The notes under the pieces: generated by a model
Told to the model about the DNA's origin: nothing
Database searches by the model: none
Seen by the model: the letters and a program-made list of their open reading frames with translations, nothing else
Part shown: one piece after another, positions 1 to 64,000 of the stretch
How positions within the stretch are numbered: position 1 is the first letter of the stretch
Layout: each line of letters opens with the position of its first letter
NCBI GenBank assembly: GCA_905214285.1
Contig: CAJMLI010000002.1
Location: 101,015-165,014 of the forward strand
Origin: an uncultured bacterium
GTDB taxonomy: Bacteria > Actinomycetota > Coriobacteriia > Coriobacteriales > Coriobacteriaceae
Length of the DNA stretch: 64,000 nt
Reading direction: 5' to 3'
Program-made: the position numbers and the translations under genes

Positions 1-412
1 GGTCATGGTTCAAAAGGAGGTTGCCGATCGCATTGCCGCGGTGCCGGGTAACAAGACCTATGGCGGCTACACGGCAAAGCTCGGCCTGTATGCGCAGGTT
101 ACGGGTCGCTTTGAGGTGCCGCCACGTTGCTTTATGCCGGCACCGCACGTGGACTCGGCCGTCGTGCGTATCGACCGTGTTGACGGCGTGGCGCCCGAAG
201 GACTCGATCGCGAGTTTGTGGCCCGCGTGATTGATGCTGCATTTGCTCAGCGCCGCAAGACCATCCGCAATTCCATGAGCGCCAACGGCTTTGCCAAGGA
301 CGTGCTCGACGCCGCCTTTGAGGCTTGCGGTATCGCACCCACCACGCGCGCAGAAACGCTTGATGTTGCCGACTTTATCCGCCTGGCTCAGGAGCTCATC
401 CATGATGCCTAA
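1..412 (+). CDS. rsmA: 16S rRNA (adenine1518/1519-N6)-dimethyltransferase RsmA/KsgA, C-terminal part; the 5' end lies outside the window
   Basis: ORF 5..412 translates to a KsgA-like C-terminal domain (MVQKEVADRIAA...FVARVIDAAFAQRRKT...). The stop TAA at 410-412 overlaps the start of the next gene. Confidence 0.8.
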   Translation, partial: VMVQKEVADRIAAVPGNKTYGGYTAKLGLYAQVTGRFEVPPRCFMPAPHVDSAVVRIDRVDGVAPEGLDREFVARVIDAAFAQRRKTIRNSMSANGFAKDVLDAAFEACGIAPTTRAETLDVADFIRLAQELIHDA

Positions 413-1319
413 TGCCGAACGCGTGACGTTTACCAAGAAAAAGAAGACGGTTGCTTGTCCCGTGCCCTTGGCACCGCTTGCTGACACGCATGCGCATCTG
501 CTTTCGTTTTGGGGGAAAGAAGTGCCCGAGACGCTCGTGCGCGCCAAAGCCGCGGGCGTCGACCTGTTGGTGACGATGCTCGACCCCATCGCCGACAAGC
601 GCAGCGTGACGGACTATAGCGACTGGCTCGTGCGCGAAATTCTGCCGATGCGGGATATTCCGCAGATCAAGTATCTCGCTGGCGTTCACCCCTATGGCGC
701 GCCGGATTATACCGATGACATTCACGCGCAGGTTGTTGCTGCGCTCGATGACCCTTTGTGCGCCGGTATCGGCGAGATCGGTCTGGACTACCACACGGAT
801 TACGACGACGACATCGCGCCGGCGCCCCACAGTGTGCAGATTGATTGCATGGCGCGTCAGCTCGAAGTTGCCGTGCGCCGCAATGTGCCGGTGGAGCTGC
901 ACCTGCGGCACGAGGACTCGGATGGGGAGCGCACCTCGCATATGGATGCGTACAACGTGCTGCGCGAGGTGGGTGTGCCTCAGGCCGGTTGCGTGCTGCA
1001 CTGCTTTGGCGAGGACCGCGCCACGATGGAGCGCTTTGTGGAGCTGGGCTGCTATATCGCCTATGGTGGTGCGGCCACCTTTAAGCGCAACGATGACGTG
1101 CGCGAGGCATTTGCGGCGACCCCGCTCGACCGCATTTTGTTCGAGACGGATTGCCCGTATATGGCGCCGGAGCCCATTCGCGGTCTTGAATGCGAGCCAG
1201 CAATGATCTCCATTACGGCAAACGCGCTGGTTAACGACCGTGTCGATCGCACTGGTGAGGACGCCGAAACAATCGCGCATGCCGCTTGGGAAAATGCCTG
1301 CAAACTTTTTCAAAAATAG
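402..1319 (+). CDS. TatD family metal-dependent hydrolase (DNase)
   Basis: ATG at 402/405 sits directly at the rsmA stop. The protein has a TatD-like fold (ADTHAHL..., GEIGLDYH, ...FETDCPYMAP). The rsmA-tatD linkage is common. Confidence 0.8.
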   Translation: MMPNAERVTFTKKKKTVACPVPLAPLADTHAHLLSFWGKEVPETLVRAKAAGVDLLVTMLDPIADKRSVTDYSDWLVREILPMRDIPQIKYLAGVHPYGAPDYTDDIHAQVVAALDDPLCAGIGEIGLDYHTDYDDDIAPAPHSVQIDCMARQLEVAVRRNVPVELHLRHEDSDGERTSHMDAYNVLREVGVPQAGCVLHCFGEDRATMERFVELGCYIAYGGAATFKRNDDVREAFAATPLDRILFETDCPYMAPEPIRGLECEPAMISITANALVNDRVDRTGEDAETIAHAAWENACKLFQK

Positions 1320-1362
1320 TTCTTGCGTTCGCGGTGGCGCTCCGTTATTCTAATTCCTGCAC

Positions 1363-1449
1363 GCGGGCGTGGCGGAATTGGCAGACGCGTACGGTTCAGG
1401 TCCGTATGGGGGCAACCCCATGAAGGTTCAAGTCCTTTCGCCCGCACCA
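1363..1449 (+). tRNA. tRNA-Leu (anticodon CAG), long variable arm, CCA encoded
   Basis: Acceptor stem GCGGGCG/CGCCCGC, D-arm GCGGAATTGGCAGACGC, anticodon loop TTCAGGT, variable arm GGGGGCAACCCCATG, T-arm AAGGTTCAAGTCCTT, 3' end ACCA. Confidence 0.85.
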
Positions 1450-1500
1450 TTGATTGAAAGAGCTCCCAGCAATGGGGGCTTTTTTGTTATGTGCCCATCG
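1432..1500 (+). repeat. Direct repeat copy 1: tRNA-Leu 3' end plus terminator
   Basis: About 62 nt (gtcctttcgcccgcaccattgattgaaagagctcccagcaatggg(g/a)gcttttttgttatg) repeated at 1618-1680 with 2 mismatches. Confidence 0.8.
1462..1486 (+). terminator. Rho-independent terminator after tRNA-Leu
   Basis: Stem GCTCCCA/TGGGGGC, loop GCAA, then TTTTTT. Confidence 0.55.
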
Positions 1501-1617
1501 CAGGGACTTGAACCTGTGAAGGAGCGAGCGTCAAGAAAACGCGGAGCGTTTTTAGCGAGCTGGCGAGTCCGCCGGCAGGCGGGCGAAGCCGGTGCGGATC
1601 CGCGAAGCGGATACGCG

Positions 1618-1680
1618 GACGTCCTTTCGCCCGCACCATTGATTGAAAGAGCTCCCAGCAATGGGAGCTTTTTTGTTATG
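1618..1680 (+). repeat. Direct repeat copy 2: duplicated tRNA-Leu 3' end plus terminator (attR-like footprint)
   Basis: Near-identical to 1432-1500 but no full tRNA body precedes it. Confidence 0.8.
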
Positions 1681-1737
1681 CACGATCTCCTTGGACGGGT
1701 ATCCTAGTACCAACGTGTGCCTATCAGAGGAGAGACC

Positions 1738-2676
1738 ATGCTATTTTCCGGTATCATCGCCGCCCTTACCAGCCTTTTGATTCCCATCATCATCCTGTTG
1801 TTGCTGCTCCCCAACGCCTGCTACGTCGTTGAGCAGCAGCACGCTGTGATCATCGAGCGCTTGGGTAAGTTCAATCGTATCGTCAACGCGGGCTTCCACG
1901 TGAAGGTGCCCGTGATTGACCGCAAGGCCGCCACGGTGAGTCTGCGCACCATGAAAAATGGTTTTGGCATCGACGTTAAGACCCAGGACAACGTGACCAT
2001 TGGCCTTGAGGTCTCCGCTCAGTACCACGTGAGCTATGACATGGGCGCCGGCCCGGCAGATTCGGGCATCTACAAGAGCTACTATATGCTGCAGGAGCCC
2101 GTCGACCAGATGCGCGACTTCATCACCGACGCCCTGCGCTCCTCCATCCCCGTCTACACACTCGATGAGGTCTTTGCCAAGAAGGATGACATCGCCAAGG
2201 ATGTCAACGCTACCGTTTCCGAGCAGATGGCCGCCTACGGCTTCACCCTCGTGTCGACGCTCATCACCAAAATCGCACTGCCGACCGAGGTTGAGAACTC
2301 CATGAACGACATCAACGCTGCCCAGCGCAAGCGCGCTGCCGCGCAGGAGCTCGCCGAGGCCGACCGCATCAAGCGCGTCACCGAGGCGACCGCCGAGGCC
2401 GAGGCTATGGAAAAGGCGGGCGAGGGCATCGCCAACCAGCGCAAGGCCATCGCGCTGGGTATCAAAGATTCGCTCGAGATCATCCAGGAGACGGGTGTCG
2501 GCAATGACGAGGCCAACCAACTGTTCATGTTTACGCAGTGGTCCGAGATGATGACGGAGTTCGCTCGCACGGGTAAAACCTCGACGGTCGTGCTGCCGAG
2601 CGACTTTTCGCAGTCGGCTTCGATGTTCGAGCAGATGCTGGCCGCCGGCAAAGTTCAAAACGATTCGAAGGAGTAG
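1738..2676 (+). CDS. SPFH/band-7 (stomatin/prohibitin-like) membrane protein
   Basis: N-terminal TM segment (LFSGIIAALTSLLIPIIILLLLL), then an SPFH core (VVEQQHAVIIERLGKFNRIVNAGFHVKVPVIDR...) and a C-terminal coiled coil. RBS AGAGGAGAG precedes the ATG at 1738; an alternative ATG lies at 1717. Confidence 0.8.
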   Translation: MLFSGIIAALTSLLIPIIILLLLLPNACYVVEQQHAVIIERLGKFNRIVNAGFHVKVPVIDRKAATVSLRTMKNGFGIDVKTQDNVTIGLEVSAQYHVSYDMGAGPADSGIYKSYYMLQEPVDQMRDFITDALRSSIPVYTLDEVFAKKDDIAKDVNATVSEQMAAYGFTLVSTLITKIALPTEVENSMNDINAAQRKRAAAQELAEADRIKRVTEATAEAEAMEKAGEGIANQRKAIALGIKDSLEIIQETGVGNDEANQLFMFTQWSEMMTEFARTGKTSTVVLPSDFSQSASMFEQMLAAGKVQNDSKE

Positions 2677-2682
2677 ACGCGC

Positions 2683-3153
2683 GTGAAATACACCGTCGTT
2701 TGCGTCGGTAAGCTCAAGGAGCGCTTTTGGAAGGACGCGTGCGCTGAGTACACCAAGCGCCTAGGTGCCTATGCCAAGGTGGATATCCGCGAGGTGGCCG
2801 ATATCGACCCGGCTAAGGCGGGCGGCGTGGATGCCGCGCGCGACAAGGAGGGGGCGGCGATTCTTGCCGCCTTGCCATCTCGAGCGCATGTGATCCTGCT
2901 GGCTATCGAGGGCAAGGAGCGCTCGAGCGAGGAGTTTTCGGCGAGGCTCGACGATCTTATGCTGCGAGGCAGCAGCGACATTGCCTTTGTAATCGGCGGT
3001 TCGGACGGCGTGAGCGATGACGTGCGCGCACGAGCCGACGAGATGCTCAGCTTTGGACGCATTACCTTGCCGCATAACCTGGCGCGTGTGGTGCTGCTGG
3101 AGCAGATTTACCGTGCCTGCAAGATCAGTCGTGGCGAGCCGTATCACAAATAG
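2683..3153 (+). CDS. rlmH: 23S rRNA (pseudouridine1915-N3)-methyltransferase RlmH
   Basis: GTG start. 156 aa with RlmH/SPOUT hallmarks (MKYTVVCVGKLKE...FVIGGSDGV...LPHNLARVVLLEQIYRA). Confidence 0.85.
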   Translation: MKYTVVCVGKLKERFWKDACAEYTKRLGAYAKVDIREVADIDPAKAGGVDAARDKEGAAILAALPSRAHVILLAIEGKERSSEEFSARLDDLMLRGSSDIAFVIGGSDGVSDDVRARADEMLSFGRITLPHNLARVVLLEQIYRACKISRGEPYHK

Positions 3154-3226
3154 GTCGGCAATACGAAACAATGGCGTGGGACAATACCTTTCGTTTTGAG
3201 GAATGTGTCTGAAAGGACTATGCGAT

Positions 3227-3997
3227 ATGAAGATTGGATTTGTCGGTTTTGGCAATATGGCGAGCGCTATGGCCGATGGCTGGATCGCTGCCGGTGTAGC
3301 TGCGAGCGACATGTGCGCCTGCGCGGGTCGCTACGACGCACTGGTTGAGCGCTGTGAGGCGCGCGGGATGGCCGCTTGCCACGATGCCGCCGAGGTTGTC
3401 GCCGCATCCGATATCGTGGTCGCTGCGGTCAAGCCGTACATGATCGAGAAGGTATTCGCCCCGCTCAAGGATGCTCTTGCCAAAAAGGTCGTTCTGTCGG
3501 TTGCCTGGACCTGGGACAGTGCCAAGTGGGAGCAGGTCCTGCCGGACGTCGCGCATATCTCGACGGTGCCCAACACGCCGGTTTCAGTGGGTGAGGGCGT
3601 CATCGCCTGCGAGAAGGCTTCGACGCTCAATGACGAGCGGCGCGCTGTGGTGCTCGATCTACTTGGCAAGCTTGGCACGGTGGTTGAGCTCGACACGAGC
3701 CTGCTGTTCGTGGGCGGCACGGTGGGTGGTTGCGCTCCGGCATTTGTCGCTATGGCAATCGAGGCCCTGGGCGATGCGGCGGTCAAGCACGGTATCCCGC
3801 GTGCGGATGCTTATCGCATTGTGAGCCAGATGGTGCTGGGTACGGCAAAGCTGCAGCTTGCAACTGGCCAGCATCCTGCGGCGATGAAGGATGCCGTATG
3901 CTCGCCCGGTGGTGCCACCATCAAGGGCGTCGTTGCGCTCGAGGACGCCGGCATGCGCAGCGCCCTGGTCAAGGCAATCGACGCAACCCTCCAGTAA
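3227..3997 (+). CDS. proC: Pyrroline-5-carboxylate reductase ProC
   Basis: MKIGFVGFGNMASAMADGW Rossmann N-terminus, ...CSPGGATIKGV C-terminal motif. The ORF opens at 3203 but the start is probably ATG 3227. Confidence 0.85.
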   Translation: MKIGFVGFGNMASAMADGWIAAGVAASDMCACAGRYDALVERCEARGMAACHDAAEVVAASDIVVAAVKPYMIEKVFAPLKDALAKKVVLSVAWTWDSAKWEQVLPDVAHISTVPNTPVSVGEGVIACEKASTLNDERRAVVLDLLGKLGTVVELDTSLLFVGGTVGGCAPAFVAMAIEALGDAAVKHGIPRADAYRIVSQMVLGTAKLQLATGQHPAAMKDAVCSPGGATIKGVVALEDAGMRSALVKAIDATLQ

Positions 3998-4000
3998 AAC

Positions 4001-4155
4001 CGACCAAAAAAGGGACAGTTTATTTTGGCAGGTTTTTCCTGCGGTTTTGTCCTTTTAGCGAAAAGCGCCCCGCAACTGGCTCAATTCCAGTTGCGGGGCG
4101 CTTGCGTTCGCCCGGATAAAACCGACCAAAATAAACCTGTCCCTTTTTGGCGGGT
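4001..4155. repeat. Composite palindromic intergenic element: two inverted ~38-nt arms (aaccgaccaaaa.aaacctgtccctttttggc) around a perfect 14-bp-stem hairpin (gcgccccgcaactgg ctcaattc cagttgcggggcgc)
   Basis: Read directly from the sequence. A single related arm recurs at 52884-52918. Confidence 0.7.
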
Positions 4156-4328
4156 TAGTCCCAGAAGCTGTCTTCTTCGTCCTCGGATTTGGGGCCGCGG
4201 TCGACATACATCTTATGGGTGCGCTTCTCCATTACAAAGGCAAGAATCGCAAACAGCAGGATGCCGCCGGCGAAAAGGATGGCAAAACCGGTGCGGGTGC
4301 CAAACAAAAAGGAAAAAACTGCGTCCAT
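4155..4328 (-). CDS. Small hypothetical membrane protein, 57 aa: hydrophobic N-terminus and acidic C-terminal tail
   Basis: Hand-translated minus-strand ORF MDAVFSFLFGTRTGFAILFAGGILLFAILAFVMEKRTHKMYVDRGPKSEDEEDSFWD. It falls below the 60-aa cutoff of the supplied ORF track. GAAGG lies 8 nt upstream of the ATG. Confidence 0.35.
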   Translation of the reverse strand: MDAVFSFLFGTRTGFAILFAGGILLFAILAFVMEKRTHKMYVDRGPKSEDEEDSFWD

Positions 4329-4439
4329 TGGGTGCCTTCTTGCGTAGTTGAGTTGGGTCGTAAACGTTCATAAGTATATACTTGCCCATACATGTACAAG
4401 GTTGCAACCTAAATGGAATGTATATCGCCGGAGGATCTA

Positions 4440-5723
4440 ATGCTTGATATCAAGTTTGTTCGCGAGAACCCTGATGCCATCGATGTCGCCATGGCTAACC
4501 GCCAGACGTCTTGGGATCGCGAGAAGTTCTTTGAGCTCGACGACGAGCGTCGTGCCGTCATCACCGAGGTTGAGGAACTTCAAGCCACGCGCAATGCCGA
4601 GTCCAAGAAGATCGGCGCCCTGATGAAGGAGGGCAAGAAGGACGAGGCCGAGGCCGCCAAGGAGGCCGTGCGCGCCGTCAACGAGAAGATTGACGGTCTG
4701 GCCGAGCGCCGCACCGCCCTCGAGCAGGAGCAGTACGACTTCATGGCTCACCTGCCCAACATTCCTTGCGAGGCCACGCCGTACGGCAAGGACGAGGACG
4801 AGAACATCGAGCGCCGTCGTTGGGGCACCCCGCGCGAGTTCGACTTCGACTTTAAGCCGCACTGGGATCTGGGCACCGACCTCGACATCCTTGACTTCGA
4901 GCGCGGCAACAAGCTCTCCGGCAGCCGCTTCACCGTTCTCGGTGGCGCCGGCGCCCGTCTTGAGCGCGCCCTCATCAACTTCTTCCTCGATACGCACACC
5001 AGCCGTGGTTTTAAGGAGTGGTGGCCGCCCATCGTCGTCAAGCGTCAGACCATGTTCGGCACGGGCCAGCTGCCCAAGTTCGAGGACGACGCCTATCACG
5101 TCTCGGGCGACAACTTCCTGATCCCCACCGCCGAGGTCGTGCTCACCAACCTGCACGCCGGTGAGGTCCTCGACGCCGATACCCTGCCGCGCCGCTACAC
5201 CGCCTTCACCCCCTGCTTCCGCGAGGAGGCCGGCTCCGCTGGTCGCGATACCCGCGGCATCATTCGCCAGCACGAGTTCGACAAGGTCGAGATGGTAAAG
5301 TTTGCCAAGCCGGAGGAGTCCGACGAAGAGCTCGAGAGCATGACCGCCGAGGCCGAGTTCCTGCTGCAGCAGCTGGGTCTTCCGTATCGCGTGATTAGCC
5401 TGTGCACCGGCGACCTGGGCTTCTCTGCCCGTCAGACCTACGACGTCGAGGTCTGGCTGCCGAGCTACAACGCCTACAAGGAGATCAGCTCCTGCTCCAA
5501 CTGCGGTGACTTCCAGGCCCGTCGCGCCAACATCAAGTATCGCGACCCCGAGAACTTCAAGGGTTCGCGCTATCTGCACACCCTCAACGGTTCCGGTCTG
5601 CCGGCTGGCCGTACCATGGCAGCCATTCTGGAGAACTACCAGAACGCTGACGGCACCATCACGATCCCCGAGGTTCTGCGTCCCTACATGGGCGGCCTCG
5701 AGAAGATCGAGCCGGTCGCGTAG
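4440..5723 (+). CDS. serS: Seryl-tRNA synthetase SerS
   Basis: Canonical [12 protein letters not shown]-terminus, coiled-coil tRNA-binding arm, class II motifs ([43 protein letters not shown]). Confidence 0.9.
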
Positions 5724-5746
5724 ATTGGCTGCATAAGCGATTTGCT

Positions 5747-5776
5747 AGGGCACTCCTTTTTGGGGTGCCCTTTTTG
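5747..5776 (+). terminator. Terminator hairpin after serS (GGGCAC...GTGCCC plus T-run)
   Basis: agggcactcctttttggggtgccctttttg. Confidence 0.5.
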
Positions 5777-5894
5777 TGTGCGGCCATACCATGCTGTGCG
5801 GACAGCTCAATAGAAAACACACGAACAACTGTTCTGTATACAGCCATCTACCTGCTATGCTTTTGCTAAATAAGAGCGAGAGAAAGGGGACGCG

Positions 5895-6272
5895 ATGGAG
5901 CTGTTTGATGATCGGGTGGTTTTGTTTGAGAGCGACGAGGGCGGGGAGTACCTGCTTGTGACGTGTGAGCCGTCTGGCATGGGTGGCCTGGTGGTTCGAC
6001 AGACGAGCGAGGGTCCGTTGACCCAATGGTGCTACGAGGAGTCGCCGCATGTGGTTGAGACGTTTGTGGCGCACGAGGGGCTTGTGGCCCTGGAGCATTT
6101 CTATGGGGTCCGGACATCTAACCAGGTTGCTCGCATGTTGAGTATCTCGTTTGCCGATTATGATTGTGCCCAGCGGGTGAGATCGCTCCTGAGGGAACTT
6201 GATGCTAAGTTTGACGTGATCGAAAAGCCAATCGATCGTACGGGGAACGACGGTATATGCGGAGCAGCATGA
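5895..6272 (+). CDS. Hypothetical protein, 125 aa
   Basis: Good RBS (AAAGGGGA, 6 nt before ATG). No recognisable family. An alternative antisense ORF exists (5745..6275 -). Confidence 0.4.
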   Translation: MELFDDRVVLFESDEGGEYLLVTCEPSGMGGLVVRQTSEGPLTQWCYEESPHVVETFVAHEGLVALEHFYGVRTSNQVARMLSISFADYDCAQRVRSLLRELDAKFDVIEKPIDRTGNDGICGAA

Positions 6273-6349
6273 CAAAACTGCGTTTCACAAAAAAGTTTGA
6301 GATTGTGCTTGACTCCAATAAGCTAAAGTGGTTTTATATATCTTGCGCT

Positions 6350-6426
6350 GCGGCGTTACCTCAGCTGGATAGAGGGTCTGACTACGAATCAGAACGTCAT
6401 AGGTTCGAATCCTATACGCCGCACCA
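6350..6426 (+). tRNA. tRNA-Arg (anticodon ACG)
   Basis: Acceptor GCGGCGT/ACGCCGC, D-arm CCTCAGCTGGATAGAGG, anticodon loop CTACGAA, T-arm ATAGGTTCGAATCCTAT, CCA encoded. Confidence 0.85.
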
Positions 6427-6437
6427 TTTGAGATTAA

Positions 6438-6465
6438 AGCTCCCGGCAACGGGGGCTTTTCTTTT
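6438..6465 (+). terminator. Rho-independent terminator after tRNA-Arg
   Basis: agctcccggcaacgggggcttttctttt; the same design as the tRNA-Leu terminator. Confidence 0.5.
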
Positions 6466-6588
6466 ACGCCAGCTTGAGTGCTTTCGTCCAAAGGGACGAT
6501 TTCCTGTCGACTCGTGTAAGATTCCGAGTAGATGTCGCGACTTATTCGCGACCACTCCTTCTCAAGCGACCGATCAGGGTGATATTTC

Positions 6589-9030
6589 GTGGCAGAGCGT
6601 CCGACATACAAGCTCAGGTTTCTCGATCCCAAGAAGCGCTTTCCGGCGATGCCCGAGCAGCCAGCGGGACGCTCGTATGGCGTGGTCTGGAAACTCTTTG
6701 GCGAGGATCAGCATGAATCTTGCTATGTCGTCGAATTCGTTGGCAAAAGCCATGTGTCGCTTTTGGGCTACGTAAGCGTTTCGGGTGAGGTGTACAAGGT
6801 GGACCGCCCCGTTAGCGAGGCTCCGCTGCCCAACGATCCCGACATGGAACTGGTCCTTGACGAGTCGGACTCCGGTATTGGTGAGATTATGGTGAGGGGG
6901 GCAAACGGCACGATGCGCGCGTGCGCGCGAACCGTCGGCTCTCCCGAAGGCCCCATGCGCGAGCAGTCCGACCACGAGACATGGAATTCGACCCGCTCCC
7001 TTCCTTACGGCGAGTTCATGGCATCGATGTTCCTGCGCTACGTGATATTCGCTGACTCCGAAAATGCCATTGCGAGCACGGCGGACGCCGGCGGACTCGA
7101 CGAGGGTATGCAAAATGTTATCGACAAGATCAAGCTCGTAAAGTTGCCCGAGCCGGTCGAGGTGTTTTTGGGCTTTAACACGGCACCGCTCCCTGATGCT
7201 ATCGAGACGCTGCTTTACCGCGTTGACCATGCCGAGAATCCGAGCGGTATCGAGCGCTATGCCGCCGCCCTTATGAGTGAAATTGACTTGCCCCGCTTGC
7301 GCACCATCGCCGCTAAGTCCGAGATGAGCCTGGCTCGCATCGATCGCTCAAAGCTTTTCTATCTCAATTTTGATCGTAGTCTGCTGGAGCAGGACGAAAT
7401 TGACACGCTGCTCGCCATCGAGTGCCGTCTCAACCGCCTCTCCGGCATCCTTGAGCGCATCGGGGCTGGATTGGTCCCCGCGGCCTCGTCGCCGAGCCTT
7501 GAGGGCTGCGCGCTCTTCGATGCGTGGCATATCGCTAAGACGACCAACGATGTTCCCCGACTGCTCGATACGGCCTCGAGCGATAACCCGTGGGGCGAAC
7601 CGGGTACGGTGGCTTGCCAACCGGGCGGTGAGTGGGATGTGCGTACCCGCTTCGCGCGTATTGTCGAGGCGCTTAACGTGGTCACGCGGCTCGACTATAC
7701 CTATCGGGCAAACGTTGCCGAGGGGATCATGCTCGTTCGGTTTGGGCAGTCTGTCGTTGATGCCATGCCGCAACGTGAATACGACGCTCAAGATGACGCC
7801 TGGCACGAGCTGGACGAGGACACGCGCACGATCTGGGCCGCGGAGCACGATGCGCGCGTGGCGCTCACGCTTGCGGCAGCGTGTTTTGCCGCGGGCACCT
7901 GCATCACGCGCTGCTATGTGCAGATTGCTGCTCCCGACAGTGAGCAGGGCGAGCGCGTTGTTGCAACGTATTTCTTTGGGCGCGCGGCCTATCTGGCCGA
8001 TTGCGTGCCTGTCGCCAAGGATCTTGAGAGTATAGACATGGACGATATGCCGTGCAAGCGTGTGCTTGAGGCATATGAGTCAACCGCTCCGGAGACGATT
8101 GAACCTGCGGAGGTTCATGCTCGTCCGCGTGATGACCATCGCATGCTGCCGCCGGCGCTGCGCGATCTGCTGCTTGCCGATACGGCTGACGAGCTGGAGG
8201 TCATGGAAGAGGACGACGACCCATACGTGGCCCGTGTTGTTGAATTGCGCGAGCAGGCAAAAGTCGACCGTACAGGTGCTTTTGAAGGCTTTTCCCGTCT
8301 TGTTGAGGAGTTGGAGGCTAAGTGCGCCGTCGCCGAGCTTTTGGCGACAGGTCCGGTTCAAACGCAGTTTTGCGATAACCAGCTGGTGCGCATGGTGCTA
8401 CCGGTGTTGGAAGAAGACCGCTCTGTGCGAATCCTTCGTGCGCCCGATGCGCTGTACTTTGCCCAGCACGAGATCTGCAGCTTTTACGCCGAGCAAGAGG
8501 ACTTTGAACGAGCACTGCCCGAGGTGCGCCATCTTTACGATCTGGCGCGCTCGTCCATGCAGTCGCACTTTGCGCTCATCAACGTGCTTGCGCGTCTGGA
8601 GCGCTTTGACGAGATTATCGAGGTGGCGCGCCACGGCCTACGTATTGCCAGCGATCGTTCTGCAATCGGCTACCTGTTCTATCGCTTGGCGTTTGCCTAT
8701 TGGAATTGCGATCAGCTCGACCTGGCGCTGGCTTGTTACCGTCTGGTGCCGCGCGGCGAGGAGTCGGGCAGCAGCGCGCTGGAAGAAATGCAGGGCCTTA
8801 TGAACGAGATGGGCGTCAGCGAGCCTCCGACGTTCGAGGAAGCGGTCGAGACCATCCATAAGGCTGGACTAGAGCTGCCGCCAGTGTCCGCCGTGACGAA
8901 TCAGCTGGCAGATGCCGCTGTGCAACTGGTCGACAACGGTTTCTTTTTCCTGGCGCGCGGTTGTATCTTCCAAATGTGGCGCACCATGGGCAACGACGAG
9001 CTCGGCTCCCTCAACCGCTCGCTGGGGTAG
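6589..9030 (+). CDS. Large hypothetical cytoplasmic protein, 813 aa, C-terminal TPR-like helical repeats, no TM segments
   Basis: Long uninterrupted ORF. GTG start with AGGGTGA RBS; an alternative ATG lies at 6649. No family recognised by eye. The C-terminus has TPR-like helices (YLFYRLAFAYWNCDQLDLALACYRLV). Confidence 0.6.
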   Translation: MAERPTYKLRFLDPKKRFPAMPEQPAGRSYGVVWKLFGEDQHESCYVVEFVGKSHVSLLGYVSVSGEVYKVDRPVSEAPLPNDPDMELVLDESDSGIGEIMVRGANGTMRACARTVGSPEGPMREQSDHETWNSTRSLPYGEFMASMFLRYVIFADSENAIASTADAGGLDEGMQNVIDKIKLVKLPEPVEVFLGFNTAPLPDAIETLLYRVDHAENPSGIERYAAALMSEIDLPRLRTIAAKSEMSLARIDRSKLFYLNFDRSLLEQDEIDTLLAIECRLNRLSGILERIGAGLVPAASSPSLEGCALFDAWHIAKTTNDVPRLLDTASSDNPWGEPGTVACQPGGEWDVRTRFARIVEALNVVTRLDYTYRANVAEGIMLVRFGQSVVDAMPQREYDAQDDAWHELDEDTRTIWAAEHDARVALTLAAACFAAGTCITRCYVQIAAPDSEQGERVVATYFFGRAAYLADCVPVAKDLESIDMDDMPCKRVLEAYESTAPETIEPAEVHARPRDDHRMLPPALRDLLLADTADELEVMEEDDDPYVARVVELREQAKVDRTGAFEGFSRLVEELEAKCAVAELLATGPVQTQFCDNQLVRMVLPVLEEDRSVRILRAPDALYFAQHEICSFYAEQEDFERALPEVRHLYDLARSSMQSHFALINVLARLERFDEIIEVARHGLRIASDRSAIGYLFYRLAFAYWNCDQLDLALACYRLVPRGEESGSSALEEMQGLMNEMGVSEPPTFEEAVETIHKAGLELPPVSAVTNQLADAAVQLVDNGFFFLARGCIFQMWRTMGNDELGSLNRSLG

Positions 9031-9122
9031 GCGAAGCTTTCAAGAAGGAAAGGCTGCTAGGCAATTAGAAAATTTCCTCTTGCTCATCCTTGGCTGTTTG
9101 GTTACTATAGAACGGCTGTTAC

Positions 9123-9213
9123 GGAGAGCTGACCGAGAGGCCGAAGGTGCTCGCCTGCTAAGCGAGTATGCCCCAAAAGGGCATCTGGGGTTCGAATCCC
9201 CAGCTCTCCGCCA
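9123..9213 (+). tRNA. tRNA-Ser (anticodon GCT), long variable arm
   Basis: Acceptor GGAGAGC/GCTCTCC, anticodon arm CTCGC-CTGCTAA-GCGAG, variable arm TATGCCCCAAAAGGGCATC, T-arm TGGGGTTCGAATCCCCA, GCCA end. Confidence 0.85.
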
Positions 9214-9229
9214 GTATGACTTGAAAGAA

Positions 9230-9253
9230 GGGTCCCATTTGGGGCCCTTTTTT
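9230..9253 (+). terminator. Terminator after tRNA-Ser (GGGTCCC ATTT GGGGCCC + TTTTTT)
   Basis: Seen in sequence; repeated at 9420-9442. Confidence 0.55.
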
Positions 9254-9261
9254 GTGCGGAG

Positions 9262-9402
9262 AAAGGAGGCTGGGGATTCGAACCCGAGAGGGCACGGGCG
9301 TTAAGCAAACGCGAAAGCGTTTGTAGCCCGTGGGCGAAAAGCCGCCAGGCTTTGAAGCCGGAGGGCATGCGCAGCATGCCCGGACATCCCCAGCTCTCCG
9401 CC
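9262..9402. other. tRNA-Ser-derived structured segment: an inverted T-arm fragment (ggctggggattcgaaccc), a nested hairpin with a GAAA tetraloop, an 8-bp hairpin (gggcatgc gca gcatgccc), then a direct tRNA-Ser 3' fragment (ggacatccccagctctccgcca)
   Basis: Seen in sequence. It does not fold into a canonical tRNA on either strand. Confidence 0.3.
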
Positions 9403-9419
9403 AGTACGAATTTGAAGAA

Positions 9420-9473
9420 GGGTCCCATTTGGGGCCCTTTTTATTATCAAGAATGGCGGCTGGGGATTCGAAC
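9420..9473. repeat. Second copy of the tRNA-Ser terminator plus an inverted T-arm fragment (ggctggggattcgaacc)
   Basis: About 90-nt direct repeat: 9199-9290 versus 9389-9480. Confidence 0.6.
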
Positions 9474-9475
9474 CT

Positions 9476-9505
9476 CAAAAAAAGAGGCATCCTTTCGGAC
9501 GCCTC
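9476..9505 (-). terminator. Rho-independent terminator of the minus-strand carboxypeptidase gene
   Basis: Minus strand reads gaggcgtcc gaaa ggatgcctc followed by TTTTTTT. Confidence 0.55.
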
Positions 9506-9533
9506 CCTTCAGTGGGCTTATTATTCTTGCGCC

Positions 9534-10943
9534 CTACACCTCGGGCGCCTTGGCGACGGTCTCGCTTTCTGCCGTGAGTGGGCGGTTGTCGATGCGACGG
9601 CCCAAGCGATCGAGCTTCACGAGTAGCCATTCAATGGGATTCGGCCCTGCGCCCTCCTCGTCGGCAACTAGGTCCATGACGGCGATCTTGGTGCCGTCCT
9701 GCTTGAGCGTGACGCTGCCCACCTTGTCGCCCACATGCACCGTGCCCGAAAGATCGTCGTAGCTAACCTTTTCGGTCACCTCGCCGGCAAGGGAAAACAC
9801 GGTCGCTTGCGCCGTAGGATCGGCGAGTGTGGCGTCGATCGTCTTATCCGTCCAGTCGGTTTGACCAATGCGCGCCATAAGCGGGTTGCCGTTGGCGGTC
9901 TTTTCCTGTGTGTTGGCGATTGCGACCGTCACCTTGTGACCGTAGTACCAATTGGCAAGGGTTGCGGTATCGGTAAAGCGCTGGTCGGTGGTGGTGGAGT
10001 TCAAAACGACGGTGTAGATCTCGTCGCCATCGCGGTTGTAGGCACCCGTAAAGCAATAGCCTGCATCATCGGTGGTGCCGGTCTTGCCACCGATGTTGCC
10101 ATCTTGGCCTAGCAAATAGTTATGCGTGTCCATGGAATGCGAATGGTCGGTGCCGTCGGCGCCCGTGACCTCGATCCAGGAATCTTCGCTCGCTACGACC
10201 TCGCGGATCGTGTCGTTTTTCATGGCCTCCTGCATCATCAGCGCTACGTCGTGTGCGGTTGAGTGCATATCGCCAGCCCACTCATCAAAGTCCAGACCAT
10301 GCGGGTTTTCAAAAAGCGTGCCGGTGCAACCGAGCTTCTTAGCGCGCTCGTTCATGGCTTTCACAAATGTTGCCTCGGCGTCTTTGGTCTTAGGGTCGAT
10401 CTTCTTGCCCACATATTCGGCGAGCACGATGGCGGCGTCGTTGCCCGAGGGAATCATCAGGCCGCGCAGTGCCTGCTTCACGGTGAGCTCGTCGCCTTCG
10501 AGTAGGCCGGCTGTTGAATTGCCCACGGTGGCTGCGGCGTTGCTCACCGTGACCTTCTCGTCCATCTTGCAATTCTCGACGGTTAGGATTGCGGTCATGA
10601 CCTTGGTGATCGAGGCAATCTTGACCTGCTCATCGGCGCCGCGCCCATAGTAGACGGTGCCGTCTTTGCCCATGACGAGGGCATTGGTCGCATCGATATC
10701 GGGCAGGTTTTCGGCCGTGATGCCGCGCGCATCGGCGGTTTTGCCGCAAACATTGTCGGTCGTGAGCACTTGGGCGCCGGCGACGGTGGGCACGCCAGCG
10801 GCAAGGGCGATAGCGCAGACAAAGCCGGCGGCAAGCTGGGCTGAGCGCTTTGCAAAAGAGATGAGGGACTTCACAGATTTCGCTTTCGACGGGATGGTCT
10901 CTTCTGGAACTAGAGTATATCGTTTGCCGGTGTCGGCGATCAT
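9534..10943 (-). CDS. Serine-type D-Ala-D-Ala carboxypeptidase (peptidase S11, PBP5/DacA-like) with signal peptide
   Basis: SxxK motif (ASITKVMTA), SGN motif (IPSGNDAAI), and KTG-like GKTGTT. N-terminal signal/TM segment. The ORF opens at 10985; the likely ATG is at 10943. Confidence 0.8.
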   Translation of the reverse strand: MIADTGKRYTLVPEETIPSKAKSVKSLISFAKRSAQLAAGFVCAIALAAGVPTVAGAQVLTTDNVCGKTADARGITAENLPDIDATNALVMGKDGTVYYGRGADEQVKIASITKVMTAILTVENCKMDEKVTVSNAAATVGNSTAGLLEGDELTVKQALRGLMIPSGNDAAIVLAEYVGKKIDPKTKDAEATFVKAMNERAKKLGCTGTLFENPHGLDFDEWAGDMHSTAHDVALMMQEAMKNDTIREVVASEDSWIEVTGADGTDHSHSMDTHNYLLGQDGNIGGKTGTTDDAGYCFTGAYNRDGDEIYTVVLNSTTTDQRFTDTATLANWYYGHKVTVAIANTQEKTANGNPLMARIGQTDWTDKTIDATLADPTAQATVFSLAGEVTEKVSYDDLSGTVHVGDKVGSVTLKQDGTKIAVMDLVADEEGAGPNPIEWLLVKLDRLGRRIDNRPLTAESETVAKAPEV

Positions 10944-11071
10944 CGCGTGCGTGCGTGGCCCACATCCGCGCCCGAACGGGCACAAGGGTGCTTAAGGCCG
11001 ACTTAATCACCCACGCTTGTTGTGTGTGGCGTGCGTCGCCTCGGGCATAATGGAGCGCGAGAGGAGCACGC

Positions 11072-11767
11072 ATGAACGAGCGCATTTTGGTAGTTGATGA
11101 CGAGAAGGCCATCGCCGACTTGGTTGGTATCTACCTTACAAAAGAGGGCTTTGATGTCCAGATTGCCTATAGCGGGGCCGATGCTGCCAAGGCAATCCTG
11201 GAGCAGGAGTTCGATCTGGCACTGTTGGATGTCATGCTGCCCGATATCGATGGCTTTGAGCTACTGCGTACGATCCGTTTCAGCCATACCTATCCTGTGA
11301 TCATGCTGACGGCGCGCGATGCCCAGCAAGACAAGATCGAGGGCCTTTCGCTTGGCGCGGACGATTACGTGGTTAAGCCGTTCCGTCCGCTGGAGCTCAT
11401 CGCGCGCGTGCACGCTCAGCTTCGCCGCTACACCAGCTACGGTAGCCGCTCGCAGGCGGCCGAGTCGCCGACCATCCAGCTCGACGGCCTGGAGATCAAC
11501 CGCGATGCTCGTTCCGTAACGGTGGACGGTGCACCGGTACGCCTCACGCCCATCGAGTATTCCATCTTGCTGTATCTGGTTGAGCATCGCGGCAGCGTGG
11601 TAGCCGTGGAGGATCTGTTCCGCGCGGTGTGGAACGAGGATTTTATGCCCGGCTCCAACAATACGGTGATGGTGCACATTCGCCACCTGCGCGAAAAGAT
11701 TGGCGACGACGCTCAAAAGCCGCGCTTTATCAAAAACGTCTGGGGCGTCGGCTACATAATCGAATAG
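11072..11767 (+). CDS. OmpR-family response regulator, VanR-type
   Basis: Receiver plus winged-helix domains. YPVIMLTARDAQQDKIEGLSLGADDYVVKPFRPLELIARVHAQLRRY closely parallels the VanR consensus as I recall it. Confidence 0.8.
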   Translation: MNERILVVDDEKAIADLVGIYLTKEGFDVQIAYSGADAAKAILEQEFDLALLDVMLPDIDGFELLRTIRFSHTYPVIMLTARDAQQDKIEGLSLGADDYVVKPFRPLELIARVHAQLRRYTSYGSRSQAAESPTIQLDGLEINRDARSVTVDGAPVRLTPIEYSILLYLVEHRGSVVAVEDLFRAVWNEDFMPGSNNTVMVHIRHLREKIGDDAQKPRFIKNVWGVGYIIE

Positions 11768-11786
11768 CGCCTTTGATGGTGGGGAA

Positions 11787-13031
11787 GTGGATATGACAAA
11801 AGACGATAGGCAGGCATTCGAGGTGCCCGATCGACTCTTTGAATACGTACGGGCAGTCGTCGACAACCGCGCGCTTGCGACGGTGCTGCTCTTTTTGCTG
11901 AGCCTGCTGCTGATTGGCATCGACAACATCGCCGGAGTCTTAGCGGTGCTGCTTGTCGGCTTTTTGCTGATCGATCGATTCGAAATCGTGCGCCGTTGCG
12001 TGGTGATTGGCGGTGCCGCGTGGGCCATGACGTTGGCGATTGGCGCCATGGCGCTCGGCGGCATCGAAGGGCCGGTGTTGTTCGATGCCGGCTTTGTATT
12101 CAACATGCTTGGCTTTGTGCTGGCGCTTGCCGTGTGCGTGCTGTTCTTTTGCGGCCGCGCCCTGTACTACCATGGCTACGAGCAGGGCGAGCAGCATGCC
12201 GATTGTGTGCTGGCCGCTCGTATTCAAGATCGCCTGATCGATCACCCCGACACCTGGGATAACATCGACGGCGACTTCTTGGAGGTCGAGGGCGCCCTTA
12301 ACCGCGTGCGTGACCGTGAGCGCAAGGTGCAGCAAGCTCTGCGTGACGAGTCGCATCGCAAGGACGATTTGGTCACGTACTTGGCACATGACCTACGCAC
12401 CCCGCTTGCCAGTGTGGTGGGCTATCTTTCGCTGCTGCAAGAGGCTCCTGAGCTGCCGGTTGAGCAATGTGCGCGCTTTACGGGCGTGGCACTCGACAAG
12501 GCGCACCGGCTCGATGCGCTCATCGAGGAGTTCTTCGATATCACGCGCTTTGACTTCCACGATATCGTGCTCACGCGCGGCTATGTTGATCTGGGGTTGC
12601 TGCTGGCTCAGGTGGCTGACGAGTTCTATCCCATCCTCAACGAGCAGCATAAGGAAGCCCAAGTTGATATTCGCGAGGACCTGACGGTGCTCGTGGATGG
12701 CGACAAGATGGCCCGCGTGTTCAACAACATCATGAAAAACGCCGTCGCCTATAGCTACGAGGGCTCGACCATCACGATTGAGGCCAGGCGCCAAGACGAT
12801 GGTGGCGTGCGCGTGCGCTTTATCAATCAGGGCGATCCTATCCCTGCGGCTAAGCTCAAGGTAATCTTTGAGAAGTTCTATCGCCTGGATGCGGCGCGTG
12901 CGACCAATCGCGGTGGTGCCGGTTTGGGCCTTGCTATTGCCAAGGAGATCATCGCGGCACACGGCGGTACCGTTGCATGTGAATCGACGCCCGAACACAC
13001 GATATTCACCATCGAGCTGCCCGCCGCATAG
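11787..13031 (+). CDS. Sensor histidine kinase, VanS-type
   Basis: N-terminal TM helices. H-box LAHDLRTPLASVVGYLSLLQEAPELPVEQ, N/G boxes (VFNNIMKNAVAYS, GGAGLGLAIAKEII). Strongly VanS-like from memory. GTG at 11787 or ATG at 11793. Confidence 0.8.
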   Translation: MDMTKDDRQAFEVPDRLFEYVRAVVDNRALATVLLFLLSLLLIGIDNIAGVLAVLLVGFLLIDRFEIVRRCVVIGGAAWAMTLAIGAMALGGIEGPVLFDAGFVFNMLGFVLALAVCVLFFCGRALYYHGYEQGEQHADCVLAARIQDRLIDHPDTWDNIDGDFLEVEGALNRVRDRERKVQQALRDESHRKDDLVTYLAHDLRTPLASVVGYLSLLQEAPELPVEQCARFTGVALDKAHRLDALIEEFFDITRFDFHDIVLTRGYVDLGLLLAQVADEFYPILNEQHKEAQVDIREDLTVLVDGDKMARVFNNIMKNAVAYSYEGSTITIEARRQDDGGVRVRFINQGDPIPAAKLKVIFEKFYRLDAARATNRGGAGLGLAIAKEIIAAHGGTVACESTPEHTIFTIELPAA

Positions 13032-13134
13032 CTAGCGTGCCCTTACAAACACTTGACAATGTGCTCACGTGCGTATGAGCCGCGATTCTTACTATCGATA
13101 CTGCTGAATTGATATCGATATGGAGGTGTGCGGT

Positions 13135-14010
13135 ATGACGGCTGCTGCGGCTGTGGAGCCCACGGAGCTTGAAGAACTCATGGAAGCGCAGGCCGAGGCC
13201 GCGCATGAGCGCGAGGTTGGGGATGCGACTCGCCCCACGGCAGAGGATCTTGCCGCCTCGCCGACGCGCATCGATGTCGAGGGCATCGACCTGTTCTATG
13301 GCGACCACCATGCGCTCAAGGACGTGAATATCAAGATCCGCGACAAGCAGATCACCTCGTTCATCGGGCCTTCGGGCTGCGGAAAGTCCACGTTGCTGCG
13401 CTGCTTTAACCGCATGAACGACGGCATCAAGGATTGCCGCATCGAGGGCAAGATTGCGCTCGATGGTCAAGATATCCTGGGCGATTGCGACATCTGCCGT
13501 TTGCGCCAGCGCGTGGGCATGGTGTTCCAACGCCCCAACCCATTTCCCATGAGCATCTACGACAACGTCGCCTACGGTCCTCGCGGTATGGGTGTGCGCG
13601 ACCGCGCCGTGCTCGATGAGCTGGTCGAGGACTCCCTGCGTCGCGCTGCCCTGTGGGACGAGGTCAAGGACAAGCTCAAAGAGTCAGGCCTGGGTCTTTC
13701 GGGTGGACAGCAGCAGCGCCTGTGCATCGCCCGCGCACTTGCCGTGCAGCCCGACATTCTGCTGATGGACGAGCCGACCTCGGCACTCGACCCTGTGTCG
13801 ACGTTGGTGGTGGAGCAGCTGGCCTGCGAGCTCAAGGAGACCTGCACGCTGGTGGTCGTGACGCACAACATGCAGCAGGCCGCGCGTATTTCCGATTCGG
13901 TTGCGTTCTTTTTGCTGGGTGAGCTGGTGGAGCACGCGCCCACCGCGCAACTCTTCAAGAATCCGTCCGATCCGCGCACCGCGGATTATTTGACGGGGCG
14001 TTTTGGCTGA
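13135..14010 (+). CDS. pstB: Phosphate ABC transporter ATP-binding protein PstB
   Basis: Walker [10 protein letters not shown], PstB-specific [37 protein letters not shown]-terminal TGRFG. RBS GGAGGTG precedes ATG 13135. Confidence 0.85.
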
Positions 14011-14074
14011 CGCTGTCTTTTACAGGTGCCTTTAGGGTTAAGATGCGGTCATATCGGCCGCAAAGGGGTTCAAC

Positions 14075-14803
14075 ATGATCTATTACGTCGAGGACGATGA
14101 CAACATCAGGGATTTGACAGTCTACGCGCTGCGCAAGCAGGGAATCGAGGCCGAGGGCTTTTCGTGTGATGGCGAGTTTAAAGCTGCCGTGGCACGACGG
14201 GTGCCCGATGCTGTGCTGCTCGATATCATGCTGCCCGACACCGATGGCTTGGCGATTATGCGTCGCCTGCGTGCCGATCGCCTGACGGCGACGGTGCCCA
14301 TCATGATGCTTACCGCCAAGGACACCGAACTCGACAAGGTGATGGCGCTCGATGGCGGTGCCGACGATTACCTGACTAAGCCGTTTTCGCTCATGGAGCT
14401 TGCGAGCCGCTGCCGCGCACTGCTGCGTCGCGGCGGCATGGTCAAGCAGGCGAGCGATGTGCTCAGCGTAGGCGACATCGTGCTTTCGCCTAGCCATCGC
14501 GAGGTGACCGTTGCCGGCGAGCCGCTTAAGCTCACCCTGCGCGAGTTCGACCTGCTCGAGTACCTCATGCGCAAGCCCGGCGTGGTCTTTACCCGCGAGT
14601 CGTTGCTGCAGAGCGTGTGGGGCTGGGACTTCGACGGCGGTTCGCGCACCGTTGACGTGCACGTGCAGACGCTTCGCCAAAAACTGGGCGAGCATGCCAG
14701 CGCCATCGAGACCGTGCGCGGCGTGGGTTATCGCCTGGCCGAGCCTTCTGCCGGTGATGGTGCCGAAGGCGACGACACCGCGGCCACCGCATCGGAGGAG
14801 TAA
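14075..14803 (+). CDS. OmpR-family response regulator (PhoP/PhoB/RegX3-like)
   Basis: Receiver domain (D in LLDIMLPDTDG) plus winged helix (GVGYRLAEP). RBS AAAGGGG. Confidence 0.8.
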   Translation: MIYYVEDDDNIRDLTVYALRKQGIEAEGFSCDGEFKAAVARRVPDAVLLDIMLPDTDGLAIMRRLRADRLTATVPIMMLTAKDTELDKVMALDGGADDYLTKPFSLMELASRCRALLRRGGMVKQASDVLSVGDIVLSPSHREVTVAGEPLKLTLREFDLLEYLMRKPGVVFTRESLLQSVWGWDFDGGSRTVDVHVQTLRQKLGEHASAIETVRGVGYRLAEPSAGDGAEGDDTAATASEE

Positions 14804-14806
14804 CCC

Positions 14807-16231
14807 GTGGTCTTCGCCCCCCAGGGAAAACATACGCTGTCGCACCGCGTTTTTGTGACGATCTTTGTCTGCGCCATGGCGGTTATCGTGGCGTTTACGG
14901 TGCTGGGTGCGTTCTTTGTGCAAAACACTTTGGCGGATGCCACGAGTGCCAATCTGGCGCAGGAAACCGAGCTCATTGCTGCCGCCCTCGACGAGCAGCA
15001 GGAGCCCATTCCGTTCTTGCGAAGCCTCGATCGCGAGGATCTTCGTATCACGCTGATCAATAAGGACGGATCTGTTGCCTACGACAACGAGGCGTCGCCT
15101 TCCACACTGCCCAACCATGGCGATCGCCCCGAGGTCATCGAGGCCTTTGAGAGTGGTTCGGGTTCCGCGGAGCGCGCAAGCTCTACACTCGACGAGATTA
15201 TGCTGTATCGCGCCGTCACCCTTGATAACGGCCAGGTCGTTCGCTTGGCGCAGGCCCAGCCTGGCGTTGCGGCGATTTTGCTGTCGATGCTGGCGCCGAT
15301 GCTGCTTATCGCAGCAGCGGGTGCAGTACTCTCGTTTTTTATGGCGCGCCGTGAGTCCCGTGCCATCATCGCGCCGTTGCAAGAGGTGGATTTGGATCAC
15401 CCACGCCGTAGCTATGAGCACGCCTATGCCGAGATGGTCCCCATGCTTGAGCGCATCGAGTCGCAGCGCCAGGAACTCAAGCGCCAAATGGCGGTGCTAG
15501 CGGACAACGACCGTATGCGCCGCGAGTTCACGGCGAATATCACCCATGAGCTCAAGACGCCGCTTACGGCGATTTCGGGCTATGCCGAGCTCATCGCAAA
15601 TGGCATGGTCGAGGGCGAGGACGACCTGCGCAACTTTGGCGGTCGCATCTATCGTGAGGCGGGCCGCTTGGCAGCGCTTGTCAACGACATCCTTACGCTG
15701 TCTAACTTGGACGAGGCCGAACGTGCAACTGAAGGCGAGGCAGTGCCCATTGGGTCCACGGAGCCTATTGAGCTCTCGCGTGCGATCTACGCGGTTGAGC
15801 AGCGTCTTGAACAGGTCGCCCGTCAAGCGAATGTGACGATAAGTCATGAGACCAAGCCTGTGGTCATCGAAGGCGTGTCGCGCTTGGTCGACGAGCTCAT
15901 CTATAATCTGGCAAGCAACGCCATCCGCTACAATCGGCCCGGCGGTACGGTTGCGCTGCAGTGCGGCACCAACGACGAAGGCCATCCGTTCCTCGCTGTC
16001 GCCGACACGGGAATCGGTATCGCGCCTGAAGAACAGGGCAAGGTATTTGAGCGGTTCTATCGCGTGGACAAGAGTAGGTCCAAGGCACGCGGCGGAACCG
16101 GCCTGGGGCTTGCCATTGTCAAGCATGCGGCCCTGTATCATCACGCCACGCTTGATCTGTCGAGCGAGTTGGGCGTGGGAACCACCATTACGGTGACGTT
16201 TCCCATACAGCAGGACGAGCCATTCGCATAG
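14807..16231 (+). CDS. Sensor histidine kinase (PhoR/SenX3-like)
   Basis: GTG start 6 nt after GGAGGAG. One N-terminal TM segment and an extracytoplasmic domain. H-box NITHELKTPLTAISGYAELI, G-box GGTGLGLAIVKH. Confidence 0.8.
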   Translation: MVFAPQGKHTLSHRVFVTIFVCAMAVIVAFTVLGAFFVQNTLADATSANLAQETELIAAALDEQQEPIPFLRSLDREDLRITLINKDGSVAYDNEASPSTLPNHGDRPEVIEAFESGSGSAERASSTLDEIMLYRAVTLDNGQVVRLAQAQPGVAAILLSMLAPMLLIAAAGAVLSFFMARRESRAIIAPLQEVDLDHPRRSYEHAYAEMVPMLERIESQRQELKRQMAVLADNDRMRREFTANITHELKTPLTAISGYAELIANGMVEGEDDLRNFGGRIYREAGRLAALVNDILTLSNLDEAERATEGEAVPIGSTEPIELSRAIYAVEQRLEQVARQANVTISHETKPVVIEGVSRLVDELIYNLASNAIRYNRPGGTVALQCGTNDEGHPFLAVADTGIGIAPEEQGKVFERFYRVDKSRSKARGGTGLGLAIVKHAALYHHATLDLSSELGVGTTITVTFPIQQDEPFA

Positions 16232-16244
16232 CGATACAACACAG

Positions 16245-16282
16245 ATATTGATGTAGACGCCGCATTTGACTTTCGGGTGCGG
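16245..16282 (+). terminator. Terminator hairpin after the kinase gene
   Basis: gacgccgca tttgactttcggg tgcggcgt + ttgttgtg. Confidence 0.4.
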
Positions 16283-16426
16283 CGTTGTTGTGCAATTTTA
16301 CGATTGCTTCCGACATTTTTACAGGAGAGCCTGTTTCTTATGTATAGAGTTTGGTCTCGGTAAAAAGATGCGATAACATACGGACAGTTTTGTCAATCCG
16401 AACTGGGGAAATGAAAGGCAAGCTGC

Positions 16427-17083
16427 ATGACCCTTCTCGAACTGTTCCAGCTGCTGAAGAAGCACCTCAAGCTGGTCATCACCCTTCCGGTGGTCTGCGC
16501 GATCGCCATGGGCATCGTGTCCTTCGTTGCGATGGACAACACCTATACCGCGACGACGAGCATGTACATTCTCGCCAAGACCGACGATAGCGGTCAGATG
16601 AGCTACAACGATCTCTCGGCGAGCCAGATGCTTTCCAACGATATCGCCACGCTGCTGGATAGCGATAGCGTTAAGAGCGGCGCCGCCAAAGAACTGGGCC
16701 TCACCGATTTGGATGACTACAAGGTGTCTGTTTCCTCCGAGACCACCACGCGTGTCATTACGCTTTCGGTTACCGGCACCGATGCCAAGGAGACGGCTGA
16801 GGTCGCAAAGGCCATTGCCAGCTCGGTGAGTACGGTCGCTCAGAACGTCGGCGCTGCCCAGAGCATCAACGTTATCGACGAGGCTAAGACCCCCGAAGCC
16901 CCCAGCGGCCCCAAGCGCACGCTGTATATTGCCGTCGCGTTCCTCGCCGGTATCTTTATCGCAGTTGCCTATGTCGTTTTGGCAGACATGCTCAATACCC
17001 GCATCCGCGGTGCCGAAGAGGCAGAAGAGCTCCTGGGTATTCCCGTTGTTGGCCGAATTCCGGCTATGAAAGGTGGTAAATAG
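16427..17083 (+). CDS. Wzz/CpsC-type chain-length determinant (BY-kinase transmembrane modulator)
   Basis: Two TM segments flanking an extracytoplasmic domain. Located directly upstream of a BY-kinase gene. Confidence 0.75.
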   Translation: MTLLELFQLLKKHLKLVITLPVVCAIAMGIVSFVAMDNTYTATTSMYILAKTDDSGQMSYNDLSASQMLSNDIATLLDSDSVKSGAAKELGLTDLDDYKVSVSSETTTRVITLSVTGTDAKETAEVAKAIASSVSTVAQNVGAAQSINVIDEAKTPEAPSGPKRTLYIAVAFLAGIFIAVAYVVLADMLNTRIRGAEEAEELLGIPVVGRIPAMKGGK

Positions 17084-17085
17084 GC

Positions 17086-17823
17086 ATGGCTAAGGCAAAG
17101 AACACCGATAAGCTCGTTGTACAGAATGCCGCCAAGACCCTTCTGGCCAACATCCGCTTTGCGAGCGTGGACGACCCCATTCGCACCATCACCGTTACCT
17201 CCTCGATTCCCAACGAGGGCAAGTCTACGGTTTCCATTAACCTTGCTCAGGCAATCGCCACGAGCGGCAAGTCCGTGCTCCTGGTCGAGGCCGATATGCG
17301 CCGCAGGTCCCTTTCCGATATGCTCGGCGTTCGTTCGCGCGGCGGACTCTATGCGGTCCTTTCCGAGCAGATCTCCATTGACCAGGCAATTGTCGAGACG
17401 GGTCAGAAGAACTTCTACTTCCTCGATGCCGAGCCGCACATTCCCAATCCTGCCGACATCATCGTCTCCCATCGCTTTGCCAAGCTGGTAAAGGCACTGT
17501 CCGCAAAGTTCCAGTACGTCATCTTCGATGCTCCCCCGGTTGGCACCTTCATCGATGCTGCCGAGATTGCCAGCCTGACCGACGGCGCGCTGTTCGTGGT
17601 GCGCGAGAACTTTACCAAGCGCGAAGAGGCGCTCAACGCCATCGGTCAGCTTAAGAAGTCCGAGAAGGTCAAGCTCATCGGTACCGTCATGAACTACTGC
17701 GAGACCGAGACCAGCGAGTACTACTATTCTTACTACACCAAGGACGGTAAGAAGGTTAAGAAGGGCTCCGACGGTCAGGGCACTTCCAAAAAGGGCATCT
17801 TCACCAACCGAGCAAACGTTTAG
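17086..17823 (+). CDS. CpsD/YwqD-type protein-tyrosine kinase (BY-kinase)
   Basis: Walker A SSIPNEGKSTVS, Walker A'/B, and a C-terminal tyrosine cluster (SEYYYSYYTKDG). Confidence 0.8.
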   Translation: MAKAKNTDKLVVQNAAKTLLANIRFASVDDPIRTITVTSSIPNEGKSTVSINLAQAIATSGKSVLLVEADMRRRSLSDMLGVRSRGGLYAVLSEQISIDQAIVETGQKNFYFLDAEPHIPNPADIIVSHRFAKLVKALSAKFQYVIFDAPPVGTFIDAAEIASLTDGALFVVRENFTKREEALNAIGQLKKSEKVKLIGTVMNYCETETSEYYYSYYTKDGKKVKKGSDGQGTSKKGIFTNRANV

Positions 17824-17840
17824 TTGATTAGGGCCGACCT

Positions 17841-18491
17841 ATGCGTGACATTCATTGCCATATCTTGCCGGGTGTAGACGACGGCGCCGCCGATCTCGAT
17901 GAGAGCTTGGCGATGCTCGAGGCTGCCAAGCGGGCCGGTGTAACCAGAATCGTTTGCACTCCTCACTGCCGTGATCCCTATTTTGATTACGACAAGATGT
18001 GGGATGCCTTTGAGCTGCTGCGCGATAACGCTGACGGTTTTCCGCTCCAGATGGGCTTCGAGGTCAACCATCGAAAACTCGTTGAACTTGGTATCGATGC
18101 CGCGGAGCACTTGCATTTCGATGGGACCAACGAGTTCCTGCTCGAGCTTTCGACGCATGCCGATGCGTATGCGTTTAGAGAATACGAGAACACGATTTAC
18201 GATTTGCAGTGCCGTGGCTACCAGGTGATCATCGCTCATCCTGAGCGCTATCGTGCGGTTCAAAAGGATGTAAGCGTGGCGGAGCGCCTAGTCGATATGG
18301 GCTGCAAACTGCAGGCTTCGGCGGACTTTATTGCCGGCGGTCGCTTTGGTCGCGAGAAAAAGCCGGCCCAGCGCCTGTTCGATCAGAACCTGTACAGCTT
18401 CATCGCGAGCGATGCCCATAACGTGGGCCATTACGACTGCCTGGCGAAGGCTCGCGCGAAGTTTAGCGTGCGCGGAGCTCATTTTCGCTAA
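17841..18491 (+). CDS. CpsB/YwqE-type PHP-family protein-tyrosine phosphatase
   Basis: N-terminal DIHCHILPGVDDG metal-binding motif, followed by further His motifs (CTPHC, IIAHPERY). Confidence 0.8.
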   Translation: MRDIHCHILPGVDDGAADLDESLAMLEAAKRAGVTRIVCTPHCRDPYFDYDKMWDAFELLRDNADGFPLQMGFEVNHRKLVELGIDAAEHLHFDGTNEFLLELSTHADAYAFREYENTIYDLQCRGYQVIIAHPERYRAVQKDVSVAERLVDMGCKLQASADFIAGGRFGREKKPAQRLFDQNLYSFIASDAHNVGHYDCLAKARAKFSVRGAHFR

Positions 18492-18530
18492 AATCTGTCC
18501 CTAACGTTCGCGTTGAATGAAAGGGCAGCT

Positions 18531-19031
18531 ATGGATATCCAACTTAAGACGGGATGCTTTGATGACGCGGCGTTGGTGCGCCGCGTCGTTTTTATGGACG
18601 AGCAGGGCTACGAGAATGAGTTTGACGCTATCGACGAGGATCCGAACTGCATCCATGTGACGCTCTATGTAGACGGTGAGCTTGCCGGTTGCTCGCGCGT
18701 GTTTCCCGAAGAACTCGAGCGCGCAGCTGACGCAGAGGCTCCGGTGTCGCCGGCGTGCGACTTGGACGAAGGCGTCGCGGCGGGGGAGACCTACATTATG
18801 GGGCGCGTGGCCGTGCTGCCGAGCATGCGCCGTCGCGGTTTGGCGAGCAAGATTGTCGAGGCCAGTGATACGTGCGCGCGTGATGCCGGCGCCAAGCTCA
18901 TTAAGCTGCACGCGCAGGAATACGTGCTGCCGCTCTATGCCAAGGCGGGTTACACGCAGATTGCCCCGGTGGACTACGAAGACGAGGGCCAGCCCCATGT
19001 TTGGATGGCCAAGCGCGTAGATGGCAGATAG
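18531..19031 (+). CDS. GNAT family N-acetyltransferase
   Basis: Acetyl-CoA-binding motif VLPSMRRRGLASKIVEA. The ORF opens at 18513; ATG 18531 has an AAAGGG RBS. Confidence 0.7.
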   Translation: MDIQLKTGCFDDAALVRRVVFMDEQGYENEFDAIDEDPNCIHVTLYVDGELAGCSRVFPEELERAADAEAPVSPACDLDEGVAAGETYIMGRVAVLPSMRRRGLASKIVEASDTCARDAGAKLIKLHAQEYVLPLYAKAGYTQIAPVDYEDEGQPHVWMAKRVDGR

Positions 19032-19233
19032 GGACGTTCTTTTTCTGCCGGCAGTTGGGGACACTCCTTGGCAATTGGCGCATTGGAACGCTCGGACATA
19101 CAGTTTTTCGATACCGTGTGTATATATGCGCGCTAATGGGTTATAAAATCTAAGTCTGAACATAGCAGGTCTGCGATGCGGCTCGGGCAACTGGGCCGTT
19201 TTTGCGGACGGGGGTAGCGCGAAGGGACTGCAC

Positions 19234-21258
19234 ATGCGTCAATTTAAGACCGAGAGCAAAAAACTGCTCGACCTCATGATCAACTCCATCTACACCAATA
19301 AGGAAATCTTCCTGCGCGAGCTTATCTCTAACGCGAGCGACGCCGTCGACAAGCTCAACTTTAAGAGCCTGCAGGACCCGAGCGTTAAGATCAACCAGGG
19401 CGACCTGGCCATTCGCGTCTCCTTCGATAAGGATGCCCGCACCATCACGATTTCGGATAACGGCATCGGCATGACCGCTGAGGAGCTCGAGCGCAACCTG
19501 GGCACCATCGCCCACTCCGGCTCCGAGGAGTTTAAGACCGAGAACGCCGAGCAGCAGGGCTCCGATGTCGACATCATCGGTCAGTTTGGCGTGGGCTTCT
19601 ACTCGGCTTTTATGGTCGCCAGCCATGTGAAGGTCGTCAGCCGCGCTTATGGCGAGGATACCGCCCACGTTTGGGAGTCCGACGGTCTTGAGGGCTACAC
19701 CATCGAGGATGGCGAGCGTGCTGAGCACGGTACCGATGTCATTCTGACGCTGCGCGAGAACGAGAAACTCGACGCCGACGGCGAGGCCGAGACCTACGAT
19801 CGCTTCCTGACCGAGTGGGGCCTCAAGAGCCTGATTCAGCAGTACAGCAACTATGTGCGCTACCCGATTCAGATGATGGTGAGCAAGAGCCGCCAGAAAC
19901 CCAAGCCCGAGGACGCCGGCGACGACTACAAGCCCGAGTACGAGGACTACCAGGAACTCGAGACCATCAACTCCATGACGCCGATCTGGAAAAAGCGCAG
20001 CTCCGACGTTGAGCAGAAGGATTACAACGAGTTCTACAAGTCCACATTCCACGACTTTGACGATCCCGCGCGCACCATCAGTTTCCATGCCGAGGGCACG
20101 CTCGAGTACGACGCCCTGCTGTTTGTGCCGGGCCGCGCTCCGTTCGATCTGTACAGCAAGGACTACGAGAAGGGCCTGGCGCTCTACAGCTCCAACGTGC
20201 TGATTATGGAGAAGTGCGACGACCTGCTGCCCGACTACTACAACTTTGTGCGCGGTGTCGTGGACTCTGCCGACGTGACGCTCAATATTTCGCGTGAGAC
20301 GCTGCAGCAGAACCGTCAGCTCAAGGCCATCGCCAAGCGCGTGGAAAAGAAGATTACCGCCGACCTTGAGGATATGCGTGACAACGACCGTGAGGCCTAC
20401 GAGAAGTTCTTTGAGAACTTTGGCCGCGGTCTTAAGTACGGCATCTACTCGAGCTATGGCATGAAGGCCGATGAGCTCGCCGACCTGCTGCTGTTCTGGT
20501 CTGCCAAGGAACAGAAGATGATTACCCTGGCCGAGTATGCCAAGGGCATGCCCGAGGGCCAGAAGGCAATCTACTATGCCGCCGGCGATTCGCGCGAGCG
20601 TCTGGCCAAGATGCCCGTCGTGAAGGGCGTGCTCGACCGCGGCTACGATGTACTGCTGCTGACGCAGGACGTGGATGAGTTCACCTTCCAGGCCATGCGT
20701 GAGTACGTGGCTGCCGATATGCCCAAGGTCTACGACGATGACACTGCTCGCGAGGCTGCCGAAAAGGCAGTTGCCGATGGTGCCGAGCCTGAGGTCGAGG
20801 ATCGTCACCTAGAGCTTAAGAACGTCGCGACCGGCGATCTTGACTTGGCGACCGATGACGAGAAGAAGGAGGCCGAGGACGCCACCAAGGAGAACGAGGA
20901 CCTCTTTGGCGCTATGAAGGAGGCACTCGGCGACAAGGTCGAGAAGGTTGCCGTCTCTGCGCGTCTGACTGACGCTCCCGCCTGCATCACCACCGAGGGC
21001 CCGCTTTCGCTCGAGATGGAGAAGGTGCTCCAGAAGGGTCCCGAGGGCGCGCCCGACGGTATGCCCAAGAGCCAGCGCGTGCTCGAGCTCAACGCCAAGC
21101 ATCCGGTCTTTGCCAAGCTCGTCGCTGCTCAGAAGGCAGGCGATGCCGACAAGATTAAGCAGTACTCCGGCCTGCTCTACGACCAGGCCCTGCTCGTCGA
21201 GGGTATCCTCCCCGAGGACCCCGTGGCCTTCGCGGCGGCTGTCTGCGATCTACTTTAG
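19234..21258 (+). CDS. htpG: Molecular chaperone HtpG (Hsp90)
   Basis: LRELISNASDAVDK, GQFGVGFYSAFMVA, full-length 674 aa. Confidence 0.9.
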   Translation: MRQFKTESKKLLDLMINSIYTNKEIFLRELISNASDAVDKLNFKSLQDPSVKINQGDLAIRVSFDKDARTITISDNGIGMTAEELERNLGTIAHSGSEEFKTENAEQQGSDVDIIGQFGVGFYSAFMVASHVKVVSRAYGEDTAHVWESDGLEGYTIEDGERAEHGTDVILTLRENEKLDADGEAETYDRFLTEWGLKSLIQQYSNYVRYPIQMMVSKSRQKPKPEDAGDDYKPEYEDYQELETINSMTPIWKKRSSDVEQKDYNEFYKSTFHDFDDPARTISFHAEGTLEYDALLFVPGRAPFDLYSKDYEKGLALYSSNVLIMEKCDDLLPDYYNFVRGVVDSADVTLNISRETLQQNRQLKAIAKRVEKKITADLEDMRDNDREAYEKFFENFGRGLKYGIYSSYGMKADELADLLLFWSAKEQKMITLAEYAKGMPEGQKAIYYAAGDSRERLAKMPVVKGVLDRGYDVLLLTQDVDEFTFQAMREYVAADMPKVYDDDTAREAAEKAVADGAEPEVEDRHLELKNVATGDLDLATDDEKKEAEDATKENEDLFGAMKEALGDKVEKVAVSARLTDAPACITTEGPLSLEMEKVLQKGPEGAPDGMPKSQRVLELNAKHPVFAKLVAAQKAGDADKIKQYSGLLYDQALLVEGILPEDPVAFAAAVCDLL

Positions 21259-21419
21259 TTACGCGGTTTTACCAAACCGCGTAACCGGCCGACGCTGCAA
21301 GCCCGCCAGAGCGGCAATCTGCCTTTCAACTTCGGCGGCATGACCAGAAGGTCAATGCCGCCTCGTTTCAAGGCACCTTGCTCGCTCTGGCGGGCTTTCG
21401 CTGTCTGCGCCAAAACATC

Positions 21420-21675
21420 GGCATTGTTATGGGTAGTCGTTGGGGACGTTCTTGTTTGACTAGTCGTTTAAGAATGTCCCCAATGACTATTCGTATTGCT
21501 AATTTGTGCGGGTTGTGGTTTTGTGACCTGCTGAAATTTGAGATACTGTACAACTGTACGTTAACTAATCTTCGTAGTATATTGCTACCCGCAAAACTCA
21601 ATACCATTGTGCTTCGAGACGCTAAAGCGCCTACGTACAATGGTTTTTGATAGTACGATTTGATTCAACGACAGG
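21420..21675. promoter_or_regulatory. AT-rich (about 40% GC) regulatory island upstream of the YhgE/Pip gene pair. It contains a nested palindrome: ggggacgttctt gtttgactagtcgttt aagaatgtcccc
   Basis: Sharp drop in GC relative to the flanks. 12-bp imperfect inverted repeats around a GACTAGTC core. Confidence 0.45.
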
Positions 21676-24465
21676 ATGGATGGTCCAAGCGTGAGTCTCG
21701 GCAGCAAACTATCCGATGCAAAGGTCTCCTTTGCGATATTCAAGCGCGACATTAAGCGACTGCTTGTGAACCCCGTCGCCTTGGTGGTTACCCTGGGCGT
21801 GTGCGTTATCCCCTCGCTGTACGCTTGGTACAACATCGTGGCTAACTGGGATCCATATGGAAACACCCAGGGCATTAAAATCGCTATCGCCAACAACGAT
21901 CAGGGCACCCAGAACGACCTAGTGGGCGAGCTCAATGCGGGCGATAAGGTGGTCGACCAGCTCAAGGAAAACGATCAGCTGGGCTGGACCTTCGTCGACT
22001 CGGCTGCCGATGCCAAAGAGGGTGTCGAGAGCGGGGAATACTACGCTGCGATCGTAATCCCCAAGAACTTCTCCGACAATCTTGTCTCGATGCTCGACGG
22101 CAATTACCATCAGCCGAAGCTCACCTATTACGTCAACGAGAAAAAGAGCGCCATTGCGCCCAAGGTGACCGATACCGGTGCCAATACTATCGAGGAGCAG
22201 ATCAATTCGGAGTTTGTCTCCACGGTGGGCGAGACCGTAGCGGGCATCGCCAAGGATGCCGGCATCGATTTTAAGGATAAGACCGCCCAGATTCAGGATT
22301 CGCTGACGAGTTCGGTGTCCGAGGCATCCGATACCTTGAGCGAGGTTCGCGATTCGATTGGCGACATGAATGCCGCCATCGATAAGACGAGTGGCGCTAT
22401 CGCCTCGGCTGATGCCGCGTTGGCGGGCCTGCAGGGTCAGACGCCCTCTCTAACGCAGGCAATCGCTCAGGGCAATGACCTGCTGGGCGAGGCTCGCGCT
22501 ACGGCGGGCAACTCTGTCGCCTCGCTCTCCAAGGCGCTCTCGGAAGGCAGCCTTGCGCTCACCAAGACGTCAGCCTCTGCGAACGCTGCGATTGGCAAGC
22601 TGACGGGCACAGTCACATCTACGACCACCCGCATCGACAACTCACTCGAGTCTCTCCAAGCGACGATCGATCACAATAAGGCCGTTATCGGGCATTTGGA
22701 GATTCTCGTCAATGACACGTCGACAGGTTCCGAGGAAATTGACGCGCGCATTGTATCGACCATCGATTTGCTCCGCGAGCAGAATGAAAAGCTTCAGAGC
22801 ATCAAGGACGGTCTGTCTGCGCAGTCGAGCGCCATGGCGAATGACGCCGCGGCCGTCTCGGGCGCAAGCGACGCTATCAATAACGCAATTCAGACCGGTG
22901 CGACCAACCTTGGCCAGGCCCAGACGAACCTGGGTCAAAACGCGCTGCCGAAAGCCTCGAGCGCGCTCGATTCCTTTGCCGCCGTTTCGGGCGACCTGAC
23001 CGGCATCGTATCGGGTCTTACGCCCACGATTACGAACGCGCGTGGCACGCTGGCCCAACTCGATGCGACGCTCAAACAGGCCAAGACCACGCTGTCCCAG
23101 ACCGATGCCTTGCTTGCCAAGGTCCAGGACAAGCTCGCAACCGCCGCCAACGACATCACGGCGCTGCAGACCTCTGAGTCAATGGGCGAGCTGGCCGACC
23201 TGATGGGCGTCGACGTCGATGACGTTGCAGACTTCATGGCATCTCCGGTTGAGCTCGCGTCCAAGTCGATCTATCCGGTCAAGAGCTTCGGCTCGGGCAT
23301 TGCCCCGTTCTATACCAACCTAGCGCTTTGGGTGGGCGGCTACGTGCTTATCGCCATCTACAAGCTCGAGGTCGACCGCGAAGGCATCGGCAGCTTTACC
23401 GCGCGTCAGGGTTACTTTGGCCGCTGGTTGCTACTGGTGATCCTGGGCGCGTTGCAGGCCATCATCGTTACGGTAGGCGATCTGGTGATTGGCGTGCAGT
23501 GCGTCAGCCCGCTGCTGTTCGTGCTGGGCGGCATCGCCATTTCGTTCACCTACGTCAATATCATCTATGCGCTGTCCACCACGTTTAAGCATATCGGCAA
23601 GGCTATCGGCGTCATTCTCGTCATCGTGCAGATCCCGGGTTCGTCGGGCATGTACCCCATCGAGATGATGCCCGGCTTCTTCCAGTGGCTGCACCCGCTG
23701 CTGCCCTTTACCTACGGCATCAATCTGCTGCGCGAAACGGTCGGCGGCATGTACTCGTTCAACTATCTGTTTAACCTGTGCATTCTGGGCGTGTTCTTGA
23801 TCGTGGCGCTCTTTATCGGTCTGCAGCTGCGTCCGCTGCTGCTCAACCTCAATCTGCTCTTTGATAAGCAGCTTTCCACGACGGGTCTGATGATCTGCGA
23901 GTCCAATGACCTGCCGCGCCAGCGCTACTCGCTGCGCACGGCCATGCGTGTCATGCTCGATTCCGATTCGTATCGTCGCGAACTGCTCGATCATGCGGTC
24001 GCCTTTGAACATCGCTACCCGTACTACATCAAGGGCGGTTTTGCCGCCGTGGTGGGCGTTCAGGTCCTGCTCTTTGTCCTGTCGACGGTTCTCGATATCG
24101 ACAATAACGGCAAGATCATCCTGCTCGTTATCTGGATTATTTCGGTTATCGCCATCTGCGGCTGGCTCATCAACATCGAATACATCCGTGCGAGCCTCAA
24201 TACCCAGATGCGTATCTCGGCGCTTTCGGACGAGGACCTTCGCCGCGAGATGCGCGAGCACACGGCGGCGATCCCTGCCGCCCGTCGCATGTTTGGTCTC
24301 AACGCCAGCGAGCGTGGCGCCAAGGGAGGCGAACAGCCTACGAGCCGTCTGCCGCATATCGGTGCGCATCGTAAGGCTCAAGATGCCGACGGCGTTGACA
24401 ACGTAAACGGAAACGACGGGGATACCACCCCGCTCGGCAAGCACTCCAAAGGAGGTGAGGCATAA
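21676..24465 (+). CDS. YhgE/Pip domain membrane protein (929 aa)
   Basis: N-terminal TM, a long extracellular region with Ala/Ser/Thr-rich coiled repeats, and a C-terminal ABC-2-like multi-TM block. It has the YhgE/Pip/EsaA-like architecture. Confidence 0.75.
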   Translation: MDGPSVSLGSKLSDAKVSFAIFKRDIKRLLVNPVALVVTLGVCVIPSLYAWYNIVANWDPYGNTQGIKIAIANNDQGTQNDLVGELNAGDKVVDQLKENDQLGWTFVDSAADAKEGVESGEYYAAIVIPKNFSDNLVSMLDGNYHQPKLTYYVNEKKSAIAPKVTDTGANTIEEQINSEFVSTVGETVAGIAKDAGIDFKDKTAQIQDSLTSSVSEASDTLSEVRDSIGDMNAAIDKTSGAIASADAALAGLQGQTPSLTQAIAQGNDLLGEARATAGNSVASLSKALSEGSLALTKTSASANAAIGKLTGTVTSTTTRIDNSLESLQATIDHNKAVIGHLEILVNDTSTGSEEIDARIVSTIDLLREQNEKLQSIKDGLSAQSSAMANDAAAVSGASDAINNAIQTGATNLGQAQTNLGQNALPKASSALDSFAAVSGDLTGIVSGLTPTITNARGTLAQLDATLKQAKTTLSQTDALLAKVQDKLATAANDITALQTSESMGELADLMGVDVDDVADFMASPVELASKSIYPVKSFGSGIAPFYTNLALWVGGYVLIAIYKLEVDREGIGSFTARQGYFGRWLLLVILGALQAIIVTVGDLVIGVQCVSPLLFVLGGIAISFTYVNIIYALSTTFKHIGKAIGVILVIVQIPGSSGMYPIEMMPGFFQWLHPLLPFTYGINLLRETVGGMYSFNYLFNLCILGVFLIVALFIGLQLRPLLLNLNLLFDKQLSTTGLMICESNDLPRQRYSLRTAMRVMLDSDSYRRELLDHAVAFEHRYPYYIKGGFAAVVGVQVLLFVLSTVLDIDNNGKIILLVIWIISVIAICGWLINIEYIRASLNTQMRISALSDEDLRREMREHTAAIPAARRMFGLNASERGAKGGEQPTSRLPHIGAHRKAQDADGVDNVNGNDGDTTPLGKHSKGGEA

Positions 24466-26655
24466 ATGAAGAACATCCTGCACCTGTTTAAGCGTGATGT
24501 CCAAAACGTGTCTCGCTCCGTGATCGGCATGGTCGTCGTGATGGGCCTGATCATCGTTCCGTGTCTCTATGCATGGTTTAACATCGCCGGCAGCTGGGAT
24601 CCCTACGGCAATACCGGCAACCTTAAGATTGCAGTGGTCAACACCGACGAGGGTTACGAGAGCGATCTGATTCCCGTCGAGGTCAACGTGGGCGAAAACG
24701 TAACCGCCACTCTGCGCGGCAACGAGAACTTTGACTGGGTCGTTCTCAACGACCGCGATAAGGCGATTGAGGGCGTTAAGTCGGGCGCGTACTACGCTGC
24801 CGTCGTTATCCCTAAGACGTTTAGCGCCGACATGATGACGCTCTTTTCGACCGACGTGAAGCACGCCGATATCGAGTTCTACGAGAACCAGAAGGCCAAC
24901 GCCATCGCGCAGATCGTGACCGAGAAAGGCTCGAGCGCCGTCCAGAGTCAGGTCAACGAGACCTTTACCGAAACCATTACGAGCATCGGTCTTAAAACCG
25001 TGTCCAGCCTGCTCGACTATATGAGCACCGACCAGGTGAGCAACTTTATCGCCAATCTGTCCTCTACGCTGGGCGATTCGGTCCAGGACCTGCAGGACAT
25101 TCAGACCAGCGCAACGTCGCTGGCGGGCGTTTTGAGCTCCACGTCCGATTCGCTGACGTCGGCGGGCGGTATGCTCAAGCAGACGGGCACTGTTGATGAG
25201 TCGACGAAGCAGCTGATGGAGCACGCAAAGAACGGTGTGAGCGATTCCGAGGAAGCGCTCAAGGCAGCCAACGACGCCATCAACACCGCGATCGACGGAA
25301 GCGCGGGCTCATTCGACAACGTGTCTACCGAGCTTGCGAAGGCGTTTGACGCCGCGAACCAGCATGTCGACGTTACGGTGACCCAGCTCAACAAAGCCGC
25401 GTCGGCACTCGAATCGCGTGCCAACGATATCGATGACGTGGCTAACCAGCTTCGCAGTTTTGCCGAGCAGGTGAGTGACGAAAAGCTCCAGGACAGTCTT
25501 AAGTCTGTGGCGACATCGCTGGGCAGGATCGCGACGGAGTATCGCAACAACGCCAAGGACCTGAAGGCAACCGCAAAGTCCCTCTCGGACAGCATGGCAG
25601 AGGTTAACAAGTCGCGTGCCGAGGTCGATCAGGCAATCGCGGATGCCAAGGCTGGTATCTCGGGCGCCAAGACTGACTACGACTCTACGTTTTCGGTCAA
25701 GGCCAAAGAACTCAAGAAGACTATTTCGGGCGTTTTGGATTCGCTCAACGGTATCTCGGGCGATCTGGATAGTGCCGTAGACGGTCTGACCGACGCATCC
25801 GGTTCGCTGGCAAAGGGCCTCTCCAAGGCTGCAAAGCTGGTCAACAAAGCTTCCGATCAGCTGGGTGAGGCGTCGGACAAGATTAGCGCTTTCAAGGACG
25901 AGCTCGACGGTGCCCTTATGTCGGACGATCTGGCCACGATCAAGACGATGATCGGTAATGATCCCGAGGGTTTGGCCGTGTCGCTTTCCGGCCCCGTCGC
26001 GCTCGACCGCAAGCCGGTCTATCCGATCCGCAACTACGGTTCGGCCATGGCGCCGTTCTACACGATTCTGTCGCTGTGGGTCGGCTCGATCGTACTGGCG
26101 GCCATGATGAAGGTCTCGGTTGACGATGAGCTCATCAACGAGCTCATCCCCGTGCGCCTGCACGAGATCTACCTGGGTCGCTACCTGTTCTTTGGCGGTT
26201 TGGCCCTGCTGCAGGCGACGCTCGTGTGCGCGGGCGACATCCTGTTCTTTGGCATTCAGTGCGACAACCCACTGCAGTTTGTGCTGGCGGGCTGGGTTGC
26301 GAGTCTCGTGTTCTCCAATATCGTCTACACGCTTACGGTGTCGTTTGGCGATATCGGCAAGGCGCTCGCTGTCGTGCTGTTGGTCATGCAGGTCGGCGGT
26401 TCGGGCGGCACGTTCCCCATCGAGATGACCGGCCCTGTGTTCCAGGCGATCTATCCGTTCCTGCCGTTCACCCACGGCATCAACGCCATGCACGCTGCCA
26501 TGGCCGGTGCCTACCATATGGAGTACTGGATTGAGCTGGGTATCTTGGCGAGCTATCTGATTCCGTCGCTGGCCCTGGGCGTCGTCTTCCGCCGCCCGGT
26601 CATCAAAGCCAACGACTGGATCATCGAAAAGCTGGAGTCGACCAAATTGATTTAA
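24466..26655 (+). CDS. YhgE/Pip domain membrane protein, paralog (729 aa)
   Basis: Same architecture as the upstream gene. Its ATG immediately follows the upstream TAA (translationally coupled); an RBS GGAGGTGAGG lies within the end of the upstream gene. Confidence 0.75.
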   Translation: MKNILHLFKRDVQNVSRSVIGMVVVMGLIIVPCLYAWFNIAGSWDPYGNTGNLKIAVVNTDEGYESDLIPVEVNVGENVTATLRGNENFDWVVLNDRDKAIEGVKSGAYYAAVVIPKTFSADMMTLFSTDVKHADIEFYENQKANAIAQIVTEKGSSAVQSQVNETFTETITSIGLKTVSSLLDYMSTDQVSNFIANLSSTLGDSVQDLQDIQTSATSLAGVLSSTSDSLTSAGGMLKQTGTVDESTKQLMEHAKNGVSDSEEALKAANDAINTAIDGSAGSFDNVSTELAKAFDAANQHVDVTVTQLNKAASALESRANDIDDVANQLRSFAEQVSDEKLQDSLKSVATSLGRIATEYRNNAKDLKATAKSLSDSMAEVNKSRAEVDQAIADAKAGISGAKTDYDSTFSVKAKELKKTISGVLDSLNGISGDLDSAVDGLTDASGSLAKGLSKAAKLVNKASDQLGEASDKISAFKDELDGALMSDDLATIKTMIGNDPEGLAVSLSGPVALDRKPVYPIRNYGSAMAPFYTILSLWVGSIVLAAMMKVSVDDELINELIPVRLHEIYLGRYLFFGGLALLQATLVCAGDILFFGIQCDNPLQFVLAGWVASLVFSNIVYTLTVSFGDIGKALAVVLLVMQVGGSGGTFPIEMTGPVFQAIYPFLPFTHGINAMHAAMAGAYHMEYWIELGILASYLIPSLALGVVFRRPVIKANDWIIEKLESTKLI

Positions 26656-26750
26656 TACAGCTACGTAAACGCCGCCGGAACATCGAGGTCTTCCAACCCG
26701 ATGCTTTAGCGTAGTGAATTGCATGGGCTGCTTGATTGTTGCTACAGTAG

Positions 26751-26786
26751 CGGGGCGTGCCGGGGGTCCGGCGCGTCCCGTTTTTA
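26751..26786 (+). terminator. Terminator after the YhgE/Pip pair
   Basis: GC-rich imperfect hairpin (ggggcgtgccgg gggt ccggcgcgtccc) followed by gtttttattt. Confidence 0.45.
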
Positions 26787-26856
26787 TTTGACCATGAGGC
26801 GGCACGCAGCCATACGCGTGCGGACACCACGCCCAGATTGAGTGTGAGGATGTTCC

Positions 26857-27840
26857 ATGGCCCAATACGCTGCCAACGAAATCGAAAACTTGCCCGATAG
26901 CCCAGTAGCCCGTGAGGATTTGGGCGCGGGCGGTATTCCCCGGGGCGCCGGCGCACGCTCTCCGCTGTTCTGGAAGGTTCTGCTCCTTTCGGTGGCGGTC
27001 ATCTGGGGCTACTCCTTTACCACTATGAAGGACGCACTCGGCACCATTCCGGTGTTCGCGCTGCTCTATGTACGTTTTCTGCCCGCAGCGTTGGTCATGT
27101 TTGCCGTCTTCCACAAGCGCATCATCGCGCACCTCAACGCTCGCAACCTGATCGTTGGCCTGAGTATGGGCGTGCTCATGTGGGCGGCCTATGCGTTGCA
27201 GACGGTCGGTCTGGCACATACTACGGCGGGCAAGAATGCTTTTTTGACGGGCACGTATTGCATCCTTGTGCCGTTCGCGAGCTATTTCCTGAGCGGCGAA
27301 AAGCTCACGCGCTACAACTTGGGTGCCGCGCTGCTGTGCCTAGCGGGCATTGGCCTCGTCGCACTCGATAGCGTTGAATTCAACATTGGTGACGTCATTA
27401 CGCTGGCGGGTGCGGCCTTTTTCGCCATCCAGATGGCGGTGACTGCCAAGTACGGTCGCAAAATGGACATCAACGTCATCACGTTTTGGATGTTTGTGGG
27501 CAACGGCGTGCTGAGCCTGGCAACGTCGCTGCTATTCGAGACCCAAGCGCCTCTGTCCGTGTGGACGCCGAGCTTTATCAGTTCGATGGCGTTTCTCTCG
27601 GTGGGCTGCACATGCGCGGCTCTGCTCATCCAAAACGTCGGCCTGGCGCATGTCCCGGCCTCGACGGGCTCGCTGCTCCTTTCGATGGAGTCGCCTTCGG
27701 GTGTGCTGTTCTCGGTGCTGCTGATGGGGGAGGCGCTCACCTCGCGCCTGCTCGCCGGCTTCGCGCTCATCTTCCTGTCGATTATCTTGAGCGAGACTCA
27801 CTTCGATTTTTTGCGTCGAAAGCCGCGCCCGCAATTGTAA
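26857..27840 (+). CDS. DMT superfamily (EamA/RhaT-like) transporter
   Basis: Ten predicted TM helices in two EamA-like halves. Confidence 0.75.
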   Translation: MAQYAANEIENLPDSPVAREDLGAGGIPRGAGARSPLFWKVLLLSVAVIWGYSFTTMKDALGTIPVFALLYVRFLPAALVMFAVFHKRIIAHLNARNLIVGLSMGVLMWAAYALQTVGLAHTTAGKNAFLTGTYCILVPFASYFLSGEKLTRYNLGAALLCLAGIGLVALDSVEFNIGDVITLAGAAFFAIQMAVTAKYGRKMDINVITFWMFVGNGVLSLATSLLFETQAPLSVWTPSFISSMAFLSVGCTCAALLIQNVGLAHVPASTGSLLLSMESPSGVLFSVLLMGEALTSRLLAGFALIFLSIILSETHFDFLRRKPRPQL

Positions 27841-27956
27841 ACAACTTGTTGCGCCGCCCTCCCGGGGCGGCATTTTTTATGCCTCGCCCTTAAAGTAGTA
27901 CCTTGCACTTTACGATATCAAAGTGCTTGCTGCAAAAACGATACTGGAGGGCATCT

Positions 27957-29255
27957 ATGGCACCAGCTTTGTCCGATCTTCAACCGCAATCAGCGCCCAA
28001 GGCCACCGCAGCGGCGCAGGCCGCTATCGGTGACGGTCTTGTTGCAGAAGCTCAGGCTTTTGCAGACGAGCTCGCTGCGTGGCGACACGATCTCCACCAG
28101 ATGCCCGAGCTGGGTAATAGCCTCCCACAGACCTCTGCGTATATCCAAGCGCGCCTGACCGAGATGGACATCCCATTTGCCACGCTCGTTGATGGTTCCT
28201 GCGTTGTGGGCCTTGTCGGCGCCGGTGCCGCCGCGGCCCAAGACAATGGCGTCTGCACGAATGAGCAGGCCGGTACGGTCATCATGCTTCGTGGCGACAT
28301 GGACGCCCTGCCCGTTGCCGAGGAATCCGGCGAGCCCTTTGCATCCACCAACGGCTGCATGCACGCTTGCGGTCACGATATGCACGCGACGGCGCTGCTT
28401 GGTGCGGCTCGTTTGCTCAAAGCGCGCGAGACTGAGCTTGTTGATGCCAACGCCACGGTTAAGCTGCTGTTTCAGCCGGGCGAGGAAACCTTTGAGGGTG
28501 CCCGCGCCGCCATCGCCGACGGTCTGCTGCAGAACCCGCGCCCTCAGGTCGCCTTTGCCATGCATGTCAATAGCCAGTCGCCGCTTGGCCTGGTGCTTTA
28601 CGGCAGTCCGGCGCTCTCGGGCGTGTACGGTTTCCGCATCACGCTGCAGGGCAAGGGCGGTCATGGCTCGAGCCCCGAGATCTGCATCGACCCCATTACG
28701 GCGGGTGTGCACGTGCATCTGGCACTTCAGGAGCTTATCGCTCGCGAAGTGCCGGCGGCCAAGGAGGTCGCGCTTACCGTTGGCAAGTTCGCCGGCGGTC
28801 AGGCCGCAAATGTCATCCCTGATACTTGTGTGCTCGAGGGAACGCTGCGTGGCTTCGATGTCGAGCTCATGGAGCACCTCAAGGCCCGCATCGTGGAGGT
28901 CGTCAAAGGCGTTGCCACGACCTATCGTACGCCGGCGACTATCGAGACGCTCTCGGATGTTCCCCCGCTCGTACTCGATGACGATATGACGCAGGCGTCG
29001 CTTGGCTACGTGGGCGCGGTGCTGCCCAAGTCCGCCTTCCTGCCGCTGTTCCACGCCATGGCGAGCGAGGACTTCGCGTTGATCTCGAGCGAGATCCCGA
29101 GTGCGTACTTTACCGTGGGCGCTGCCGTGACTGATACGGACGAGCATTTTGCTCAGCATCATCCCAAGGCACGTTTTAGCGATGCCGAGCTTCCCCTTGG
29201 CGCCGCGGTTTATGCCGCCGTCGCTTTGGGCTATATCGCTGACCACAAGGAGTAA
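27957..29255 (+). CDS. M20D family amidohydrolase (N-acyl-amino acid amidohydrolase / hippurate hydrolase-like)
   Basis: Metal-binding motifs MHACGHDMH, FQPGEETFEGA, GKGGHGS. RBS GGAGGG precedes ATG 27957. Confidence 0.8.
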   Translation: MAPALSDLQPQSAPKATAAAQAAIGDGLVAEAQAFADELAAWRHDLHQMPELGNSLPQTSAYIQARLTEMDIPFATLVDGSCVVGLVGAGAAAAQDNGVCTNEQAGTVIMLRGDMDALPVAEESGEPFASTNGCMHACGHDMHATALLGAARLLKARETELVDANATVKLLFQPGEETFEGARAAIADGLLQNPRPQVAFAMHVNSQSPLGLVLYGSPALSGVYGFRITLQGKGGHGSSPEICIDPITAGVHVHLALQELIAREVPAAKEVALTVGKFAGGQAANVIPDTCVLEGTLRGFDVELMEHLKARIVEVVKGVATTYRTPATIETLSDVPPLVLDDDMTQASLGYVGAVLPKSAFLPLFHAMASEDFALISSEIPSAYFTVGAAVTDTDEHFAQHHPKARFSDAELPLGAAVYAAVALGYIADHKE

Positions 29256-29755
29256 TCCATAGCCCAGCAGCATAAATTCTTCTCCGGTTGGCTCGTCGTG
29301 GCCTCCGGCTTTGTCATCATGGCCACGGTCGTTATCGCCAAGATTTCGCTCGGCGCGATCTATGACCGTTTTGGCCTGCGCTTTGGCAATATCCTTGGCT
29401 CCGTTGCGTGCATTATCGCCTGCGTGGCGTTGTGCTTCCCGACGACGGACCTCGGTACCATCGTGGCCGCGGTGAGCTTTGGTATCGGAACGTGCATGGG
29501 CACCATCACGCCTACCATCGCCGCGTCCAAGCAGTTTGGCATGGCCGACCTCGGCAAGGTCACGGCACTATTACCTCGCTCGAGATGGTCGGCGGCACCG
29601 TGGGCGCCATTGTCTCGGGCGTGCTGTTCGATGTCACGGGCTCCTTTGCGAGCACCTGGATTGTGTGCCTGGCGTGCTCCGTGGTCATGCTTGTGTTCCT
29701 GCTAGCATCCGAGCCTATCGCCGCCAAGTTGCGCGCGAGCGTGGCGGGGGAGTAG
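29256..29755 (+). pseudogene. Remnant of an MFS transporter gene: C-terminal ~40% only, plus a -1 frameshift near 29565
   Basis: The reading frame continues straight from the amidohydrolase stop codon with MFS-like TM helices (FSGWLVVASGFVIMATVVIAK...). The frame switches between 29562 and 29567, consistent with a single-base loss in cacggcact. No N-terminal half is present. Confidence 0.5.
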
Positions 29756-29801
29756 ATAGGCCAAAGCGCATTGCCGCTTGTCCGCTTCGTCCGTGGCTAC
29801 C

Positions 29802-29861
29802 GCGGCGGCGCATCTGGCCGAACGAGCCCCCATACCCTCGTTCGGTCAGATGCGCCGCCGC
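29802..29861 (+). promoter_or_regulatory. Long hairpin (about 25-bp stem, 1 mismatch, 10-nt loop) upstream of hisS, followed by a TATAAT -10 box at 29879-29884
   Basis: gcggcggcgcatctggccgaacgag cccccatacc ctcgttcggtcagatgcgccgccgc. Confidence 0.4.
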
Positions 29862-29926
29862 TGTATGTGTTTGTGCCGTATAATGACCGTTACCTATGAC
29901 GCGATACAAAAGAAAGGTGTTTGCCC

Positions 29927-31240
29927 ATGCAGGCACAGAAGGCGGAGGGAACCCGCGACCTTATCGGCGCCGAGATGCGCGCCTGGCAAAAGATGCAGCA
30001 GATTGCGGCCGGCGTGTTCGAGCCGTTTGGTTTTAAGCCCATCGAGACGCCCGCCATCGAGCAGGTGGACGTGTTTGTCCACGGTATCGGCCAGTCGACC
30101 GACGTCGTGCGCAAGGAGATGTTCCGCGTGTTTAGCGGCGCCAACCTGGAGCGCGTCTTTACCGAAGGCACCGACACCAAGCTTAAGCCCAAGCAGCGCC
30201 TGGCCCTTCGTCCCGAGGGCACGGCCGGTGTGGTGCGCGCCGTCGTGGAGAACAACCTGGTGCCCCAGGGCTCCACGCCGTTTAAGGCTTATTACGCCGA
30301 GGCCATGTTCCGTGGCGAGCGTCCCCAGAAGGGTCGCCTGCGCCAGTTCCACCAGGTGGGCATCGAGTGGCTCGGCGCTCCCGATCCGGCGGCAGACGCC
30401 GAGTGCATCATCATGCTCATGGAGTTCTACAAGCGCCTGGGCTTCGACCTTTCCAAGCTCCGTCTGCTTATTAACTCGATGGGCGATGCGCAGTGCCGTC
30501 CGGCATACCGCGAGCAGGTCAAGCAGTTTATCCTCGATCACGCCGACGAGATGTGCGACGAGTGCCGCGAGCGCGCCGAGCTCAATCCGCTGCGCGCCTT
30601 CGACTGCAAGAACGACCATTGCCGCGAGATCATGGCCGACGCCCCGCTGATGGGCGACAACCTGTGTGACGAGTGCCGCGAGCACTACGAGCAGGTCAAG
30701 CGCTATCTGGATGCCGCCGGTATCGAGTATGTCGAGGATCCCACCCTGGTGCGCGGCCTGGACTACTACACCCGTACTGTCTTTGAGGTCGAGGCTCCCG
30801 GTGCCGGTGTCGGCTCCATCGGTGGCGGCGGTCGCTATGACGGCTTGGTCGAGCTCGAGGGTGGCAAGCCCACGGCCGGCGTCGGCTTCGCCGTCGGTTT
30901 TGAGCGCGCCCTGCTGGCCCTTCAGGCATTTGGTAACGACTTGGGTGCCGAGGAGGCCCCGTGCGTCTACGTCGCCAATGCCGGCAAGGAGCTGCGTCAG
31001 AACGTCTTTGCCATCACGCAGGAGCTTCGCGCCGCAGGCATCGTGACCGAGGCCGACTACCAGGGTCGTTCGCTCAAGGCCCAGTTTAAGCAGGCCGACA
31101 AGGTGGGCGCCAAGCTCATTTTGGTCTTGGGCGGCGACGAGCTTGCCGCCGGCAAGGTCAAGGTGCGCGACATGGAGAGCCATGACGAGGTTCTCGTCGA
31201 TTTGACCAACGTGGTCGAGGCGGTTCGCGAGCGCCTGTAG
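29927..31240 (+). CDS. hisS: Histidyl-tRNA synthetase HisS
   Basis: Class IIa motifs (ALRPEGTAGVVRAV, FHQVGIEWLG, GGGRYDGL). ATG at 29921 or 29927. Confidence 0.9.
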   Translation: MQAQKAEGTRDLIGAEMRAWQKMQQIAAGVFEPFGFKPIETPAIEQVDVFVHGIGQSTDVVRKEMFRVFSGANLERVFTEGTDTKLKPKQRLALRPEGTAGVVRAVVENNLVPQGSTPFKAYYAEAMFRGERPQKGRLRQFHQVGIEWLGAPDPAADAECIIMLMEFYKRLGFDLSKLRLLINSMGDAQCRPAYREQVKQFILDHADEMCDECRERAELNPLRAFDCKNDHCREIMADAPLMGDNLCDECREHYEQVKRYLDAAGIEYVEDPTLVRGLDYYTRTVFEVEAPGAGVGSIGGGGRYDGLVELEGGKPTAGVGFAVGFERALLALQAFGNDLGAEEAPCVYVANAGKELRQNVFAITQELRAAGIVTEADYQGRSLKAQFKQADKVGAKLILVLGGDELAAGKVKVRDMESHDEVLVDLTNVVEAVRERL

Positions 31241-31485
31241 CGCATCTTTTTGAGCTGCGGGCCTGCTAACGTGCCCTGCTCATGGAGAGCGATTGTTACG
31301 GGGGTGTTTCGCATTTATGCGGAATGCCCCCGTTTGCATATGCCGTCCACCGAGAAATACGACCATTTGGGGCAAAAAGCCTTGCAATGCAGAAAATACT
31401 TTTGTGTGGTAAAGCGCAATCAGCGTCGAAAGTTTTTGCCGAGTGCCTATAATAAATACCGCATGTTACGTGCATAGAAGGAGGA

Positions 31486-34311
31486 ATGGGAGGAAACGTG
31501 GCTGAGAACCTAAGCAACCAGTCTGTACCCGAAGCCGCGGCGCGCGTCGCTGCCGTGGTCAACCGCCTCGTTAACCGAATCGGCTCGAATGCCGAATCCA
31601 AGGAGCGTCTCGCCGAGATCGAGATCCCCGAGGAGCTGCGCGACAATCTGGCGCTGTTCTTGCGCCTGGAGCGCCGTGTGCTTAGCGAGTATGATCCCGA
31701 GATCGCGGACCTGTTCGACAAGATTTTGACAGCCGAGATTGTGGCCAATGCCGGCAACCCCGGTAGCCGTGCTGCCGACGAGTCCGTCGACGAGCAGGGC
31801 GTGCCCACTGCCGACGAGCCCACCGCCGTGGCGTTTCGCGAGGTTGTCGATATGATCGACAGCCTGCCGCTCGATAAACAGCAGGTTATCGTCCGCGCCT
31901 TTACGAGCTTCTTCCATCTGGCAAACCTGTCGGAGGAGAATTACCGTGTGGCGCAGCTGCGCGAGCGCGAGGCCGGCGCATCGACCGATACCGAGGTCGA
32001 TCCTGCCAACGAACTCACCGTCGCCTATCACCAGTTGGTAAACGAGATGGGTGTCGAGGGCGCCAACGAGCTGCTCGGCAAGCTCGAGTTCCACCCTGTC
32101 TTTACCGCACATCCCACCGAGGCCCGTCGTAAGGCCGTCGAGGGCAAGATTCGCCGTATCTCCAACCTGCTGGAGGAGCGTCCGCGTCTGGGCGGTTCCG
32201 ACCTGGTGGAGAACGAGCGCCATATGCTGCAGGAGATCGACGCCCTGGTGCGTACGAGCCCCATCGCGCTCAAGAAACCCACGCCGGTCGAGGAAGCCGA
32301 TACCATCATCGACATCTTCGATAACACGCTGTTCGACGTTATTCCCGTCATCTATCGTCGTTTTGATGACTGGGTGCTGGGCGATAAGGCCGGCACCGTG
32401 CCGCCGCTGTGCCCGGCGTTCTTCCACCCCGGCAGCTGGATCGGTTCCGACCGCGACGGTAACCCGAACGTCACCGCCAAGGTGAGCCGCGAGGTCGCTG
32501 CCAAGTATTTCACCCATATGGTGCTCAAGCTCGAGGACAAGTGCCGCCGCATCGGCCGCAACCTCACGCTCGAGGCCACCTACAGCAAGCCGTCTGCCGA
32601 GCTCATCAACCTGTGGAACCATCAGGTCGAGATGAGCACTCAGTACACCGCACGTGCTGAACTAATCTCCGAGCACGAGCCGCATCGCGCCGTCATGCTC
32701 GTCATGGCCGACCGACTCAACGCCACCGTGCGTCGCATCACCGACACCATGTACCACAGCGCCGATGAGTTCCTGGAGGACCTGCGCGTCGTCCAGCGCT
32801 CGCTGGCCGCCTGCGGTGCCGTCCGTGCTGCCTACGGCCCGGTCCAGACCATCATCTGGCAGGTCGAGTCCTTCGGCTTCCACATGGTCGAGATGGAGTT
32901 CCGTCAGCACTCCGTGGTGCACGCCCGCGCCCTCAAGGATATCCACGAGAACGGTATCCATGGTGATCTGCAGCCCATGACGCGCGAGGTCATCGATACC
33001 TTCCGCGCTATCGGCTCCATCCAAAAGCGTTACGGCAAGAAGATGGCGCACCGCTACATCATCTCGTTCACCAAGAGCGCCCAGCATGTGGCCGACGTCT
33101 TTGAGCTTGCCCACCTGTCCTTTGCGCATGAGGAGGATGTCCCCGAGCTCGACGTGATCCCGCTGTTCGAGCAGCTCGAGGACCTCGAGGGCTGCGTCGA
33201 CGTGCTCGACCAGATGCTTACGCTGCCCGTGGTGCAAAAGCGCCTTGCCCAGACCAACCGTCGCATGGAGGTCATGCTGGGCTATTCCGACTCCTCCAAG
33301 GATGCCGGTCCTACCACGGCTATGCTCGCGCTGCACTCCGCACAGGAGCGTATTGCCAAGTGGGCCGAGAAGAACGATATCGATCTGGTGCTCATGCACG
33401 GTCGCGGCGGTGCCGTGGGCCGTGGTGGCGGCCCGGCCAACAAGGCCGTGCTGGCGCAGCCCAAGGGTTCGGTCAACTGCTTCTTTAAGCTCACCGAGCA
33501 GGGCGAGGTCATCTTTGCCCGTTACGGTAACCGCACGCTGGCTCAGCGCCATGTTGAGTCCGTTGCCGCTGCAACGCTTTTGCAGTCGGCCCCGAGCGTC
33601 GAGAAGACCAACACCGAGACCACGCAGAAGTTCTGGGATATGGCCGAGAAGCTCAACGCTGCAAGCCACGAGCGCTATCTGGATCTGCTGAACACCGAGG
33701 ACTTTACACCGTGGTTCTCGACCGTGACGCCGCTGACCGAGGTCGGTCTGCTGCCGATCGGCTCGCGCCCGGCCAAGCGCGGTCTGGGTGCCAAGTCGCT
33801 CGACGACCTGCGTACCATTCCGTGGATTTTCAGCTGGAGCCAGGCTCGCATTAACCTGGCCGCTTGGTACGGTCTGGGTACCGCCTGCGAGCAGCTGGGC
33901 GATCTTGACCAGCTCAAGGCTGCCTACCAGGAGTGGCCGTTCTTCCGCACGTTCATCGACAACATCGAGATGTCGATCGCTAAGACCGACCAGCGCATCG
34001 CCAAGATGTATCTGCACCTGGGCGATCGCCAGGATCTGTCCAAGAAGGTCTTCACCGAGATGCAGCTCACGCGTAAGTGGGTCCTTGCCATCGTCGGTGA
34101 CGAGTGGCCGCTACAGCGCCGTCGCGTGCTTGGCTGCGCCGTTCGCGTGCGTAACCCCTATGTCGACGCCCTGTCCATCGCTCAGGTCCGCGCCCTTCGC
34201 GAGGTGCGTATGAACCAGGACGAGATGGCCGAGGAGAAGAAGGCCGAGTACATGAGCCTGATTCTTTCGACTGTGACCGGCGTCTCGGCAGGATTGCAGA
34301 ACACGGGGTAA
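31486..34311 (+). CDS. ppc: Phosphoenolpyruvate carboxylase Ppc
   Basis: VFTAHPTEARR, GYSDSSKDAGPTTA, C-terminal LQNTG. The start is ambiguous (ATG 31486 or GTG 31498). Confidence 0.9.
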   Translation: MGGNVAENLSNQSVPEAAARVAAVVNRLVNRIGSNAESKERLAEIEIPEELRDNLALFLRLERRVLSEYDPEIADLFDKILTAEIVANAGNPGSRAADESVDEQGVPTADEPTAVAFREVVDMIDSLPLDKQQVIVRAFTSFFHLANLSEENYRVAQLREREAGASTDTEVDPANELTVAYHQLVNEMGVEGANELLGKLEFHPVFTAHPTEARRKAVEGKIRRISNLLEERPRLGGSDLVENERHMLQEIDALVRTSPIALKKPTPVEEADTIIDIFDNTLFDVIPVIYRRFDDWVLGDKAGTVPPLCPAFFHPGSWIGSDRDGNPNVTAKVSREVAAKYFTHMVLKLEDKCRRIGRNLTLEATYSKPSAELINLWNHQVEMSTQYTARAELISEHEPHRAVMLVMADRLNATVRRITDTMYHSADEFLEDLRVVQRSLAACGAVRAAYGPVQTIIWQVESFGFHMVEMEFRQHSVVHARALKDIHENGIHGDLQPMTREVIDTFRAIGSIQKRYGKKMAHRYIISFTKSAQHVADVFELAHLSFAHEEDVPELDVIPLFEQLEDLEGCVDVLDQMLTLPVVQKRLAQTNRRMEVMLGYSDSSKDAGPTTAMLALHSAQERIAKWAEKNDIDLVLMHGRGGAVGRGGGPANKAVLAQPKGSVNCFFKLTEQGEVIFARYGNRTLAQRHVESVAAATLLQSAPSVEKTNTETTQKFWDMAEKLNAASHERYLDLLNTEDFTPWFSTVTPLTEVGLLPIGSRPAKRGLGAKSLDDLRTIPWIFSWSQARINLAAWYGLGTACEQLGDLDQLKAAYQEWPFFRTFIDNIEMSIAKTDQRIAKMYLHLGDRQDLSKKVFTEMQLTRKWVLAIVGDEWPLQRRRVLGCAVRVRNPYVDALSIAQVRALREVRMNQDEMAEEKKAEYMSLILSTVTGVSAGLQNTG

Positions 34312-34339
34312 TCGATAACCCTGTAGTCGTCCGGGTCCG

Positions 34340-34451
34340 CCATCAGTTTACTTTTAGGCACGTCCTCGGACATGCAAGAAGCCCTCGCTGCGCACTTCGT
34401 GCGGCGAGGGCTTCTTGCGTCCTGCGGAGTGTGCCTAAAAGTAAACTGATG
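34340..34451. repeat. 112-bp palindromic repeat element, copy 1: 22-bp perfect outer inverted repeat (ccatcagtttacttttaggcac / gtgcctaaaagtaaactgatgg) around a ~68-bp core (cgtcctcggacatgcaagaagccctcgctgcgcacttcgtgcggcgagggcttcttgcgtcctgcggagt) carrying a nested hairpin
   Basis: Read directly from the sequence. A related copy lies at 36813-36932. Confidence 0.8.
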
Positions 34452-34727
34452 GGGCCCTACGATGTCCGGTCTTCGGCGGATTACTGCTGGGGAAAAGATA
34501 GCGCGCTTCGCGCGTTTTGGATGGGGTCTGTCTCGGCGGCGCGTTTGGCGCTTCTCGCCTTGCGACTGTAGCGCCCGCGGTCCTCATTGGGACCACGGCC
34601 GTTTTGTTATGGGTCAAATATGAACGTTGTGTTAATGAGTCGGTGGACGGTGGTGTTTTTCGGTGAGCGGCGTATCCTTCCAACGGTTTGACTAGTGTGT
34701 CAGTTGAAAGGAAGAGGGCGCTCGTCA

Positions 34728-36005
34728 ATGTTTGAATGTGAACTACCGTTTGACCACAAGACGTTGCATCTGGAGCTCGAGGACAAGAACTTCGCGGGTG
34801 TGATGGAAGGTCATCAAAACGAGTTTAAGACTACAAAATCGCAGGAAGAGCTGGTAGAGGAGTCGCTTGCCAACCCTTATGGCTCGCCTTCGCTCGAGGA
34901 GCTTTGTGCTGGCAAAAAGGATATCGTAATTATCAGCTCTGACCATACGCGTCCCGTTCCTTCGCGTGTGACGATGCCTATTCTGCTGCATCACATTCAT
35001 GCCGCTGCGCCCGAGGCCCGTGTGCGTATTTTGGTTGCTACGGGTATGCACCGTCCGTCGACGCACGAGGAGCTCGTCAATAAGTATGGCGAGGACATCG
35101 TTGCCAACGAGGAAATCGTTATGCATGTCGCGACCGACGACAGCATGATGAAAAAGATCGGCACCCTGCCTTCTGGTGGCGAGTGCATCATCAACAAGAT
35201 TGCGGCCGATTGCGATCTGCTGCTTGCCGAGGGCTTTATTGAGCCGCACTTCTTTGCCGGTTTCTCTGGTAGCCGCAAGTCCGTCCTGCCTGGCATCGCC
35301 AGCTACAAGACCATCATGTACAACCACAACGGTCAGTTTGTGAACGATTCCCACTCGCGTGCCGGCAACCTGTGCCACAACCACGTGAGCGAGGACATGT
35401 TTGCCGCCGCCGAGATGGCTCACCTTGCCTTTGTGCTCAACGTGGTGCTCAACGGCAAGCACGAGGTCATTGGCTCCTTTGCCGGCGACATCCACAAGGC
35501 GCACGAGGCTGGCTGCGAGTTCGTGAAGAGCCTTGCCGGCGTTGAGCCCGTCGAGTGCGAGATCGCCATTACCACTAACGGCGGCTACCCCCTCGATCAG
35601 AACATCTATCAGGCTGTGAAGGGCATGTGCGCTGCCGAGGCCACGCTTCCCGAGGGCGGCGTGATCATCGACGTCGCCGGTTGTGCCGACGGTCACGGCG
35701 GCGAGGGCTTCTATCACAACATCGCCGACAACGATCCGGCAGAGTTTGAGCGCGCCTGTATCGATCGTCCTAAGGACGAGACCCTGCCCGATCAGTGGAC
35801 GAGCCAGATCTTTGCCCGCATCCTGGCGCATCACCCCGTGATCATGGTCACCGACCTGTGCGATCACCAGATGCTCAAGGATATGCACATGACGCCGGTC
35901 AACACCCTCGAGGAGGCGCTCAAGCTCGCCTTTGAGATGAAGGGTGCCGACGCCAAGGTCGCCGTCATCCCCGATGGCCTGGGTGTTGTCGTCGCGCAGC
36001 ACTAG
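34728..36005 (+). CDS. larA: Lactate racemase LarA family protein (nickel-pincer-nucleotide-dependent racemase/epimerase)
   Basis: LarA/DUF2088 architecture. SDHTRPVPS motif, conserved His/Lys positions (KSVLPG, HNHV), about 425 aa. RBS AAGGAAGAGGG precedes ATG 34728. Confidence 0.7.
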   Translation: MFECELPFDHKTLHLELEDKNFAGVMEGHQNEFKTTKSQEELVEESLANPYGSPSLEELCAGKKDIVIISSDHTRPVPSRVTMPILLHHIHAAAPEARVRILVATGMHRPSTHEELVNKYGEDIVANEEIVMHVATDDSMMKKIGTLPSGGECIINKIAADCDLLLAEGFIEPHFFAGFSGSRKSVLPGIASYKTIMYNHNGQFVNDSHSRAGNLCHNHVSEDMFAAAEMAHLAFVLNVVLNGKHEVIGSFAGDIHKAHEAGCEFVKSLAGVEPVECEIAITTNGGYPLDQNIYQAVKGMCAAEATLPEGGVIIDVAGCADGHGGEGFYHNIADNDPAEFERACIDRPKDETLPDQWTSQIFARILAHHPVIMVTDLCDHQMLKDMHMTPVNTLEEALKLAFEMKGADAKVAVIPDGLGVVVAQH

Positions 36006-36054
36006 TGCGCGGCTTAAACGAATCGTTTATAACCGACAAGAAAGATAAGGTTTT

Positions 36055-36786
36055 ATGCTTACCAAACTCCTCTGCGAATTCGGCGCGACGGCCCTCATGA
36101 TCGTCTTTGGCGTGGGCGTGCACTGCGATACCGTGCTCAAAGGCACCAAGTATCAGGGCTCCGGCCATATGTTTGCCATCACCACCTGGTCTTTTGGCAT
36201 CTCGGTCTGCCTGTTTGTCTTTGGCGGCGCCGTGTGCATGAACCCCGCTATGGTGCTTGCCCAGTGCATCGTCGGTCTGGTGCCGTGGGGCAACTGCATC
36301 CCCTTCATGCTTGCCGATATGCTCGGCGGCTTTGTGGGTGCCGTGATCGCTTGGTTTATGTATGCCGATGAGTTCAAGGCTTCCGAGGGTGTCGTCGATC
36401 CCATTGCCCAGCGCAACATCTTCTCGACCAACCCCACCACCGAGGGTACGAACTATGCCCGCAACTTCTTCTGCGAGGCAATCTGCACCTTTGTGTTCAT
36501 TAGCGCCATCCTTGCTGCTGCTAGCCGTGCTGGTGAGGACGTTTTGATGCTCGCCATCTGCGTCGGCCTGATTGTCTGGGCCGTTGGCATGGGCATGGGC
36601 GGCATCACCGGCTTCGCTATGAACCAGGCACGTGACCTTGGTCCCCGCCTTGCTTATCAGGTGCTGCCGATTAAGAACAAGGCTGACAACAACTGGAAGT
36701 ATGGTCTGCTTGTTCCTGGCATCGCGCCGTTTGTCGGTGCTATTGTCGCCGCGCTGTTTGTGCACGGTTTCTTGGGCATGTTCTAG
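36055..36786 (+). CDS. MIP-family channel (aquaglyceroporin, LarD/GlpF-like)
   Basis: Six TM helices. First NPA box intact (CMNPAMV); second box reads NQA (AMNQARDLGPR). Adjacent to larA, as with the lactic-acid channel LarD in Lactobacillus. Confidence 0.8.
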   Translation: MLTKLLCEFGATALMIVFGVGVHCDTVLKGTKYQGSGHMFAITTWSFGISVCLFVFGGAVCMNPAMVLAQCIVGLVPWGNCIPFMLADMLGGFVGAVIAWFMYADEFKASEGVVDPIAQRNIFSTNPTTEGTNYARNFFCEAICTFVFISAILAAASRAGEDVLMLAICVGLIVWAVGMGMGGITGFAMNQARDLGPRLAYQVLPIKNKADNNWKYGLLVPGIAPFVGAIVAALFVHGFLGMF

Positions 36787-36812
36787 TCGAAGGACGGCTC
36801 TATAAGGTTCGG

Positions 36813-36932
36813 GCTCGGCAAGGGTTTACTTTCCAACGCGTCCTCGGACATGCAAAAAGGCTCGCTGCGCACTTTGTGCGGCGAGCCTTTTTGCGTCCTG
36901 CGGAATGCGTTGGAAAGTAAACCCTTGCCGAG
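36813..36932. repeat. 120-bp palindromic repeat element, copy 2: 26-bp outer inverted repeat (gctcggcaagggtttactttccaacgc / gcgttggaaagtaaacccttgccgagc) around the same core as copy 1 (cgtcctcggacatgcaaaaaggctcgctgcgcactttgtgcggcgagcctttttgcgtcctgcggaatg)
   Basis: Read directly from the sequence. Confidence 0.8.
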
Positions 36933-37109
36933 CCCTGGGCATTCTTGGCTGTGTTCGAACAAGCAACCCAACATATATATCTGAATTTGGATGTGAGGGG
37001 CGCTTTGTTTTTGGGTGCCCTTACAAGAAAGCGTGACTTGGGGATGGGATGGGCACTTTGCTTTTTAGTGCCCTGAGATGGGGGCGAGACTTTGGAATGA
37101 GAGGCTAAC

Positions 37110-37649
37110 TTAGGTGAAGAGGGGCTGTATGGCTGATAGGTAGTCTTTGGCTACGTCGGCTTTGTCTGCTTGGAAGTTGTGCCAGGCCCACCATTGGACC
37201 ATTCCTACGAAGCTTGAGGCTATGTGGTGTAGTAGGAAACTGCGGTCCATGGTGCCGGCGGGGCCTGCGGGGTCGACGGGGACGGTTTCGGCTGCGCGCG
37301 ACATGATGGTCTTGCGGAGACAGTCGGCGAAGACGCGTGAGCCGGCGCCGGCTACGAGGGCTCGAACGCCCTGGCGGCGTTCCCAGAGATTGTTGAGGAT
37401 ATGCTCGACCTGCACGAGTGGGTCGTCGAGCGGTGTGCCATCGTCGTCAAGAGCGTGGGTGCAGATGTCGCTCACGAGTTCGGACAGTAGGTCGTCTTTG
37501 CTCTTAAAGAGACCGTAGAATGTCGCGCGGCCTACGTGAGCGCGAGCGATGATGTCGCCGACGGTGATCTTGCCGTAATCTTCCTCGCGCAGGAGCTCGG
37601 AGAACGCCGCAACGATGGCGGCGCGGCTTTTTGCCTTGCGGGCATCCAT
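37110..37649 (-). CDS. TetR/AcrR family transcriptional regulator
   Basis: N-terminal HTH (AAIVAAFSELLREEDYGKITVGDIIARAHVGRATFYGLFKSKDDLL). True start is M72 of the listed ORF; upstream of it the frame is Arg-rich nonsense overlapping larC. Confidence 0.8.
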   Translation of the reverse strand: MDARKAKSRAAIVAAFSELLREEDYGKITVGDIIARAHVGRATFYGLFKSKDDLLSELVSDICTHALDDDGTPLDDPLVQVEHILNNLWERRQGVRALVAGAGSRVFADCLRKTIMSRAAETVPVDPAGPAGTMDRSFLLHHIASSFVGMVQWWAWHNFQADKADVAKDYLSAIQPLFT

Positions 37650-37651
37650 GG

Positions 37652-38572
37652 CTATGCGTCCGCGTGAACGAGCAGGCAGCGGAGCGTGCCGGAGCAACCC
37701 TCGTAGGGGCGTTTGCCGGCGCCGTAGCCGACAGCTTCGATGCGGTAGCGTGAGGGCAGTTGGTCGGACGTACGCAGGGCGGTGACGATGGCGGCGCCTG
37801 TGGGCGTTACGAGCTCGCCAGCGACCGGTGCAGGCGTGAGAGCGATATTGCCCGCCTGGCACAGGTTGACGACAGCGGGGACGGGAATGGGCATGAGGCC
37901 GTGTGCACAGCGGATGGTTCCGTGGCCCTCGGAGAGCGACTCGACCACGATGTCCTCAATGCCCAGGTCATCGAGGCAGATGGCGACAGAGCAGACGTCG
38001 ACGATGGAGTCGATGGCGCCCACCTCGTGGAACATGACGGTCTCGGGCGTTTTGCCGTGAGCCTTGGCCTCGGCAGCGGCGAGTGCGGTAAAGATGGCGA
38101 GGGCGCGACGCTTGGCGCCATCGCTTAGCTGCGAGCCATCGATAATGGCGGTGACGTCCGCCAAAGACCGGTGGTGATGGTGGTGGGCGTGATGATGCCC
38201 CTCGTGGCCATGGCCGTGGATCTCATGGTCATGGTCGTGTGTGTGCTCGTGCTCATGCTCGTCATGGTCATGATGATGGTGGTGCTCATGCTCATGCATA
38301 TGCTCGACAGCTGCTTCGTTGCCGTAGAGCCAGGCCATATCGTGGTCGTGGTTCTCGAGCTCCTCTGCCAGCTGAACGTCAAAGTCGCAGGCGTCGATGC
38401 CGTGCTTGTTTACGCGCGTGACGGCGATCGAAAAGCCATCGACCGGCAGCGTGGCGAGCTGTTCGCGCAGCTGCTCCTCACTGGCATCCAGGTCGAGCAG
38501 GGCCGCAACGGTCATATCGCCGCTGATGCCCGAGGTGCCGTCGATGATAAGCGTGTGCTGATGGTTGGACAT
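37652..38572 (-). CDS. larC: LarC N-terminal (DUF111/LarC1) domain protein with a His-rich linker; the C-terminal CTP-hydrolysing domain appears to be absent
   Basis: N-terminus TLIIDGTSGISGDMTVAALLDL matches the LarC/DUF111 start. A long HEHEHHHHHDHDEHEHEHTHDHDHEIHGHGHEGHHHAHHHHH tract follows. The ORF ends 2 nt from the tetR start, at about 306 aa. Confidence 0.65.
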   Translation of the reverse strand: MSNHQHTLIIDGTSGISGDMTVAALLDLDASEEQLREQLATLPVDGFSIAVTRVNKHGIDACDFDVQLAEELENHDHDMAWLYGNEAAVEHMHEHEHHHHHDHDEHEHEHTHDHDHEIHGHGHEGHHHAHHHHHRSLADVTAIIDGSQLSDGAKRRALAIFTALAAAEAKAHGKTPETVMFHEVGAIDSIVDVCSVAICLDDLGIEDIVVESLSEGHGTIRCAHGLMPIPVPAVVNLCQAGNIALTPAPVAGELVTPTGAAIVTALRTSDQLPSRYRIEAVGYGAGKRPYEGCSGTLRCLLVHADA

Positions 38573-38582
38573 GGGATGCTCC

Positions 38583-39365
38583 TTAGCGGGCGCAGGGCGT
38601 GCCGGCGCTCAGATGATTGATAAGACTTGCCTGGTAGGCGGCACCAAAGCCGTTGTCGATATTGACGACCGAGACGCCGCTGGCGCAGGAGTTGAGCATG
38701 GCGAGCAGCGCGGCCACGCCACCAAAGTTCGCGCCGTAGCCCACGCTGGTGGGAACGGCGATGACCGGGCAACTCACCAGGCCGCCGATGACGCTCGCCA
38801 GGGCGCCTTCCATGCCGGCGATGGCGATGACCACCTGCGCCTGGGCAAGTTCCTCGGCATGCGCAAGCAGGCGGTGCAGCCCGGCGACGCCCACGTCGTA
38901 AAGGCGATCGACTTCGTTGCCATAGAACTCGGCCGTCAACGCGGCTTCCTCGGCGACGGGCAGGTCGCTCGTGCCGGCGCAGGCGACAACGATGCGTCCG
39001 TTGCCGGTAGGGGAGGGCTTGCCGCCCACGAGGGCGAGCTGCGCGTCCGGGACATATCCCAGGTCGATGCCGTTGCCGAGAAGCTCCGAGGTGCGGGCGG
39101 CCTTTTTGGCGTCCAGGCGCGTGACCAGGATGCGCTCCTGGCCGGCATCGCGCAGCGCTTTGATAATGGCGGCAATCTGATCGGCGGTTTTACCGGCACC
39201 GTAGACAACCTCGCCGGCTCCCTGGCGCACCCCGCGCGAAAGATCGAGCTGCGCAAAGCCCAAATCGGCGGTCGGAGCCGTCTGGATGCGCGTGAGGGCG
39301 ACGGCCGGGGTGACTGCCCCGCCGGCAACATCGCTCAGTAACTGCTCAAGATCTCGCTTATCCAT
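38583..39365 (-). CDS. larB: LarB (PurE-like carboxylase for nickel-pincer cofactor synthesis)
   Basis: PurE/AIR-carboxylase-like C-terminal half (IVVACAGTSDLPVAEEA...VIAIAGMEGALASVIGGLVSCPVIAVPTSVGYG) plus a LarB N-extension. ATG 39365 with GAAGGGAA RBS; an alternative GTG lies at 39398. Confidence 0.7.
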   Translation of the reverse strand: MDKRDLEQLLSDVAGGAVTPAVALTRIQTAPTADLGFAQLDLSRGVRQGAGEVVYGAGKTADQIAAIIKALRDAGQERILVTRLDAKKAARTSELLGNGIDLGYVPDAQLALVGGKPSPTGNGRIVVACAGTSDLPVAEEAALTAEFYGNEVDRLYDVGVAGLHRLLAHAEELAQAQVVIAIAGMEGALASVIGGLVSCPVIAVPTSVGYGANFGGVAALLAMLNSCASGVSVVNIDNGFGAAYQASLINHLSAGTPCAR

Positions 39366-39479
39366 ATATGTTCCCTTCGACGGCGCAAAGTCTAGCACTC
39401 AAAGGGTATGTTTCCGAACATTAAGACAAAATTGTTCGGAAACTATAGGACAGACTGATTCAATTGTTAGACGGATCGA

Positions 39480-40115
39480 CTAGTCACGCAGGATGATGTC
39501 CATGGCGAGCATCAGATTGCGCTCGTCGATGGCAAACGGGGCGGCCTCGCGCGTCTTGGGCTTGGCACAAAACGCGATGCCCGTGCCCGCGGCCTGAATC
39601 ATGGGGATGTCGTTGGCACCGTCGCCGATCGCGACGGTGTGGGCCATGTCGACGCCGCACTCAACTGCCCAGTCCAGCAGCTGGATGAGCTTGGACTCCT
39701 TGGTCACAATGTCGGCAGCCAACTTACCGGTGAGCTTGCCGCCTACGACCTCCAGACGGTTGGCCAGGCAAAAGTCGATTCCCGCGGCGGCCACGATCTT
39801 GTCGGCAACCTCGTGGAAGCCGCCACTTACGACGCCGACCTTCCAGCCCTTGCTGTGCGCCGAGCGCACAAGCTCCAGCGCGCCGGGGGTAAACGTCACG
39901 CGCTCAAAGGTGCGCTCGAACACGCTCTCGTCCAAGCCGGCAAGCAGCCCCACGCGCTCCTCGAGCGCTTGCTTAAAGTCAAGCTCGCCGCGCATGGCGC
40001 GCTCGGTGATCTGCGCCACTTGCTTGCCCACGCCGGCTTCCTCGCCCAACAGGTCGATGACCTCCTGGTTGATGAGCGTGGAGTCGATATCCATAACGAT
40101 GAGGCGTGCAGTCAT
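39480..40115 (-). CDS. serB: Phosphoserine phosphatase SerB (HAD family)
   Basis: HAD motif I VMDIDSTL, motif II/III (SGGF..., IGDGANDIPMIQAAGTGIAF). Start at the internal ATG (M24 of the ORF). Confidence 0.75.
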   Translation of the reverse strand: MTARLIVMDIDSTLINQEVIDLLGEEAGVGKQVAQITERAMRGELDFKQALEERVGLLAGLDESVFERTFERVTFTPGALELVRSAHSKGWKVGVVSGGFHEVADKIVAAAGIDFCLANRLEVVGGKLTGKLAADIVTKESKLIQLLDWAVECGVDMAHTVAIGDGANDIPMIQAAGTGIAFCAKPKTREAAPFAIDERNLMLAMDIILRD

Positions 40116-40371
40116 GGCGGGCCTTTCCAAGTGCAGTTGTATTGGGGCACATTGTCGCACGTGACGAGCGCGGGCGGGTGTCACGGCGCGTCAATTGTTT
40201 CGTCTCCGTCAAGTCTTTGGGCAGGAGCCACTTTTTCGCGGCACATCGACGCGAGTGCGATAAGATAGAACGCCATGTCTGGCTGCGCGGTTTACGCAGG
40301 CTGGGCAAATCTGTACGACGCCGCCCGGAACGACACGGGGCGGCACAGATCCATAAAGGAGGATCACTGGT

Positions 40372-42159
40372 ATGAGCCAGACCCGTCCCATCGATGAGCA
40401 TTCCATGCACACCCGTACCTGCGGCGAGCTTCGCTTCGAGAACGTGGGCGAAGAGGTCACCCTCACCGGTTGGGTGAGCCGTCGCCGCGACCACGGCGGC
40501 CTTATCTTCTGCGACCTTCGCGACCGTGAGGGCATCACGCAGCTCACCTTCGACCCCGAGCACTCCGACGGCGACGCCTTTAAGATCGCCGAGACCATGC
40601 GTCCCGAGTGGCCCATCAAGATTCACGGCGTCGTGCGCGCCCGTGGCGAGGAGACCACCAACACCAAGCTCGCGACTGGCGAGATCGAGGTCCTGACCGA
40701 CCACGCCGAGGTGCTCAACACGTCCGTCACCCCGCCGTTCCAGATCGAGGACGGCATCGAGACCAGCGAGGACACCCGCCTGCGCTATCGCTATCTGGAC
40801 CTTCGTCGTCCCGAGATGATGGCCAACCTCAAGCTGCGCTCCGACTTTACCTTTGCCATTCGCGAGGCGCTGCACAACCGTGAGTTCATGGAGGTCGAGA
40901 CGCCCTCCCTGTTCAAGTCCACGCCCGAGGGCGCCCGCGACTTCATCGTCCCCAGCCGCATCCAGCCGGGCAACTTCTACGCCCTGCCGCAGTCCCCGCA
41001 GCTCCTGAAGCAGCTGCTTATGGTCGGTGGCGTCGAGCGCTACTATCAGGTTGCCAAGTGCTTCCGCGACGAGGACTTGCGTGCCGACCGTCAGCCCGAG
41101 TTCACCCAGGTCGATATCGAGATGTCCTTCGTGGACCAGAACGACGTTATGAGCGCGCTCGAAGAGGTTCTTGCCGATGCCTTCGGCCGCATGGGTGTCG
41201 AGATGCCCACGCCGCTGCGTCGCATGAACTACTGGGAGGCCATGGACACCTATGGCTCCGACAAGCCCGATACCCGCTATGGCATGCACTTGGTCGACCT
41301 GACCGACATCTTCGCCAACTCCAAGTTCAAGGTCTTTGCGACTGCCGCGAACGAGGAGGGCTCTGTCGTCAAGGCCATCAACGCCAAGGGCGCCGGTGCC
41401 TGGGCTCGCGCCAAGATCGATAAGCTTGCCGGCGTGGCTTCCACGTTTGGCGCCAAGGGCCTTGCCTGGATCGCCTTCCGCGAGGACGGCTCCATCAACA
41501 GCCCCATCGTCAAGTTCTTCTCGGACGAGGAGATGGCTGCCCTGCGCGAGCGCATGGACGTCGAGCCCGGCGACCTTGTGATGTTCGCCGCCGGCCCGCG
41601 CCTGCTCTCCGACGAGATCCTGGGCGGCATGCGTTCCCACATGGCTAACGCGCTCGAGATCAAGCGCGAGGGCCACGACTTCTTGTGGGTCGTCAACTTC
41701 CCGCTGTTCCACTGGGACGAGGACCGCAAGGCTTACGCTGCCGAGCACCAGCCCTTCACCCTGCCGACCGAGACCGACATCGCCAAGATCGAGGCCGACC
41801 CGCTGGCAGCCGGTTCCTGCACCTACGACTTTGTCATGGACGGCTTTGAGGCCGGCGGCGGCGGTATGCGTATCCACAACGCCGAAATGCAGATGTCCAT
41901 GCTCAAGCTCCTGGGCTTTACCGAGGAGCGCGCCGAGTCGCAGTTCGGCTTCCTCATGGAGGCTCTCAAGTTTGGTGCGCCCCCGATGGGCGGCTTCGCC
42001 CTGGGCCTGGACCGCGTGTGCATGCTGCTCACCGGCTCCGACTCCATCCGCGACGTCATGGCGTTCCCCAAGACGGCCAGCGGCTCCGACCTCATGTCGG
42101 GCGCCCCGAGTGCCGTTTCCGGCGCCCAGCTCAAGGACGTCAGCCTGCGCCTGATGTAG
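40372..42159 (+). CDS. aspS: Aspartyl-tRNA synthetase AspS
   Basis: OB-fold N-terminus, class II motifs (FRDEDLRADRQPEFTQVD, GGGMRIHNAEMQ, GFALGLDRV), 595 aa. Confidence 0.9.
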   Translation: MSQTRPIDEHSMHTRTCGELRFENVGEEVTLTGWVSRRRDHGGLIFCDLRDREGITQLTFDPEHSDGDAFKIAETMRPEWPIKIHGVVRARGEETTNTKLATGEIEVLTDHAEVLNTSVTPPFQIEDGIETSEDTRLRYRYLDLRRPEMMANLKLRSDFTFAIREALHNREFMEVETPSLFKSTPEGARDFIVPSRIQPGNFYALPQSPQLLKQLLMVGGVERYYQVAKCFRDEDLRADRQPEFTQVDIEMSFVDQNDVMSALEEVLADAFGRMGVEMPTPLRRMNYWEAMDTYGSDKPDTRYGMHLVDLTDIFANSKFKVFATAANEEGSVVKAINAKGAGAWARAKIDKLAGVASTFGAKGLAWIAFREDGSINSPIVKFFSDEEMAALRERMDVEPGDLVMFAAGPRLLSDEILGGMRSHMANALEIKREGHDFLWVVNFPLFHWDEDRKAYAAEHQPFTLPTETDIAKIEADPLAAGSCTYDFVMDGFEAGGGGMRIHNAEMQMSMLKLLGFTEERAESQFGFLMEALKFGAPPMGGFALGLDRVCMLLTGSDSIRDVMAFPKTASGSDLMSGAPSAVSGAQLKDVSLRLM

Positions 42160-42183
42160 GCAAGCGGCTACATATTGCCCGTA

Positions 42184-42217
42184 ACGAGGGAAGGACACGT
42201 GCCTTCCCTCGTTTTTT
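42184..42217 (+). terminator. Strong rho-independent terminator after aspS
   Basis: acgagggaagg acacgtg ccttccctcgt + TTTTTT. Confidence 0.7.
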
Positions 42218-42253
42218 ATACGTCGAGATTGTGAGGGCATGGGATGACCGGGC

Positions 42254-42440
42254 GTTGCGGAAAGTGCGTCCCGGAATCTGCGTCCAGAACGGGTCGCGCT
42301 TTCCCAAAGGGGGTCCTCTGGGAAAGCGCGACCCAGAATTCGGCATAATAATGGGGCACAGTTTCCGCTTGAGCGGTCTAACGGAAACTGTGCCCCAGAA
42401 TGAGCGCTCAAAACGGGGCAGGCTTTCCGCAACAACTGTC
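42254..42440. repeat. Structured intergenic block: two tandem ~50-nt perfect hairpins, each ending in ...cccagaat, enclosed by a long-range inverted repeat gttgcggaaag/ctttccgcaac
   Basis: Hairpin 1: gggtcgcgctttccca aagggggtcctc tgggaaagcgcgaccc agaat. Hairpin 2: ggggcacagtttccg cttgagcggtctaa cggaaactgtgcccc agaat. Confidence 0.6.
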
Positions 42441-42464
42441 TGGCGAAAAGCCCGGCCCAGTTTC

Positions 42465-43481
42465 CTACAGCGAGTCTCTCTGAACGAGCTGCATGTGCAT
42501 CACGGAGGTGGTGGGCTCGGCGCCCTTGATCATGTCGAGCGCAATGTTGGCGGCCATGTGGCCTTCTTCGCGCAGGGGCTGGCGGACGGTCGTGAGTGCG
42601 GGGACGCAGCGCGCCGCAATCTCGTGATCGTCGAAGCCGACGACAGAAACGTCCGCCGGAACGGATAGGCCTGCCTCGTTGAGTGCGGTGATGACGCCAG
42701 CCGCGATACGGTCCGATCCGCAGAGCACGCCATCGAAAGCAATCTCGCGCGCGAGGATCTGGTGCATGGCCTGATAGCCGTCTCCGCTGTTCCAGCCGGT
42801 ATAGATAACGTTTGCGTCTGGGAGGTCTTCGCCCAAGACGGCGCGGTAGCCGCGCAGGCGGTCGACAACAGCGGGGTTGTCTTGCGGTCCCAACACGGCG
42901 ACGATATCTTTGCGCCCGCGCTCCTTCATGGCGAGTGCCGCAAAGCGTCCGCCCTCTTCGTCGTCAGAGTAGACCGTCGAGAACACATCGCGATAGGGGT
43001 GACCCTCGAGCTGGCCGCACAACACGGTGGGCACGCCCAGCTCGCGCAGTACCTCGAGCAGTTCGCTGCCCTTGTAGGGGGAGACGTTGATTACGGCGTC
43101 GAACGAGCGGCGCTCAAAGTGCTCGCGTGCGCGGTTGCGCTCATGCGTAGAAGACGCCTGCAAGATAACGGGCAGATAGGATGACTCCGACAGTTCTTCG
43201 GTAATGCCGCTCAAAAACTCGCTATAGGTGGGGTCGCTGAAGAGTTCACTCAGGGGCTCGGTCACGAGCACGGCGATGATTTCCGTGCGTCCGACAGCGA
43301 GCGCTCGGCCACGAGCGTTGGGGACAAAATTGACTTCCTTGGCCGCTGCGCGGACGCGCTTTTTGGTTTCCTCGCTAATGCGGGGCGAATCGTTGAGGGC
43401 GCGCGATGCCGTGGAGCGCGACACGCCGGCAGCTGCGGCAACCTCGGCAAGCGTAGGTGCGGTGCGAACTGGTTGGGTCAT
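42465..43481 (-). CDS. LacI-family transcriptional regulator
   Basis: N-terminal HTH (TLAEVAAAAGVSRSTASRALN) plus periplasmic-binding-protein-like sugar-binding domain. Confidence 0.85.
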   Translation of the reverse strand: MTQPVRTAPTLAEVAAAAGVSRSTASRALNDSPRISEETKKRVRAAAKEVNFVPNARGRALAVGRTEIIAVLVTEPLSELFSDPTYSEFLSGITEELSESSYLPVILQASSTHERNRAREHFERRSFDAVINVSPYKGSELLEVLRELGVPTVLCGQLEGHPYRDVFSTVYSDDEEGGRFAALAMKERGRKDIVAVLGPQDNPAVVDRLRGYRAVLGEDLPDANVIYTGWNSGDGYQAMHQILAREIAFDGVLCGSDRIAAGVITALNEAGLSVPADVSVVGFDDHEIAARCVPALTTVRQPLREEGHMAANIALDMIKGAEPTTSVMHMQLVQRDSL

Positions 43482-43720
43482 GGCGTCTCCTGGAAAATGC
43501 GGTCGATGTTGTCATTGATACGGGCTGGTGCGGATACAGCTTACTATAGTGCGCCTGAACAGCGTTCATGATATCCGGCCACTGGTGGCATTTCACGTTC
43601 AAGCTGCTGTTGAACATGGCTTGCACGGGTGGGGCATAGATGGGCGCGGCCGTTGTCAGCCGCCTGGGAATGCTGTTTTGCGCTGAGTTTCGATACTCAG
43701 GGTGACATAAGTGTCGTGGT

Positions 43721-43737
43721 TGTACAACCGGTTGCAC
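43721..43737. promoter_or_regulatory. Palindromic operator-like site 1 (tgtacaaccggttgcac)
   Basis: Contains the perfect 10-bp palindrome CAACCGGTTG in a LacI-family-like TG..A.CG.T..CA frame. Confidence 0.5.
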
Positions 43738-43767
43738 CGTTAATCCGACAAAATCGACCGTTCGGCG

Positions 43768-43784
43768 GACAACCGGTTGCACAG
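43768..43784. promoter_or_regulatory. Palindromic operator-like site 2 (gacaaccggttgcacag)
   Basis: Same core as site 1, about 47 bp downstream. Confidence 0.5.
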
Positions 43785-43809
43785 ATTTTTGTACCGCCCG
43801 TAAGATAAG

Positions 43810-43826
43810 GACAACCGGTTGCACAA
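43810..43826. promoter_or_regulatory. Palindromic operator-like site 3 (gacaaccggttgcacaa), about 32 bp upstream of the lacZ ATG
   Basis: Same core. Confidence 0.5.
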
Positions 43827-43842
43827 AGAAGCACTACGATGA

Positions 43843-46866
<3,024 letters not shown>

Positions 46867-46869
46867 GTC

Positions 46870-47325
46870 ATGCATATCTTTAACTCGCGTGCCGATTTCG
46901 ACGCCCAGATGAAGTCCGTCAAGAAGTGGATGCGTACCGGTCAGGCACTCGACGGCGTTTCTGAACTGCAGCACGATGTGGCGTACTCTATCGGCGACTC
47001 GCTGGTGTATTGGTGGGTGAACGCCCACGAGGCGGCTACTGCCGATCTGGTCGGTCACCGTCGCTACCATGCCGTGCTCGCCCCGCTCGACGGCAATCTG
47101 ACCGTTGAGGTGGCTTCCAAGGCCGATCTTACCTGTACGCGCGCCTACAGCGATATCGATGATCGCGAGCGCTTTGAGGGTACGGGGGAGACCGTGACGA
47201 TTCCCACCGGCGGCGTTGCCGTCGTCGAAATTGACGAGGCCTACCGTGTCGTGGCCGATGCCGCGGATCCCCGCGTCGTGGTGCTGCACGTGACAGTCGA
47301 AGGTTATTCCTTCCCCAACAAGTAG
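46870..47325 (+). CDS. YhcH/YjgK/YiaL (DUF386, EbgC-like) family protein
   Basis: 151-aa cupin-like protein; ATG lies 4 nt after lacZ with a GGAGG RBS. EbgC-like partners commonly follow GH2 galactosidases. Confidence 0.7.
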   Translation: MHIFNSRADFDAQMKSVKKWMRTGQALDGVSELQHDVAYSIGDSLVYWWVNAHEAATADLVGHRRYHAVLAPLDGNLTVEVASKADLTCTRAYSDIDDRERFEGTGETVTIPTGGVAVVEIDEAYRVVADAADPRVVVLHVTVEGYSFPNK

Positions 47326-47466
47326 TATTCGTCCGCCTGGACGTTTGCTTCGCGCCGTTAAGGGGGATGGCTTTGTTGACTCCCTTTTCCCCATTCCCCT
47401 TAGCAGGTGCGCCGTCCGTGTTTGCACTTGCAGCTCGGACGGTTTTAGATGACATTTAACAGATGA

Positions 47467-48942
<1,476 letters not shown>

Positions 48943-48990
48943 CGGCTAGGATTAATCTACGGCTGTGGAATAAATCGATTCCCTTTCCTA

Positions 48991-49027
48991 AGGAGGGGCC
49001 TTACGAGGCCCCTCCTTTTGTGTTTTG
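48991..49027 (+). terminator. Rho-independent terminator after the permease
   Basis: aggaggggcc ttac gaggcccctcct + tttgtgtttt. Confidence 0.6.
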
Positions 49028-49039
49028 GGGCATGGTTTT

Positions 49040-49276
49040 GGCCCCCGTGGTCAAAAAATGCCAAATATGAGTACTGTTGCAAAAGAAGTGCCATATTTTT
49101 CGGCCTGCTCTGAGCGAAAATGGGCTCAAAATCGATTTATCTAACTCCCTTTAAAGGGCGTTTGACGGCTTTCAACCTCTTCGAATCGCTCAAGCTAGGC
49201 AATTTGCTCTCGATTTTGCTGCTACTAAATTTGTGACAGTACTCATATTTGCCACTTTTTGACCACGGGGTATCCG
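49040..49276. mobile_element. MITE-like non-autonomous element, 237 bp, with ~44-bp imperfect terminal inverted repeats and no ORF
   Basis: Left: ggcccccgtggtcaaaaaatgccaaatatgagtactgttgcaaa. Right (reverse complement): ggataccccgtggtcaaaaagtggcaaatatgagtactgtcacaaa. About 90% identical. Confidence 0.5.
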
Positions 49277-49363
49277 GAGGGGCCCTCGATAAGCATCTAA
49301 CGCTACAATAACTACCACGTGGCTGGGTTTGCCGGCCGAATGTGTGATGTCGTGGGAGGGGAC

Positions 49364-49612
49364 ATGGTCGAGTTTACAAAGACGATTAAAGATCCGTTGG
49401 GACTACACGCCCGCCCGGTTGCGCTGCTCTATGACATCATTGCCAAGCACCGTAGCGACGTGTCGGTCAGCATCGGCGACCGCCATACCGACGGTCGCGA
49501 TGTCATGGGCCTCATGGCTCTCTACGGCGAGTGCGGCGAGGACATCATCTTTCGCGTTTCGGGCGTAGACGAGGCTTCCTGCGTTACGTCGATCAGAAAC
49601 CTCTCGCTCTAA
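49364..49612 (+). CDS. HPr-family phosphocarrier protein
   Basis: Active-site region KDPLGLHARPVALL, 82 aa. GGGAGGGG RBS before ATG 49364 (the ORF opens at 49319). Confidence 0.75.
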   Translation: MVEFTKTIKDPLGLHARPVALLYDIIAKHRSDVSVSIGDRHTDGRDVMGLMALYGECGEDIIFRVSGVDEASCVTSIRNLSL

Positions 49613-49704
49613 GCATGACAGGGCGCGGCAAAGGACAGCTCTTTGCCGCGCCTTTTTGTTTCATATAGGAAACTTTTTCGAAATCTGAATAGGGACCCTT
49701 TCCA

Positions 49705-49758
49705 AAAAGTTAACCACGTGCTAGTTTACTAAAGCGAACATAGACGTGGTTAACTTTT
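49705..49758. promoter_or_regulatory. Split palindrome upstream of feoA (aaaagttaaccacgtg ...23 nt... gacgtggttaactttt)
   Basis: 15/16-bp inverted repeat in the feo promoter region. Confidence 0.3.
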
Positions 49759-49800
49759 ATCGCGTCGATGTTGAGGACGAACTGACGTTAGGAGCCACTC

Positions 49801-50043
49801 ATGTCTTGCGGACCGCAGATGCCGGCCATGCCGCTTTCGATGGTAAAAGCGGGCGAAACCGTGCGCGTGTCTCGTGTAAAGGGCAATGAGGACATGAAGC
49901 ACCACCTCAAGGACCTCGGCTTTGTCGAGGGCAACGAAATCCACGTGGTGAGCTCGAGTGGCGCCAATATCATCGTCACGGTGCTGGGCGCACGCTTTGG
50001 CATCGATTCCAAGGTTGCCATGCACATCATGACCGTCGGTTAG
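49801..50043 (+). CDS. feoA: FeoA family protein
   Basis: SH3-like FeoA domain (VKAGETVRVSRVKG...LGFVEGNEIHVV). AGGAG RBS. Confidence 0.75.
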   Translation: MSCGPQMPAMPLSMVKAGETVRVSRVKGNEDMKHHLKDLGFVEGNEIHVVSSSGANIIVTVLGARFGIDSKVAMHIMTVG

Positions 50044-50082
50044 TCCGCAGCATTTCATAAAAACTGAAAGGGGGACAAGAGG

Positions 50083-50304
50083 ATGAAGACGTTGGGTGAC
50101 GTTAAGGTGGGCGAGAGCTCTACCATCGTCAAGCTTCACGGTGAGGGTGCGCTTCGCCGTCACCTTATGGACCTGGGGCTCATCAAGGGCACTTCGTTCA
50201 AGGTCGTGAAGGTTGCACCGCTCGGTGATCCGGTCGAGATCAACGTGCGCGGCTACGAGCTTTCCATCCGCAAGGAGGAGGCTGCCGTCGTCGAGGTCCA
50301 GTAA
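50083..50304 (+). CDS. feoA: FeoA family protein (second copy)
   Basis: VKVGESSTIVKLHGEGALRRHLMDLGLIKGTSFKVV. Confidence 0.8.
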   Translation: MKTLGDVKVGESSTIVKLHGEGALRRHLMDLGLIKGTSFKVVKVAPLGDPVEINVRGYELSIRKEEAAVVEVQ

Positions 50305-50427
50305 GGGCTCGCGGCGCATATATCTGCAGATAAAGTTAGGTTTTTCTAACTTAATGCAGCATCTTTGAAGCACATTATCCAGCCTGCGCGGAGAAAGCAG
50401 CGCAGGCACACAAGGAAGAAGGATTGA

Positions 50428-52755
50428 ATGGCGGATTCTCAGATCCATGTCGCGCTGGCGGGTAACCCCAACTGCGGCAAGACCACGCTTTTCAACCTGA
50501 TCACCGGCGCCAACGGCTACGTTGGCAACTGGCCCGGCGTCACGGTTGAGAAAAAGGAGGCCAAGCTCCTAAGCGACAAGAACGTTACCATCACGGACCT
50601 CCCTGGCATCTACTCGCTTTCCCCCTACAGCCCTGAGGAGCAGTGCTCGCGCGATTACCTCATGAGCGGCGAGCCCGATGTCGTCGTCCAGGTGGTCGAC
50701 GCCACCAACCTCGAGCGTAACCTGTACCTGGCGCTTCAGGTTATCGAGACCGGCCTGCCCGTGGTCGTTGCCCTCAACATGGCCGACCTGGTCGAGAAGA
50801 ACGGCGATAAGATCGACACGGACAAGCTCTCCAAGAAGCTCGGTTGTCCGGTCATGATGATCTCGGCCCTTAAGAACAAGGGCATCAAGGAGCTGTTCGA
50901 GCAGGTCAAGAAGTCCGCTGCTTCCAAGGGCCAGGTGCCGGAGCACAAGTTCGATTCCTCCATCGAGGACGTTCTGGACCACATCGAGAACAATCTGCCG
51001 GCGAGCGTTCCCGCCAACAAGCGCCGCTACTACGCTGTCAAGCTGTTCGAGCGCGATGCGGACGCCTGCAAGCTCATCAACCTCACCAAGGAGAAGGCCG
51101 CTCGCGTCGAAGGTCTGGTCGCTCAGTGCGAGCAGGACTGCGACGATGACGCCGAGTCCATCATCACCGGCGAGCGTTACGGCGTGATTGCCCACATCAT
51201 TGACGAGTGCCTCACCAAGGCTCCGGCAAAGATGAGCACCTCCGAGAAGATCGACCGCGTGGTTACCAACCGTATCCTGGGCCTGCCGATCTTTGTGGTC
51301 ATCATGTTCTGCGTGTACTACATCGCCGTTTCTACCTTGGGCGGCACGGTGACCGACTTCACCAACGACCAGCTCTTCGGTACCGACGGTTGGTACGTGC
51401 TCGGTCAGGGCCGCGACGCCTACGACGCGGCCGTCGAGGCTGCGGGCGACAATGCCGACTCGGTCGACCCGGCACAGTACGGCCCCTATGTTCCTGGTAT
51501 TACCACCATGGTCCACGACGCCCTTGTGGCGGGCGGCACCGAGGACGGTGGCCTGGTCGATTCGCTGGTCTGCGACGGCATCGTCGGCGGCCTGGGCGCC
51601 ATCTTCGGCTTTGTCCCGCAGATGTTCCTGCTGTTCGTCATGCTGTCCTTCCTGGAGGACTGCGGCTATATGGCCCGCGTCGCCTTCATCATGGACCGCG
51701 TGTTCCGTCGCTTTGGCCTGTCCGGTAAGTCGTTCATCCCCATGCTCGTATCCTCGGGCTGCGGCGTCCCCGGCGTCATGGCCACCAAGACCATCGAGAA
51801 CGAGAAGGACCGCCGCATGACGGTCATGACCACCACGTTTATTCCCTGTGGCGCTAAGCTGCCGATCATCGCCCTGCTCATGGGTTCCATCATCGGCGAT
51901 TCTTCCACCACCGCCGCGTGGATCAGCCCGCTCTTCTACTTCCTGGGCGTCTTTGCCGTCATCGCTTCGGGCCTCATGCTCAAGAAGACCAAGCTCTTCG
52001 CCGGCCGCCCGACGCCGTTCGTTATGGAGCTTCCCGCCTACCACTTCCCGGCGATCCGCTCTTGGGCGCTGCACGTGTGGGAGCGCTGCTGGGCCTTTAT
52101 CAAGAAGGCCGGCACGGTCATCTTCGCGTCCACCGTCGTTGTTTGGTTCCTGTCCAACTTTGGTAGCTACAACGGCACGTTTGGCTTCCTGCCTGCTATG
52201 GAGGGCATCCCCGAGGAGTTCATGGACTACTCCGTGCTTGCCATGCTGGGCAACCTGGTCGCCTGGATCTTCGCCCCGCTCGGCTTTAGCACCTGGCAGG
52301 CAACTGCGCTGACCGTCTCGGGCCTTGTCGCTAAGGAGAACGTCGTCGCCACCGCCGGTTCGCTGCTGTCCGTCGCCGACGCCGGCGAGACCGACCCGAG
52401 CCTGTGGACCGCGTTCGCCGGCATGTTCCCGACTATGGGCGCTTGCGTTGCCTTTGGTGCGTTCAACCTGCTGTGCGCTCCGTGCTTTGCCGCCATGGGC
52501 ACTATCCGCAACCAGATGGATTCCGGCAAGTGGACCGCCATCGCGATCGGTTACGAGTGCGCCTTTGCTTGGGTCATTGGTCTGTTCATCAACCAGTTCT
52601 ACAACCTGTTCGTTCTTGGACAGTTTGGTATCTGGACGGTTGTGGCCATCGTGCTGCTGGTTGCGATGCTCTTCCAGATCTTCCGTCCCATGCCTAAACA
52701 TGCTTGGACCGACGAGGACGAGACCAACACTGCTTCCGCCGCAGTTTCCGCTTAA
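50428..52755 (+). CDS. feoB: Ferrous iron transporter FeoB
   Basis: N-terminal G-domain (ALAGNPNCGKTTLFN, DLPGIYS) plus a C-terminal multi-TM permease, 775 aa. Confidence 0.9.
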   Translation: MADSQIHVALAGNPNCGKTTLFNLITGANGYVGNWPGVTVEKKEAKLLSDKNVTITDLPGIYSLSPYSPEEQCSRDYLMSGEPDVVVQVVDATNLERNLYLALQVIETGLPVVVALNMADLVEKNGDKIDTDKLSKKLGCPVMMISALKNKGIKELFEQVKKSAASKGQVPEHKFDSSIEDVLDHIENNLPASVPANKRRYYAVKLFERDADACKLINLTKEKAARVEGLVAQCEQDCDDDAESIITGERYGVIAHIIDECLTKAPAKMSTSEKIDRVVTNRILGLPIFVVIMFCVYYIAVSTLGGTVTDFTNDQLFGTDGWYVLGQGRDAYDAAVEAAGDNADSVDPAQYGPYVPGITTMVHDALVAGGTEDGGLVDSLVCDGIVGGLGAIFGFVPQMFLLFVMLSFLEDCGYMARVAFIMDRVFRRFGLSGKSFIPMLVSSGCGVPGVMATKTIENEKDRRMTVMTTTFIPCGAKLPIIALLMGSIIGDSSTTAAWISPLFYFLGVFAVIASGLMLKKTKLFAGRPTPFVMELPAYHFPAIRSWALHVWERCWAFIKKAGTVIFASTVVVWFLSNFGSYNGTFGFLPAMEGIPEEFMDYSVLAMLGNLVAWIFAPLGFSTWQATALTVSGLVAKENVVATAGSLLSVADAGETDPSLWTAFAGMFPTMGACVAFGAFNLLCAPCFAAMGTIRNQMDSGKWTAIAIGYECAFAWVIGLFINQFYNLFVLGQFGIWTVVAIVLLVAMLFQIFRPMPKHAWTDEDETNTASAAVSA

Positions 52756-52783
52756 GTCCGAATAAGGATTAGCCCCTTTCCAT

Positions 52784-52817
52784 GAGCCCGGGTGTCCCAG
52801 CGACACTCGGGCTTTTT
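52784..52817 (+). terminator. Terminator after feoB
   Basis: agcccgggtgtc ccagc gacactcgggct + TTTTT. Confidence 0.6.
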
Positions 52818-52883
52818 GGTGCAATGGGGGACAGATTGCTTTGCTCCAGAAGTAAGATGTGGCGTTTCCGCAGATAAAACCGA

Positions 52884-52918
52884 CCAAAACAAACCTGTCC
52901 CTTTTTGGCAGGTGGAAG
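52884..52918. repeat. Third copy of the ~38-nt arm motif (gataaaaccgaccaaaacaaacctgtccctttttggcagg) seen at 4001-4155
   Basis: Only 2-3 mismatches to the arm at 4115-4153. Confidence 0.6.
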
Positions 52919-52959
52919 ATGGGGTAAAGTAAGTGGTGGTTAACTAGAGGAGGCTTACT

Positions 52960-53160
52960 ATGGCACCTATCGATATTGTTGTGTTGGCTGTTATCGGCAT
53001 TGCGTTTGTCGCCGTGTGCGTGCGTATCTACCGAAAGGGCACCTGCGCCGACTGCGCCCAGGGTGGCGTTTGTACGGGGCATTGCTCCAACAAAAAGACC
53101 TGCGCCGCACTTAAGGGCGTAGACAAAATCGCCGAAGACTTGGGCCGCGGTATCAAATAA
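52960..53160 (+). CDS. FeoB-associated Cys-rich small membrane protein
   Basis: One TM plus CADCAQGGVCTGHCS Cys motif. GGAGG RBS. Confidence 0.7.
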   Translation: MAPIDIVVLAVIGIAFVAVCVRIYRKGTCADCAQGGVCTGHCSNKKTCAALKGVDKIAEDLGRGIK

Positions 53161-53316
53161 AGGTCCAGGCACCCAAGCGCCTCGCGAGCATCCGTTCGCG
53201 GGGCGCTTTGCACATTTGGGGGAGAGTGTGGCGAGTTGAAGAGTATTTTTGGGTATCGCTAACTATGTGGTCAACGGCCCGCTCACCGTGGTCCATGCCG
53301 TAGCGAGCGCCAATCT

Positions 53317-53450
53317 CGCCGTCGAAGGCATGACCAACTACCTGGGCCTCTAACTCCATCCCGCCCATCAGTTGCGGTGAAATACAGACTGTTTTGGCCG
53401 TCAAAGGCCTTATCTACTCCGTATTCCACCGCAACTTTTTTGTGGGGTGG
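53317..53450 (+). repeat. About 130-bp repeat family, copy A: ends in a 15-bp-stem hairpin (gttgcggtgaaatac ... gtattccaccgcaac) with a ~35-nt structured loop and a T-run
   Basis: About 88% identical to 61737-61870. Confidence 0.75.
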
Positions 53451-53451
53451 G

Positions 53452-54156
53452 CTAGAGACGCTGCATGCGGTACCCGACACCCATGTGCGTCTGAATCATC
53501 TTGGGGTGAGAGGGGTCTGCCTCGATCTTCTTGCGCAGGGTGCGCATGAACACGCGCAGGCTCGCCAGATCGCTGTCCCAGCTCGTGCCCCATATCTCGC
53601 GGGTGATGAAGGTGTGGGTGAGCACCTTGTCGACGTTTTTCGCCAGAAGGACGAGCAATTTGTACTCGGTTGGGGTGAGCGAGAGCTCGCGTCCGTCTTT
53701 CGTCGCGTATCCCGCGGCGTAGTCGATATGCAGCGGACCGTTGTCGAACGTGCTCGCTTCTGTCGATTCGCTTGACGCCATCGAGGAGCGCCTCAAATTC
53801 GCACGGACGCGCGCGAGCAACTCATCCACAGAAAAGGGCTTGGTGAGGTAGTCGTCTGCCCCTGCGTCAAGTGCTGCAATCTTGTCGGAATCTTCGGTGC
53901 GCGCCGAAATGACGATAATGGGGACTGCCGACCAGCTTCGGATCTTCGTGATGACCTCGATACCGTCAATGTCGGGAAGGCCGAGGTCGAGCATGATGAG
54001 GCTGGGGCCGTGCGACACCGCATCCATGATGGCGGCCTGGCCGTTGCAAACCTTGCTCACGACATAGCCGTGGAGGTCAAGCGCGGTCGAAACGAGGTTT
54101 TGAACGGTCAGGTCATCTTCGACCAGGAGGATGCGTGGCTTAGCGGCATTATTCAT
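53452..54156 (-). CDS. kdpE: KDP operon response regulator KdpE
   Basis: OmpR-family response regulator (ILLVEDDLTVQ, LDLGLPDIDG, winged helix). Start at internal ATG 54156; the ORF upstream of it is read-through into kdpD. Confidence 0.85.
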   Translation of the reverse strand: MNNAAKPRILLVEDDLTVQNLVSTALDLHGYVVSKVCNGQAAIMDAVSHGPSLIMLDLGLPDIDGIEVITKIRSWSAVPIIVISARTEDSDKIAALDAGADDYLTKPFSVDELLARVRANLRRSSMASSESTEASTFDNGPLHIDYAAGYATKDGRELSLTPTEYKLLVLLAKNVDKVLTHTFITREIWGTSWDSDLASLRVFMRTLRKKIEADPSHPKMIQTHMGVGYRMQRL

Positions 54157-56884
54157 GAATCTCGATCTCCTCGGCGGGCAGGGTAAAACGGAAGACGGCC
54201 CCATGGGGGTGGTTGTCGCGAGCTTCGATGACGCCGCCATGCGCCTCCACGATGGAGCGGCAGAGCGACAGCCCAAGGCCGATGCTTCGACGCGAATCCA
54301 CGGGCCGCGTATTGCGTGAGGTGAAGAAGCGCTCAAAGATATGAGGCTTGTCGCAGTCTGCCACACCCGGCCCATCGTCTGCGACGTCCACCACGACGAA
54401 CGCACCCTCGCGACGTGCGCTGATGGTGACAGTCGAGTCCTCGGGCGTGTATTTGAAGGCGTTCATGATGAGATTCGTAAGCACCTGCATGATGAGATGG
54501 ACGTCGATGCGTACCAGCAGGATGTCGTCAGTGTGCTCGATGGTGACGGTACGTCCATGCGATGCTTGGGCGACATGGCTGAGGGCGGCCTCGATGACCT
54601 CGTCGATGAGCTCGGATGTGAAGTTGAGGCAAATGGTGCCATCCTCGACGCGTGTGATGGCGAGGAGGTTCTCCACGGTATCGATAAGCCAGAGGGAGTC
54701 GTCGTAGATGGCATCGGCAAGATCGCAGCGTTGTTCGAGGCTGAGCTTCTCGTCGCTCTTCCGAAGGATTGCCGCAGATCCGGATATAGCCGTGAGTGGT
54801 GTCCTCAAATCGTGGCCGATGGAGCGCAAAAGGTTGGCGCGCAGCTGCTCGTTTTTCGCCAAGACCGCAGCCTCTTCGCGCTCTTGCGCCGCCCGGTCGC
54901 TTTCGAGCGCCAAGGCGCATTCGCCTACGATAGATAGGACGATCGAATGCTCGAAGGCTTCGATCTCGCGCCCCTCCAGGTCGATGCCGATGACACCGAA
55001 TACCTTGTCGCCGGTGCGAACCGCGAGGTAGAGGCAGCGCGCCTCGGGCAGGGTCCGCGTGCTTGCGCCCGCGCGTTTGTTGTTGGTGTAGGTCCAGGTT
55101 GCAACAGCGCGCTCGTAGTCGGTGAGCAGCGACGCGGATCGGTTTTCGGTGCCAGCGGACTCATAGAGCGTCTTGCCGAGCGTGCCGTGTTCGGCGGTGT
55201 AGAAGACCACGTCGAGTTTTAGCAGTTTGATGAGTTGGTTCATGGCGACGCGGGCACACTCCTCCGCGCTATGGGCTTGCTGCAAGAGCTGGTTCGTTTC
55301 GAGGAGTACGCGCGTTTTGAATGCGTTCTCGGCGGAGGTACGGGCGTTGTCGGCGATGCGCGCAGTTAACTCGCCGGCGACCATAGCGGTAGCGAACATG
55401 ATGCCGAACGTGACCAGATAGCTTCGGTCGTAGCTGGCGAGCGAAAACAGAGGCGTTACGAAGCAGAAGTTGTAAAGCACTACAGAGAGCACGCTCGATA
55501 CGATCGTGCAGATACGCCCCGTCGTGGTGACGGCGGTCAGCAGGGCCGTGAGGATATAGAGGGATATGATGCTGGAATCGGCAAATCCCAGATGGCGGAA
55601 AGCCGTGCCGATCGCTGTGGCGACAAGAGAGAGGGCCAACGTGCGAAGCACGTTTCGGCTGCTGGGCGGCTGCAGGGCGAGCGCATGGCGGCGTCCTTTG
55701 GGTCGGGAGGGCGGAGTCGACTGGTCTGGAATGATGTAAATGTCGAGGTTCGGGGCGAATGTTATGAGCTGTTCTACGAGAGATTTGCGGCCAAAGAGGG
55801 CCTGACGGACGCTGCTGTGCTCGCCCGTGCGCCCCATGACGATCTTCGAAATACCCGACAGGCGTGCGAACTCGGAGATCTGAAACGCGACGTCGTCGCC
55901 ATAGACGGTTTCCATATGTGCTCCGAGCTGCTCGGCTAGGGCGATATTGTCTGCAAGCTTGGCGCGCTCATCATCGCTCATGGCTTGCGTGCGCGGGCTC
56001 TCTACGAACAGGGCGACGAGCTCGCTGCGAAACGCTTTCGCCATGCGTGCGGCGGCACGGACGATGCGGGGATTGGTCGGCGCCGGGGAGACACAGACTA
56101 AGATACGCTCCCTGGTGTAGTAGTCACGGTTTCCCAGCACGCGTGCGGCGTCTGTGAGGTGGCCGGTGCGATCGGCGCAGCGGCGCAGCGCGATTTCTCG
56201 GAGTGCGGTGAGGTTCTCGACGGTAAAAAAATGCTGTTGCGCTCGCTCGGCTTGTGCGGGACGGTAGACGAGGCCGGCGCGAAGGCGCTCAAGTAGGTCT
56301 TCGGGCTCTATGTCAACGAGCTCGACCTGGTCGGCATCATCGAAGATGCGGTCGGGGATTCGTTCGCTCACGACAACGCCGGTGATGGATGCAACCATGT
56401 CGTTTAGGCTCTCGATATGCTGAACGTTCACAGTCGTATAGACGTCGATGCCTGCATGTAGAAGTTCCTCGACGTCTTGATAACGTTTGTCGTGGCGAGA
56501 CCCCGGCGCATTCGTATGGGCGAGCTCGTCGACAAGGATGAGCTGAGGGGCGCGTTCGATAGCCGCATCTAGATCGAACTCGCTGAGCGCAATGCCGTTG
56601 TGCTCAGCGAGTTTACAGGGCACGTTCTCAAGCCCTTGTGCAAGATGGGCAGTTGCCGGACGTTCGTGCGGCTCGATGTATCCCGCGACGACGTCGACAC
56701 CTCGCCGCTTGGCGGCGTGGGCGGCTTGAAGCATCGCATAGGTTTTGCCTGCACCAGCAGCGTAGCCAAAGAAAATCTTGAGGTGTCCCCGGCTGGTTCG
56801 AGCGTCATCGGCGGCCTCGTCTTTCTCAATTGCCTTGAGGATGAGGTCTGGATTGACGCGAGTGTCCGATGCGTCGCGCTGCAT
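54149..56884 (-). CDS. kdpD: Sensor histidine kinase KdpD
   Basis: N-terminal KdpD domain (IFFGYAAGAGKTYAML), Usp domain, 4 TM segments, GAF, HisKA (IGHDLRTPLTAISG), HATPase. ATG 56884 with GAAAGG RBS. Confidence 0.85.
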   Translation of the reverse strand: MQRDASDTRVNPDLILKAIEKDEAADDARTSRGHLKIFFGYAAGAGKTYAMLQAAHAAKRRGVDVVAGYIEPHERPATAHLAQGLENVPCKLAEHNGIALSEFDLDAAIERAPQLILVDELAHTNAPGSRHDKRYQDVEELLHAGIDVYTTVNVQHIESLNDMVASITGVVVSERIPDRIFDDADQVELVDIEPEDLLERLRAGLVYRPAQAERAQQHFFTVENLTALREIALRRCADRTGHLTDAARVLGNRDYYTRERILVCVSPAPTNPRIVRAAARMAKAFRSELVALFVESPRTQAMSDDERAKLADNIALAEQLGAHMETVYGDDVAFQISEFARLSGISKIVMGRTGEHSSVRQALFGRKSLVEQLITFAPNLDIYIIPDQSTPPSRPKGRRHALALQPPSSRNVLRTLALSLVATAIGTAFRHLGFADSSIISLYILTALLTAVTTTGRICTIVSSVLSVVLYNFCFVTPLFSLASYDRSYLVTFGIMFATAMVAGELTARIADNARTSAENAFKTRVLLETNQLLQQAHSAEECARVAMNQLIKLLKLDVVFYTAEHGTLGKTLYESAGTENRSASLLTDYERAVATWTYTNNKRAGASTRTLPEARCLYLAVRTGDKVFGVIGIDLEGREIEAFEHSIVLSIVGECALALESDRAAQEREEAAVLAKNEQLRANLLRSIGHDLRTPLTAISGSAAILRKSDEKLSLEQRCDLADAIYDDSLWLIDTVENLLAITRVEDGTICLNFTSELIDEVIEAALSHVAQASHGRTVTIEHTDDILLVRIDVHLIMQVLTNLIMNAFKYTPEDSTVTISARREGAFVVVDVADDGPGVADCDKPHIFERFFTSRNTRPVDSRRSIGLGLSLCRSIVEAHGGVIEARDNHPHGAVFRFTLPAEEIEIHE

Positions 56885-57128
56885 AGCGTAGCCTTTCTGA
56901 AACGTTGCCCATGCGTGCATACGCGGTGAGGACGCCACTGTATGCTCGCGAGGTCGAGTATAGGCGCACTGCAGCCGCAATAGTGCTTTCTACCTGCATC
57001 TTTACGGCATCTTAAGGTCGTGAGCCCCGGCCCTCACGCCTCTTTAATCTCTAGAAGCGTTTACTGTCCCCAGGCGCTTGCGAGAGCAGGCGTCCGAGAC
57101 ATCGGACCGCGCGTGAAAGGGGCGGTAA

Positions 57129-57215
57129 ATGAACATCCTCATTCCCATCATCGGAGTCGTCTGCATTGGACTCCTTATCTATTACATCTACATTCTGATG
57201 AGGAGTGATTCGTAA
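57129..57215 (+). CDS. kdpF: KdpF (28-aa hydrophobic subunit of the Kdp ATPase)
   Basis: Hand-translated MNILIPIIGVVCIGLLIYYIYILMRSDS. GAAAGGGG RBS. It lies 3 nt upstream of kdpA and is absent from the ORF track because of its size. Confidence 0.6.
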   Translation: MNILIPIIGVVCIGLLIYYIYILMRSDS

Positions 57216-57218
57216 ACT

Positions 57219-59042
57219 ATGGACGCTGCGATTCAGTACATCTTGTACTTTGCCGTGCTCGTCGTCCTGGCCGTTCCGCTCGGTCGGTTCATGGCCCATA
57301 TCATGGATGGTGAGCATACGTTCCTGTCGCCTGTGATTGCTCCTGTGGAGCGTGGCGTCTATCGTCTGCTTCGCATCGACGCGGCAGAGCAGATGGGGTG
57401 TAGGCGCTACCTGGCGAGCGTGCTGGTCTTTTCGGGGATCGGCCTCGTGGTCCTTGTGGCACTTCAAGCGCTTCAGTCCTTCTTGCCAGGCAATCCCCAG
57501 CACCTGCCGGGTGTGCCATGGGACCTGTCGTTCAATACGGCTGCTTCCTTCATAACCAACACCAACTGGCAGTCCTACTCCGGCGAGACCACCCTGTCCT
57601 ACCTTGTGCAGTTCATGGGTCTCACCGTGCAGAACTTCGTTTCCGCTGGCACCGGTATCGCGGTCATGTTCGCGCTGATTCGTGGCTTCCGTCAGGTCAA
57701 GGAGCAGAGCTTGGGTTCCTTCTGGGTCGACCTCACCCGCACCGTCCTGTATGTGCTCATCCCGCTGAACCTCGTGTTCGGCATCTGCCTGGCTGCCGGT
57801 GGCGTCATCTCCAACTTCCAGCCGGCTCAGAAGGCTGAGCTCGTAGAGCCCGTCGCCGTCCAGCCTAATGCAGACGGCGGCTGGAGCGTCCTCGACGGCG
57901 CCCAGATCGAGGGCGACACGGTCAAGGTCGACGGCAAGGTTGTCGAGGGCGCGCGCGTGGTCACCGAGCAGTTCCTGCCCCAGGGTCCTGCGGCTCCTCA
58001 GGTCGCCATCAAGCAGTCCGGAACCAACGGCGGCGGCTTCTTCGGCGTGAACTCCGCCCATCCGTATGAGAACCCCAGTGCCTTCACCAACATCATCGAG
58101 ATGACCAGCCTGCTGCTGATCCCGGCTGCCTGCTGCTTCACCTTCGGTATCGGCGTCAAGAACACCAAGCAGGGCAAGGCCATCTTTGCCGCCATGTTCA
58201 TCCTGCTGGTGATCTTCACCGGCATCATCGCCGTCAACGAGCATGCGGGCACCCCGCAGCTGGCCGATGGCGGAGCGGTCAATATCGAGATGACCGACGG
58301 CCAAGCCGGCGGCAACATGGAGGGCAAGGAGAGCCGCTTCGGTATCGTCACCTCCTCCACGTGGTCGGCTTACACCACCGCCGCTTCCAACGGCTCGGTT
58401 AACTCCATGCACGACTCCTACACCCCGCTGGGCGGTTTTGTCCAGATGCTCCAGATGGCTCTGGGCGAGGTTGTCTTCGGCGGCGTGGGCTGCGGCCTGT
58501 ACGGCATGATCGGCTTCGCCATCCTCACAGTGTTCATCGCCGGCCTTATGGTCGGCCGCACGCCCGAGTTCCTGGGCAAGAAGATCGAGCCGGGCGAGAT
58601 GCGCTGGGCAGTTGTCCTGTGCCTGGCAACTCCGTTTGCCATTCTGGTGTGCTCGGCCATCGCCTGCATGGTGCCCGGTCTTGCCGACCAGCTCAACAAT
58701 GGTGGCGCGCACGGCTTCTCCGAGGTGCTGTATGCCTTCACCTCATGCGGCGGCAACAACGGCTCGGCGTTTGCAGGTATGAACTGCAACATTCCCTGGA
58801 TCAACGTCATGCTCGGCCTCGAGATGCTGTTCGCCCGCTTCATGCCCATCATCGGTACGCTGGCTATCGCCGGCTCGCTGGCCAAGAAGGGTAAGGTCGC
58901 CGAGAGCGCCGGTACCCTGTCTACCACCAACGGCATGTTCGTATTCCTGCTCGTGTTCATCGTTCTGCTGATCGGTGCCCTGAGCTTCTTCCCGGCCCTG
59001 GCGCTTGGCCCCGTTGCCGAGTTCTTCCAGATGATTGCGTAA
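57219..59042 (+). CDS. kdpA: Potassium-transporting ATPase subunit KdpA
   Basis: [26 protein letters not shown]; 607 aa, multi-TM. Confidence 0.9.
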
Positions 59043-59058
59043 AGGAGGGCGCAGATTT

Positions 59059-61119
59059 ATGACTATGCAAAAAGACATGATGGGCCGCGCGGTCCGCGAC
59101 TCGTTTGCCAAGCTGGACCCTCGCGTCCAGATTCAAAACCCGGTCATGTTCCTGGTGTGGCTTTCAGCCGTCATGACCTCCGTCCTGGTCGTCGCTTCCA
59201 TCTTCGGTGTGCGGGACGCGGGTGTGCCCACCTACTATGTGGTCGCCATCGCGGTCATCCTGTGGCTCACCGACCTGTTCTCGAACTTCGCCGAGGCGCT
59301 TGCCGAGGGCCGCGGTAAGGCTCAGGCTGATTCTCTGCGTGCGGCCAAGAAGGATGTCGAGGCCCATCGCATCGAGTCCGTTGAGGACAAGGAGCACTTC
59401 ACCGTCGTTCCCGGCACCGAGCTCACGCGCGGCGACCTGGTGATCGTACGCGCCGGCGAGCAGATTCCCGGCGACGGCGACGTCATCGAGGGCGCTGCCT
59501 CCGTTGACGAGTCCGCCATCACCGGCGAGTCCGCCCCCGTGGTCCGCGAGGCCGGCGGCGACCGCTCTGCCGTTACCGGCGGTACCACGGTGCTGTCCGA
59601 CTGGATCATCGTCAAGATCTCCAGTGAGCCCGGCCAGAGCTTCCTGGACAAGATGATCGCGATGGTCGAGGGTGCCGCGCGCAAGAAGACCCCTAACGAG
59701 ATCGCTCTGGAGATCTTCCTGGTGGCCCTTTCCATCGTCTTTATTCTGGTCACGCTGGCCCTGTATTGTTACTCCTGCTTCTCGGTCGGTCTTAACGACA
59801 TGGTCAACCCCACGGCCGTGACCACGCTCGTGGCGCTGCTCGTGTGCCTGGCTCCCACTACCATCGGCGCCCTTCTGTCCGCCATCGGCATCGCCGGCAT
59901 GAGCCGTCTGAACGAGGCCAACGTGCTGGCCATGTCCGGCCGCGCCATCGAGGCCGCCGGCGACGTCGACATCCTCATGCTCGACAAGACCGGCACCATC
60001 ACCCTGGGTAACCGCCAAGCCGCCGAGTTCATCCCGGTCGACGGCGTCGATCCCGCGGAGCTGGCCGATGCCGCCCAGCTTTCCTCGCTGGCCGACGAGA
60101 CCCCCGAGGGCCGTTCCATCGTCGTGCTCGCCAAGGAGCAGTTCGGTCTGCGCGGCCGCACGCTCGAGGATAAGGGCATGGAGTTCATCCCGTTCACCGC
60201 GGCAACGCGTATGTCCGGCGTGAACTACGAGGGCAATGAGATCCGCAAGGGCGCTGCCGATTCCGTGCGCACCTATCTGGAGGCAGCCGGCGGCGTGTTC
60301 TCCCAGGAGTGCGAAGAGGCCGTCGAACGCATCGCCAAGGCCGGCGGCACCCCGCTGGTCGTGACCAAGAACTGCCGCGTGCTGGGCGTTGTGTACCTCA
60401 AGGACATCATCAAGTCCGGCGTTAAGGAGAAGTTCGCCGACCTGCGCAAGATGGGCATCAAGACCATCATGGTGACGGGCGACAATCCGCTCACCGCCGC
60501 GGCAATCGCCGCCGAGGCCGGCGTTGACGACTTCCTGGCCGAGGCCACCCCTGAAGGCAAACTCGAGAAGATCCGCGAGTTCCAGCGTGAGGGTCACCTG
60601 GTCGCCATGACCGGCGACGGCACCAACGACGCGCCCGCTCTGGCCCAGGCCGACGTCGCCGTGGCCATGAACACGGGCACCCAGGCTGCCAAGGAGGCCG
60701 GCAACATGGTCGACCTCGACTCCAGCCCCACCAAGCTCATCGAGGTCGTGCGTATTGGCAAGCAGCTGCTCATGACCCGCGGCTCGCTCACGACCTTCTC
60801 GGTGGCCAACGACGTGGCGAAGTACTTCGCTATCATCCCGGCCCTGTTCTCGCCGATCTATTCGGGACTGGGCGCCCTCAACATCCTGAGCCTCACCAAC
60901 CCGTTGACGGCCGTGCTGTCCGCCATCATCTACAACGCGCTGGTCATCGTCGCGCTAATTCCGGCGGCTCTCAAGGGCGTCAAGTACCGCGAGGTTCCAT
61001 CCGGCCAGCTGTTGACCCATAACCTGCTGGTGTGGGGTCTGGGCGGCATCGTGGCGCCGTTCGTATTCATCAAGATTATCGACATGCTGCTGGCCTTGTT
61101 CGGCATTGGCATGATGTAG
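59059..61119 (+). CDS. kdpB: Potassium-transporting ATPase subunit KdpB (P-type ATPase)
   Basis: DKTGTIT phosphorylation motif, [27 protein letters not shown] before ATG 59059. Confidence 0.9.
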
Positions 61120-61131
61120 ACGGAGGTTTGT

Positions 61132-61722
61132 ATGTTCAAAGGTATCGCATCGCGCGCACTTGGCGTGTTCGCGCTGTTTACCATCGTCTGCGGCCTGGGA
61201 TACACGCTCGTGGTGACCGGCGTCGTGCAGCTTGCGTTTCCGTACCAGGCGAACGGATCGCTTATTACGGTCGACGGCAAGGTTGTGGGTTCCGAGCTCA
61301 TCGGCCAGAACTTCGATGACGAAGCCCACATGTGGGGTCGTATCCAGAACGTGTCAATTGTCGAAGGCGAAGACGGCGAGCTCATGGCGTATGGTGCCCC
61401 GTCCAACCTGTCCCCGGCGAGTGAGAAGTATCGGCAGCTTGTGGATGCGCGCGTGAAGAAGATTCGCGCCGCCAACTCCGATGCCGATATGGACGCTGTG
61501 CCCGTCGACCTGGTGACGTGTTCGGGGTCCGGCCTCGACCCGGAGATCTCTCCGGATGCCGCCGAGTACCAGGTCCCGCGCCTTGCCAAGGCCACGGGCA
61601 AGAGCGAAGACGAGGTGCGCGAGATCATCGCCCAGTGCACCAAGGGCCGTTTCCTCGGCGTGTTCGGCGAGCCCACGGTTAACGTGCTCAAGGTGAACCT
61701 TATGCTGGACGGCGCGCTGTAA
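61132..61722 (+). CDS. kdpC: Potassium-transporting ATPase subunit KdpC
   Basis: Single N-terminal TM, then a KdpC periplasmic domain (GSGLDPEISPDAA). 196 aa. Confidence 0.85.
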   Translation: MFKGIASRALGVFALFTIVCGLGYTLVVTGVVQLAFPYQANGSLITVDGKVVGSELIGQNFDDEAHMWGRIQNVSIVEGEDGELMAYGAPSNLSPASEKYRQLVDARVKKIRAANSDADMDAVPVDLVTCSGSGLDPEISPDAAEYQVPRLAKATGKSEDEVREIIAQCTKGRFLGVFGEPTVNVLKVNLMLDGAL

Positions 61723-61736
61723 GTGAGGGAGTGGCG

Positions 61737-61870
61737 GATGAGGGCATGACTGACTATCTGAGCCCTCAATTCCACCCCGCCCATCGGTTGCGGTGAAATA
61801 CGGACTGTTTTGGCTGTCAAAAGTCTCATCTACTCCGTATTCCACCGCAACTTTTTTGTGAGGGTCGGGA
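61737..61870 (+). repeat. About 130-bp repeat family, copy B (terminator-like, directly after kdpC)
   Basis: See 53317-53450. Confidence 0.75.
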
Positions 61871-61970
61871 TTGAAGGTGGGGAGTGCGAGCGAGTGCGAA
61901 TGCGGCGGATACTGATACGATAAGTACGTTAGTAACTGCCGCCGAGCGGCTCAAACGAAAGGAAGCCTGC

Positions 61971-63920
61971 ATGGAGTCTTCTGCCTATCCAATGCTCTTT
62001 AGCCCGATCAAGGTCGGTACGACCGAGGTCAAGAACCGCGTCTTTATGCCGCCAGTGTCAACCAACCTGGCCGATCATGGCTATGTGACCGACGACTTGG
62101 TCGATCATTACCGCGCCCGCGCCAAGGGCGGCGTGGGCCTCATCATCACCGAGGTCGTGACGGTCGAGCCCACCTATACCTATCTGCCGGGTGACATGTG
62201 CTGCTACGACGACACGTTTATCCCCGGCTGGGAAAAGCTCGCCGCGGCCGTCCACGAGTACGGCTGCAAGATCATGCCGCAGCTCTTCCACCCCGCCTAC
62301 ATGGCCTTTAACATTCCAGGCACGCCGCGCCTGATCGCCCCGTCCTTTGTGGGCCCGTCCTATGCCCGCGAGGCACCGCGTCCCATCACGGTTGACGAGA
62401 TCCACGAGCTCACGCATCAGTTCGGCGACGCTGCCGTGCGTATGCAGAAGGCCGGCGTCGATGGCGTCGAGGTCCATGCGGCGCACGCCCACGGTATGCT
62501 CGGCGGCTTTTTGACTCCGCTCTACAACAAGCGTACCGACGAGTACGGCGGCTCGCTCGACGCCCGCATGCGCTTCCTGCTCGAGGTCATCGCCGAGATT
62601 CGCGAGCGCTGCGGCAAGGACTTCATTATCGACGTCCGTATCTCGGGCGACGAGTACACCGATGGCGGCCTGACCCTCAACGACATGATCTACGTCTCGC
62701 GTCGCCTGGAGAAGGCCGGCGTCGACATGATTCATGTGTCGGGCGGCACCACCATCAAGCGTGGCTCCGCAATTCCCGCCGCCGGTACGCAGCAGGCCTC
62801 GCATGCCGCCTGCTCGCGCGAGATTAAGAAGCACGTCAACATTCCCGTTGCCACGGTCGGCCGCATCAACGAGGCCTGGATCGCCGAGGAGCTGATCGAG
62901 GACGGCGCCGCCGACATCTGCATGATGGGCCGCGCCAATCTGTGCGATGCCGAGTTCTGCAATAAGGCGGCTGCCGGCAACGCCGACGAGATCCGTCCCT
63001 GCATCGGCTGCCTGCGCTGCCTGAACGGCATCATGTTTGGCAAGCGCATCTCCTGCACCGTCAACCCGGACGTCGAGCGCGACGAGGCCGGCTACGAGCC
63101 TGCCGCCGAGGCCAAGAACGTGCTCGTCGTGGGCGCCGGTCCCGCTGGCATGGAGGCGGCCTACATTGCCGCCAAGCGCGGCCATAACGTGGTGCTCGTG
63201 GATAAGCAGGACGAACCGGGCGGCGAGATGCGCATCGCGGCCGTTCCGCCGGCAAAGCAGGAGCTCACTCGTGTGATCAAGTACCAGTACCGTCGCCTGG
63301 CCGAGGCCGGCGTCACGTGCGTATTTGGCACTGAGCTTACTGCCGAGGACATTCAGCGTGACTACGCCGGCTACGAGGTCGTCCTAGCTTATGGCGCCGA
63401 GCCCATCGCTCCGGCCTTCATGCAGGGCTTTAAGCAGGTTATGACGGCTGACGACCTGTTGGGCGGCAAGGCTTTTCCGGGCAAGAAGATCGTCATCGTG
63501 GGCGGCGGCACCGTCGGCTGCGAGACGGCCGATTACCTGGCCCCGTTGGTCAACGACCTGTCGCCGGCCAATCGCGATGTCACCGTCATCGAGATGACCA
63601 AGACGCTCGCCGCCAACGAGGGCGGTGCCGGCCGCGCGGTGCTCATCACGCGCATGCTCTCCAAGGGTGTCCACGTGCTGACTGAGGCCAAGGTGACCGA
63701 GATTACCGAGGATGCTATCAGCTACGAGAAGGACGGCGAGGTCCACACCATCACCGGTGCCGATACGCTGGTGCTTGCCATGGGCTATCGTCCCAATACC
63801 AAGCTGGCAGACGACCTGGCTGCAGCCGGTGTTGCCACCCACGTGCTGGGCGATGCCAACAAGTGCGGTAACATTCGCGACGCCATCGGCGATGGCTACA
63901 AGGTTGCCTGTGAGCTCTAG
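61971..63920 (+). CDS. Old-yellow-enzyme-like FMN oxidoreductase fused to an FAD/NAD(P)-binding domain (2,4-dienoyl-CoA reductase / enoate reductase family)
   Basis: OYE TIM-barrel N-terminus (MLFSPIKVGTTEVKNRVFMPP, HAAHAHGMLGGFLTP), 4Fe-4S Cys cluster (CIGCLRC), Rossmann VVGAGPAGMEAAY. ATG 61971 with AAAGGAAG RBS; the ORF opens at 61884. Confidence 0.8.
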   Translation: MESSAYPMLFSPIKVGTTEVKNRVFMPPVSTNLADHGYVTDDLVDHYRARAKGGVGLIITEVVTVEPTYTYLPGDMCCYDDTFIPGWEKLAAAVHEYGCKIMPQLFHPAYMAFNIPGTPRLIAPSFVGPSYAREAPRPITVDEIHELTHQFGDAAVRMQKAGVDGVEVHAAHAHGMLGGFLTPLYNKRTDEYGGSLDARMRFLLEVIAEIRERCGKDFIIDVRISGDEYTDGGLTLNDMIYVSRRLEKAGVDMIHVSGGTTIKRGSAIPAAGTQQASHAACSREIKKHVNIPVATVGRINEAWIAEELIEDGAADICMMGRANLCDAEFCNKAAAGNADEIRPCIGCLRCLNGIMFGKRISCTVNPDVERDEAGYEPAAEAKNVLVVGAGPAGMEAAYIAAKRGHNVVLVDKQDEPGGEMRIAAVPPAKQELTRVIKYQYRRLAEAGVTCVFGTELTAEDIQRDYAGYEVVLAYGAEPIAPAFMQGFKQVMTADDLLGGKAFPGKKIVIVGGGTVGCETADYLAPLVNDLSPANRDVTVIEMTKTLAANEGGAGRAVLITRMLSKGVHVLTEAKVTEITEDAISYEKDGEVHTITGADTLVLAMGYRPNTKLADDLAAAGVATHVLGDANKCGNIRDAIGDGYKVACEL

Positions 63921-64000
63921 TTAACCCTTTGTTGCGTGGGGGCCAGGTTACTTTGCGCTAAGTTGATGCATGTAAACCTGACCCCATTGCACCATTTGAT

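Follow-up and report, generated by a model that had tools for sequence, protein, structure and literature searches.

The window analysed here, a 64-kb stretch of DNA, contains a tRNA-Ser(GCT) gene at 9123-9213 on the forward strand with an encoded CCA end (located by ARAGORN; Rfam tRNA, 50.7 bits), and the 3' end at 9213 given in a preliminary description of this region is borne out. A repeat search identifies an 89-nt direct repeat on the same strand, with copies at 9196-9284 and 9386-9474 that are 87% identical and spaced 190 nt apart. Each copy is composed, in order, of the last 18 nt of tRNA-Ser, a 16-nt spacer, a hairpin followed by a T-run, a variable stretch, and the sequence GCTGGGGATTCGAACC. 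The tRNA part (9196-9213) opens with the two final T-loop bases, positions 59-60, and runs to CCA, and all 18 nt (ATCCCCAGCTCTCCGCCA) are identical at 9386-9403. The previously noted recurrence of the tRNA 3' end, terminator and inverted T-arm fragment is therefore real, although the limits proposed for it (9389-9480) are a few bases off, as the repeat is 89 nt long and starts at 9386.

The terminator-like hairpin of the first copy (9224-9253, forward strand) has a GGGTCCC/GGGGCCC stem and an ATTT loop, with an A-tract before it and T6 after it, and its stem carries compensatory changes between strains; it folds at -20.5 kcal/mol (z -4.7), and its counterpart in the second copy (9415-9442) at -19.5 kcal/mol. 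A simple terminator pattern scanner called no terminator at either hairpin despite these strong folds, probably because pairing of the A-tract with the T-tract absorbs the T-run. The sequence GCTGGGGATTCGAACC at 9269-9284 is an exact inverted copy of the T-arm, forming an inverted repeat with 9184-9204, and has three exact matches in the 64 kb where 0.11 are expected. The inverted T-arm copy that ends the second repeat copy, at 9459-9474, is probably the stump of a further, truncated unit, by analogy with the truncated units that we observe at tRNA-Arg (see below).

The 101 nt between the repeat copies, together with the flanking T-arm pieces, fold into four hairpins within a closing stem (GCUGGGGAU/AUCCCCAGC, 9270-9278/9386-9394), and the enclosed segment has a folding energy of -86.9 kcal/mol (z = -7.7). 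We refer to 9269-9403 as the unit. It is about 135 nt long, resembles a tRNA-linked repeat, begins 56 nt past tRNA-Ser on the same strand, and matches a covariance model of the family (R1, see below) at 9270-9393 with 112 bits. Its first part is an inverted copy of the host T-arm (9269-9284), which supplies the 5' side of the closing stem. Next comes a conserved core with four hairpins, and last a direct copy of the host's terminal 18 nt, made up of T-loop positions 59-60, the 3' strands of the T-stem and acceptor stem, the discriminator and CCA. Pairing between the inverted and direct copies closes the unit and leaves over a tRNA-like 3' tail (UCUCCGCCA, 9395-9403), beyond which lies a second copy of the tRNA spacer and terminator; the 89-nt direct repeat results from this arrangement. 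The allele in the window has the acceptor-like stem together with CCA and a G as discriminator. Within the core, hairpin H1 (CCC-GAGA-GGG, 9283-9292) has a GNRA-type loop, stem P2 (CACGGGC/GCCCGTG, 9293-9332) surrounds hairpin H2 (9305-9324) with its GAAA loop, stem P3 (GGC/GCC, 9333-9359) surrounds hairpin H3 (AAAGCC-GCCA-GGCTTT), and hairpin H4 (GGGCATGC-GCA-GCATGCCC) occupies 9363-9381, all on the forward strand. The perfect hairpins AAACGC-GAAA-GCGTTT (9307-9322, in H2) and H4 are as originally described.

ARAGORN finds no tRNA or tmRNA, permuted or otherwise, on either strand of 9214-9530. Rfam searches, at the gathering threshold for the window and at E <= 10 for 9050-9600, return tRNA and chance matches only; the latter (sX4, Atu_C8 and microRNA models) just overlap the tRNA or the terminator and were discarded. 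We also rejected a two-piece tmRNA, a selenocysteine tRNA and a minus-strand tRNA with an insert, as the strand test described below speaks against them and the minus strand has no T-arm or acceptor stem. Rfam thus assigns the tRNA alone, and the family to which the enclosed segment belongs is new and unannotated, without an Rfam entry. The repeat, the fold and the Rfam blank beyond the tRNA together show that the initial observation was correct, far beyond chance.

To compare this locus among relatives, the neighbouring D-Ala-D-Ala carboxypeptidase gene (9534-10985, minus strand) was used to fetch 80 loci, all from Collinsella aerofaciens-like genomes with 98-99% protein identity. The gap between tRNA-Ser and the carboxypeptidase gene falls into two length classes, ~228 nt (n=29) and ~419 nt (n=42; 41 loci and the window), which differ by exactly the 190-nt unit; the remaining length variants are IS insertions or assembly gaps. 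The unit is thus present in 42 and absent from 29 of these 71 alleles, and none contains an integrated element. In the 47 Ser-type copies the block from GCTGGGG (9269) to CCGCCAG (9404) is near-invariant, with sharp edges against flanks that are highly variable. The adjoining module of spacer, terminator and variable stretch is represented by numerous alleles, shuffled from strain to strain between its first and second positions, and its terminator stems stay paired through compensatory changes. Whether the unit is present shows no phylogenetic signal when set against the neighbouring gene, with 37 of the 71 nearest neighbours sharing the same state where 36.2 are expected. The 813-aa ORF, which had been suggested to be residual cargo of an island, lies upstream of tRNA-Ser and outside the repeats, and 65 of 69 relatives have it at a constant distance from the tRNA. 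Neither Pfam nor NCBIfam has a match for it, and it is a fixed core gene, not variable cargo.

Two further tRNA genes in the window are informative. A profile search of the window with the core (nhmmer) identified a diverged homologue at 1518-1601, behind a tRNA-Leu(CAG) gene at 1363-1449 (forward strand; ARAGORN). The corresponding unit (1500-1638; 120 bits with R1) starts 51 nt past tRNA-Leu on the same strand, and contains an inverted T-arm copy (1500-1514), the homologous core, and a copy of the tRNA-Leu 3' end (1621-1638). Terminator hairpins lie on both sides of it (1456-1485 and 1645-1674), giving the order 3' end, spacer, terminator, inverted T-arm copy, core, second 3'-end copy, and second terminator. 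The tRNA-Arg(ACG) gene (6350-6426; ARAGORN) is an empty site in the window, with 239 nt separating it from the 813-aa ORF, a distance that increases to as much as 1359 nt in relatives. Arrays of zero to five or more units follow tRNA-Arg in these genomes, made of 190-191-nt units with Arg-specific inverted and 3' copies and interspersed with ~241-nt units consisting of a promoter-like region and a full extra tRNA-Arg gene, such that close relatives have from one to four or more tRNA-Arg gene copies. An empty and a singly occupied tRNA-Arg allele (L017 and L019) differ in length by exactly 191 nt, corresponding to the unit plus a 61-nt duplicate that runs from the T-loop to the end of the terminator. 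Truncated units, in which the inverted copy is followed by the first 20-30 nt of the core, are common at this locus.

A metagenome scan with a degenerate core pattern recovered at least 80 loci and at least 86 pattern-matching units. The covariance model R1, built from 33 units, then identified at least 133 units in the window and 86 loci. Among the loci listed, the hosts are tRNA-Gly(CCC), Gly(GCC), Arg(ACG), Leu(CAG), Leu(CAA) and Ser(GCT), tRNA-Lys(TTT) and Phe(GAA) with a diverged subfamily, and tmRNA, about ten host RNAs overall. In every unit type the inverted and direct end copies match their own host RNA, and the 3' end of Arg-, Gly-, Lys- and Phe-type units is likewise identical to that of the host. 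The tmRNA gene, with AATCGA opposite TCGATT, shows that the inverted copy is truly inverted; tmRNA-type units keep 10 nt, the closing stem only. Gly-type units repeat no more than the 18-nt 3' end, and their two trailers are unlike each other. Chimeric units that join different loci are seen at L085 and L096. One contig (L091) has 46% G+C and a hydrolase gene next to the units whose product is closest to Oscillospiraceae/Clostridia proteins, and is probably from an Oscillospiraceae genome (Bacillota). Units of 177 nt stand in tandem behind its tRNA-Leu(CAA) gene, and in these P2 is rebuilt with a wholly different sequence (CUUUUGGC/GCCGAAAG). As these units are on a low-GC, Oscillospiraceae-like contig, the family would therefore appear to cross phyla.

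To examine the fold, 113 distinct copies were aligned to the model. Standard pairs occupy 91.3% of the cells at paired columns, compared with 35-43% when the partners are slid by 1-3 columns, and the observed covariation score was reached by none of 500 shuffles. Changes on both sides are found in 33 of 46 pairs, including six of seven in H3 (helices 5 and 6) and seven of ten in H4 (helix 7), and H1 (helix 2) is 99% paired with C-G/U-A covariation; since the alignment was fitted to the model and many of the copies are from close relatives, independent events are far fewer than these cell counts suggest, and what carries weight is the set of differences among the Ser, Arg, Leu, Gly, tmRNA, Lys/Phe and Oscillospiraceae subfamilies. 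P2 illustrates these well, being CGCGGGC/GCCCGCG in some subfamilies, GCGAGC/GCGAGC with tandem G.A in others, and the rebuilt helix noted above at L091. Read on the tRNA strand, G-U and U-G pairs occupy 243 cells compared with 23 for A-C and C-A (144 against 23 with one invariant G-U column omitted), and the excess indicates that the RNA is read in the tRNA direction. The non-pairing positions are consistently purine-purine, with tandem G.A/A.G in P2 and G.A or G.G in H3 and H4, and both the GNRA-type loops and the conserved tandem G.A mismatches fall on the tRNA strand. A DNA palindrome or a minus-strand transcript is disfavoured by the G-U asymmetry, the G.A mismatches and the GNRA loops. 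The near-invariance of the core beside variable flanks indicates purifying selection. An earlier suggestion that the segment is a tRNA-derived small RNA comes close, in that the RNA structure is conserved, covaries, lies on the tRNA strand and has tRNA-derived ends, but the core itself does not derive from a tRNA.

In their arrangement these units are reminiscent of the tRNA-linked repeats (TLRs) of Escherichia coli, which have reportedly been known since 1978 and are said to have been described by Egan and Landy in that year and by Rudd in 1999. To our knowledge, TLRs have no accepted function or origin, and have been treated as an enterobacterial curiosity. For comparison we used the 178-bp repeats distal to E. 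coli tyrT, which we take to correspond to the RtT RNA (Rfam RF00391). The RtT model identifies four units at the tyrT locus (133-137 bits), and in its consensus GgGaaGGAU, an inverted copy of the tRNA-Tyr T-stem and acceptor, pairs with the direct copy AUCCuuCcC, with hairpins between them and a tail of ccaCCACCA. E. coli K-12 has 22 TLRs at ten loci in tRNA or rRNA operons, with one to five at each, and over 18-19 bp their 3' ends exactly match that of the tRNA or rRNA lying upstream (PMC8144298). They are without known function, an early claim that RtT acts in the stringent response having been withdrawn (PMC8144298). Three TLRs behind 5S rRNA lie between terminators T1 and T2 and give a read-through product that is processed and binds Hfq and CsrA, and the authors propose that RNase E is guided to its cleavage site by the repeated 3' end (PMC8144298). 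For RtT as well as RrB, transcription together with the operon and processing into a discrete RNA have been shown.

The Collinsella units and TLRs are alike in lying directly downstream of a tRNA gene on the same strand, in having a last 18-19 nt that corresponds to the 3' end of that tRNA through CCA, and in occurring as one to five tandem units per locus at several loci per genome. Specifically, the Ser and Leu units, and those at related loci whose contigs include the host gene, are downstream of a stable-RNA gene; the 3' identity is seen in the Ser, Leu, Arg, Gly, Lys and Phe types and extends over 10 nt in the tmRNA type; and there are from zero to five or more copies at tRNA-Arg and two occupied loci in the window. 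RtT and the Collinsella units also share the closing stem formed by inverted and direct copies around a multi-hairpin core, the CCA-type tail, and a similar length (178 nt at tyrT and 190 nt in Collinsella). A similar layout of stable-RNA gene, first terminator, unit ending in an 18-nt 3'-end copy, and second terminator is found at RrA, RrB and RrF, although there the host is 5S rRNA, and the E. coli RNAs bind Hfq and CsrA through GGA loops, of which the Collinsella units give no hint. The Collinsella family differs from TLRs in its host phylum (Actinomycetota and one Bacillota contig rather than Enterobacteria), in including tmRNA among its hosts, and in having a core common to about ten host RNAs; in contrast to the tyrT repeats, its units usually carry their own copy of the intrinsic terminator of the tRNA. 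The RtT model (gathering threshold 45 bits) has no match in the window, and none at E <= 10 in 9050-9600; a sequence profile of the Collinsella units (nhmmer) has no significant match in E. coli, and R1 gives only an out-of-register hit there (E = 0.11). The Collinsella units thus agree with the TLR class in every positional respect, without detectable homology to it, and the resemblance may reflect convergence.

We consider it likely that 9269-9403 is a gene-like unit of structured RNA, belonging to a family that resides in the trailers of tRNA and tmRNA genes. No promoter-like site was found within the unit, and its transcription would consequently depend on an assumed read-through of a strong-looking terminator, of the kind shown for E. 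coli RrB, which lies between the rrnB terminators T1 and T2; the strand-specific covariation would support such transcription only indirectly. The closing helix, which resembles an acceptor/T-stem, and the tail ending in CCA might then lead the enzymes that mature tRNA ends to cut and trim the transcript to a defined 3' end. Copy number could change by unequal homologous recombination between the repeated 3'-end/terminator modules, a process in keeping with steps of exactly 190/191 nt, with the shuffling of module alleles and with the absence of phylogenetic signal. Deletions at microhomologies may leave stumps behind, and the inverted T-arm copy at 9459-9474 would be one of these. Unequal recombination accounts for copy number at a single locus, but does not explain homologous cores behind ten RNA genes with ends that match each of them.

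The preliminary description had read the two repeat copies as the attL and attR of an excised or decayed tyrosine-integrase island, with the 100-nt core as its last remnant and the 813-aa ORF as cargo. Integration does usually leave a tRNA 3'-end direct repeat starting in the T-loop as its footprint (Williams 2002 and Reiter 1989, both cited in PMC9897764), and the units are like att sites in this and in having both tRNA and tmRNA hosts. They are unlike them in having no integrase or cargo, in the presence of an inverted T-arm copy, and in that the segment between the repeats is a conserved RNA structure. Some strains should carry an integrase or an island-sized insert, whereas the 71 tRNA-Ser alleles have two lengths, size variants in the 80 genomes consist of gain or loss of the 190-nt unit and of IS insertions, and a search for an integrase or island at this site found none in those genomes or the metagenome loci (about 160 loci together). 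Rather than being confined to an identity block in the tRNA, the repeat at tRNA-Ser runs 71 nt into the trailer and takes in the spacer, terminator and inverted T-arm copy, although at Gly-type loci only the 18-nt 3' end is repeated. A remnant with identical ends would need to have arisen independently at about ten RNA genes, given that tmRNA and no fewer than eight further tRNA species are followed by homologous cores; the core covaries, with signs of purifying selection; and the supposed cargo is fixed in position, upstream of the tRNA and outside the repeats. The integrase-island reading is already contradicted, and we regard it as highly improbable. The units could also be a functionless by-product of tandem duplication or replication slippage at the palindromic tRNA and terminator sequences, or DNA palindromes of the REP kind, as arrays expand and contract, units decay into stumps, and the chimeric units at L085 and L096 join different loci. 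This too seems improbable, if somewhat less so, given that the core is nearly invariant while its flanks diverge, that 33 of 46 pairs show compensatory double changes, and that G-U outnumbers A-C tenfold in a strand-specific manner, an asymmetry not expected of palindromes in double-stranded DNA.

An origin as a non-autonomous mobile element must be weighed more seriously. In such a scheme a ~190-nt unit, carrying a replacement for the tRNA 3' end along with terminator, inverted T-arm and core, would insert in the T-loop of tRNA or tmRNA genes and restore the tRNA. It would be mobilised in trans through a recombinase, a reverse transcriptase or some process dependent on homology, and the RNA fold would have a role in mobility or be a by-product. 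Homologous cores behind about ten RNA genes in two phyla are consistent with this, as are the repeat modules that exist as many alleles shuffled between positions, and presence and absence without phylogenetic signal. The direct copy starts at T-loop position 59 in every type. This position is the sublocation used by T-loop-targeting integrases, and the 18-nt span is what retroelements copy from primer tRNAs. Moreover, Gly-type units duplicate only the 18-nt 3' end and have differing trailers, as at attL and attR, and the inverted T-arm copy is longer than the closing stem needs and is complementary to the T-arm of the host tRNA itself. On the other hand, none of the loci has a gene for a recombinase or reverse transcriptase in association with the units, and a search for an attP found no copy of the core among 2.9 million viral contigs, 50,697 phage records and 72,556 plasmids. 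Selection acts on the RNA fold of the tRNA strand, a single integrase would need to recognise very different T-arms, and the E. coli counterparts also lie behind 5S rRNA, which is not an integration target. We therefore think this origin unlikely, but retain it as a minority reading because the source of the inverted copy and the presence of cores behind ten genes in two phyla are left unaccounted for by the structured-RNA interpretation.

A broader and somewhat bolder conjecture, to which we give only a modest chance, is that the units are tiny elements that parasitise stable-RNA genes, copying themselves behind tRNA and tmRNA, and in enterobacteria 5S rRNA, with the 3' end of the host as template, and that the E. 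coli TLRs are the same phenomenon. T-loop-directed recombination, or reverse transcription that stops at position 58, would be example routes. If correct, this would explain the inverted and direct host copies in every unit and the constant start of the direct copy at position 59, as well as the nearly identical cores in Actinomycetota and Bacillota. The features of other known elements fit less well. Some group II introns insert after terminators, and we set aside an element of this type, along with REP/RAYT-type elements, as no intron domain or transposase is present. A MITE or other IS-derived miniature element would have inverted ends of its own sequence and a short target-site duplication, whereas here the inverted ends copy the local tRNA and differ from locus to locus, and the duplication at the occupied tRNA-Arg site is 61 nt.

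The TLR architecture is now seen in abundant human-gut Actinomycetota and on a Clostridia contig, with a different, conserved and covarying core and a copy number that changes rapidly in Collinsella. Such a distribution points to something general: a widespread class of RNAs making use of the enzymes that mature tRNAs, or else a class of elements colonising stable-RNA genes. The family could join Rfam. In practical terms, the units make partial tRNA copies that resemble att sites, cause short-read assemblies to break at tRNA loci, and change the dosage of tRNA genes. Foreign DNA lies beside the inverted T-arm copy at three loci (L027, L059 and L014), which were considered as islands and rejected: L027 contains an IS3-family element with an HTH orfA and a DDE orfB, and the short foreign stretches in L059 and L014 are read as IS ends.

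The family is represented a second time in the window by a unit located 3′ of tRNA-Leu(CAG) (1450-1680), which goes unmentioned in the original note; the 3′ end of tRNA-Leu is copied at 1621-1638, and the terminator is duplicated (1456-1485 and 1645-1674). Together with the terminator hairpins at 9224-9253 and 9415-9442, at the unit behind tRNA-Ser(GCT), these make four hairpins, each with an A-tract 5′ and a T-tract 3′ of the stem, and all are therefore potentially bidirectional; none of the four was detected by a simple terminator scanner. When copies of the unit are aligned to the covariance model (alignment A2), columns 44/117, 45/116, 128/149 and 164/180 are consistently unpaired within helices and are occupied by purine-purine combinations (tandem G.A/A.G; G.A or G.G), which may not be defects but structured motifs, for example sheared G.A pairs.

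The site in the tRNA-Arg(ACG) trailer (6427-6588) is empty in the window, and in close relatives the same trailer carries arrays of up to ~1.1 kb (L023, L003, L022, L056 and L057; locus ~10400-12100). One to three additional complete tRNA-Arg genes, each with its own promoter-like region, are located inside these arrays, and tRNA-Arg gene dosage therefore differs among near-identical genomes. The 813-aa ORF that follows (6589-9030) has no match in Pfam or NCBIfam, and its position is kept in nearly all relatives. IS insertions are also present within and near the tRNA-Ser intergenic region of relatives; the one in L027 (7530-8622) belongs to the IS3 family and comprises an HTH orfA and a DDE orfB. 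Short foreign stretches close to the inverted T-arm copy in L059 and L014, interpreted as IS ends, are counted among these, as are four loci in which the distance from the start of the ORF to tRNA-Ser is 1380 nt longer. In addition, many of the relatives' contigs break off at the repeats of tRNA-Arg and tRNA-Ser.

Chimeric units, in which the two ends match different hosts, were observed at three loci (L085, L096 and L149). Their left ends are of tRNA-Arg or tmRNA type, and on the right the match is to tRNA-Leu, to tRNA-Gly, or to a tRNA-Arg gene together with a promoter. Such units are genuine rearrangements via the common core or else artefacts of metagenome assembly.

Family units of 177 nt are also found in tandem 3′ of tRNA-Leu(CAA) on a contig with 46% G+C (L091, Ga0082212_10088105), which probably derives from an Oscillospiraceae, and their presence there therefore implies that the family has spread across phyla. 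Elsewhere in the window, 40277-40360 matches the Rfam aspS RNA motif (RF02930) with a score of 76 bits, which exceeds the gathering threshold.

Follow-up and report, generated by a model that had tools for sequence, protein, structure and literature searches.

A Lactate Racemase Gene Island in a Variable Interval between ppc and aspS of the Collinsella aerofaciens Complex

In the 64,000-nucleotide stretch of DNA analyzed here (the window), hisS, ppc and aspS are resident genes, and the interval between the ppc stop codon and the leader of aspS serves as a variable cargo slot, occupied here by an island of lar genes together with serB. We regard it as probable that the locus is best explained by resident flanks, a variable slot, a lar island that moved horizontally, and palindromic elements that do not mark its boundaries. 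The source of the window is a gut Collinsella of the aerofaciens complex, and the 80 loci with a hisS 99-100% identical to that of the window all come from Collinsella or Coriobacteriaceae. Genes were assigned by Pfam and NCBIfam profile searches, which recover every gene named in a preliminary description of the same DNA; the two palindromic elements that it reported are also real.

Resident genes and a variable slot

hisS (histidyl-tRNA synthetase) occupies an open reading frame at 29921-31240 on the plus strand, with a likely start at 29927 and matches to the Pfam models tRNA-synt_His and HGTP_anticodon; position 29756, where the region described earlier begins, is not its start and falls in the spacer upstream of the gene. 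A separate hairpin, at 29798-29865, lies in the same spacer. The next gene, ppc (PEP carboxylase; 31486-34311, plus strand; Pfam PEPcase, 728 bits), anchors the slot on the left; its codon usage is typical (distance z-score, -1.4). At the far side of the interval, aspS (aspartyl-tRNA synthetase; 40372-42159, plus strand; Pfam tRNA-synt_2, GAD and OB fold) is preceded by its own RNA leader (Rfam RF02930; 40277-40360, plus strand; 76.1 bits, with a gathering score of 42.5), which is the right anchor of the slot. hisS and aspS are 9.1 kb apart, and no T-box was found with Rfam.

C. tanakaei, C. ihumii and Enorma share the adjacency of hisS and ppc, and ppc is thus a resident gene that was not inserted. 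Among the Coriobacteriaceae relatives sampled, none has hisS beside aspS, and ppc always intervenes. The preliminary suggestion of inserted content between hisS and aspS fails for ppc; the approximately 6 kb between ppc and aspS is indeed variable. Synteny with relatives illustrates this directly: the gene order in C. tanakaei is hisS-ppc-[amino-acid ABC transporter]-aspS, C. ihumii has the same order plus an AAA_14 gene, and in Enorma hisS-ppc is followed by different genes, with no aspS within 10 kb. Aligned with C. tanakaei and C. ihumii DNA, the window loses homology at 34312, exactly at the ppc stop codon, and regains it at 40281-40283, at the aspS leader, such that the lineage-specific part spans 34313-40280; aspS itself is 84-86% identical to its homologues in these two species. 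Within the C. aerofaciens complex, larA directly follows ppc in 54 of the 56 loci with enough sequence, and all six slot genes are present in 45 of 47. The content of the slot is an ordinary genomic islet overall. The island could also have been ancestral at the ppc-aspS position and then replaced in the lineage of C. tanakaei and C. ihumii. For annotation, the Firmicutes expectation of hisS next to aspS is not transferable to the Coriobacteriia, and the real variable unit at this locus is the ppc-aspS interval.

The lar island and its distribution

The island consists of two convergent arms, larA-larD and larB-larC1-tetR, of which the former encodes a racemase and a lactic-acid channel and the latter comprises cofactor-synthesis genes with a regulator. 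On the plus strand lie larA (nickel-pincer-dependent lactate racemase; 34728-36005; NCBIfam Ni_dep_LarA equivalog NF033504, 600 bits, cutoff 460) and larD (D/L-lactic acid channel of the MIP family; 36055-36786; LacAcidTportLarD equivalog NF043012, 418 bits, cutoff 390). The minus strand carries a tetR-family regulator gene (37110-37649; Pfam TetR_N), larC1 (the nickel-binding half of the LarC cyclometallase; 37652-38572; Pfam Ni_insertion and NCBIfam nickel_LarC1), and larB (NaAD carboxylase/hydrolase of nickel-pincer cofactor synthesis; 38583-39398; LarB equivalog NF033503, 286 bits, cutoff 175); the tetR ATG lies 2 nt past the larC1 stop codon. The NCBIfam equivalog models thus identify the lactate-specific LarA subgroup, LarB and LarD, and on the window LarA the malate-racemase model and those for other LarA homologs stay below cutoff. 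Also on the minus strand, and divergent from aspS, serB (phosphoserine phosphatase; 39480-40184; SerB equivalog, 238 bits, cutoff 144) sits where larE stands in the complete island of Paratractidigestivibacter.

The composition of the island is unremarkable. GC3 z-scores of the lar genes range from -0.9 to +0.2 and their codon-usage distances fall inside the range of the window, the short tetR excepted, so the atypical composition for which these measures had been proposed as a check is not seen. No integrase, transposase or other mobility gene is present between 31 and 42 kb, and no tRNA gene lies at the island borders, the nearest ones being below 9.3 kb. Among members of the complex, larA has a dN/dS of 0.025, larD of 0.063, tetR of 0.084 and larC1 of 0.10, as compared with 0.019 for hisS; across the C. 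aerofaciens complex the lar block is fixed and evolves under purifying selection. The ancestor of the complex probably carried the island already, and purifying selection has maintained it since.

A perfect inverted repeat, GTTTCCGAACA-N12-TGTTCGGAAAC, lies upstream of larB at 39410-39443 and is a candidate TetR operator. It overlaps a promoter-like match on the minus strand (39470-39442), occurs once in the window, and is exactly conserved in 46 loci. The larB-larC1-tetR arm is probably autoregulated, presumably by TetR acting through this repeat at the promoter.

This arrangement in two arms is native to a lar island of the Coriobacteriales and is not a split made by insertion, and it is seen again in Paratractidigestivibacter (Atopobiaceae; loci L216-L218), where larA-larD meets tetR-larC-larB-larE with a larC product of 535 aa. 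The genes flanking the island there, degV and a peptide transporter gene, are unrelated to those in Collinsella. LarA and LarD are 91% identical between the window and Paratractidigestivibacter; TetR, LarC1 and LarB are 66-70% identical, with TetR at 66%. larD follows larA in every lar locus seen in relatives, and the two genes occur alone in at least three other contexts. In L084 and in L215, the latter labelled Parolsenella, they come after uvrB; in L214 their neighbours are cation-efflux and FTHFS genes, and in L085 the neighbours are Crp regulators. The dS of larA between families is 0.78, as compared with a hisS dS of 0.80 between C. aerofaciens and C. tanakaei, members of the same genus, and of 0.75-0.98 within the genus generally; the baseline for transfer is the within-genus hisS dS together with database taxon labels, and not a cross-family pair of housekeeping genes. 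No hisS at least 84% identical to that of the window is named outside the Coriobacteriaceae. The patchy, mobile character ascribed to lar genes at the outset is borne out by these unrelated contexts in another family and by the 66-91% protein identity, and the comparison of sequences suggests that the lar genes are probably shared horizontally. Movement among families of the Coriobacteriales would then have involved the whole island or, at a minimum, the larA-larD module. That larA-larD has diverged less than the biosynthesis arm may be due to stronger constraint and to codon bias, and not to a newer transfer.

The larC gene reported previously is present, but as its LarC1 half only, with the LarC2 half missing. 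The window LarC covers positions 1-234 of the 375 in the Pfam Ni_insertion profile and contains a His-rich region, and only the N-terminal 283-297 residues of the full-length LarC proteins of L085 and L217 align to it. Within the 64-kb window there is no match to the LarC2 domain and no larE, as judged by the SGGxDS PP-loop motif and by tblastn with the Paratractidigestivibacter LarE, and the PP-loop motif, LarE and LarC2 are all absent from 2.4 Mb of fetched loci, those from outside Collinsella excepted. LarC2 has a role in CTP binding (PMC13510736). The Collinsella copy appears, as far as the window extends, to have lost the part of larC that encodes LarC2 and to have no adjoining larE, which leaves the encoded cofactor pathway incomplete in the window; larA thus stands beside a cofactor pathway without two of its canonical parts, and the missing steps would have to come from elsewhere in the genome. 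The conserved pairing of a lactate racemase with a lactic-acid channel nonetheless points to a predicted capacity for D/L-lactate interconversion or uptake. C. aerofaciens is abundant in the gut.

A dispersed family of palindromic elements

The two palindromic elements, R1 (34329-34457, plus strand) and R2 (36807-36935, plus strand), score 133 and 142 bits, respectively, with the covariance model R1, and are the only copies of their family in the window. R1 lies 18 nt past the ppc stop codon, and R2 lies 21 nt past that of larD, where larD and tetR converge. Folded as RNA, R1 has an energy of -98.3 kcal/mol (z = -14.9) and R2 of -107.3 kcal/mol (z = -17.8). Similarity between the two is only approximately 75-80%; each is conserved among orthologous loci, and most Collinsella loci have R1 in the corresponding position. 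They had been taken to bracket the locus as a cassette, but they flank larA-larD only (2.4 kb), and neither the lar locus nor the 9-kb block. Nor are they cassette ends, as the family is dispersed and its core is also found 3' of groEL, pflB, Fe-ADH, aminotransferase and ABC ATPase genes, always co-oriented with the upstream gene, with at least seven distinct gene contexts in human-gut Collinsella-type contigs. The palindromes are not the boundaries of the island.

Each element is approximately 125 nt long and forms a rod of 57 base pairs, of which 36 change on both sides, with 97.7% of cells paired; none of 500 shuffles reaches the observed values, and controls with slid partners are 44-48% paired. 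Two invariant core segments, CGTCCTCGGACATGCAA and TTGCGTCCTGCGGA, are set within this otherwise freely covarying rod. G-U pairs are nearly absent among the varying pairs, a scarcity for which complementarity kept in both strands of the DNA is at least as good a fit as selection on one RNA strand. No Rfam family was found for these elements. An integron cassette or attC site was considered and rejected, as conservation is central with variable outer arms and there is no integrase nearby. No RAYT-type transposase was seen in the window. The apex of R2, as read from the sequence, is a bidirectional terminator-like hairpin (A5-GGCTCGC...GCGAGCC-T5); in R1 the stem is followed by no more than TTCTT, and a simple terminator scan called neither element. 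From their position, orientation and shape, the hairpins would most likely act as bidirectional terminators or as elements that protect 3' ends.

IS110-family insertions are found inside copies of the hairpin element, recombinant elements occur at three loci (L118, L163, L198), and three others have insertions right at or after R1 (L058, L068, L069). The elements also act as targets for an IS110-type insertion sequence and as hot spots of recombination and insertion. The family is a useful marker, since metagenome assemblies at this locus break on it, IS110 elements target it, and it marks such hot spots.

Alternative explanations and comparison with known systems

The proposal that ppc, the lar genes and serB were inserted as a single 9-kb block between a formerly adjacent hisS and aspS draws on the hisS-aspS operons of Bacillus and Lactobacillus, and on the mere 9.1 kb that separates the two genes in the window. 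We consider it extremely improbable: no pair has been disrupted here, given that hisS-ppc is kept in three other Coriobacteriaceae, ppc codon usage is typical, aspS has its own RF02930 leader with no T-box found, and hisS adjoins aspS in no relative sampled. Vertical inheritance with differential loss, by which the lar island would be ancestral both to the Coriobacteriales and to the slot, relatives would have lost or relocated it, and the identity of LarA and LarD would reflect constraint only, is unlikely. Such a history fits the uniform composition, the equal dS of lar and flanking genes within the complex, the architecture common to both families, and a biosynthesis arm that is just 66-70% identical across families, as for an old divergence. 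It sits poorly with the island or the larA-larD module in at least five unrelated contexts, with a cross-family larA dS (0.78) no larger than the hisS dS within a genus (0.75-0.98), and with a LarA that is 91% identical across families when no hisS is named outside the family at 84%.

It is very improbable that larA-larD is a cassette mobilised through them, by hairpin recombination or IS110 events, with the repeats as its ends. The repeats do flank exactly larA-larD, which travels alone in relatives, and the recombinant elements, the insertions at the R1 site and the targeting of hairpins by an IS110-family element are all consistent with this. Yet larA-larD in other contexts is never flanked by members of the family, the hairpins follow many unrelated genes, R1 and R2 differ from each other and are each orthologously conserved, and no Collinsella locus has larA-larD excised with a single hybrid element left behind. 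That the lar genes are a remnant in decay and without function is scarcely more credible. The clean deletion of LarC2, with the larC1 stop codon 2 nt before the tetR ATG, the absence of larE from 64 kb, and the finding that none of the best 120 LarE clusters listed is comparable in size to the LarA cluster of 18,356 members could be read in this way, but all lar ORFs are intact in approximately 45 species-level genomes, their dN/dS values (0.025-0.10) are housekeeping-like, and LarA and LarD both score above their equivalog cutoffs. A further reading, somewhat less doubtful and still decidedly unlikely, is that the complex keeps, under strong purifying selection, a lar system with a LarC1-only cyclometallase and no LarE, such that, if LarC2 and LarE are not encoded elsewhere, the nickel-pincer cofactor would be made or acquired along a non-canonical route or LarA, LarB and LarC1 would be used otherwise, and that the hairpin family, given its pair of invariant cores, might be a new element recognised by protein or RNA and not a plain terminator.

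The larABCDE operon of Lactiplantibacillus plantarum reportedly encodes a nickel-pincer nucleotide lactate racemase system (Desguin et al. 2014). The Collinsella island resembles it in its equivalog matches to LarA, LarB and LarD, in a LarC1-type nickel domain with a His-rich stretch, and in the placement of larA beside a lactic-acid channel gene. It differs in having two convergent arms in place of a single operon, a TetR-family regulator in place of the Crp-type LarR, no larE nearby, and a LarC without the CTP-binding LarC2 domain (LarC structure, PMC13510736). The Paratractidigestivibacter island has the same order and orientation, with larA-larD followed by convergent tetR-larC-larB, whereas it includes a full-length LarC (535 aa) and larE, is flanked by degV and a peptide ABC transporter, has no palindromic elements, and has a larD-tetR spacer of 93 nt as compared with 323 nt in the window.

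The hairpin family is reminiscent of the REP/BIME and ERIC (IRU) elements of enterobacteria and pseudomonads, which are likewise dispersed imperfect palindromes in intergenic 3' regions; ERIC elements, at approximately 127 nt, are close in size to the Collinsella element. The Collinsella family is, however, unrelated to these in sequence, belongs to a different phylum, has the invariant cores CGTCCTCGGACATGCAA and TTGCGTCCTGCGGA in a 57-bp covarying rod, and is not linked to a RAYT-type transposase. IS110 elements insert site-specifically into REP elements (PMC1525189, PMC11208160). Finally, the locus shares with the hisS-aspS T-box operon of Firmicutes the presence of both genes on the same strand within 10 kb; in the Coriobacteriaceae sampled, in contrast, the two are not adjacent, no T-box was found, and aspS has an actinobacterial RNA leader.

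Gene order between hisS and aspS

An ORF listing together with Pfam and NCBIfam scans recovered every gene named in the preliminary description of this locus: hisS (29921/29927-31240), ppc (31486-34311), larA (34728-36005; LarA equivalog, 600 bits) and larD, which encodes a MIP-family channel (36055-36786; D/L-lactic acid transporter LarD, 418 bits), on the forward strand; tetR (37110-37649), larC (37652-38572), larB (38583-39398) and serB (39480-40184; SerB equivalog, 238 bits) on the reverse strand; and forward-strand aspS (40372-42159), directly preceded by an aspS RNA leader on the same strand (Rfam RF02930, 40277-40360, 76 bits). Position 29756, given as the start of the block, falls in the spacer that precedes hisS, together with an unrelated, near-perfect hairpin just 5' of that gene (29798-29865; 29-nt arms, 93% complementary, 10-nt loop). 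The length of this spacer is highly variable across Collinsella loci.

A hisS protein scan with one genome per GTDB species yielded 80 loci, all 99-100% identical and nearly all labelled Collinsella or Coriobacteriaceae, and tblastn mapping showed the order hisS-ppc-larA-larD-tetR-larC-larB-serB-aspS throughout the Collinsella aerofaciens complex. The gene following ppc is larA in 54 of the 56 loci whose sequence extends 2.5 kb or more past ppc, and all six genes are present in 45 of the 47 that extend 6.3 kb or more. The exceptions both depart close to R1, the palindrome that follows ppc: in locus L058 a 5.6-kb insert (14545-20145) encoding a two-component system and an ABC/FtsX transporter lies immediately after it, and in locus L069 homology is lost about 60 nt past it (from 14597). 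The sequence beyond that point in L069 is at least 6.7 kb of strain-specific cargo, with genes lacking a Pfam match. Across Collinsella loci, ppc and larA are separated by 337 to 1270 nt, and in many MAGs the contig ends directly after ppc or larD.

Deeper synteny was examined in the contexts of hisS homologues at 84-86% identity. In C. tanakaei, hisS-ppc is followed by three genes for an amino-acid ABC transporter, encoded on the other strand, and then by aspS; C. ihumii has the same arrangement with an additional AAA_14/DUF4143 gene; and in Enorma phocaeensis hisS-ppc is followed by a hypothetical gene and rplM-rpsI, with aspS absent within 10 kb. DNA alignment to C. tanakaei and C. ihumii shows homology ending exactly at the ppc stop (34312) and resuming at 40281, the start of the RF02930 leader. 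Because of these contexts, homology ends and the leader, we conclude that hisS-ppc is the conserved pair in the family, that aspS is, from its leader, a predicted independently regulated unit, and that the segment specific to the lineage measures about 6 kb (34313-40280) and not 9 kb. A hisS-aspS operon exists in Firmicutes; such an operon is not the ancestral state here. The earlier proposal of a ~9-kb insertion into an adjacent hisS-aspS pair thus fails, as the relatives keep hisS-ppc and aspS carries its own leader, with no pair having been split; what survives of it is a variable slot between ppc and aspS that the lar genes occupy as lineage-specific cargo, in an order uniform within the complex and with a different content in C. 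tanakaei and C. ihumii.

The suggestion that base composition might betray the segment was not borne out. GC3 is 0.73-0.74 in larA, larD and tetR and 0.78-0.79 in larC and larB, against a mean of 0.78 (SD 0.046) for the 33 genes of the window, and codon-usage distances of the lar genes fall within range, apart from the short tetR gene; by these measures, relative to those 33 genes, the lar genes bear no compositional trace of recent foreign origin. Within the complex, dS is 0.21-0.32 for the lar genes versus 0.17-0.21 for hisS and ppc, and dN/dS is 0.025 for larA, 0.063 for larD, 0.084 for tetR, 0.10 for larC and 0.077 for serB, with 0.019 for hisS. The block was therefore already present in the ancestor of the C. 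aerofaciens complex and has since been kept by selection.

Relatives of the lar genes

Identity to LarA homologues falls in steps, from 98% within the C. aerofaciens complex through 90, 86, 82 and 76% to 64-68% in Anaerococcus and Clostridium, and the genomic settings differ. A 90% homologue (L214) lies between a cation-efflux gene and FTHFS/ruvABC; those at 86% (L084) and 82% (L215, in a cluster named Parolsenella) directly follow coaE-uvrB; and that at 76% (L085) adjoins Crp regulators and lies 4 kb from larB and from a larC that is full-length (455 aa). A MIP channel gene is found 3' of larA in every context examined.

The homologue in Paratractidigestivibacter, which belongs to a different family (Atopobiaceae), shares a 90% cluster with the LarA of the window. 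Its island, located between degV and an oligopeptide transporter in DNA of 68% GC, has the same two-arm architecture, with larA-larD followed by convergent tetR-larC-larB-larE. LarA and LarD are 91% identical to the proteins of the window, TetR, LarC1 (the nickel-binding half of LarC) and LarB are 66-70% identical, and nucleotide similarity is confined to coding regions. Cross-family dS is 0.78 for larA and 0.87 for larD, not above the 0.75-0.98 of hisS when C. aerofaciens is compared with its congeners, a baseline that is within-genus hisS and not a housekeeping gene of the same pair of genomes. No hisS named outside Coriobacteriaceae occurs among the matches of at least 84% identity. Because of the unrelated contexts, the 91% identity of LarA and LarD, the low dS of their genes and the lack of a comparable hisS outside the family, we read the island as having probably been shared horizontally among Coriobacteriales families. 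The mobile history suspected for the lar genes is thereby supported at the level of this order, and the search for LarA relatives that had been proposed did find a close homologue in another family with unrelated flanks.

The arms differ in divergence: larB-larC-tetR, the biosynthesis arm, has a cross-family dS of 1.1-2.2 and a dN about four-fold higher than larA and larD. The larA-larD module may possibly have been exchanged more recently than the biosynthesis arm, and part of the contrast could stem from a stronger constraint acting on LarA and LarD.

The biosynthesis arm

A perfect inverted repeat with 11-nt arms, GTTTCCGAACA-N12-TGTTCGGAAAC (39410-39443), overlaps a promoter-like site 5' of larB and has the identical sequence in 46 loci. 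The repeat is a plausible candidate operator for the TetR protein encoded at the end of this arm; upstream of larA no site similar to that at the larB promoter was found.

The LarC ORF of the window (37652-38572, reverse strand) encodes a 306-aa, LarC1-only protein that matches the NCBI nickel_LarC1 model and covers positions 1-234 of the 375 in the Ni_insertion profile; full-length LarC proteins align to it over their own first ~290 residues only. Just 2 nt separate the stop of this ORF from the tetR ATG, whereas at the homologous place in the Paratractidigestivibacter locus (L217, 12707-14314, reverse strand) a full-length LarC of 535 aa precedes tetR, so that the Collinsella arrangement amounts to an apparent clean loss of the linker and of LarC2, the domain that holds the CTP-binding site and makes up LarC's hexameric core (PMC13510736). 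About 45 genomes carry the truncated gene in intact form, and its dN/dS is 0.10. A His-rich region (38172-38300, reverse strand) consists of imperfect tandem CAT/CAC-rich repeats of variable length among strains, and LarC1 is 84-99% identical among strains versus 94-99% for its neighbors.

Neither a PP-loop motif nor a LarE match occurs within the 64 kb, and the place of larE in the complete Paratractidigestivibacter island is taken by serB. The Paratractidigestivibacter LarE, used as a query, had named matches in Paratractidigestivibacter, Slackia, Aveggerthella and 'Coriobacteriia'; among the best 120 listed, there is no cluster attributable to Collinsella and none of a size like that of the LarA cluster with its 18,356 members, which is weak evidence. 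Locus L219, considered as a candidate Collinsella larE locus, belongs to a different, high-GC organism. It carries (8001-10007) larE and then a 449-aa fusion of LarB (AIRC) to a LarC1 fragment (Ni_insertion profile positions 61-203), another non-canonical LarC arrangement. The cofactor pathway looks incomplete within the window, and this selectively maintained, LarC1-only and LarE-less arrangement merits follow-up.

Palindromic elements and their IS110 insertions

R1 (34329-34457; fold of -98 kcal/mol, z -15) and R2, the second palindrome, after larD (36807-36935; -107 kcal/mol, z -18), enclose larA-larD only, and not the whole lar locus or a 9-kb block, so the picture of a repeat-bracketed cassette does not hold; they are not cassette boundaries. 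By a covariance model of R1, R1 and R2 are the only copies in the window, and the C. tanakaei, C. ihumii, Enorma, Parolsenella and Paratractidigestivibacter loci gave no match. Between R2 and the tetR stop (36998-37075), a small hairpin of the form GGG(C/G)(G/A)C-N11-G(T/G)GCCC occurs twice, as gggcgctttgtttttgggtgccc and gggcactttgctttttagtgccc.

When metagenomes were scanned with GTCCTCGGACATGCAA, the 16-nt core, whole elements built in the same way turned up in contigs from the human gut. Many other matches were to an unrelated coding 16-mer of soil organisms and were discarded, and viral contigs matched the core by chance 16-mers only. In 7/7 contexts the element follows a gene of the same orientation, typically 20-50 nt past its stop codon: after ppc (R1), larD (R2), groEL (L103), pyruvate formate-lyase (L183, L157), Fe-alcohol dehydrogenase (L090), class IV aminotransferase (L180, L195) and an ABC ATPase (L193). 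When 22 diverse copies are aligned, CGTCCTCGGACATGCAA and TTGCGTCCTGCGGA stand out as two invariant segments inside a 57-base-pair rod, in which the remaining positions covary freely. Both sides have changed in 36 of the 57 pairs, and 97.7% of cells are paired versus 44-48% in slid-partner controls, values reached by 0 of 500 shuffles.

G-U pairs are nearly missing among the varying pairs, and complementarity is therefore kept on both strands. This fits a bidirectional terminator, a DNA-level palindrome or arm-to-arm copying; the consistent orientation and a slightly better fold of the + strand would favor a role in the transcript of the upstream gene. The apex of R2 is a classic A5-stem-T5 hairpin and the R1 tail is weaker; neither was called by a simple scan for terminators. 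A search of Rfam, both at the gathering threshold and at E <= 10, assigned the palindromes to no known RNA family and returned generic long-hairpin miRNA models only. An attC/integron reading was rejected, as conservation is central and not terminal. No such element was found at the other lar contexts, which argues that the palindromes are a Collinsella feature superimposed on the island and not part of a cassette.

In many contigs an IS110-family element, encoding a 462-aa protein with DEDD_Tnp_IS110 and Transposase_20 domains (L092, 163-1551, reverse strand), is inserted at fixed points inside the palindrome cores, with junctions in L089, L092, L123, L133, L134, L151, L170, L173, L181, L184 and L197 that read ...TTGCGTCCTG|ACGCTCCTATTTGGCAAGG at one end and ...AAATTAAATTGGT|GTCCTCGGACATGC at the other. 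The pattern suggests that the invariant cores are targeted in a bridge-RNA-type manner. Chimeric elements (L118, L163, L198), together with the replacement of half of R1 in L068 (14400-14550) by a second subfamily with cores GTCCTCGCAC and GTGCTGCGGAGTG, show the palindromes to be apparent hot spots of recombination and insertion. In some strains the second subfamily lies 3' of ppc and is followed by only the 3' half of R1, and 62-nt half-matches occur in L005, L012, L015, L018 and others.

A hairpin family with invariant cores that is targeted by an IS110 element is worth following up. REP elements are likewise targeted by IS110 elements (PMC1525189, PMC11208160), and the insertions in the Collinsella palindromes parallel that targeting. 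Both components of this locus are of known kinds, the hairpin family being REP/ERIC-like and the lar island a small metabolic islet.

Follow-up and report, generated by a model that had tools for sequence, protein, structure and literature searches.

The window analyzed in this study, i.e. the whole stretch of 64,000 nt, contains the ppc gene (PEP carboxylase), a two-gene unit composed of larA and the gene of a MIP/LarD-like channel, and a convergently oriented unit encoding a TetR protein, LarC and LarB. A preliminary description of this DNA reported two related palindromic repeats in this region. Both are real, and take the form of near-perfect hairpins of 113 nt (copy 1, 34340-34452) and 125 nt (copy 2, 36811-36935). 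The start originally given for copy 1 stands, and its end had been placed one base short (34451). The features are as follows:

31486-34311, + strand: ppc (PEP carboxylase), the gene upstream of copy 1 (PF00311, E = 2.7e-218)
34340-34452, + strand: copy 1, whole hairpin element, 28 nt past the ppc stop codon (covariance model 130 bits, E = 2.9e-28)
34340-34361, + strand: left outer arm of copy 1, site-specific, containing GTTTACTTT and pairing with 34431-34452 (arm columns covary)
34362-34373, + strand: invariant left motif GTCCTCGGACAT of copy 1, the side of the U.C mismatch and AU bulge (35/35 aligned elements)
34374-34418, + strand: inner hairpin of copy 1, consisting of GCAAGAAG, a GC-rich stem, the loop TTC (34396-34398), the stem and CTTCTTGC
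34419-34428, + strand: invariant right motif GTCCTGCGGA of copy 1
34431-34452, + strand: right outer arm of copy 1, 22 bp, perfect complement of the left arm
34501-34520, + strand: small canonical terminator-like hairpin GCGCGCTTCGCGC, then GTTTTGG, in the tail accompanying the ppc-site element
34728-36786, + strand: unit upstream of copy 2, larA (34728-36005) and the MIP/LarD-like channel gene (36055-36786)
36811-36935, + strand: copy 2, whole hairpin element, 24 nt past the MIP stop codon (covariance model 139 bits, E = 3e-30)
36811-36839, + strand: left outer arm of copy 2, 29 nt, pairing perfectly with 36907-36935
36840-36851, + strand: invariant left motif GTCCTCGGACAT of copy 2
36852-36894, + strand: inner hairpin of copy 2, GCAAAAAGGCTCGCTGCGCAC-TTT-GTGCGGCGAGCCTTTTTGC (A5 / stem / T5)
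36895-36904, + strand: invariant right motif GTCCTGCGGA of copy 2
36907-36935, + strand: right outer arm of copy 2
37110-39365, - strand: TetR (37110-37649), larC (37652-38572) and larB (38583-39365), with TetR_N, Ni_insertion and AIRC domains, convergent and outside the pair of repeats

The two copies share a nearly identical core of approximately 66 nt (64-66 nt), enclosed by outer arms that are unlike in sequence but fully compensated; at the copy 2 site of other strains the arms are different again, and also fully compensated. The outer inverted repeats, initially given as 22-26 bp, are indeed perfect, and their length is 22 bp in copy 1 and 29 bp in copy 2. The GTTTACTTT-type motif ascribed to them (GTTTACTTT/AAAGTAAAC) is present in both copies. 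Its degenerate form, GTTTAYTTT, occurs six times in the window (0.26 matches expected); four of the six lie within the two copies and the other two (GTTTATTTT) are found at 3998-4156. The computed folding energy is -92.3 kcal/mol (z = -13.8) for copy 1 and -108.4 kcal/mol (z = -18.3) for copy 2, and the reverse strands of both fold almost equally well. The covariance model gave copy 1 a score of 68 bits on the - strand, compared with 130 bits on the + strand. Within the window, the end motifs GTCCTCGGACAT and GTCCTGCGGA were found nowhere outside the two copies, and the model detected no third copy, the next match (31 bits) being a generic hairpin.

The inner hairpin is flanked by A5 and T5 tracts in copy 2 and by the weaker AAGAAG/CTTCTT in copy 1, where the order of A-tract, stem and T-tract resembles, as far as its sequence can tell, that of a bidirectional terminator. 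A simple terminator scan called the core of neither copy. Two further candidates were rejected: (i) a small ORF in the core (ATG in GGACATGCAA), since 1-nt indels on each side of the stem shift the frame between the copies, from which the core is taken to be non-coding, and (ii) a promoter in the right half (TTGCGT ... AAAGTA), which lacks conservation among other members of the family and was not matched by any promoter-like site in a scan.

The dispersed repeat family suspected in the preliminary description was borne out, with seven strict-core sites as well as diverged copies, amounting to at least 13 per genome. In the scan of species genomes, which could return only genomes carrying the core and whose figures refer to the matches listed, the strict core was found exclusively in Collinsella/Coriobacteriaceae. 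Among these matches there are at least 128 strict copies in 120 Collinsella stretches, all placed at seven conserved sites located after genes that were identified by Pfam as (i) grcA/pfl, (ii) pta, (iii) oppF, (iv) groEL, (v) an ilvE-like aminotransferase gene, (vi) ppc and (vii) the MIP channel gene. The element occupies these sites in about 100 species-level genomes and no further site appeared among the matches listed, in which every strict copy (128/128) has the orientation of its upstream gene. The distance from the stop codon to the start of the hairpin is 11-32 nt at all seven sites, and gene order in the downstream 1.5 kb is conserved at 7/7 of them. The core of copy 1 recurs at the ppc, ilvE-like, grcA and MIP sites.

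The 0.9-Mb record of C. aerofaciens (NZ_OY725717.1) contains seven strong and about four distant copies, among them diverged ones that follow fba, pfkA, thrB and a P-type ATPase gene. Six of the seven strong copies lie 12-30 nt past a co-oriented stop codon (P-type ATPase, grcA3, thrB, fba, pfkA and groL). Two strong copies of the family depart from the orientation rule: at the oppF site one copy is an inverted partner, and another copy precedes ftsE, next to an IS21. The downstream neighbor was checked at eight sites; six of these (MIP, fba, pfkA, thrB, ATPase and groL) separate convergent genes, and the ppc and grcA sites are in tandem arrangement. Many highly expressed genes of this record (tuf, the ribosomal operons, rpoBC and eno) lack the element, as do fusA, adhE and ppdK, and high expression alone was therefore rejected as an explanation of its distribution. 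The element is present in roughly 13-30 copies at fixed orthologous sites. A mini relative is found in Enorma, and the ppc copy is missing only from more distant species. Alongside the family, other repeated terminator hairpins occur in the same genome.

The structure of the element is strongly supported by covariation. The consensus contains 57 pairs, 38 of which show double compensatory changes, and 98.9% of paired cells are complementary, compared with 40-48% in a control in which the partners were slid. Variability is greatest in the columns of the outer arms, where 28/29 pairs show double changes; the pair adjoining the core is fixed and the center is invariant. The elements of alignment A3 were picked by hand for good hairpins; in an unbiased set of 100 unique elements, the 29-bp arms are perfect in 43/100 and have at most one mismatch in 61/100, and about 10% of the elements are recombinant or truncated. 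Six pairs form the base of the inner stem. Three of them have A 5' and U 3' in 33-35 of 35 sequences and the remaining three switch only to G-C, whereas the outer arms flip freely between AU and UA. This polarity is the signature that would be expected of a selected U-tract and its mirror A-tract. The A/U tract at the inner hairpin is absent from one subfamily, whose copies follow pfkA and thrB and precede ftsE, which indicates that a classical intrinsic terminator is not the universal function of the family.

We conclude that the element probably represents, with a probability somewhat better than even, a Collinsella genus-level family of near-perfect hairpins of approximately 135 nt, which serves as the 3'-end module of a transcription unit. 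Of the functions proposed in the preliminary description, that of bidirectional terminators or insulators gives the best fit, because the copies lie just past a stop codon, are co-oriented with the upstream gene and in many cases separate convergent genes. The element would be transcribed as the last portion of the mRNA of the upstream gene. Its GC-rich inner hairpin, flanked by A- and T-tracts in most copies, may halt RNA polymerase arriving from either side; the inner hairpin or the full 55-60-bp hairpin could then leave a stable 3' stem that resists 3' exonucleases, and would insulate the adjoining transcription units. Copy 1 is proposed to end the ppc transcript before the promoter region of larA, and copy 2 to end the larA-MIP operon, facing the convergent TetR-larC-larB operon. 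We infer termination or stabilization itself; the family membership, position, orientation, structure and covariation of the element on which it is built are observed. Were the polymerase to stop at the inner hairpin, transcription would not reach the right arm, and the perfect outer arms would not be explained by folding of the RNA alone. Complementarity of the arms may be upheld by selection for pairing on two strands or by arm-to-arm template switching.

The pattern of change in the arms bears on a role at the DNA level, namely extrusion of a cruciform or hairpin or dimeric DNA-protein binding, by which the elements would serve, behind transcribed genes, as landmarks for topology or recombination. 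REP/BIME elements have been reported to bind nucleoid protein or gyrase. Such a role accords with the similar folding of the two strands and with the covariation of the arms, where changes keep strictly to Watson-Crick pairs and one-sided intermediates are almost absent. Mismatches in the arms are symmetric (21 G.U, or G.T in DNA, vs 26 C.A), and this lack of a G.U preference speaks for a constraint that acts on the DNA or on both strands. Whole and half units are found in tandem at the ppc and grcA sites, and the tail of the ppc site is repeated along with them in other genomes. There are also hybrid elements combining arms from different alleles or sites which, together with the identical cores shared between sites, show recombination or conversion at the core, but some of them may be chimeras of metagenome assembly. 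A symmetric function does not, however, predict the strict co-orientation or a start no more than about 30 nt past the stop codon, and the conserved asymmetries are strand-specific. The covariance score is about 140 bits on the + strand vs about 80 bits on the - strand, and the conserved G.U pairs are valid on the transcribed strand only. We consider a DNA-level role unlikely.

The most constant part of the element is its internal loop, which is asymmetric and invariant (GTCCTCG / CTGCGGA) and includes a U.C mismatch and a bulged U. It is the sole feature common to all subfamilies, including the mini forms and the copies that lack a U-tract. The pairs inside the motif covary (GGAC/GTCC to GGGC/GCCC; TCC/GGA to TTC/GAA), and its mismatch and bulges are never "repaired", whereas the arms stay perfect. 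The loop (GUCCUCG / CUGCGGA in RNA) hints at a specific factor and is probably where a protein or nuclease makes contact. In the extended form of this idea, the element is a 3'-UTR recognition element whose conserved feature would be this loop and not termination, and in which a protein or nuclease (e.g. RNase III) binds or cuts the internal loop within long dsRNA and sets the stability of the mRNAs of pfl/grcA, pta, ppc, fba, pfkA, larA-MIP, groEL, opp, thrB and others. The properties of the loop listed above and the orientation locked to the upstream gene argue for it, as does the location of several sites behind genes of glycolysis and the pyruvate node. The gene set is nevertheless mixed (groEL, the opp ATPase, thrB and a metal ATPase), and a signal read on one strand of RNA needs no arms that are perfect on both. 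This explanation is possible, although clearly a minority one; it is compatible with the 3'-end module and not exclusive of it. That the elements form a new class of 3'-UTR element, whose loop is read by a dedicated protein or nuclease co-ordinating the fate of the mRNAs of a fixed gene set, with arms kept by arm-to-arm template switching, appears rather doubtful. If true, Coriobacteriaceae would possess a post-transcriptional "regulon" whose mark lies at the 3' end and which comprises the genes named above and that of the metal ATPase.

The preliminary description also likened the repeats to mobile or recombinogenic elements of MITE or REP type. Neither this idea, nor cassette borders of that kind, nor a link with variable gene content found support. 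With respect to mobility, the family is dispersed and has several subfamilies, alternative ones of which fill the same ppc site in different genomes; IS elements adjoin two of the copies, and the nested, self-similar architecture (GTCC-hairpin-TGCGG at two levels) could have arisen when one unit inserted into the loop of a second. These observations would fit an element of MITE, REP or REPIN type that is, or until recently was, mobilized by a transposase in trans. Against it, the same seven sites are filled in about 100 genomes, all returned for carrying the core, and only occupied alleles were found among them. The flanks are conserved, with the 1.5 kb downstream syntenic at all sites, and conservation is lowest in the arms, contrary to what terminal inverted repeats would show. 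No consistent direct repeat indicative of target-site duplication was found at the borders of the seven sites, the GTCC...TGCGG flanks being part of the element itself. No copies were detected in phage genomes and viral contig collections, and carriage by plasmids was rejected, since the single PLSDB match, labelled a plasmid in error, is 0.9 Mb of chromosomal DNA. The 0.9-Mb record contains two IS200/IS605 tnpA genes, neither with an element nearby. The mobile-element explanation is already disfavored, and we regard it as very unlikely.

The claim that the copies flank exactly larA and the MIP gene is correct by position; however, the lar genes run on past copy 2 (TetR, larC and larB on the - strand), which itself lies between two convergent units. 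As direct repeats with a nearly identical core on either side of larA-MIP, the copies might be viewed as recombination borders of a gene cassette, and the gene content of the gap between ppc and aspS does differ among relatives. Yet larA directly follows ppc in 31/31 loci spanning the ppc-larA spacer, and the deletion hybrid (left arm of copy 1 with right arm of copy 2) is represented by 0 of about 50 copies at these two sites. In relatives lacking any lar genes the order is hisS-ppc-aspS, which identifies the inserted block as larA to HAD; it is this entire block that is missing there, not larA-MIP alone, and no element is present. Copy 1 lies at the left edge of the block and copy 2 in its middle, and the right edge is unmarked. 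At least ten unrelated genes are, moreover, terminated by an element of this family. The two copies are two of a dozen or more gene-end hairpins and are therefore not the borders of a mobile lactate racemase cassette, an explanation already disfavored and in our view extremely improbable. The association of the element with the lar genes is incidental. For the biology of lactate racemase this is a negative outcome, in that no mobile lar cassette is marked by the repeats.

Collinsella aerofaciens ranks among the most prevalent actinobacteria of the human gut, and hardly any work has addressed its gene regulation. As sequence-defined, orientation-locked elements of 3' ends, the hairpins would provide annotation with ready-made markers of transcript ends in Collinsella, and their invariant internal loop offers a concrete starting point from which to seek a factor that binds RNA or DNA. 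Identical cores of ~64 nt can yield chimeric metagenome assemblies. The family also constitutes a compact natural system for the evolution of palindromes, in which perfection is kept while conserved mismatches are protected.

A comparison of the region with the covariance models of Rfam revealed no family, the only matches being sub-threshold ones to microRNA precursors (36-38 bits vs gathering thresholds of 114-268), and a literature search including the motif strings found no description of this hairpin family. A candidate structured RNA of Collinsella and human gut metagenomes, the Collinsella-1 RNA motif (RF01700), has been reported (PMC2864571). It gave no match to the region even at E <= 10, and is therefore a different motif.

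Several classes of bacterial repeats share individual properties with the element. REP/BIME sequences of enterobacteria and pseudomonads are extragenic imperfect palindromes located at the 3' ends of genes and between convergent genes, whose stem contains a conserved mismatch or bulge. Their reported roles are stabilization of upstream mRNA, help with termination and binding of DNA proteins. REPs are 20-40 nt long, number hundreds per genome, carry a GTAG-type 5' tetranucleotide and are linked to a RAYT gene. The Collinsella element is likewise extragenic, placed at 3' ends or between convergent genes, and forms mosaic tandems at the ppc and grcA sites. In contrast to REP/REPIN, its unit measures about 113-135 nt or more, with two copies in the 64-kb window; its center is conserved and its arms are variable, and no Y1 transposase lies nearby in the 0.9-Mb record. 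ERIC/IRU elements, i.e. 127-bp intergenic imperfect palindromes of enterobacteria, are transcribed, occur across species in low to moderate copy number, and have an unresolved function; their copies are found in both orientations and are conserved over the full length. The Collinsella element is similar in length, imperfect palindromy, low to moderate copy number, transcribed intergenic position and occurrence across species, but has no sequence relationship to ERIC, is orientation-locked, and is conserved only in the core and internal loop.

Correia elements of Neisseria, RUP, BOX and bcr1 are co-transcribed hairpin repeats of 100-150 nt that can be terminators or RNase III substrates, and MITEs are characterized by conserved terminal inverted repeats, target-site duplications and presence/absence polymorphism. 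The Collinsella element is a hairpin-forming repeat of comparable length; in contrast to these elements, neither conserved terminal inverted repeats nor a target-site duplication was found in it, nor any presence/absence polymorphism among core-carrying genomes. With integron attC sites it shares the form of imperfect gene-bracketing palindromes in which structure and extrahelical bases are conserved rather than the sequence of the stem. In attC, however, the outer R''/R' boxes (RYYYAAC ... GTTRRRY) are conserved and the array lies next to intI, whereas the outer parts of the Collinsella element vary. Identity with attC was rejected: the order of GTTTACT/AGTAAAC is reversed, the motif is absent from most members, and there is no integrase or cassette array, the neighbors being ppc, lar genes, TetR and aspS.

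The arrangement of an A-tract, a GC-rich hairpin and a T-tract just past stop codons, often between convergent genes, is present in most copies and resembles that of bidirectional intrinsic terminators. Ordinary terminators, unlike the Collinsella element, form no sequence family and have neither outer arms of 22-45 bp nor a conserved internal loop, and one Collinsella subfamily differs from them in having no U-tract at all. The hairpin family is an undescribed one, of a known general kind.

The gene order around the two repeats, established by Pfam searches and exact-protein look-ups, is hisS, ppc, copy 1, larA, MIP channel, copy 2, TetR, larC, larB, HAD, aspS leader RNA and aspS. Copies 1 and 2 have the same architecture (outer arms, left motif GTCCTCGGACAT, inner hairpin and right motif GTCCTGCGGA), and the features concerned are:

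31486-34311, +, ppc
34340-34452, +, copy 1, whole element, perfect 22-bp outer arms (left motif 34362-34373; inner hairpin 34374-34418; right motif 34419-34428)
34728-36005, +, larA
36055-36786, +, MIP/LarD-like channel
36811-36935, +, copy 2, whole element, perfect 29-bp outer arms (left motif 36840-36851; inner hairpin 36852-36894; right motif 36895-36904)
beyond copy 2, all -, TetR, larC, larB, HAD hydrolase
40277-40360, aspS RNA motif RF02930 (76 bits), upstream of aspS, at the right edge of the lar insertion

Both repeats are present where the preliminary description placed them, and they far exceed chance expectation. Each folds into a single long hairpin (copy 1, -92.3 kcal/mol, z = -13.8; copy 2, -108.4 kcal/mol, z = -18.3), and folding is almost as strong for the reverse strands. 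At the several stem positions where the copies differ, each change is matched by a compensating one in the other arm. Within the 64-kb window both motifs are confined to the two copies, and a covariance model of the family matched copies 1 and 2 only. The hairpins start 28 nt past the ppc stop codon (copy 1) and 24 nt past the MIP stop codon (copy 2), the latter between two convergent operons.

The window contains other repeats. An inverted repeat at 3998-4156, with 39-nt arms carrying GTTTATTTT, encloses a terminator hairpin (GCGCCCCGCAACTGG...CCAGTTGCGGGGCGC); its design is nested as in the ppc and MIP hairpins, but it belongs to a different family, and one arm (AAAACCGACCAAAAYAAACCTGTCCCTTTTTGGC) recurs at 52876-52906. 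A 124-nt direct repeat (53324-53447 and 61740-61863, 86% identical) forms a long hairpin ending in TTTTTTG, and thus represents a second repeated terminator-hairpin family in this genome. Also repeated are tRNA 3′ ends with their terminators (1432-1491, 1621-1680, 6409-6468; 9196-9284, 9386-9474), including a tRNA-Ser 3′ end duplicated 190 nt apart, which may be an integration-site remnant. AT-richer intergenic DNA carries a 41-nt inverted repeat (49043-49083 and 49230-49270; 90% complementary, 146 nt between arms). Within larC, a tandem 39-nt repeat rich in His codons (38223-38297) presumably encodes the His-rich region typical of LarC.

The copies do flank larA and the MIP gene, as had been noted, but the lar genes are not confined to this segment, since larC and larB lie past copy 2 on the minus strand, together with the TetR gene. 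Many human-gut assemblies encode an identical LarA protein, and related loci come from Collinsella aerofaciens isolates; the window probably belongs to C. aerofaciens or a very close relative. In four relatives (Ppc 78-85% identical), hisS, ppc and aspS follow one another directly in three, a sugar ABC transporter occupies the ppc-aspS gap in one, and this gap contains the element in none of the four. Among the ppc loci from relatives, the gap is empty in L132, L135 and L136, and holds a sugar ABC transporter in L133 and other genes in L131 and L134; in the window it holds the whole lar cluster. The block inserted in C. aerofaciens therefore extends from larA through HAD; copy 1 sits at the left end of this block and copy 2 in the middle, and the right end is unmarked. 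Moreover, larA is kept in all 31 loci spanning the ppc-larA spacer, and no hybrid of copies 1 and 2 was found. The idea that the repeats are borders of a larA-MIP cassette, despite their position, is thus highly improbable.

In a scan that took a single genome for each bacterial species, CCTCGGACATGC-N30-50-GCGTCCTGCGG matched at least 120 stretches, and the named organisms among the matches listed are all Collinsella or Coriobacteriaceae. The core belongs to a dispersed family that is not lar-specific: among these matches, at least 128 copies occupy exactly seven sites, following a grcA-like gene downstream of pflB (at least 27 copies), pta (at least 8), an opp-type ABC ATPase gene (at least 11), groEL (at least 19), a class IV (ilvE-like) aminotransferase gene (at least 12), ppc (at least 23) and the MIP channel gene (at least 28). 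The element has the orientation of the upstream gene in 128 of 128 copies listed, and its hairpin starts 11-32 nt past the stop codon at the seven sites.

Variant forms also occur. Some genomes have an alternative element (GTCCTCGCAC.../...GTGCTGCGGA) behind ppc, either in place of copy 1 or beside it, along with half elements and a repeated tail of about 75 nt; an inverted partner with GTCCTCGGGCATGC/GCCCCCTGCGGAAA lies about 175 bp from the opp copy. There are mini forms (CGTCCTCG-short hairpin-CTGCGGA), and Enorma massiliensis likewise has a mini form after ppc. The ppc-larA spacer (34312-34727 in the window; loci L016-L128) varies in length between 376 and 993 bp across Collinsella genomes, owing to tandem whole or half elements with the tail of about 75 nt and, in some genomes, an AT-rich insert of about 450 bp. 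Hybrid or truncated elements (L096, L026/L090, L047, L064, L106/L110/L122), e.g. a grcA-site left arm with a groEL-site core and right arm, or arms from different alleles, are due either to genuine recombination within the shared core or to metagenome assemblies that became chimeric through the 64-nt identical core.

The 899,693-bp record NZ_OY725717.1 (C. aerofaciens TSDC17.2-1.1) is listed in PLSDB as 'plasmid 6'; its gene content (recA, ftsK, rpoBC, ribosomal operons and numerous tRNA ligase genes) shows that the DNA is chromosomal and the plasmid label wrong. The covariance model found seven strong copies in it, located after a P-type ATPase gene, grcA3, thrB, fba, pfkA and groL, and upstream of ftsE, adjoining an IS21. 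In six of them the distance from a co-oriented stop codon is 12-30 nt. The record also contains about four distant relatives, after dut, usp and manA, plus one inverted copy. Counting sites outside it as well brings the total to at least 13 strong copies per genome. No copy follows tuf, the ribosomal operons, rpoBC, fusA, eno, adhE or ppdK, so high expression alone fails to explain its placement.

The preliminary description likened the repeats to MITE- or REP-type mobile elements. Dispersed though the family is, the outer arms, which would be the terminal repeats, are its least conserved part, no target duplication is seen at its borders, and no site beyond the seven occurs among the roughly 100 core-carrying genomes listed. 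Synteny is conserved over the downstream 1.5 kb at each of the sites, which also speaks against an association with variable gene content. No copies were found in viral contigs or phage genomes, and none lies near the two IS200-type tnpA genes of NZ_OY725717.1. We consider an active MITE or REP unlikely.

An alignment of 35 elements from the seven sites, hand-picked for good hairpins, gave a consensus of 57 pairs, 38 of them with changes on both sides; 98.9% of cells pair, versus 40-48% with partners slid, and double-change cells number 403, versus 117 in shuffled controls. Among 100 unique elements in an unbiased set, the 29-bp arms are perfect in 43, no more than one mismatch is present in 61, and about 10% are hybrid or truncated. 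Identical cores recur at different sites, with arms remaining site-specific, which indicates conversion between copies.

The placement and orientation of the copies, the A-tract/GC-stem/T-tract core and the frequency of convergent neighbors lead us to somewhat favor a role as a transcript 3′-end module, in which a bidirectional terminator-like hairpin would also provide a stable 3′ stem and insulate neighboring units. Of the six pairs at the foot of the inner stem, three retain a 5′ A and a 3′ U in 33-35 of the 35 sequences and the remaining three vary only to G-C, while the outer arms flip freely; such polarity would follow from selection for a U-tract and its mirror A-tract. However, one subfamily has no U-tract, and the perfection of the outer arms on both strands is more than the folding of a terminated RNA would need. 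Arm changes are Watson-Crick swaps only, and the rare mismatches are as frequently C.A (26) as G.T (21), which implies a constraint exerted on both strands or at the level of DNA. A purely DNA-level role is doubtful. Template switching between quasi-palindrome arms is a known mutational route that would give this arm pattern.

The internal loop (a U.C mismatch, a bulged U and an AU bulge) is invariant and never 'repaired', and its own pairs covary between subfamilies (GGAC/GTCC to GGGC/GCCC; TCC/GGA to TTC/GAA); it is therefore under selection. The main alternative, which overlaps with the 3′-end module, is that this loop would be recognized by a protein or nuclease whose targets are the 3′ UTRs of a fixed set of genes; we regard this as possible, with a clearly lower probability.

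No Rfam family, including Collinsella-1, was matched by the element, and no description of this hairpin family was found in the literature searched. It is an undescribed variant among known intergenic repeats and terminators, relevant to studies of bacterial repeats, terminators and gut Actinobacteria, and uninformative on lactate racemase mobility. By the tests that define these classes it does not qualify as a REP, a MITE or an attC site. It may work like REP/BIME, ERIC and Correia-type repeats, and like bidirectional terminators.

Follow-up and report, generated by a model that had tools for sequence, protein, structure and literature searches.

The larC gene in the 64,000-nucleotide stretch of Collinsella DNA analysed here (the window) encodes the LarC1 half of the enzyme only, and it is a genuine gene common to its lineage, neither an assembly error nor a pseudogene. 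The explanation favoured here, held as probable and short of assured, is that it arose by deletion in Collinsella from a full-length larC, that its product is still the nickel inserter, and that the missing steps are provided in trans. To our knowledge, no enzyme other than LarC forms the carbon-nickel bond in the nickel-pincer cofactor. Here LarC1 has stayed under strong selection in an abundant bacterium of the human gut long after the clean loss of linker and LarC2, which amounts to a natural experiment: either the two halves function untethered, from distant genes, or LarC1 functions alone, and both outcomes bear on mechanism. Given that selection still conserves the shortened larC, the gene can test the need for the CTP-using half.

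In the 2026 cryo-EM model, LarC2 performs substrate CMPylation and LarC1 nickel insertion, with the linker important for activity (PMC13510736). Compared with the full-length cyclometallases, which insert nickel into P2TMN in a CTP-dependent way (L. plantarum; M. thermoacetica, PDB 12bi; PMC13510736), the window protein has in common the LarC1 features, namely SGISGDM, the His-rich nickel region and the pocket residues, and its gene likewise lies in an operon with larB and with larA adjoining (Table 1); however, it is without the 13-residue linker and the whole of LarC2 (CTP binding, hexamer core), stopping at the linker start. The preliminary description had LarC truncated to its N-terminal domain and the CTP-binding portion missing, and the profile searches bear this out. 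Pfam PF01969 is matched over profile positions 1-234 of 375 only (E 1e-79), leaving 235-375 unmatched; the NCBIfam LarC1 model (TIGR00299.2, 'nickel_LarC1') is matched at 193 bits against a cut-off of 90, and the LarC2 model (NF052512, 'nickel_LarC2') finds no match in the product, whereas the full-length LarC proteins of P0122 and L129 match both. The SGISGDM start (residues 14-20) and the His/Glu/Asp-rich tract of about 45 residues were also described correctly; 38 of the 45 are His, Glu or Asp, 26 of them His.

Table 1. Features of the lar island in the window
Feature	Coordinates	Strand	Remarks
larA, nickel-dependent lactate racemase	34728..36005	plus	425 aa; NCBIfam match
larD, lactic acid channel	36055..36786	plus	243 aa; NCBIfam LarD equivalog, 418.5 bits vs cut-off 390
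tetR	37110..37649	minus	179 aa; third gene of larB-larC-tetR operon
larC1-tetR deletion junction	37647..37654	minus	TAG 37654-37652, 2-nt spacer, tetR ATG 37649-37647 (read from the sequence)
larC (LarC1-only)	37652..38572	minus	306-aa ORF; ends at first residues of interdomain linker
His/Glu/Asp-rich tract of larC product	38171..38305	minus	residues 90-134; 45 residues
larB	38583..39365	minus	260 aa; ATG at 39365, MDKRDLEQ...
Promoter-like site and inverted repeat upstream of larB	39410..39470	minus	promoter-like part 39470-39442

What remains of the protein is well preserved. Both the His cluster and the acidic pocket of LarC1 are reported to be essential, pocket residues having been tested by alanine substitution (PMC13510736), and all ten residues of the LarC1 pocket set are present in the window product: D19, R135, E168, H172, H182, E183, D188, D192, H224 and E253, which by alignment are M. 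thermoacetica D15, R71, E104, H108, H118, E119, D124, D128, H160 and E187, each position conserved in 56-61 of 61 aligned sequences (the alignment to LarC chain 12bi covers residues 18-240). The positions of M. thermoacetica H116 and H72, both variable across the family, hold Met and Ser; the Met counts against the favoured explanation, yet it also occupies the H116-equivalent site in the full-length LarC of L099 and P0231. The AlphaFold model (pLDDT 86.5, pTM 0.83) predicts an ordered last strand at residues 296-304 and a disordered His-rich tract (pLDDT below 50 at residues 89-127). A fold search with this model found no match in the PDB at E <= 0.001 in a library older than the LarC cryo-EM entries, which agrees with the published view that no homologue of the LarC1 fold is known (PMC13510736). 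With 36 His in 306 residues, and a tract whose length varies freely across the Collinsella homologues, which measure 287-330 aa, the product might be imagined as a repurposed nickel-binding or storage protein and not a cofactor-maturation enzyme; this is most improbable, given that selection keeps the acidic pocket (E168, E183, D188, D192, E253), beyond the His tract, and that the gene remains in the larB operon, beside an intact larA. Continued nickel-insertase function is thus the most likely role of the LarC1-only product, which would still be the nickel-binding, nickel-inserting subunit completing the cofactor for the adjacent LarA.

The short form is common to thousands of Collinsella sequences (clusters P0002, with 26068 members, and P0006, with 13891), and close homologues all end in ...GTLRCLLV[HD][AV]DA. 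Longer matches represent one internal duplication or products that a frameshift has fused to TetR, the frameshifted ones being single sequences. The exact window protein is found on contigs of up to 351 kb with the order serB-larB-larC1-tetR/larD-larA kept, and gene order is identical on every Collinsella contig fetched. Further, the short larC1 gene evolves under purifying selection: its dN/dS is 0.08-0.13, at dS of 0.2-0.5, similar to that of larB (0.05-0.11), tetR (0.08-0.12) and larD, with larA at 0.03, and lies below that of the LarC1 part of full-length relatives (0.17-0.38). Across all five genes of the island dN/dS is 0.03-0.13 at dS up to 0.5, and none of the five contains a frameshift or stop in the three diverged genomes compared. 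These results do not support the suggestion, made in the preliminary description, that the pathway is partly decayed. Non-functional relics left behind by the loss of LarE and LarC2 would account for the absence from the island of two required functions and of the nickel transporter, compared with the gut Atopobiaceae Paratractidigestivibacter faecalis, but such decay is highly unlikely in light of this selection, the fixed gene order and the conserved candidate operator upstream of larB. Given that the short form is widespread and under purifying selection, and that the cofactor-binding residues of LarA are kept along with the LarC1 pocket, the pathway is not decaying.

The origin of the short gene is apparent from relatives that carry larB, a full-length larC (LarC1 and LarC2) and tetR in the same order, namely L089, L090, L099 and about 30 metagenome loci (L100-L129) that an exact look-up assigned to P. 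faecalis and Parolsenella. Where the contig extends far enough, many of these metagenome loci also have larE ahead of larB, and L125 and L129 have nikABCDE upstream as well, with larD-larA downstream in the order seen in the window. The P. faecalis island (LarC WP_117204243.1; L125, L129) and the larE-larB-larC-tetR clusters of Parolsenella resemble the window in the order larB-larC-tetR, then convergent larD-larA, and in amino acid identity (LarA 90%, LarD 87%, LarB 74%, LarC1 64%, TetR 66%), but they have a 464-aa full-length LarC, a short LarE gene immediately ahead of larB and, in divergent orientation, the nickel-transporter genes nikABCDE, of which the window has none. The window TetR is 58-69% identical to its counterparts located after full-length larC in L089, L090, L099 and L125-L129. 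Consequently tetR is not an interposed gene but follows larC ancestrally. Likewise, the N-terminal extension attributed to TetR (37650-37862) is an ORF-calling artefact, since gene calls on eight related contigs give 179 aa with the start MDARK and orthologues start MDKRK or MDARK. A frameshifted larC2 remnant had been envisaged inside or after tetR; tblastn at relaxed thresholds with LarC2 and LarE queries gave only noise, both in the supposed extension and in the larD/tetR spacer.

The ancestor carried full-length larC in an island of the form (nikABCDE)-larE-larB-larC-tetR / larD-larA, which is still intact in P. faecalis, the Parolsenella version being without adjacent larD-larA. The interdomain linker and the entire CTP-binding LarC2 were then lost in the lineage of Collinsella through an in-frame deletion of about 480 bp. 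The P. faecalis-type larC of L129 contains 9-bp direct repeats, GC[GC]GACGCC, 477 bp apart and in frame, one at the linker start and the other at the larC 3' end (GCGGACGCC and GCCGACGCC in L129, with the same sequences in L126 and L127). A deletion between them predicts ...EVADA-stop followed by tetR; the window has ...VHADA-stop, and the same junction (TAG or TAA, 2 nt, ATG) occurs in the diverged Collinsella loci L094 and L095 (the latter from assembly GCA_040926145.1). Judged from these sequences, deletion between the repeats is the most likely mechanism; the resulting ...ADA-stop stands right in front of tetR. The Collinsella island also lacks the larE and nickel-transporter genes that stand upstream of larB in relatives.

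A larC1 reading frame that ends at the domain boundary has a precedent in L. plantarum, where larC1 (about 270-300 aa) and larC2 are two ORFs joined by programmed ribosomal frameshifting, larC2 following immediately and being translated as a fusion. In the window, in contrast, tetR begins 2 nt after the larC1 stop and no larC2 sequence lies in any frame of the 64 kb. Programmed frameshifting or readthrough into tetR was considered and rejected: the LarC1-TetR fusion entries P0004, P0020 and P0075 are single sequences with indels, that is, errors or rare variants.

The missing parts are absent from the window. That it holds no larE was stated at the outset and stands: no SGGxDS PP-loop motif occurs in any frame, and tblastn gave no match, whether the query was one of three LarE proteins of the long type or the short LarE that the nearest relatives have. 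For LarC2, tblastn against all frames of the window gave a best E of 0.055, in an unrelated antisense region, and a Pfam scan of about 30 other window ORFs found none related to LarC2 or LarE. LarE sulfur insertion, and LarC2 CTP activation if still needed, would therefore have to be supplied from outside the 64 kb. LarE comes in two types, a long one (TIGR00268) and a short one (221-245 aa, P. faecalis/Parolsenella; WP_117204245.1 in P. faecalis), the short LarE of the nearest relatives being only 37-42% identical to the LarE search profile. No Collinsella protein is among the best 120 matches to that profile, which would miss the short type; those 120 belong to Atopobiaceae, an Olsenella-like group and a Firmicutes group of 51% GC adjoining the rpoB operon. 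In these relatives, database annotation labels LarE a generic alpha-hydrolase or a hypothetical protein. This has implications for scoring lar genes in gut metagenomes, which is affected both by that annotation and by the fact that a Collinsella 'LarC' match represents half the enzyme only. No paper in the literature collection searched links Collinsella to LarC or LarE, and the supplements of two LarA-superfamily papers omit Collinsella.

Whether the second half of LarC is encoded elsewhere bears directly on how the LarC1-only protein works. An ordinary split, in which Collinsella has separate LarC2 and LarE genes at other chromosomal sites and the two LarC halves associate non-covalently, is a possibility to be entertained tentatively; dispersed or split genes were one of the alternatives raised in the preliminary description. 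This possibility overlaps the favoured explanation, the sole difference being its claim that there is a LarC2. NCBIfam has separate LarC1 and LarC2 models, isolated LarC2 still assembles as a hexamer (PMC13510736), and ORFs with LarC1 alone, ending at the domain boundary, make up at least 15 of 150 representative clusters. In Firmicutes, as in the window, LarC1 can be its own polypeptide: L077 (Laedolimicola intestinihominis) has larC1 and, 2.7 kb away, larC2; L083 (Eubacterium sp.) has larB-larC1-larE-larC2; and in L017 (Clostridiales) LarC2 stands alone, with ftsZ/NUDIX on one side and unrelated genes on the other. These Firmicutes lineages, among which the LarC1-only loci L096 and L097 (GCA_964487355.1) also count, are unrelated to that of the window (43-50% LarC1 identity), and L077 and L083 have their LarC2 gene within 3 kb, whereas none was found for Collinsella. 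Moreover, 75 of 80 genome loci encode LarC1 and LarC2 as one in-frame fusion. Among short LarC2-containing proteins, 129 matches all fall in clusters of at most 70 members, none named Collinsella, against Collinsella LarC1 clusters of about 10^4 members; it therefore looks unlikely that so abundant a lineage encodes a canonical LarC2 as a separate protein. When metagenomes were scanned with a clade-specific LarC2 alignment, the matches were fused larC (74-89% identity), and no LarC2 lay in a Collinsella context except on the hybrid contig L119; a general LarC2 alignment run against the genome collection gave no close relatives among the matches listed (at least 600). Contig L119, a candidate Collinsella with full-length LarC, changes abruptly, inside a conserved stretch of 40 nt, from sequence that resembles Collinsella (95-97%) to sequence that resembles Parolsenella (97-98%); it is probably a chimeric assembly and was set aside as evidence. 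That these searches located neither LarE nor LarC2 for Collinsella also weighs against provision of the missing steps in trans.

The other possibility, that LarC1 alone suffices, with nickel inserted without CTP activation or an unrelated protein doing the activating and LarC2 dispensable, is unlikely. It would fit the lack of an abundant stand-alone LarC2, the retention of all conserved pocket residues and purifying selection at least as strong as that on the LarC1 of full-length genes. It would also fit larB with a LarC1-only gene and neither LarC2 nor LarE nearby in the unrelated L097 and L098 (GC 50-53%, with a larA homologue too), and the LarC1-only gene of L096, again with neither nearby. 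However, LarC is CTP-dependent in both enzymes studied, and CTP-site substitutions lower activity (PMC13510736); in addition, a second full-length LarC paralogue in Collinsella is possible. The broader proposition, that Collinsella and, independently, at least two other lineages (L096, L097) represent a natural class of LarC1-only nickel insertases that have no LarC2 and whose insertion is CTP-independent or activated by an unrelated protein, is doubtful as well. If true, it would contradict the current view that LarC2 CMPylation and a tethering linker are required. Known biochemistry also weighs on the favoured explanation of deletion with the missing steps provided in trans: the cryo-EM model has LarC2 CMPylating the substrate before nickel is inserted, and deletion or alteration of the linker in M. 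thermoacetica LarC cuts activity dramatically (PMC13510736), which speaks against good activity in an enzyme that is untethered or has no LarC2.

LarB matches NCBIfam equivalog NF033503 (285.7 bits against a cut-off of 175), its gene calls also give 260 aa, and it is 74-77% identical to LarB of the relatives. LarA matches Ni_dep_LarA (NF033504) at 600.5 bits against a cut-off of 460 and is very close to L. plantarum LarA over its full length (599 bits), retaining by alignment to that protein the catalytic His pair, the cofactor-tethering Lys and the nickel-ligand His (H108, H174, K184, H200). The TetR protein has an N-terminal helix-turn-helix (PF00440 TetR_N, E 5.6e-10) and a weak TetR_C_8 match. 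Upstream of larB, a perfect inverted repeat, GTTTCCGAACA-N12-TGTTCGGAAAC at 39410-39443, abuts the -10 box of the promoter-like site; its exact half-site occurs at this place only within the 64 kb, and the repeat is kept in L094 and L095 although the flanking spacer diverges, which makes it a candidate TetR operator. Finally, the larA-larD pair in Collinsella is flanked by palindromic elements that are absent from P. faecalis and Parolsenella.

In Collinsella, larC encodes a selectively maintained cyclometallase subunit made of LarC1 alone (the N-terminal, nickel-inserting half of LarC, LarC2 being the C-terminal, CTP-binding half), a variant of the known lar system that arose by clean domain deletion within an island common to gut Coriobacteriia. 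The preliminary description had larC truncated to its N-terminal His-rich domain, and profiles bear this out: the PF01969 match to the 306-aa product covers just profile positions 1-234 of 375 (Pfam), and of the two NCBIfam models that represent LarC, nickel_LarC1 is matched with 193 bits and nickel_LarC2 is not, whereas full-length relatives match both. SGISGDM occupies residues 14-20, and 26 of the 45 residues of the His tract (90-134) are His. By alignment, the C-terminus falls at about residue 240 of the M. thermoacetica LarC chain (PDB 12bi), in which the interdomain linker comprises residues 236-248 (PMC13510736). Its AlphaFold model (pLDDT 86.5, pTM 0.83) is confident save for the His tract and terminates in an ordered strand; the product is thus a whole LarC1 domain and nothing beyond. 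Database matches to the product bear the names Collinsella aerofaciens or Collinsella sp., and the identical protein occurs on metagenome contigs of up to 351 kb with the gene order seen here.

Features of the lar region and other elements of the window
Feature	Position	Strand	Remark
ORF of 813 aa	6589-9030	+	
ppc	31486-34311		flank
lar genes compared for dS	34728-39365		
Palindromic element, copy 1	34340-34452		
larA	34728-36005	+	
larD	36055-36786	+	
Palindromic element, copy 2	36811-36935		
tetR	37110-37649	-	convergent on larD
larC	37652-38572	-	
larC stop codon (TAG)	37654-37652	-	tetR ATG 2 nt downstream
His-rich tract of larC	38171-38353	-	
larB	38583-39365	-	
Inverted repeat	39410-39443		
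SerB-like HAD phosphatase	39480-40184	-	
aspS	40372-42159		flank

Partial decay of the pathway, which had also been proposed, is not borne out. Among the best 120 matches, those with full query coverage (287-321 aa) end alike, in ...GTLRC[LM]LV[HD][AV]DA, and the remainder, up to 333 aa, align to part of the query because the length of the His tract differs; two LarC1 clusters hold 26068 and 13891 sequences. Between the window and two diverged Collinsella genomes (dS 0.2-0.5), dN/dS is 0.08-0.13 for larC1, 0.05-0.11 for larB, 0.08-0.12 for tetR, 0-0.10 for larD and 0.03 for larA. In comparison, LarC1 as part of full-length genes in Parolsenella and P. faecalis scores 0.17-0.38, and the short larC shows no hint that selection on it has relaxed. 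In a 61-sequence alignment all strictly conserved LarC1 residues are kept, including members of the His cluster and acidic pocket reported to be essential in a 2026 cryo-EM study (PMC13510736); the one substitution of note, Met in place of H116, is found in full-length relatives too. LarA aligns very closely with L. plantarum LarA, retains H108, H174, K184 and H200, and apparently still requires the thiocarboxylate nickel cofactor. Judged from sequence, the short larC is maintained and not decaying. The tract itself varies by in-frame indels (Collinsella homologues are 287-330 aa long), and in one database sequence (P0001) a segment of about 80 residues spanning it is duplicated; the few markedly longer LarC products proved to be an internal duplication or frameshift fusions.

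The absence of larE from the window stands likewise: the SGGxDS PP-loop is missing from all frames, and neither three verified long LarE proteins nor the short LarE found in the closest relatives match the window. A tblastn search of the 64 kb with LarC2 from the nearest full-length homologue returned nothing above noise, and the larC2 remnant sought near tetR was not found, the 324-bp larD/tetR spacer holding no trace of LarC2 or LarE and the lengthy extension at the N-terminus of the TetR ORF being an ORF-listing artefact (gene callers and orthologues start it at MDARK/MDKRK). Pfam scans of some 30 other window ORFs turned up neither a relative of LarE or LarC2 nor a nickel transporter; the 813-aa ORF has coding-like composition and no Pfam match at E <= 1e-4. 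Dispersal of LarC2 and LarE to other parts of the Collinsella genome is plausible given that LarC1 recurs as a separate polypeptide. Separate genes lie 2.7 kb apart in one locus (L077), are ordered larB-larC1-larE-larC2 in another (L083), and in a third (L017) LarC2 stands alone next to ftsZ and a NUDIX gene, the surrounding 7-10 kb being free of lar genes. Of 150 representative clusters, 97 contain LarC1+LarC2, and LarC1-only ORFs stopping at the domain boundary account for at least 15; one such gene is on a 2.6-kb contig (L096, G+C 53%) that lacks LarC2 and LarE, and another (L097/L098, G+C 50-53%) comes last in the order larA homologue, larB, larC1-only, with no LarC2 or LarE within 6 kb. 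A DUF308 membrane protein adjoins the LarC1-only gene in two unrelated lineages (L096 1613-2194; L097 4257-4904). However, LarC2 is fused in frame to LarC1 in 75 of the 80 genome loci found through LarC2, and a search for short LarC2-containing proteins returned 129 matches, all in clusters of at most 70 members and none named Collinsella, in which, as so abundant a lineage, a canonical stand-alone LarC2 should have stood out. Conceivably, a further full-length LarC paralogue exists there, or LarC2 is fused to a larger protein. That a LarE profile search listed no Collinsella protein says little, because the profile was made from LarE of the long type, and those of the nearest relatives are short forms, only 37-42% identical to it.

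The origin of the LarC1-only subunit is best read from these relatives. When representatives at 50% identity were searched exhaustively, the nearest full-length LarC was P0122 (487 aa, 71% identical), whose contig reads larB-larC(full)-tetR (LarB 77%, TetR 58% identical to the window's), as do two further contigs and about 30 loci of 65-71% G+C (window, ~60%) that a clade-specific LarC2 alignment recovered from metagenomes; many of these loci have larE upstream of larB if the contig is long enough to show it. Because full-length relatives share this order, tetR is an ancestral operon member, not an insertion. Exact-sequence look-up assigned L125 and L129 to Paratractidigestivibacter faecalis and L100, L103, L118 and L122 to Parolsenella spp. 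In both P. faecalis loci a divergent transporter for nickel (nikABCDE-like) lies upstream of larE, and a convergent larD-larA lies downstream of tetR, matching the window order exactly (amino-acid identity: LarA 90%, LarD 87%, LarB 74%, LarC1 64%, TetR 66%); relative to this island, that of Collinsella is without transporter, larE, linker and LarC2. The LarE adjoining larB is short in both P. faecalis and Parolsenella, at 221-245 aa (L129 5520-6254; L122 5646-6308). In P. faecalis it barely clears the NCBIfam LarE cut-off (152.1 vs 150 bits), and surveys that rely on annotation would overlook both, since the NCBI name is 'adenine nucleotide alpha-hydrolase family protein' (P. faecalis) or 'hypothetical protein' (Parolsenella). 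In L129 the linker begins ...GAG GTT GCG GAC GCC CGC... (EVADAR) and larC ends ...GAG GCC GAC GCC TGA-TG GAC GCC CGC AAG (EADA*, tetR MDARK), which places 9-bp repeats, GC[GC]GACGCC, 477 bp apart in frame; L126 and L127 have the same sequences. Slippage or recombination between them would yield ...EVADA* followed directly by tetR, and the window reads ...GTT CAC GCG GAC GCA TAG cc ATG GAT GCC CGC AAG (...VHADA*, MDARK), with the identical junction type in diverged Collinsella loci. Deletion between the repeats is probably how the short larC arose. Exchange of the island among gut Coriobacteriia is suggested since dS is mostly 0.3-0.5 in the lar genes and 0.15-0.26 in flanking ppc and aspS of the same three Collinsella genomes, and since LarA is so similar to its counterpart in P. 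faecalis, which belongs to a different family. One metagenome contig (L119, OMDV01001668.1; AspRS 99.5% identical to the window's in amino acids) shares 95-97% identity with the window as far as the conserved larC1 coding stretch GELVTPTGAAIV, switches at ~4040-4060, and from there on shares 97-98% with Parolsenella L122 (LarC2-tetR-dipeptidase); either the assembly is chimeric or the contig stems from a genuine recombinant Collinsella strain carrying full-length LarC.

Upstream of larB lies a promoter-like site whose -10 box is directly abutted by a perfect inverted repeat, GTTTCCGAACA-N12-TGTTCGGAAAC. The exact half-site is confined to this spot in the window, and diverged Collinsella loci preserve the repeat while differing in the remainder of the spacer; as an operator for the co-transcribed TetR, the repeat is a reasonable candidate. 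Two palindromic elements of 115-125 bp, ~80-85% identical, flank the larA-larD module; their outer arms co-vary, so that each copy remains a hairpin, and the inner hairpin with its T-run resembles a bidirectional terminator. Across the 64 kb the core CGTCCTCGGACATGCAA is limited to these two sites (chance expectation, 0.31); exact matches are lacking in L094, a diverged Collinsella locus, and in the P. faecalis and Parolsenella loci, and occur at matching positions in Collinsella loci L001 and L003-L006 (both copies) and L002 and L095 (one copy). The element might mark larA-larD as a cassette.
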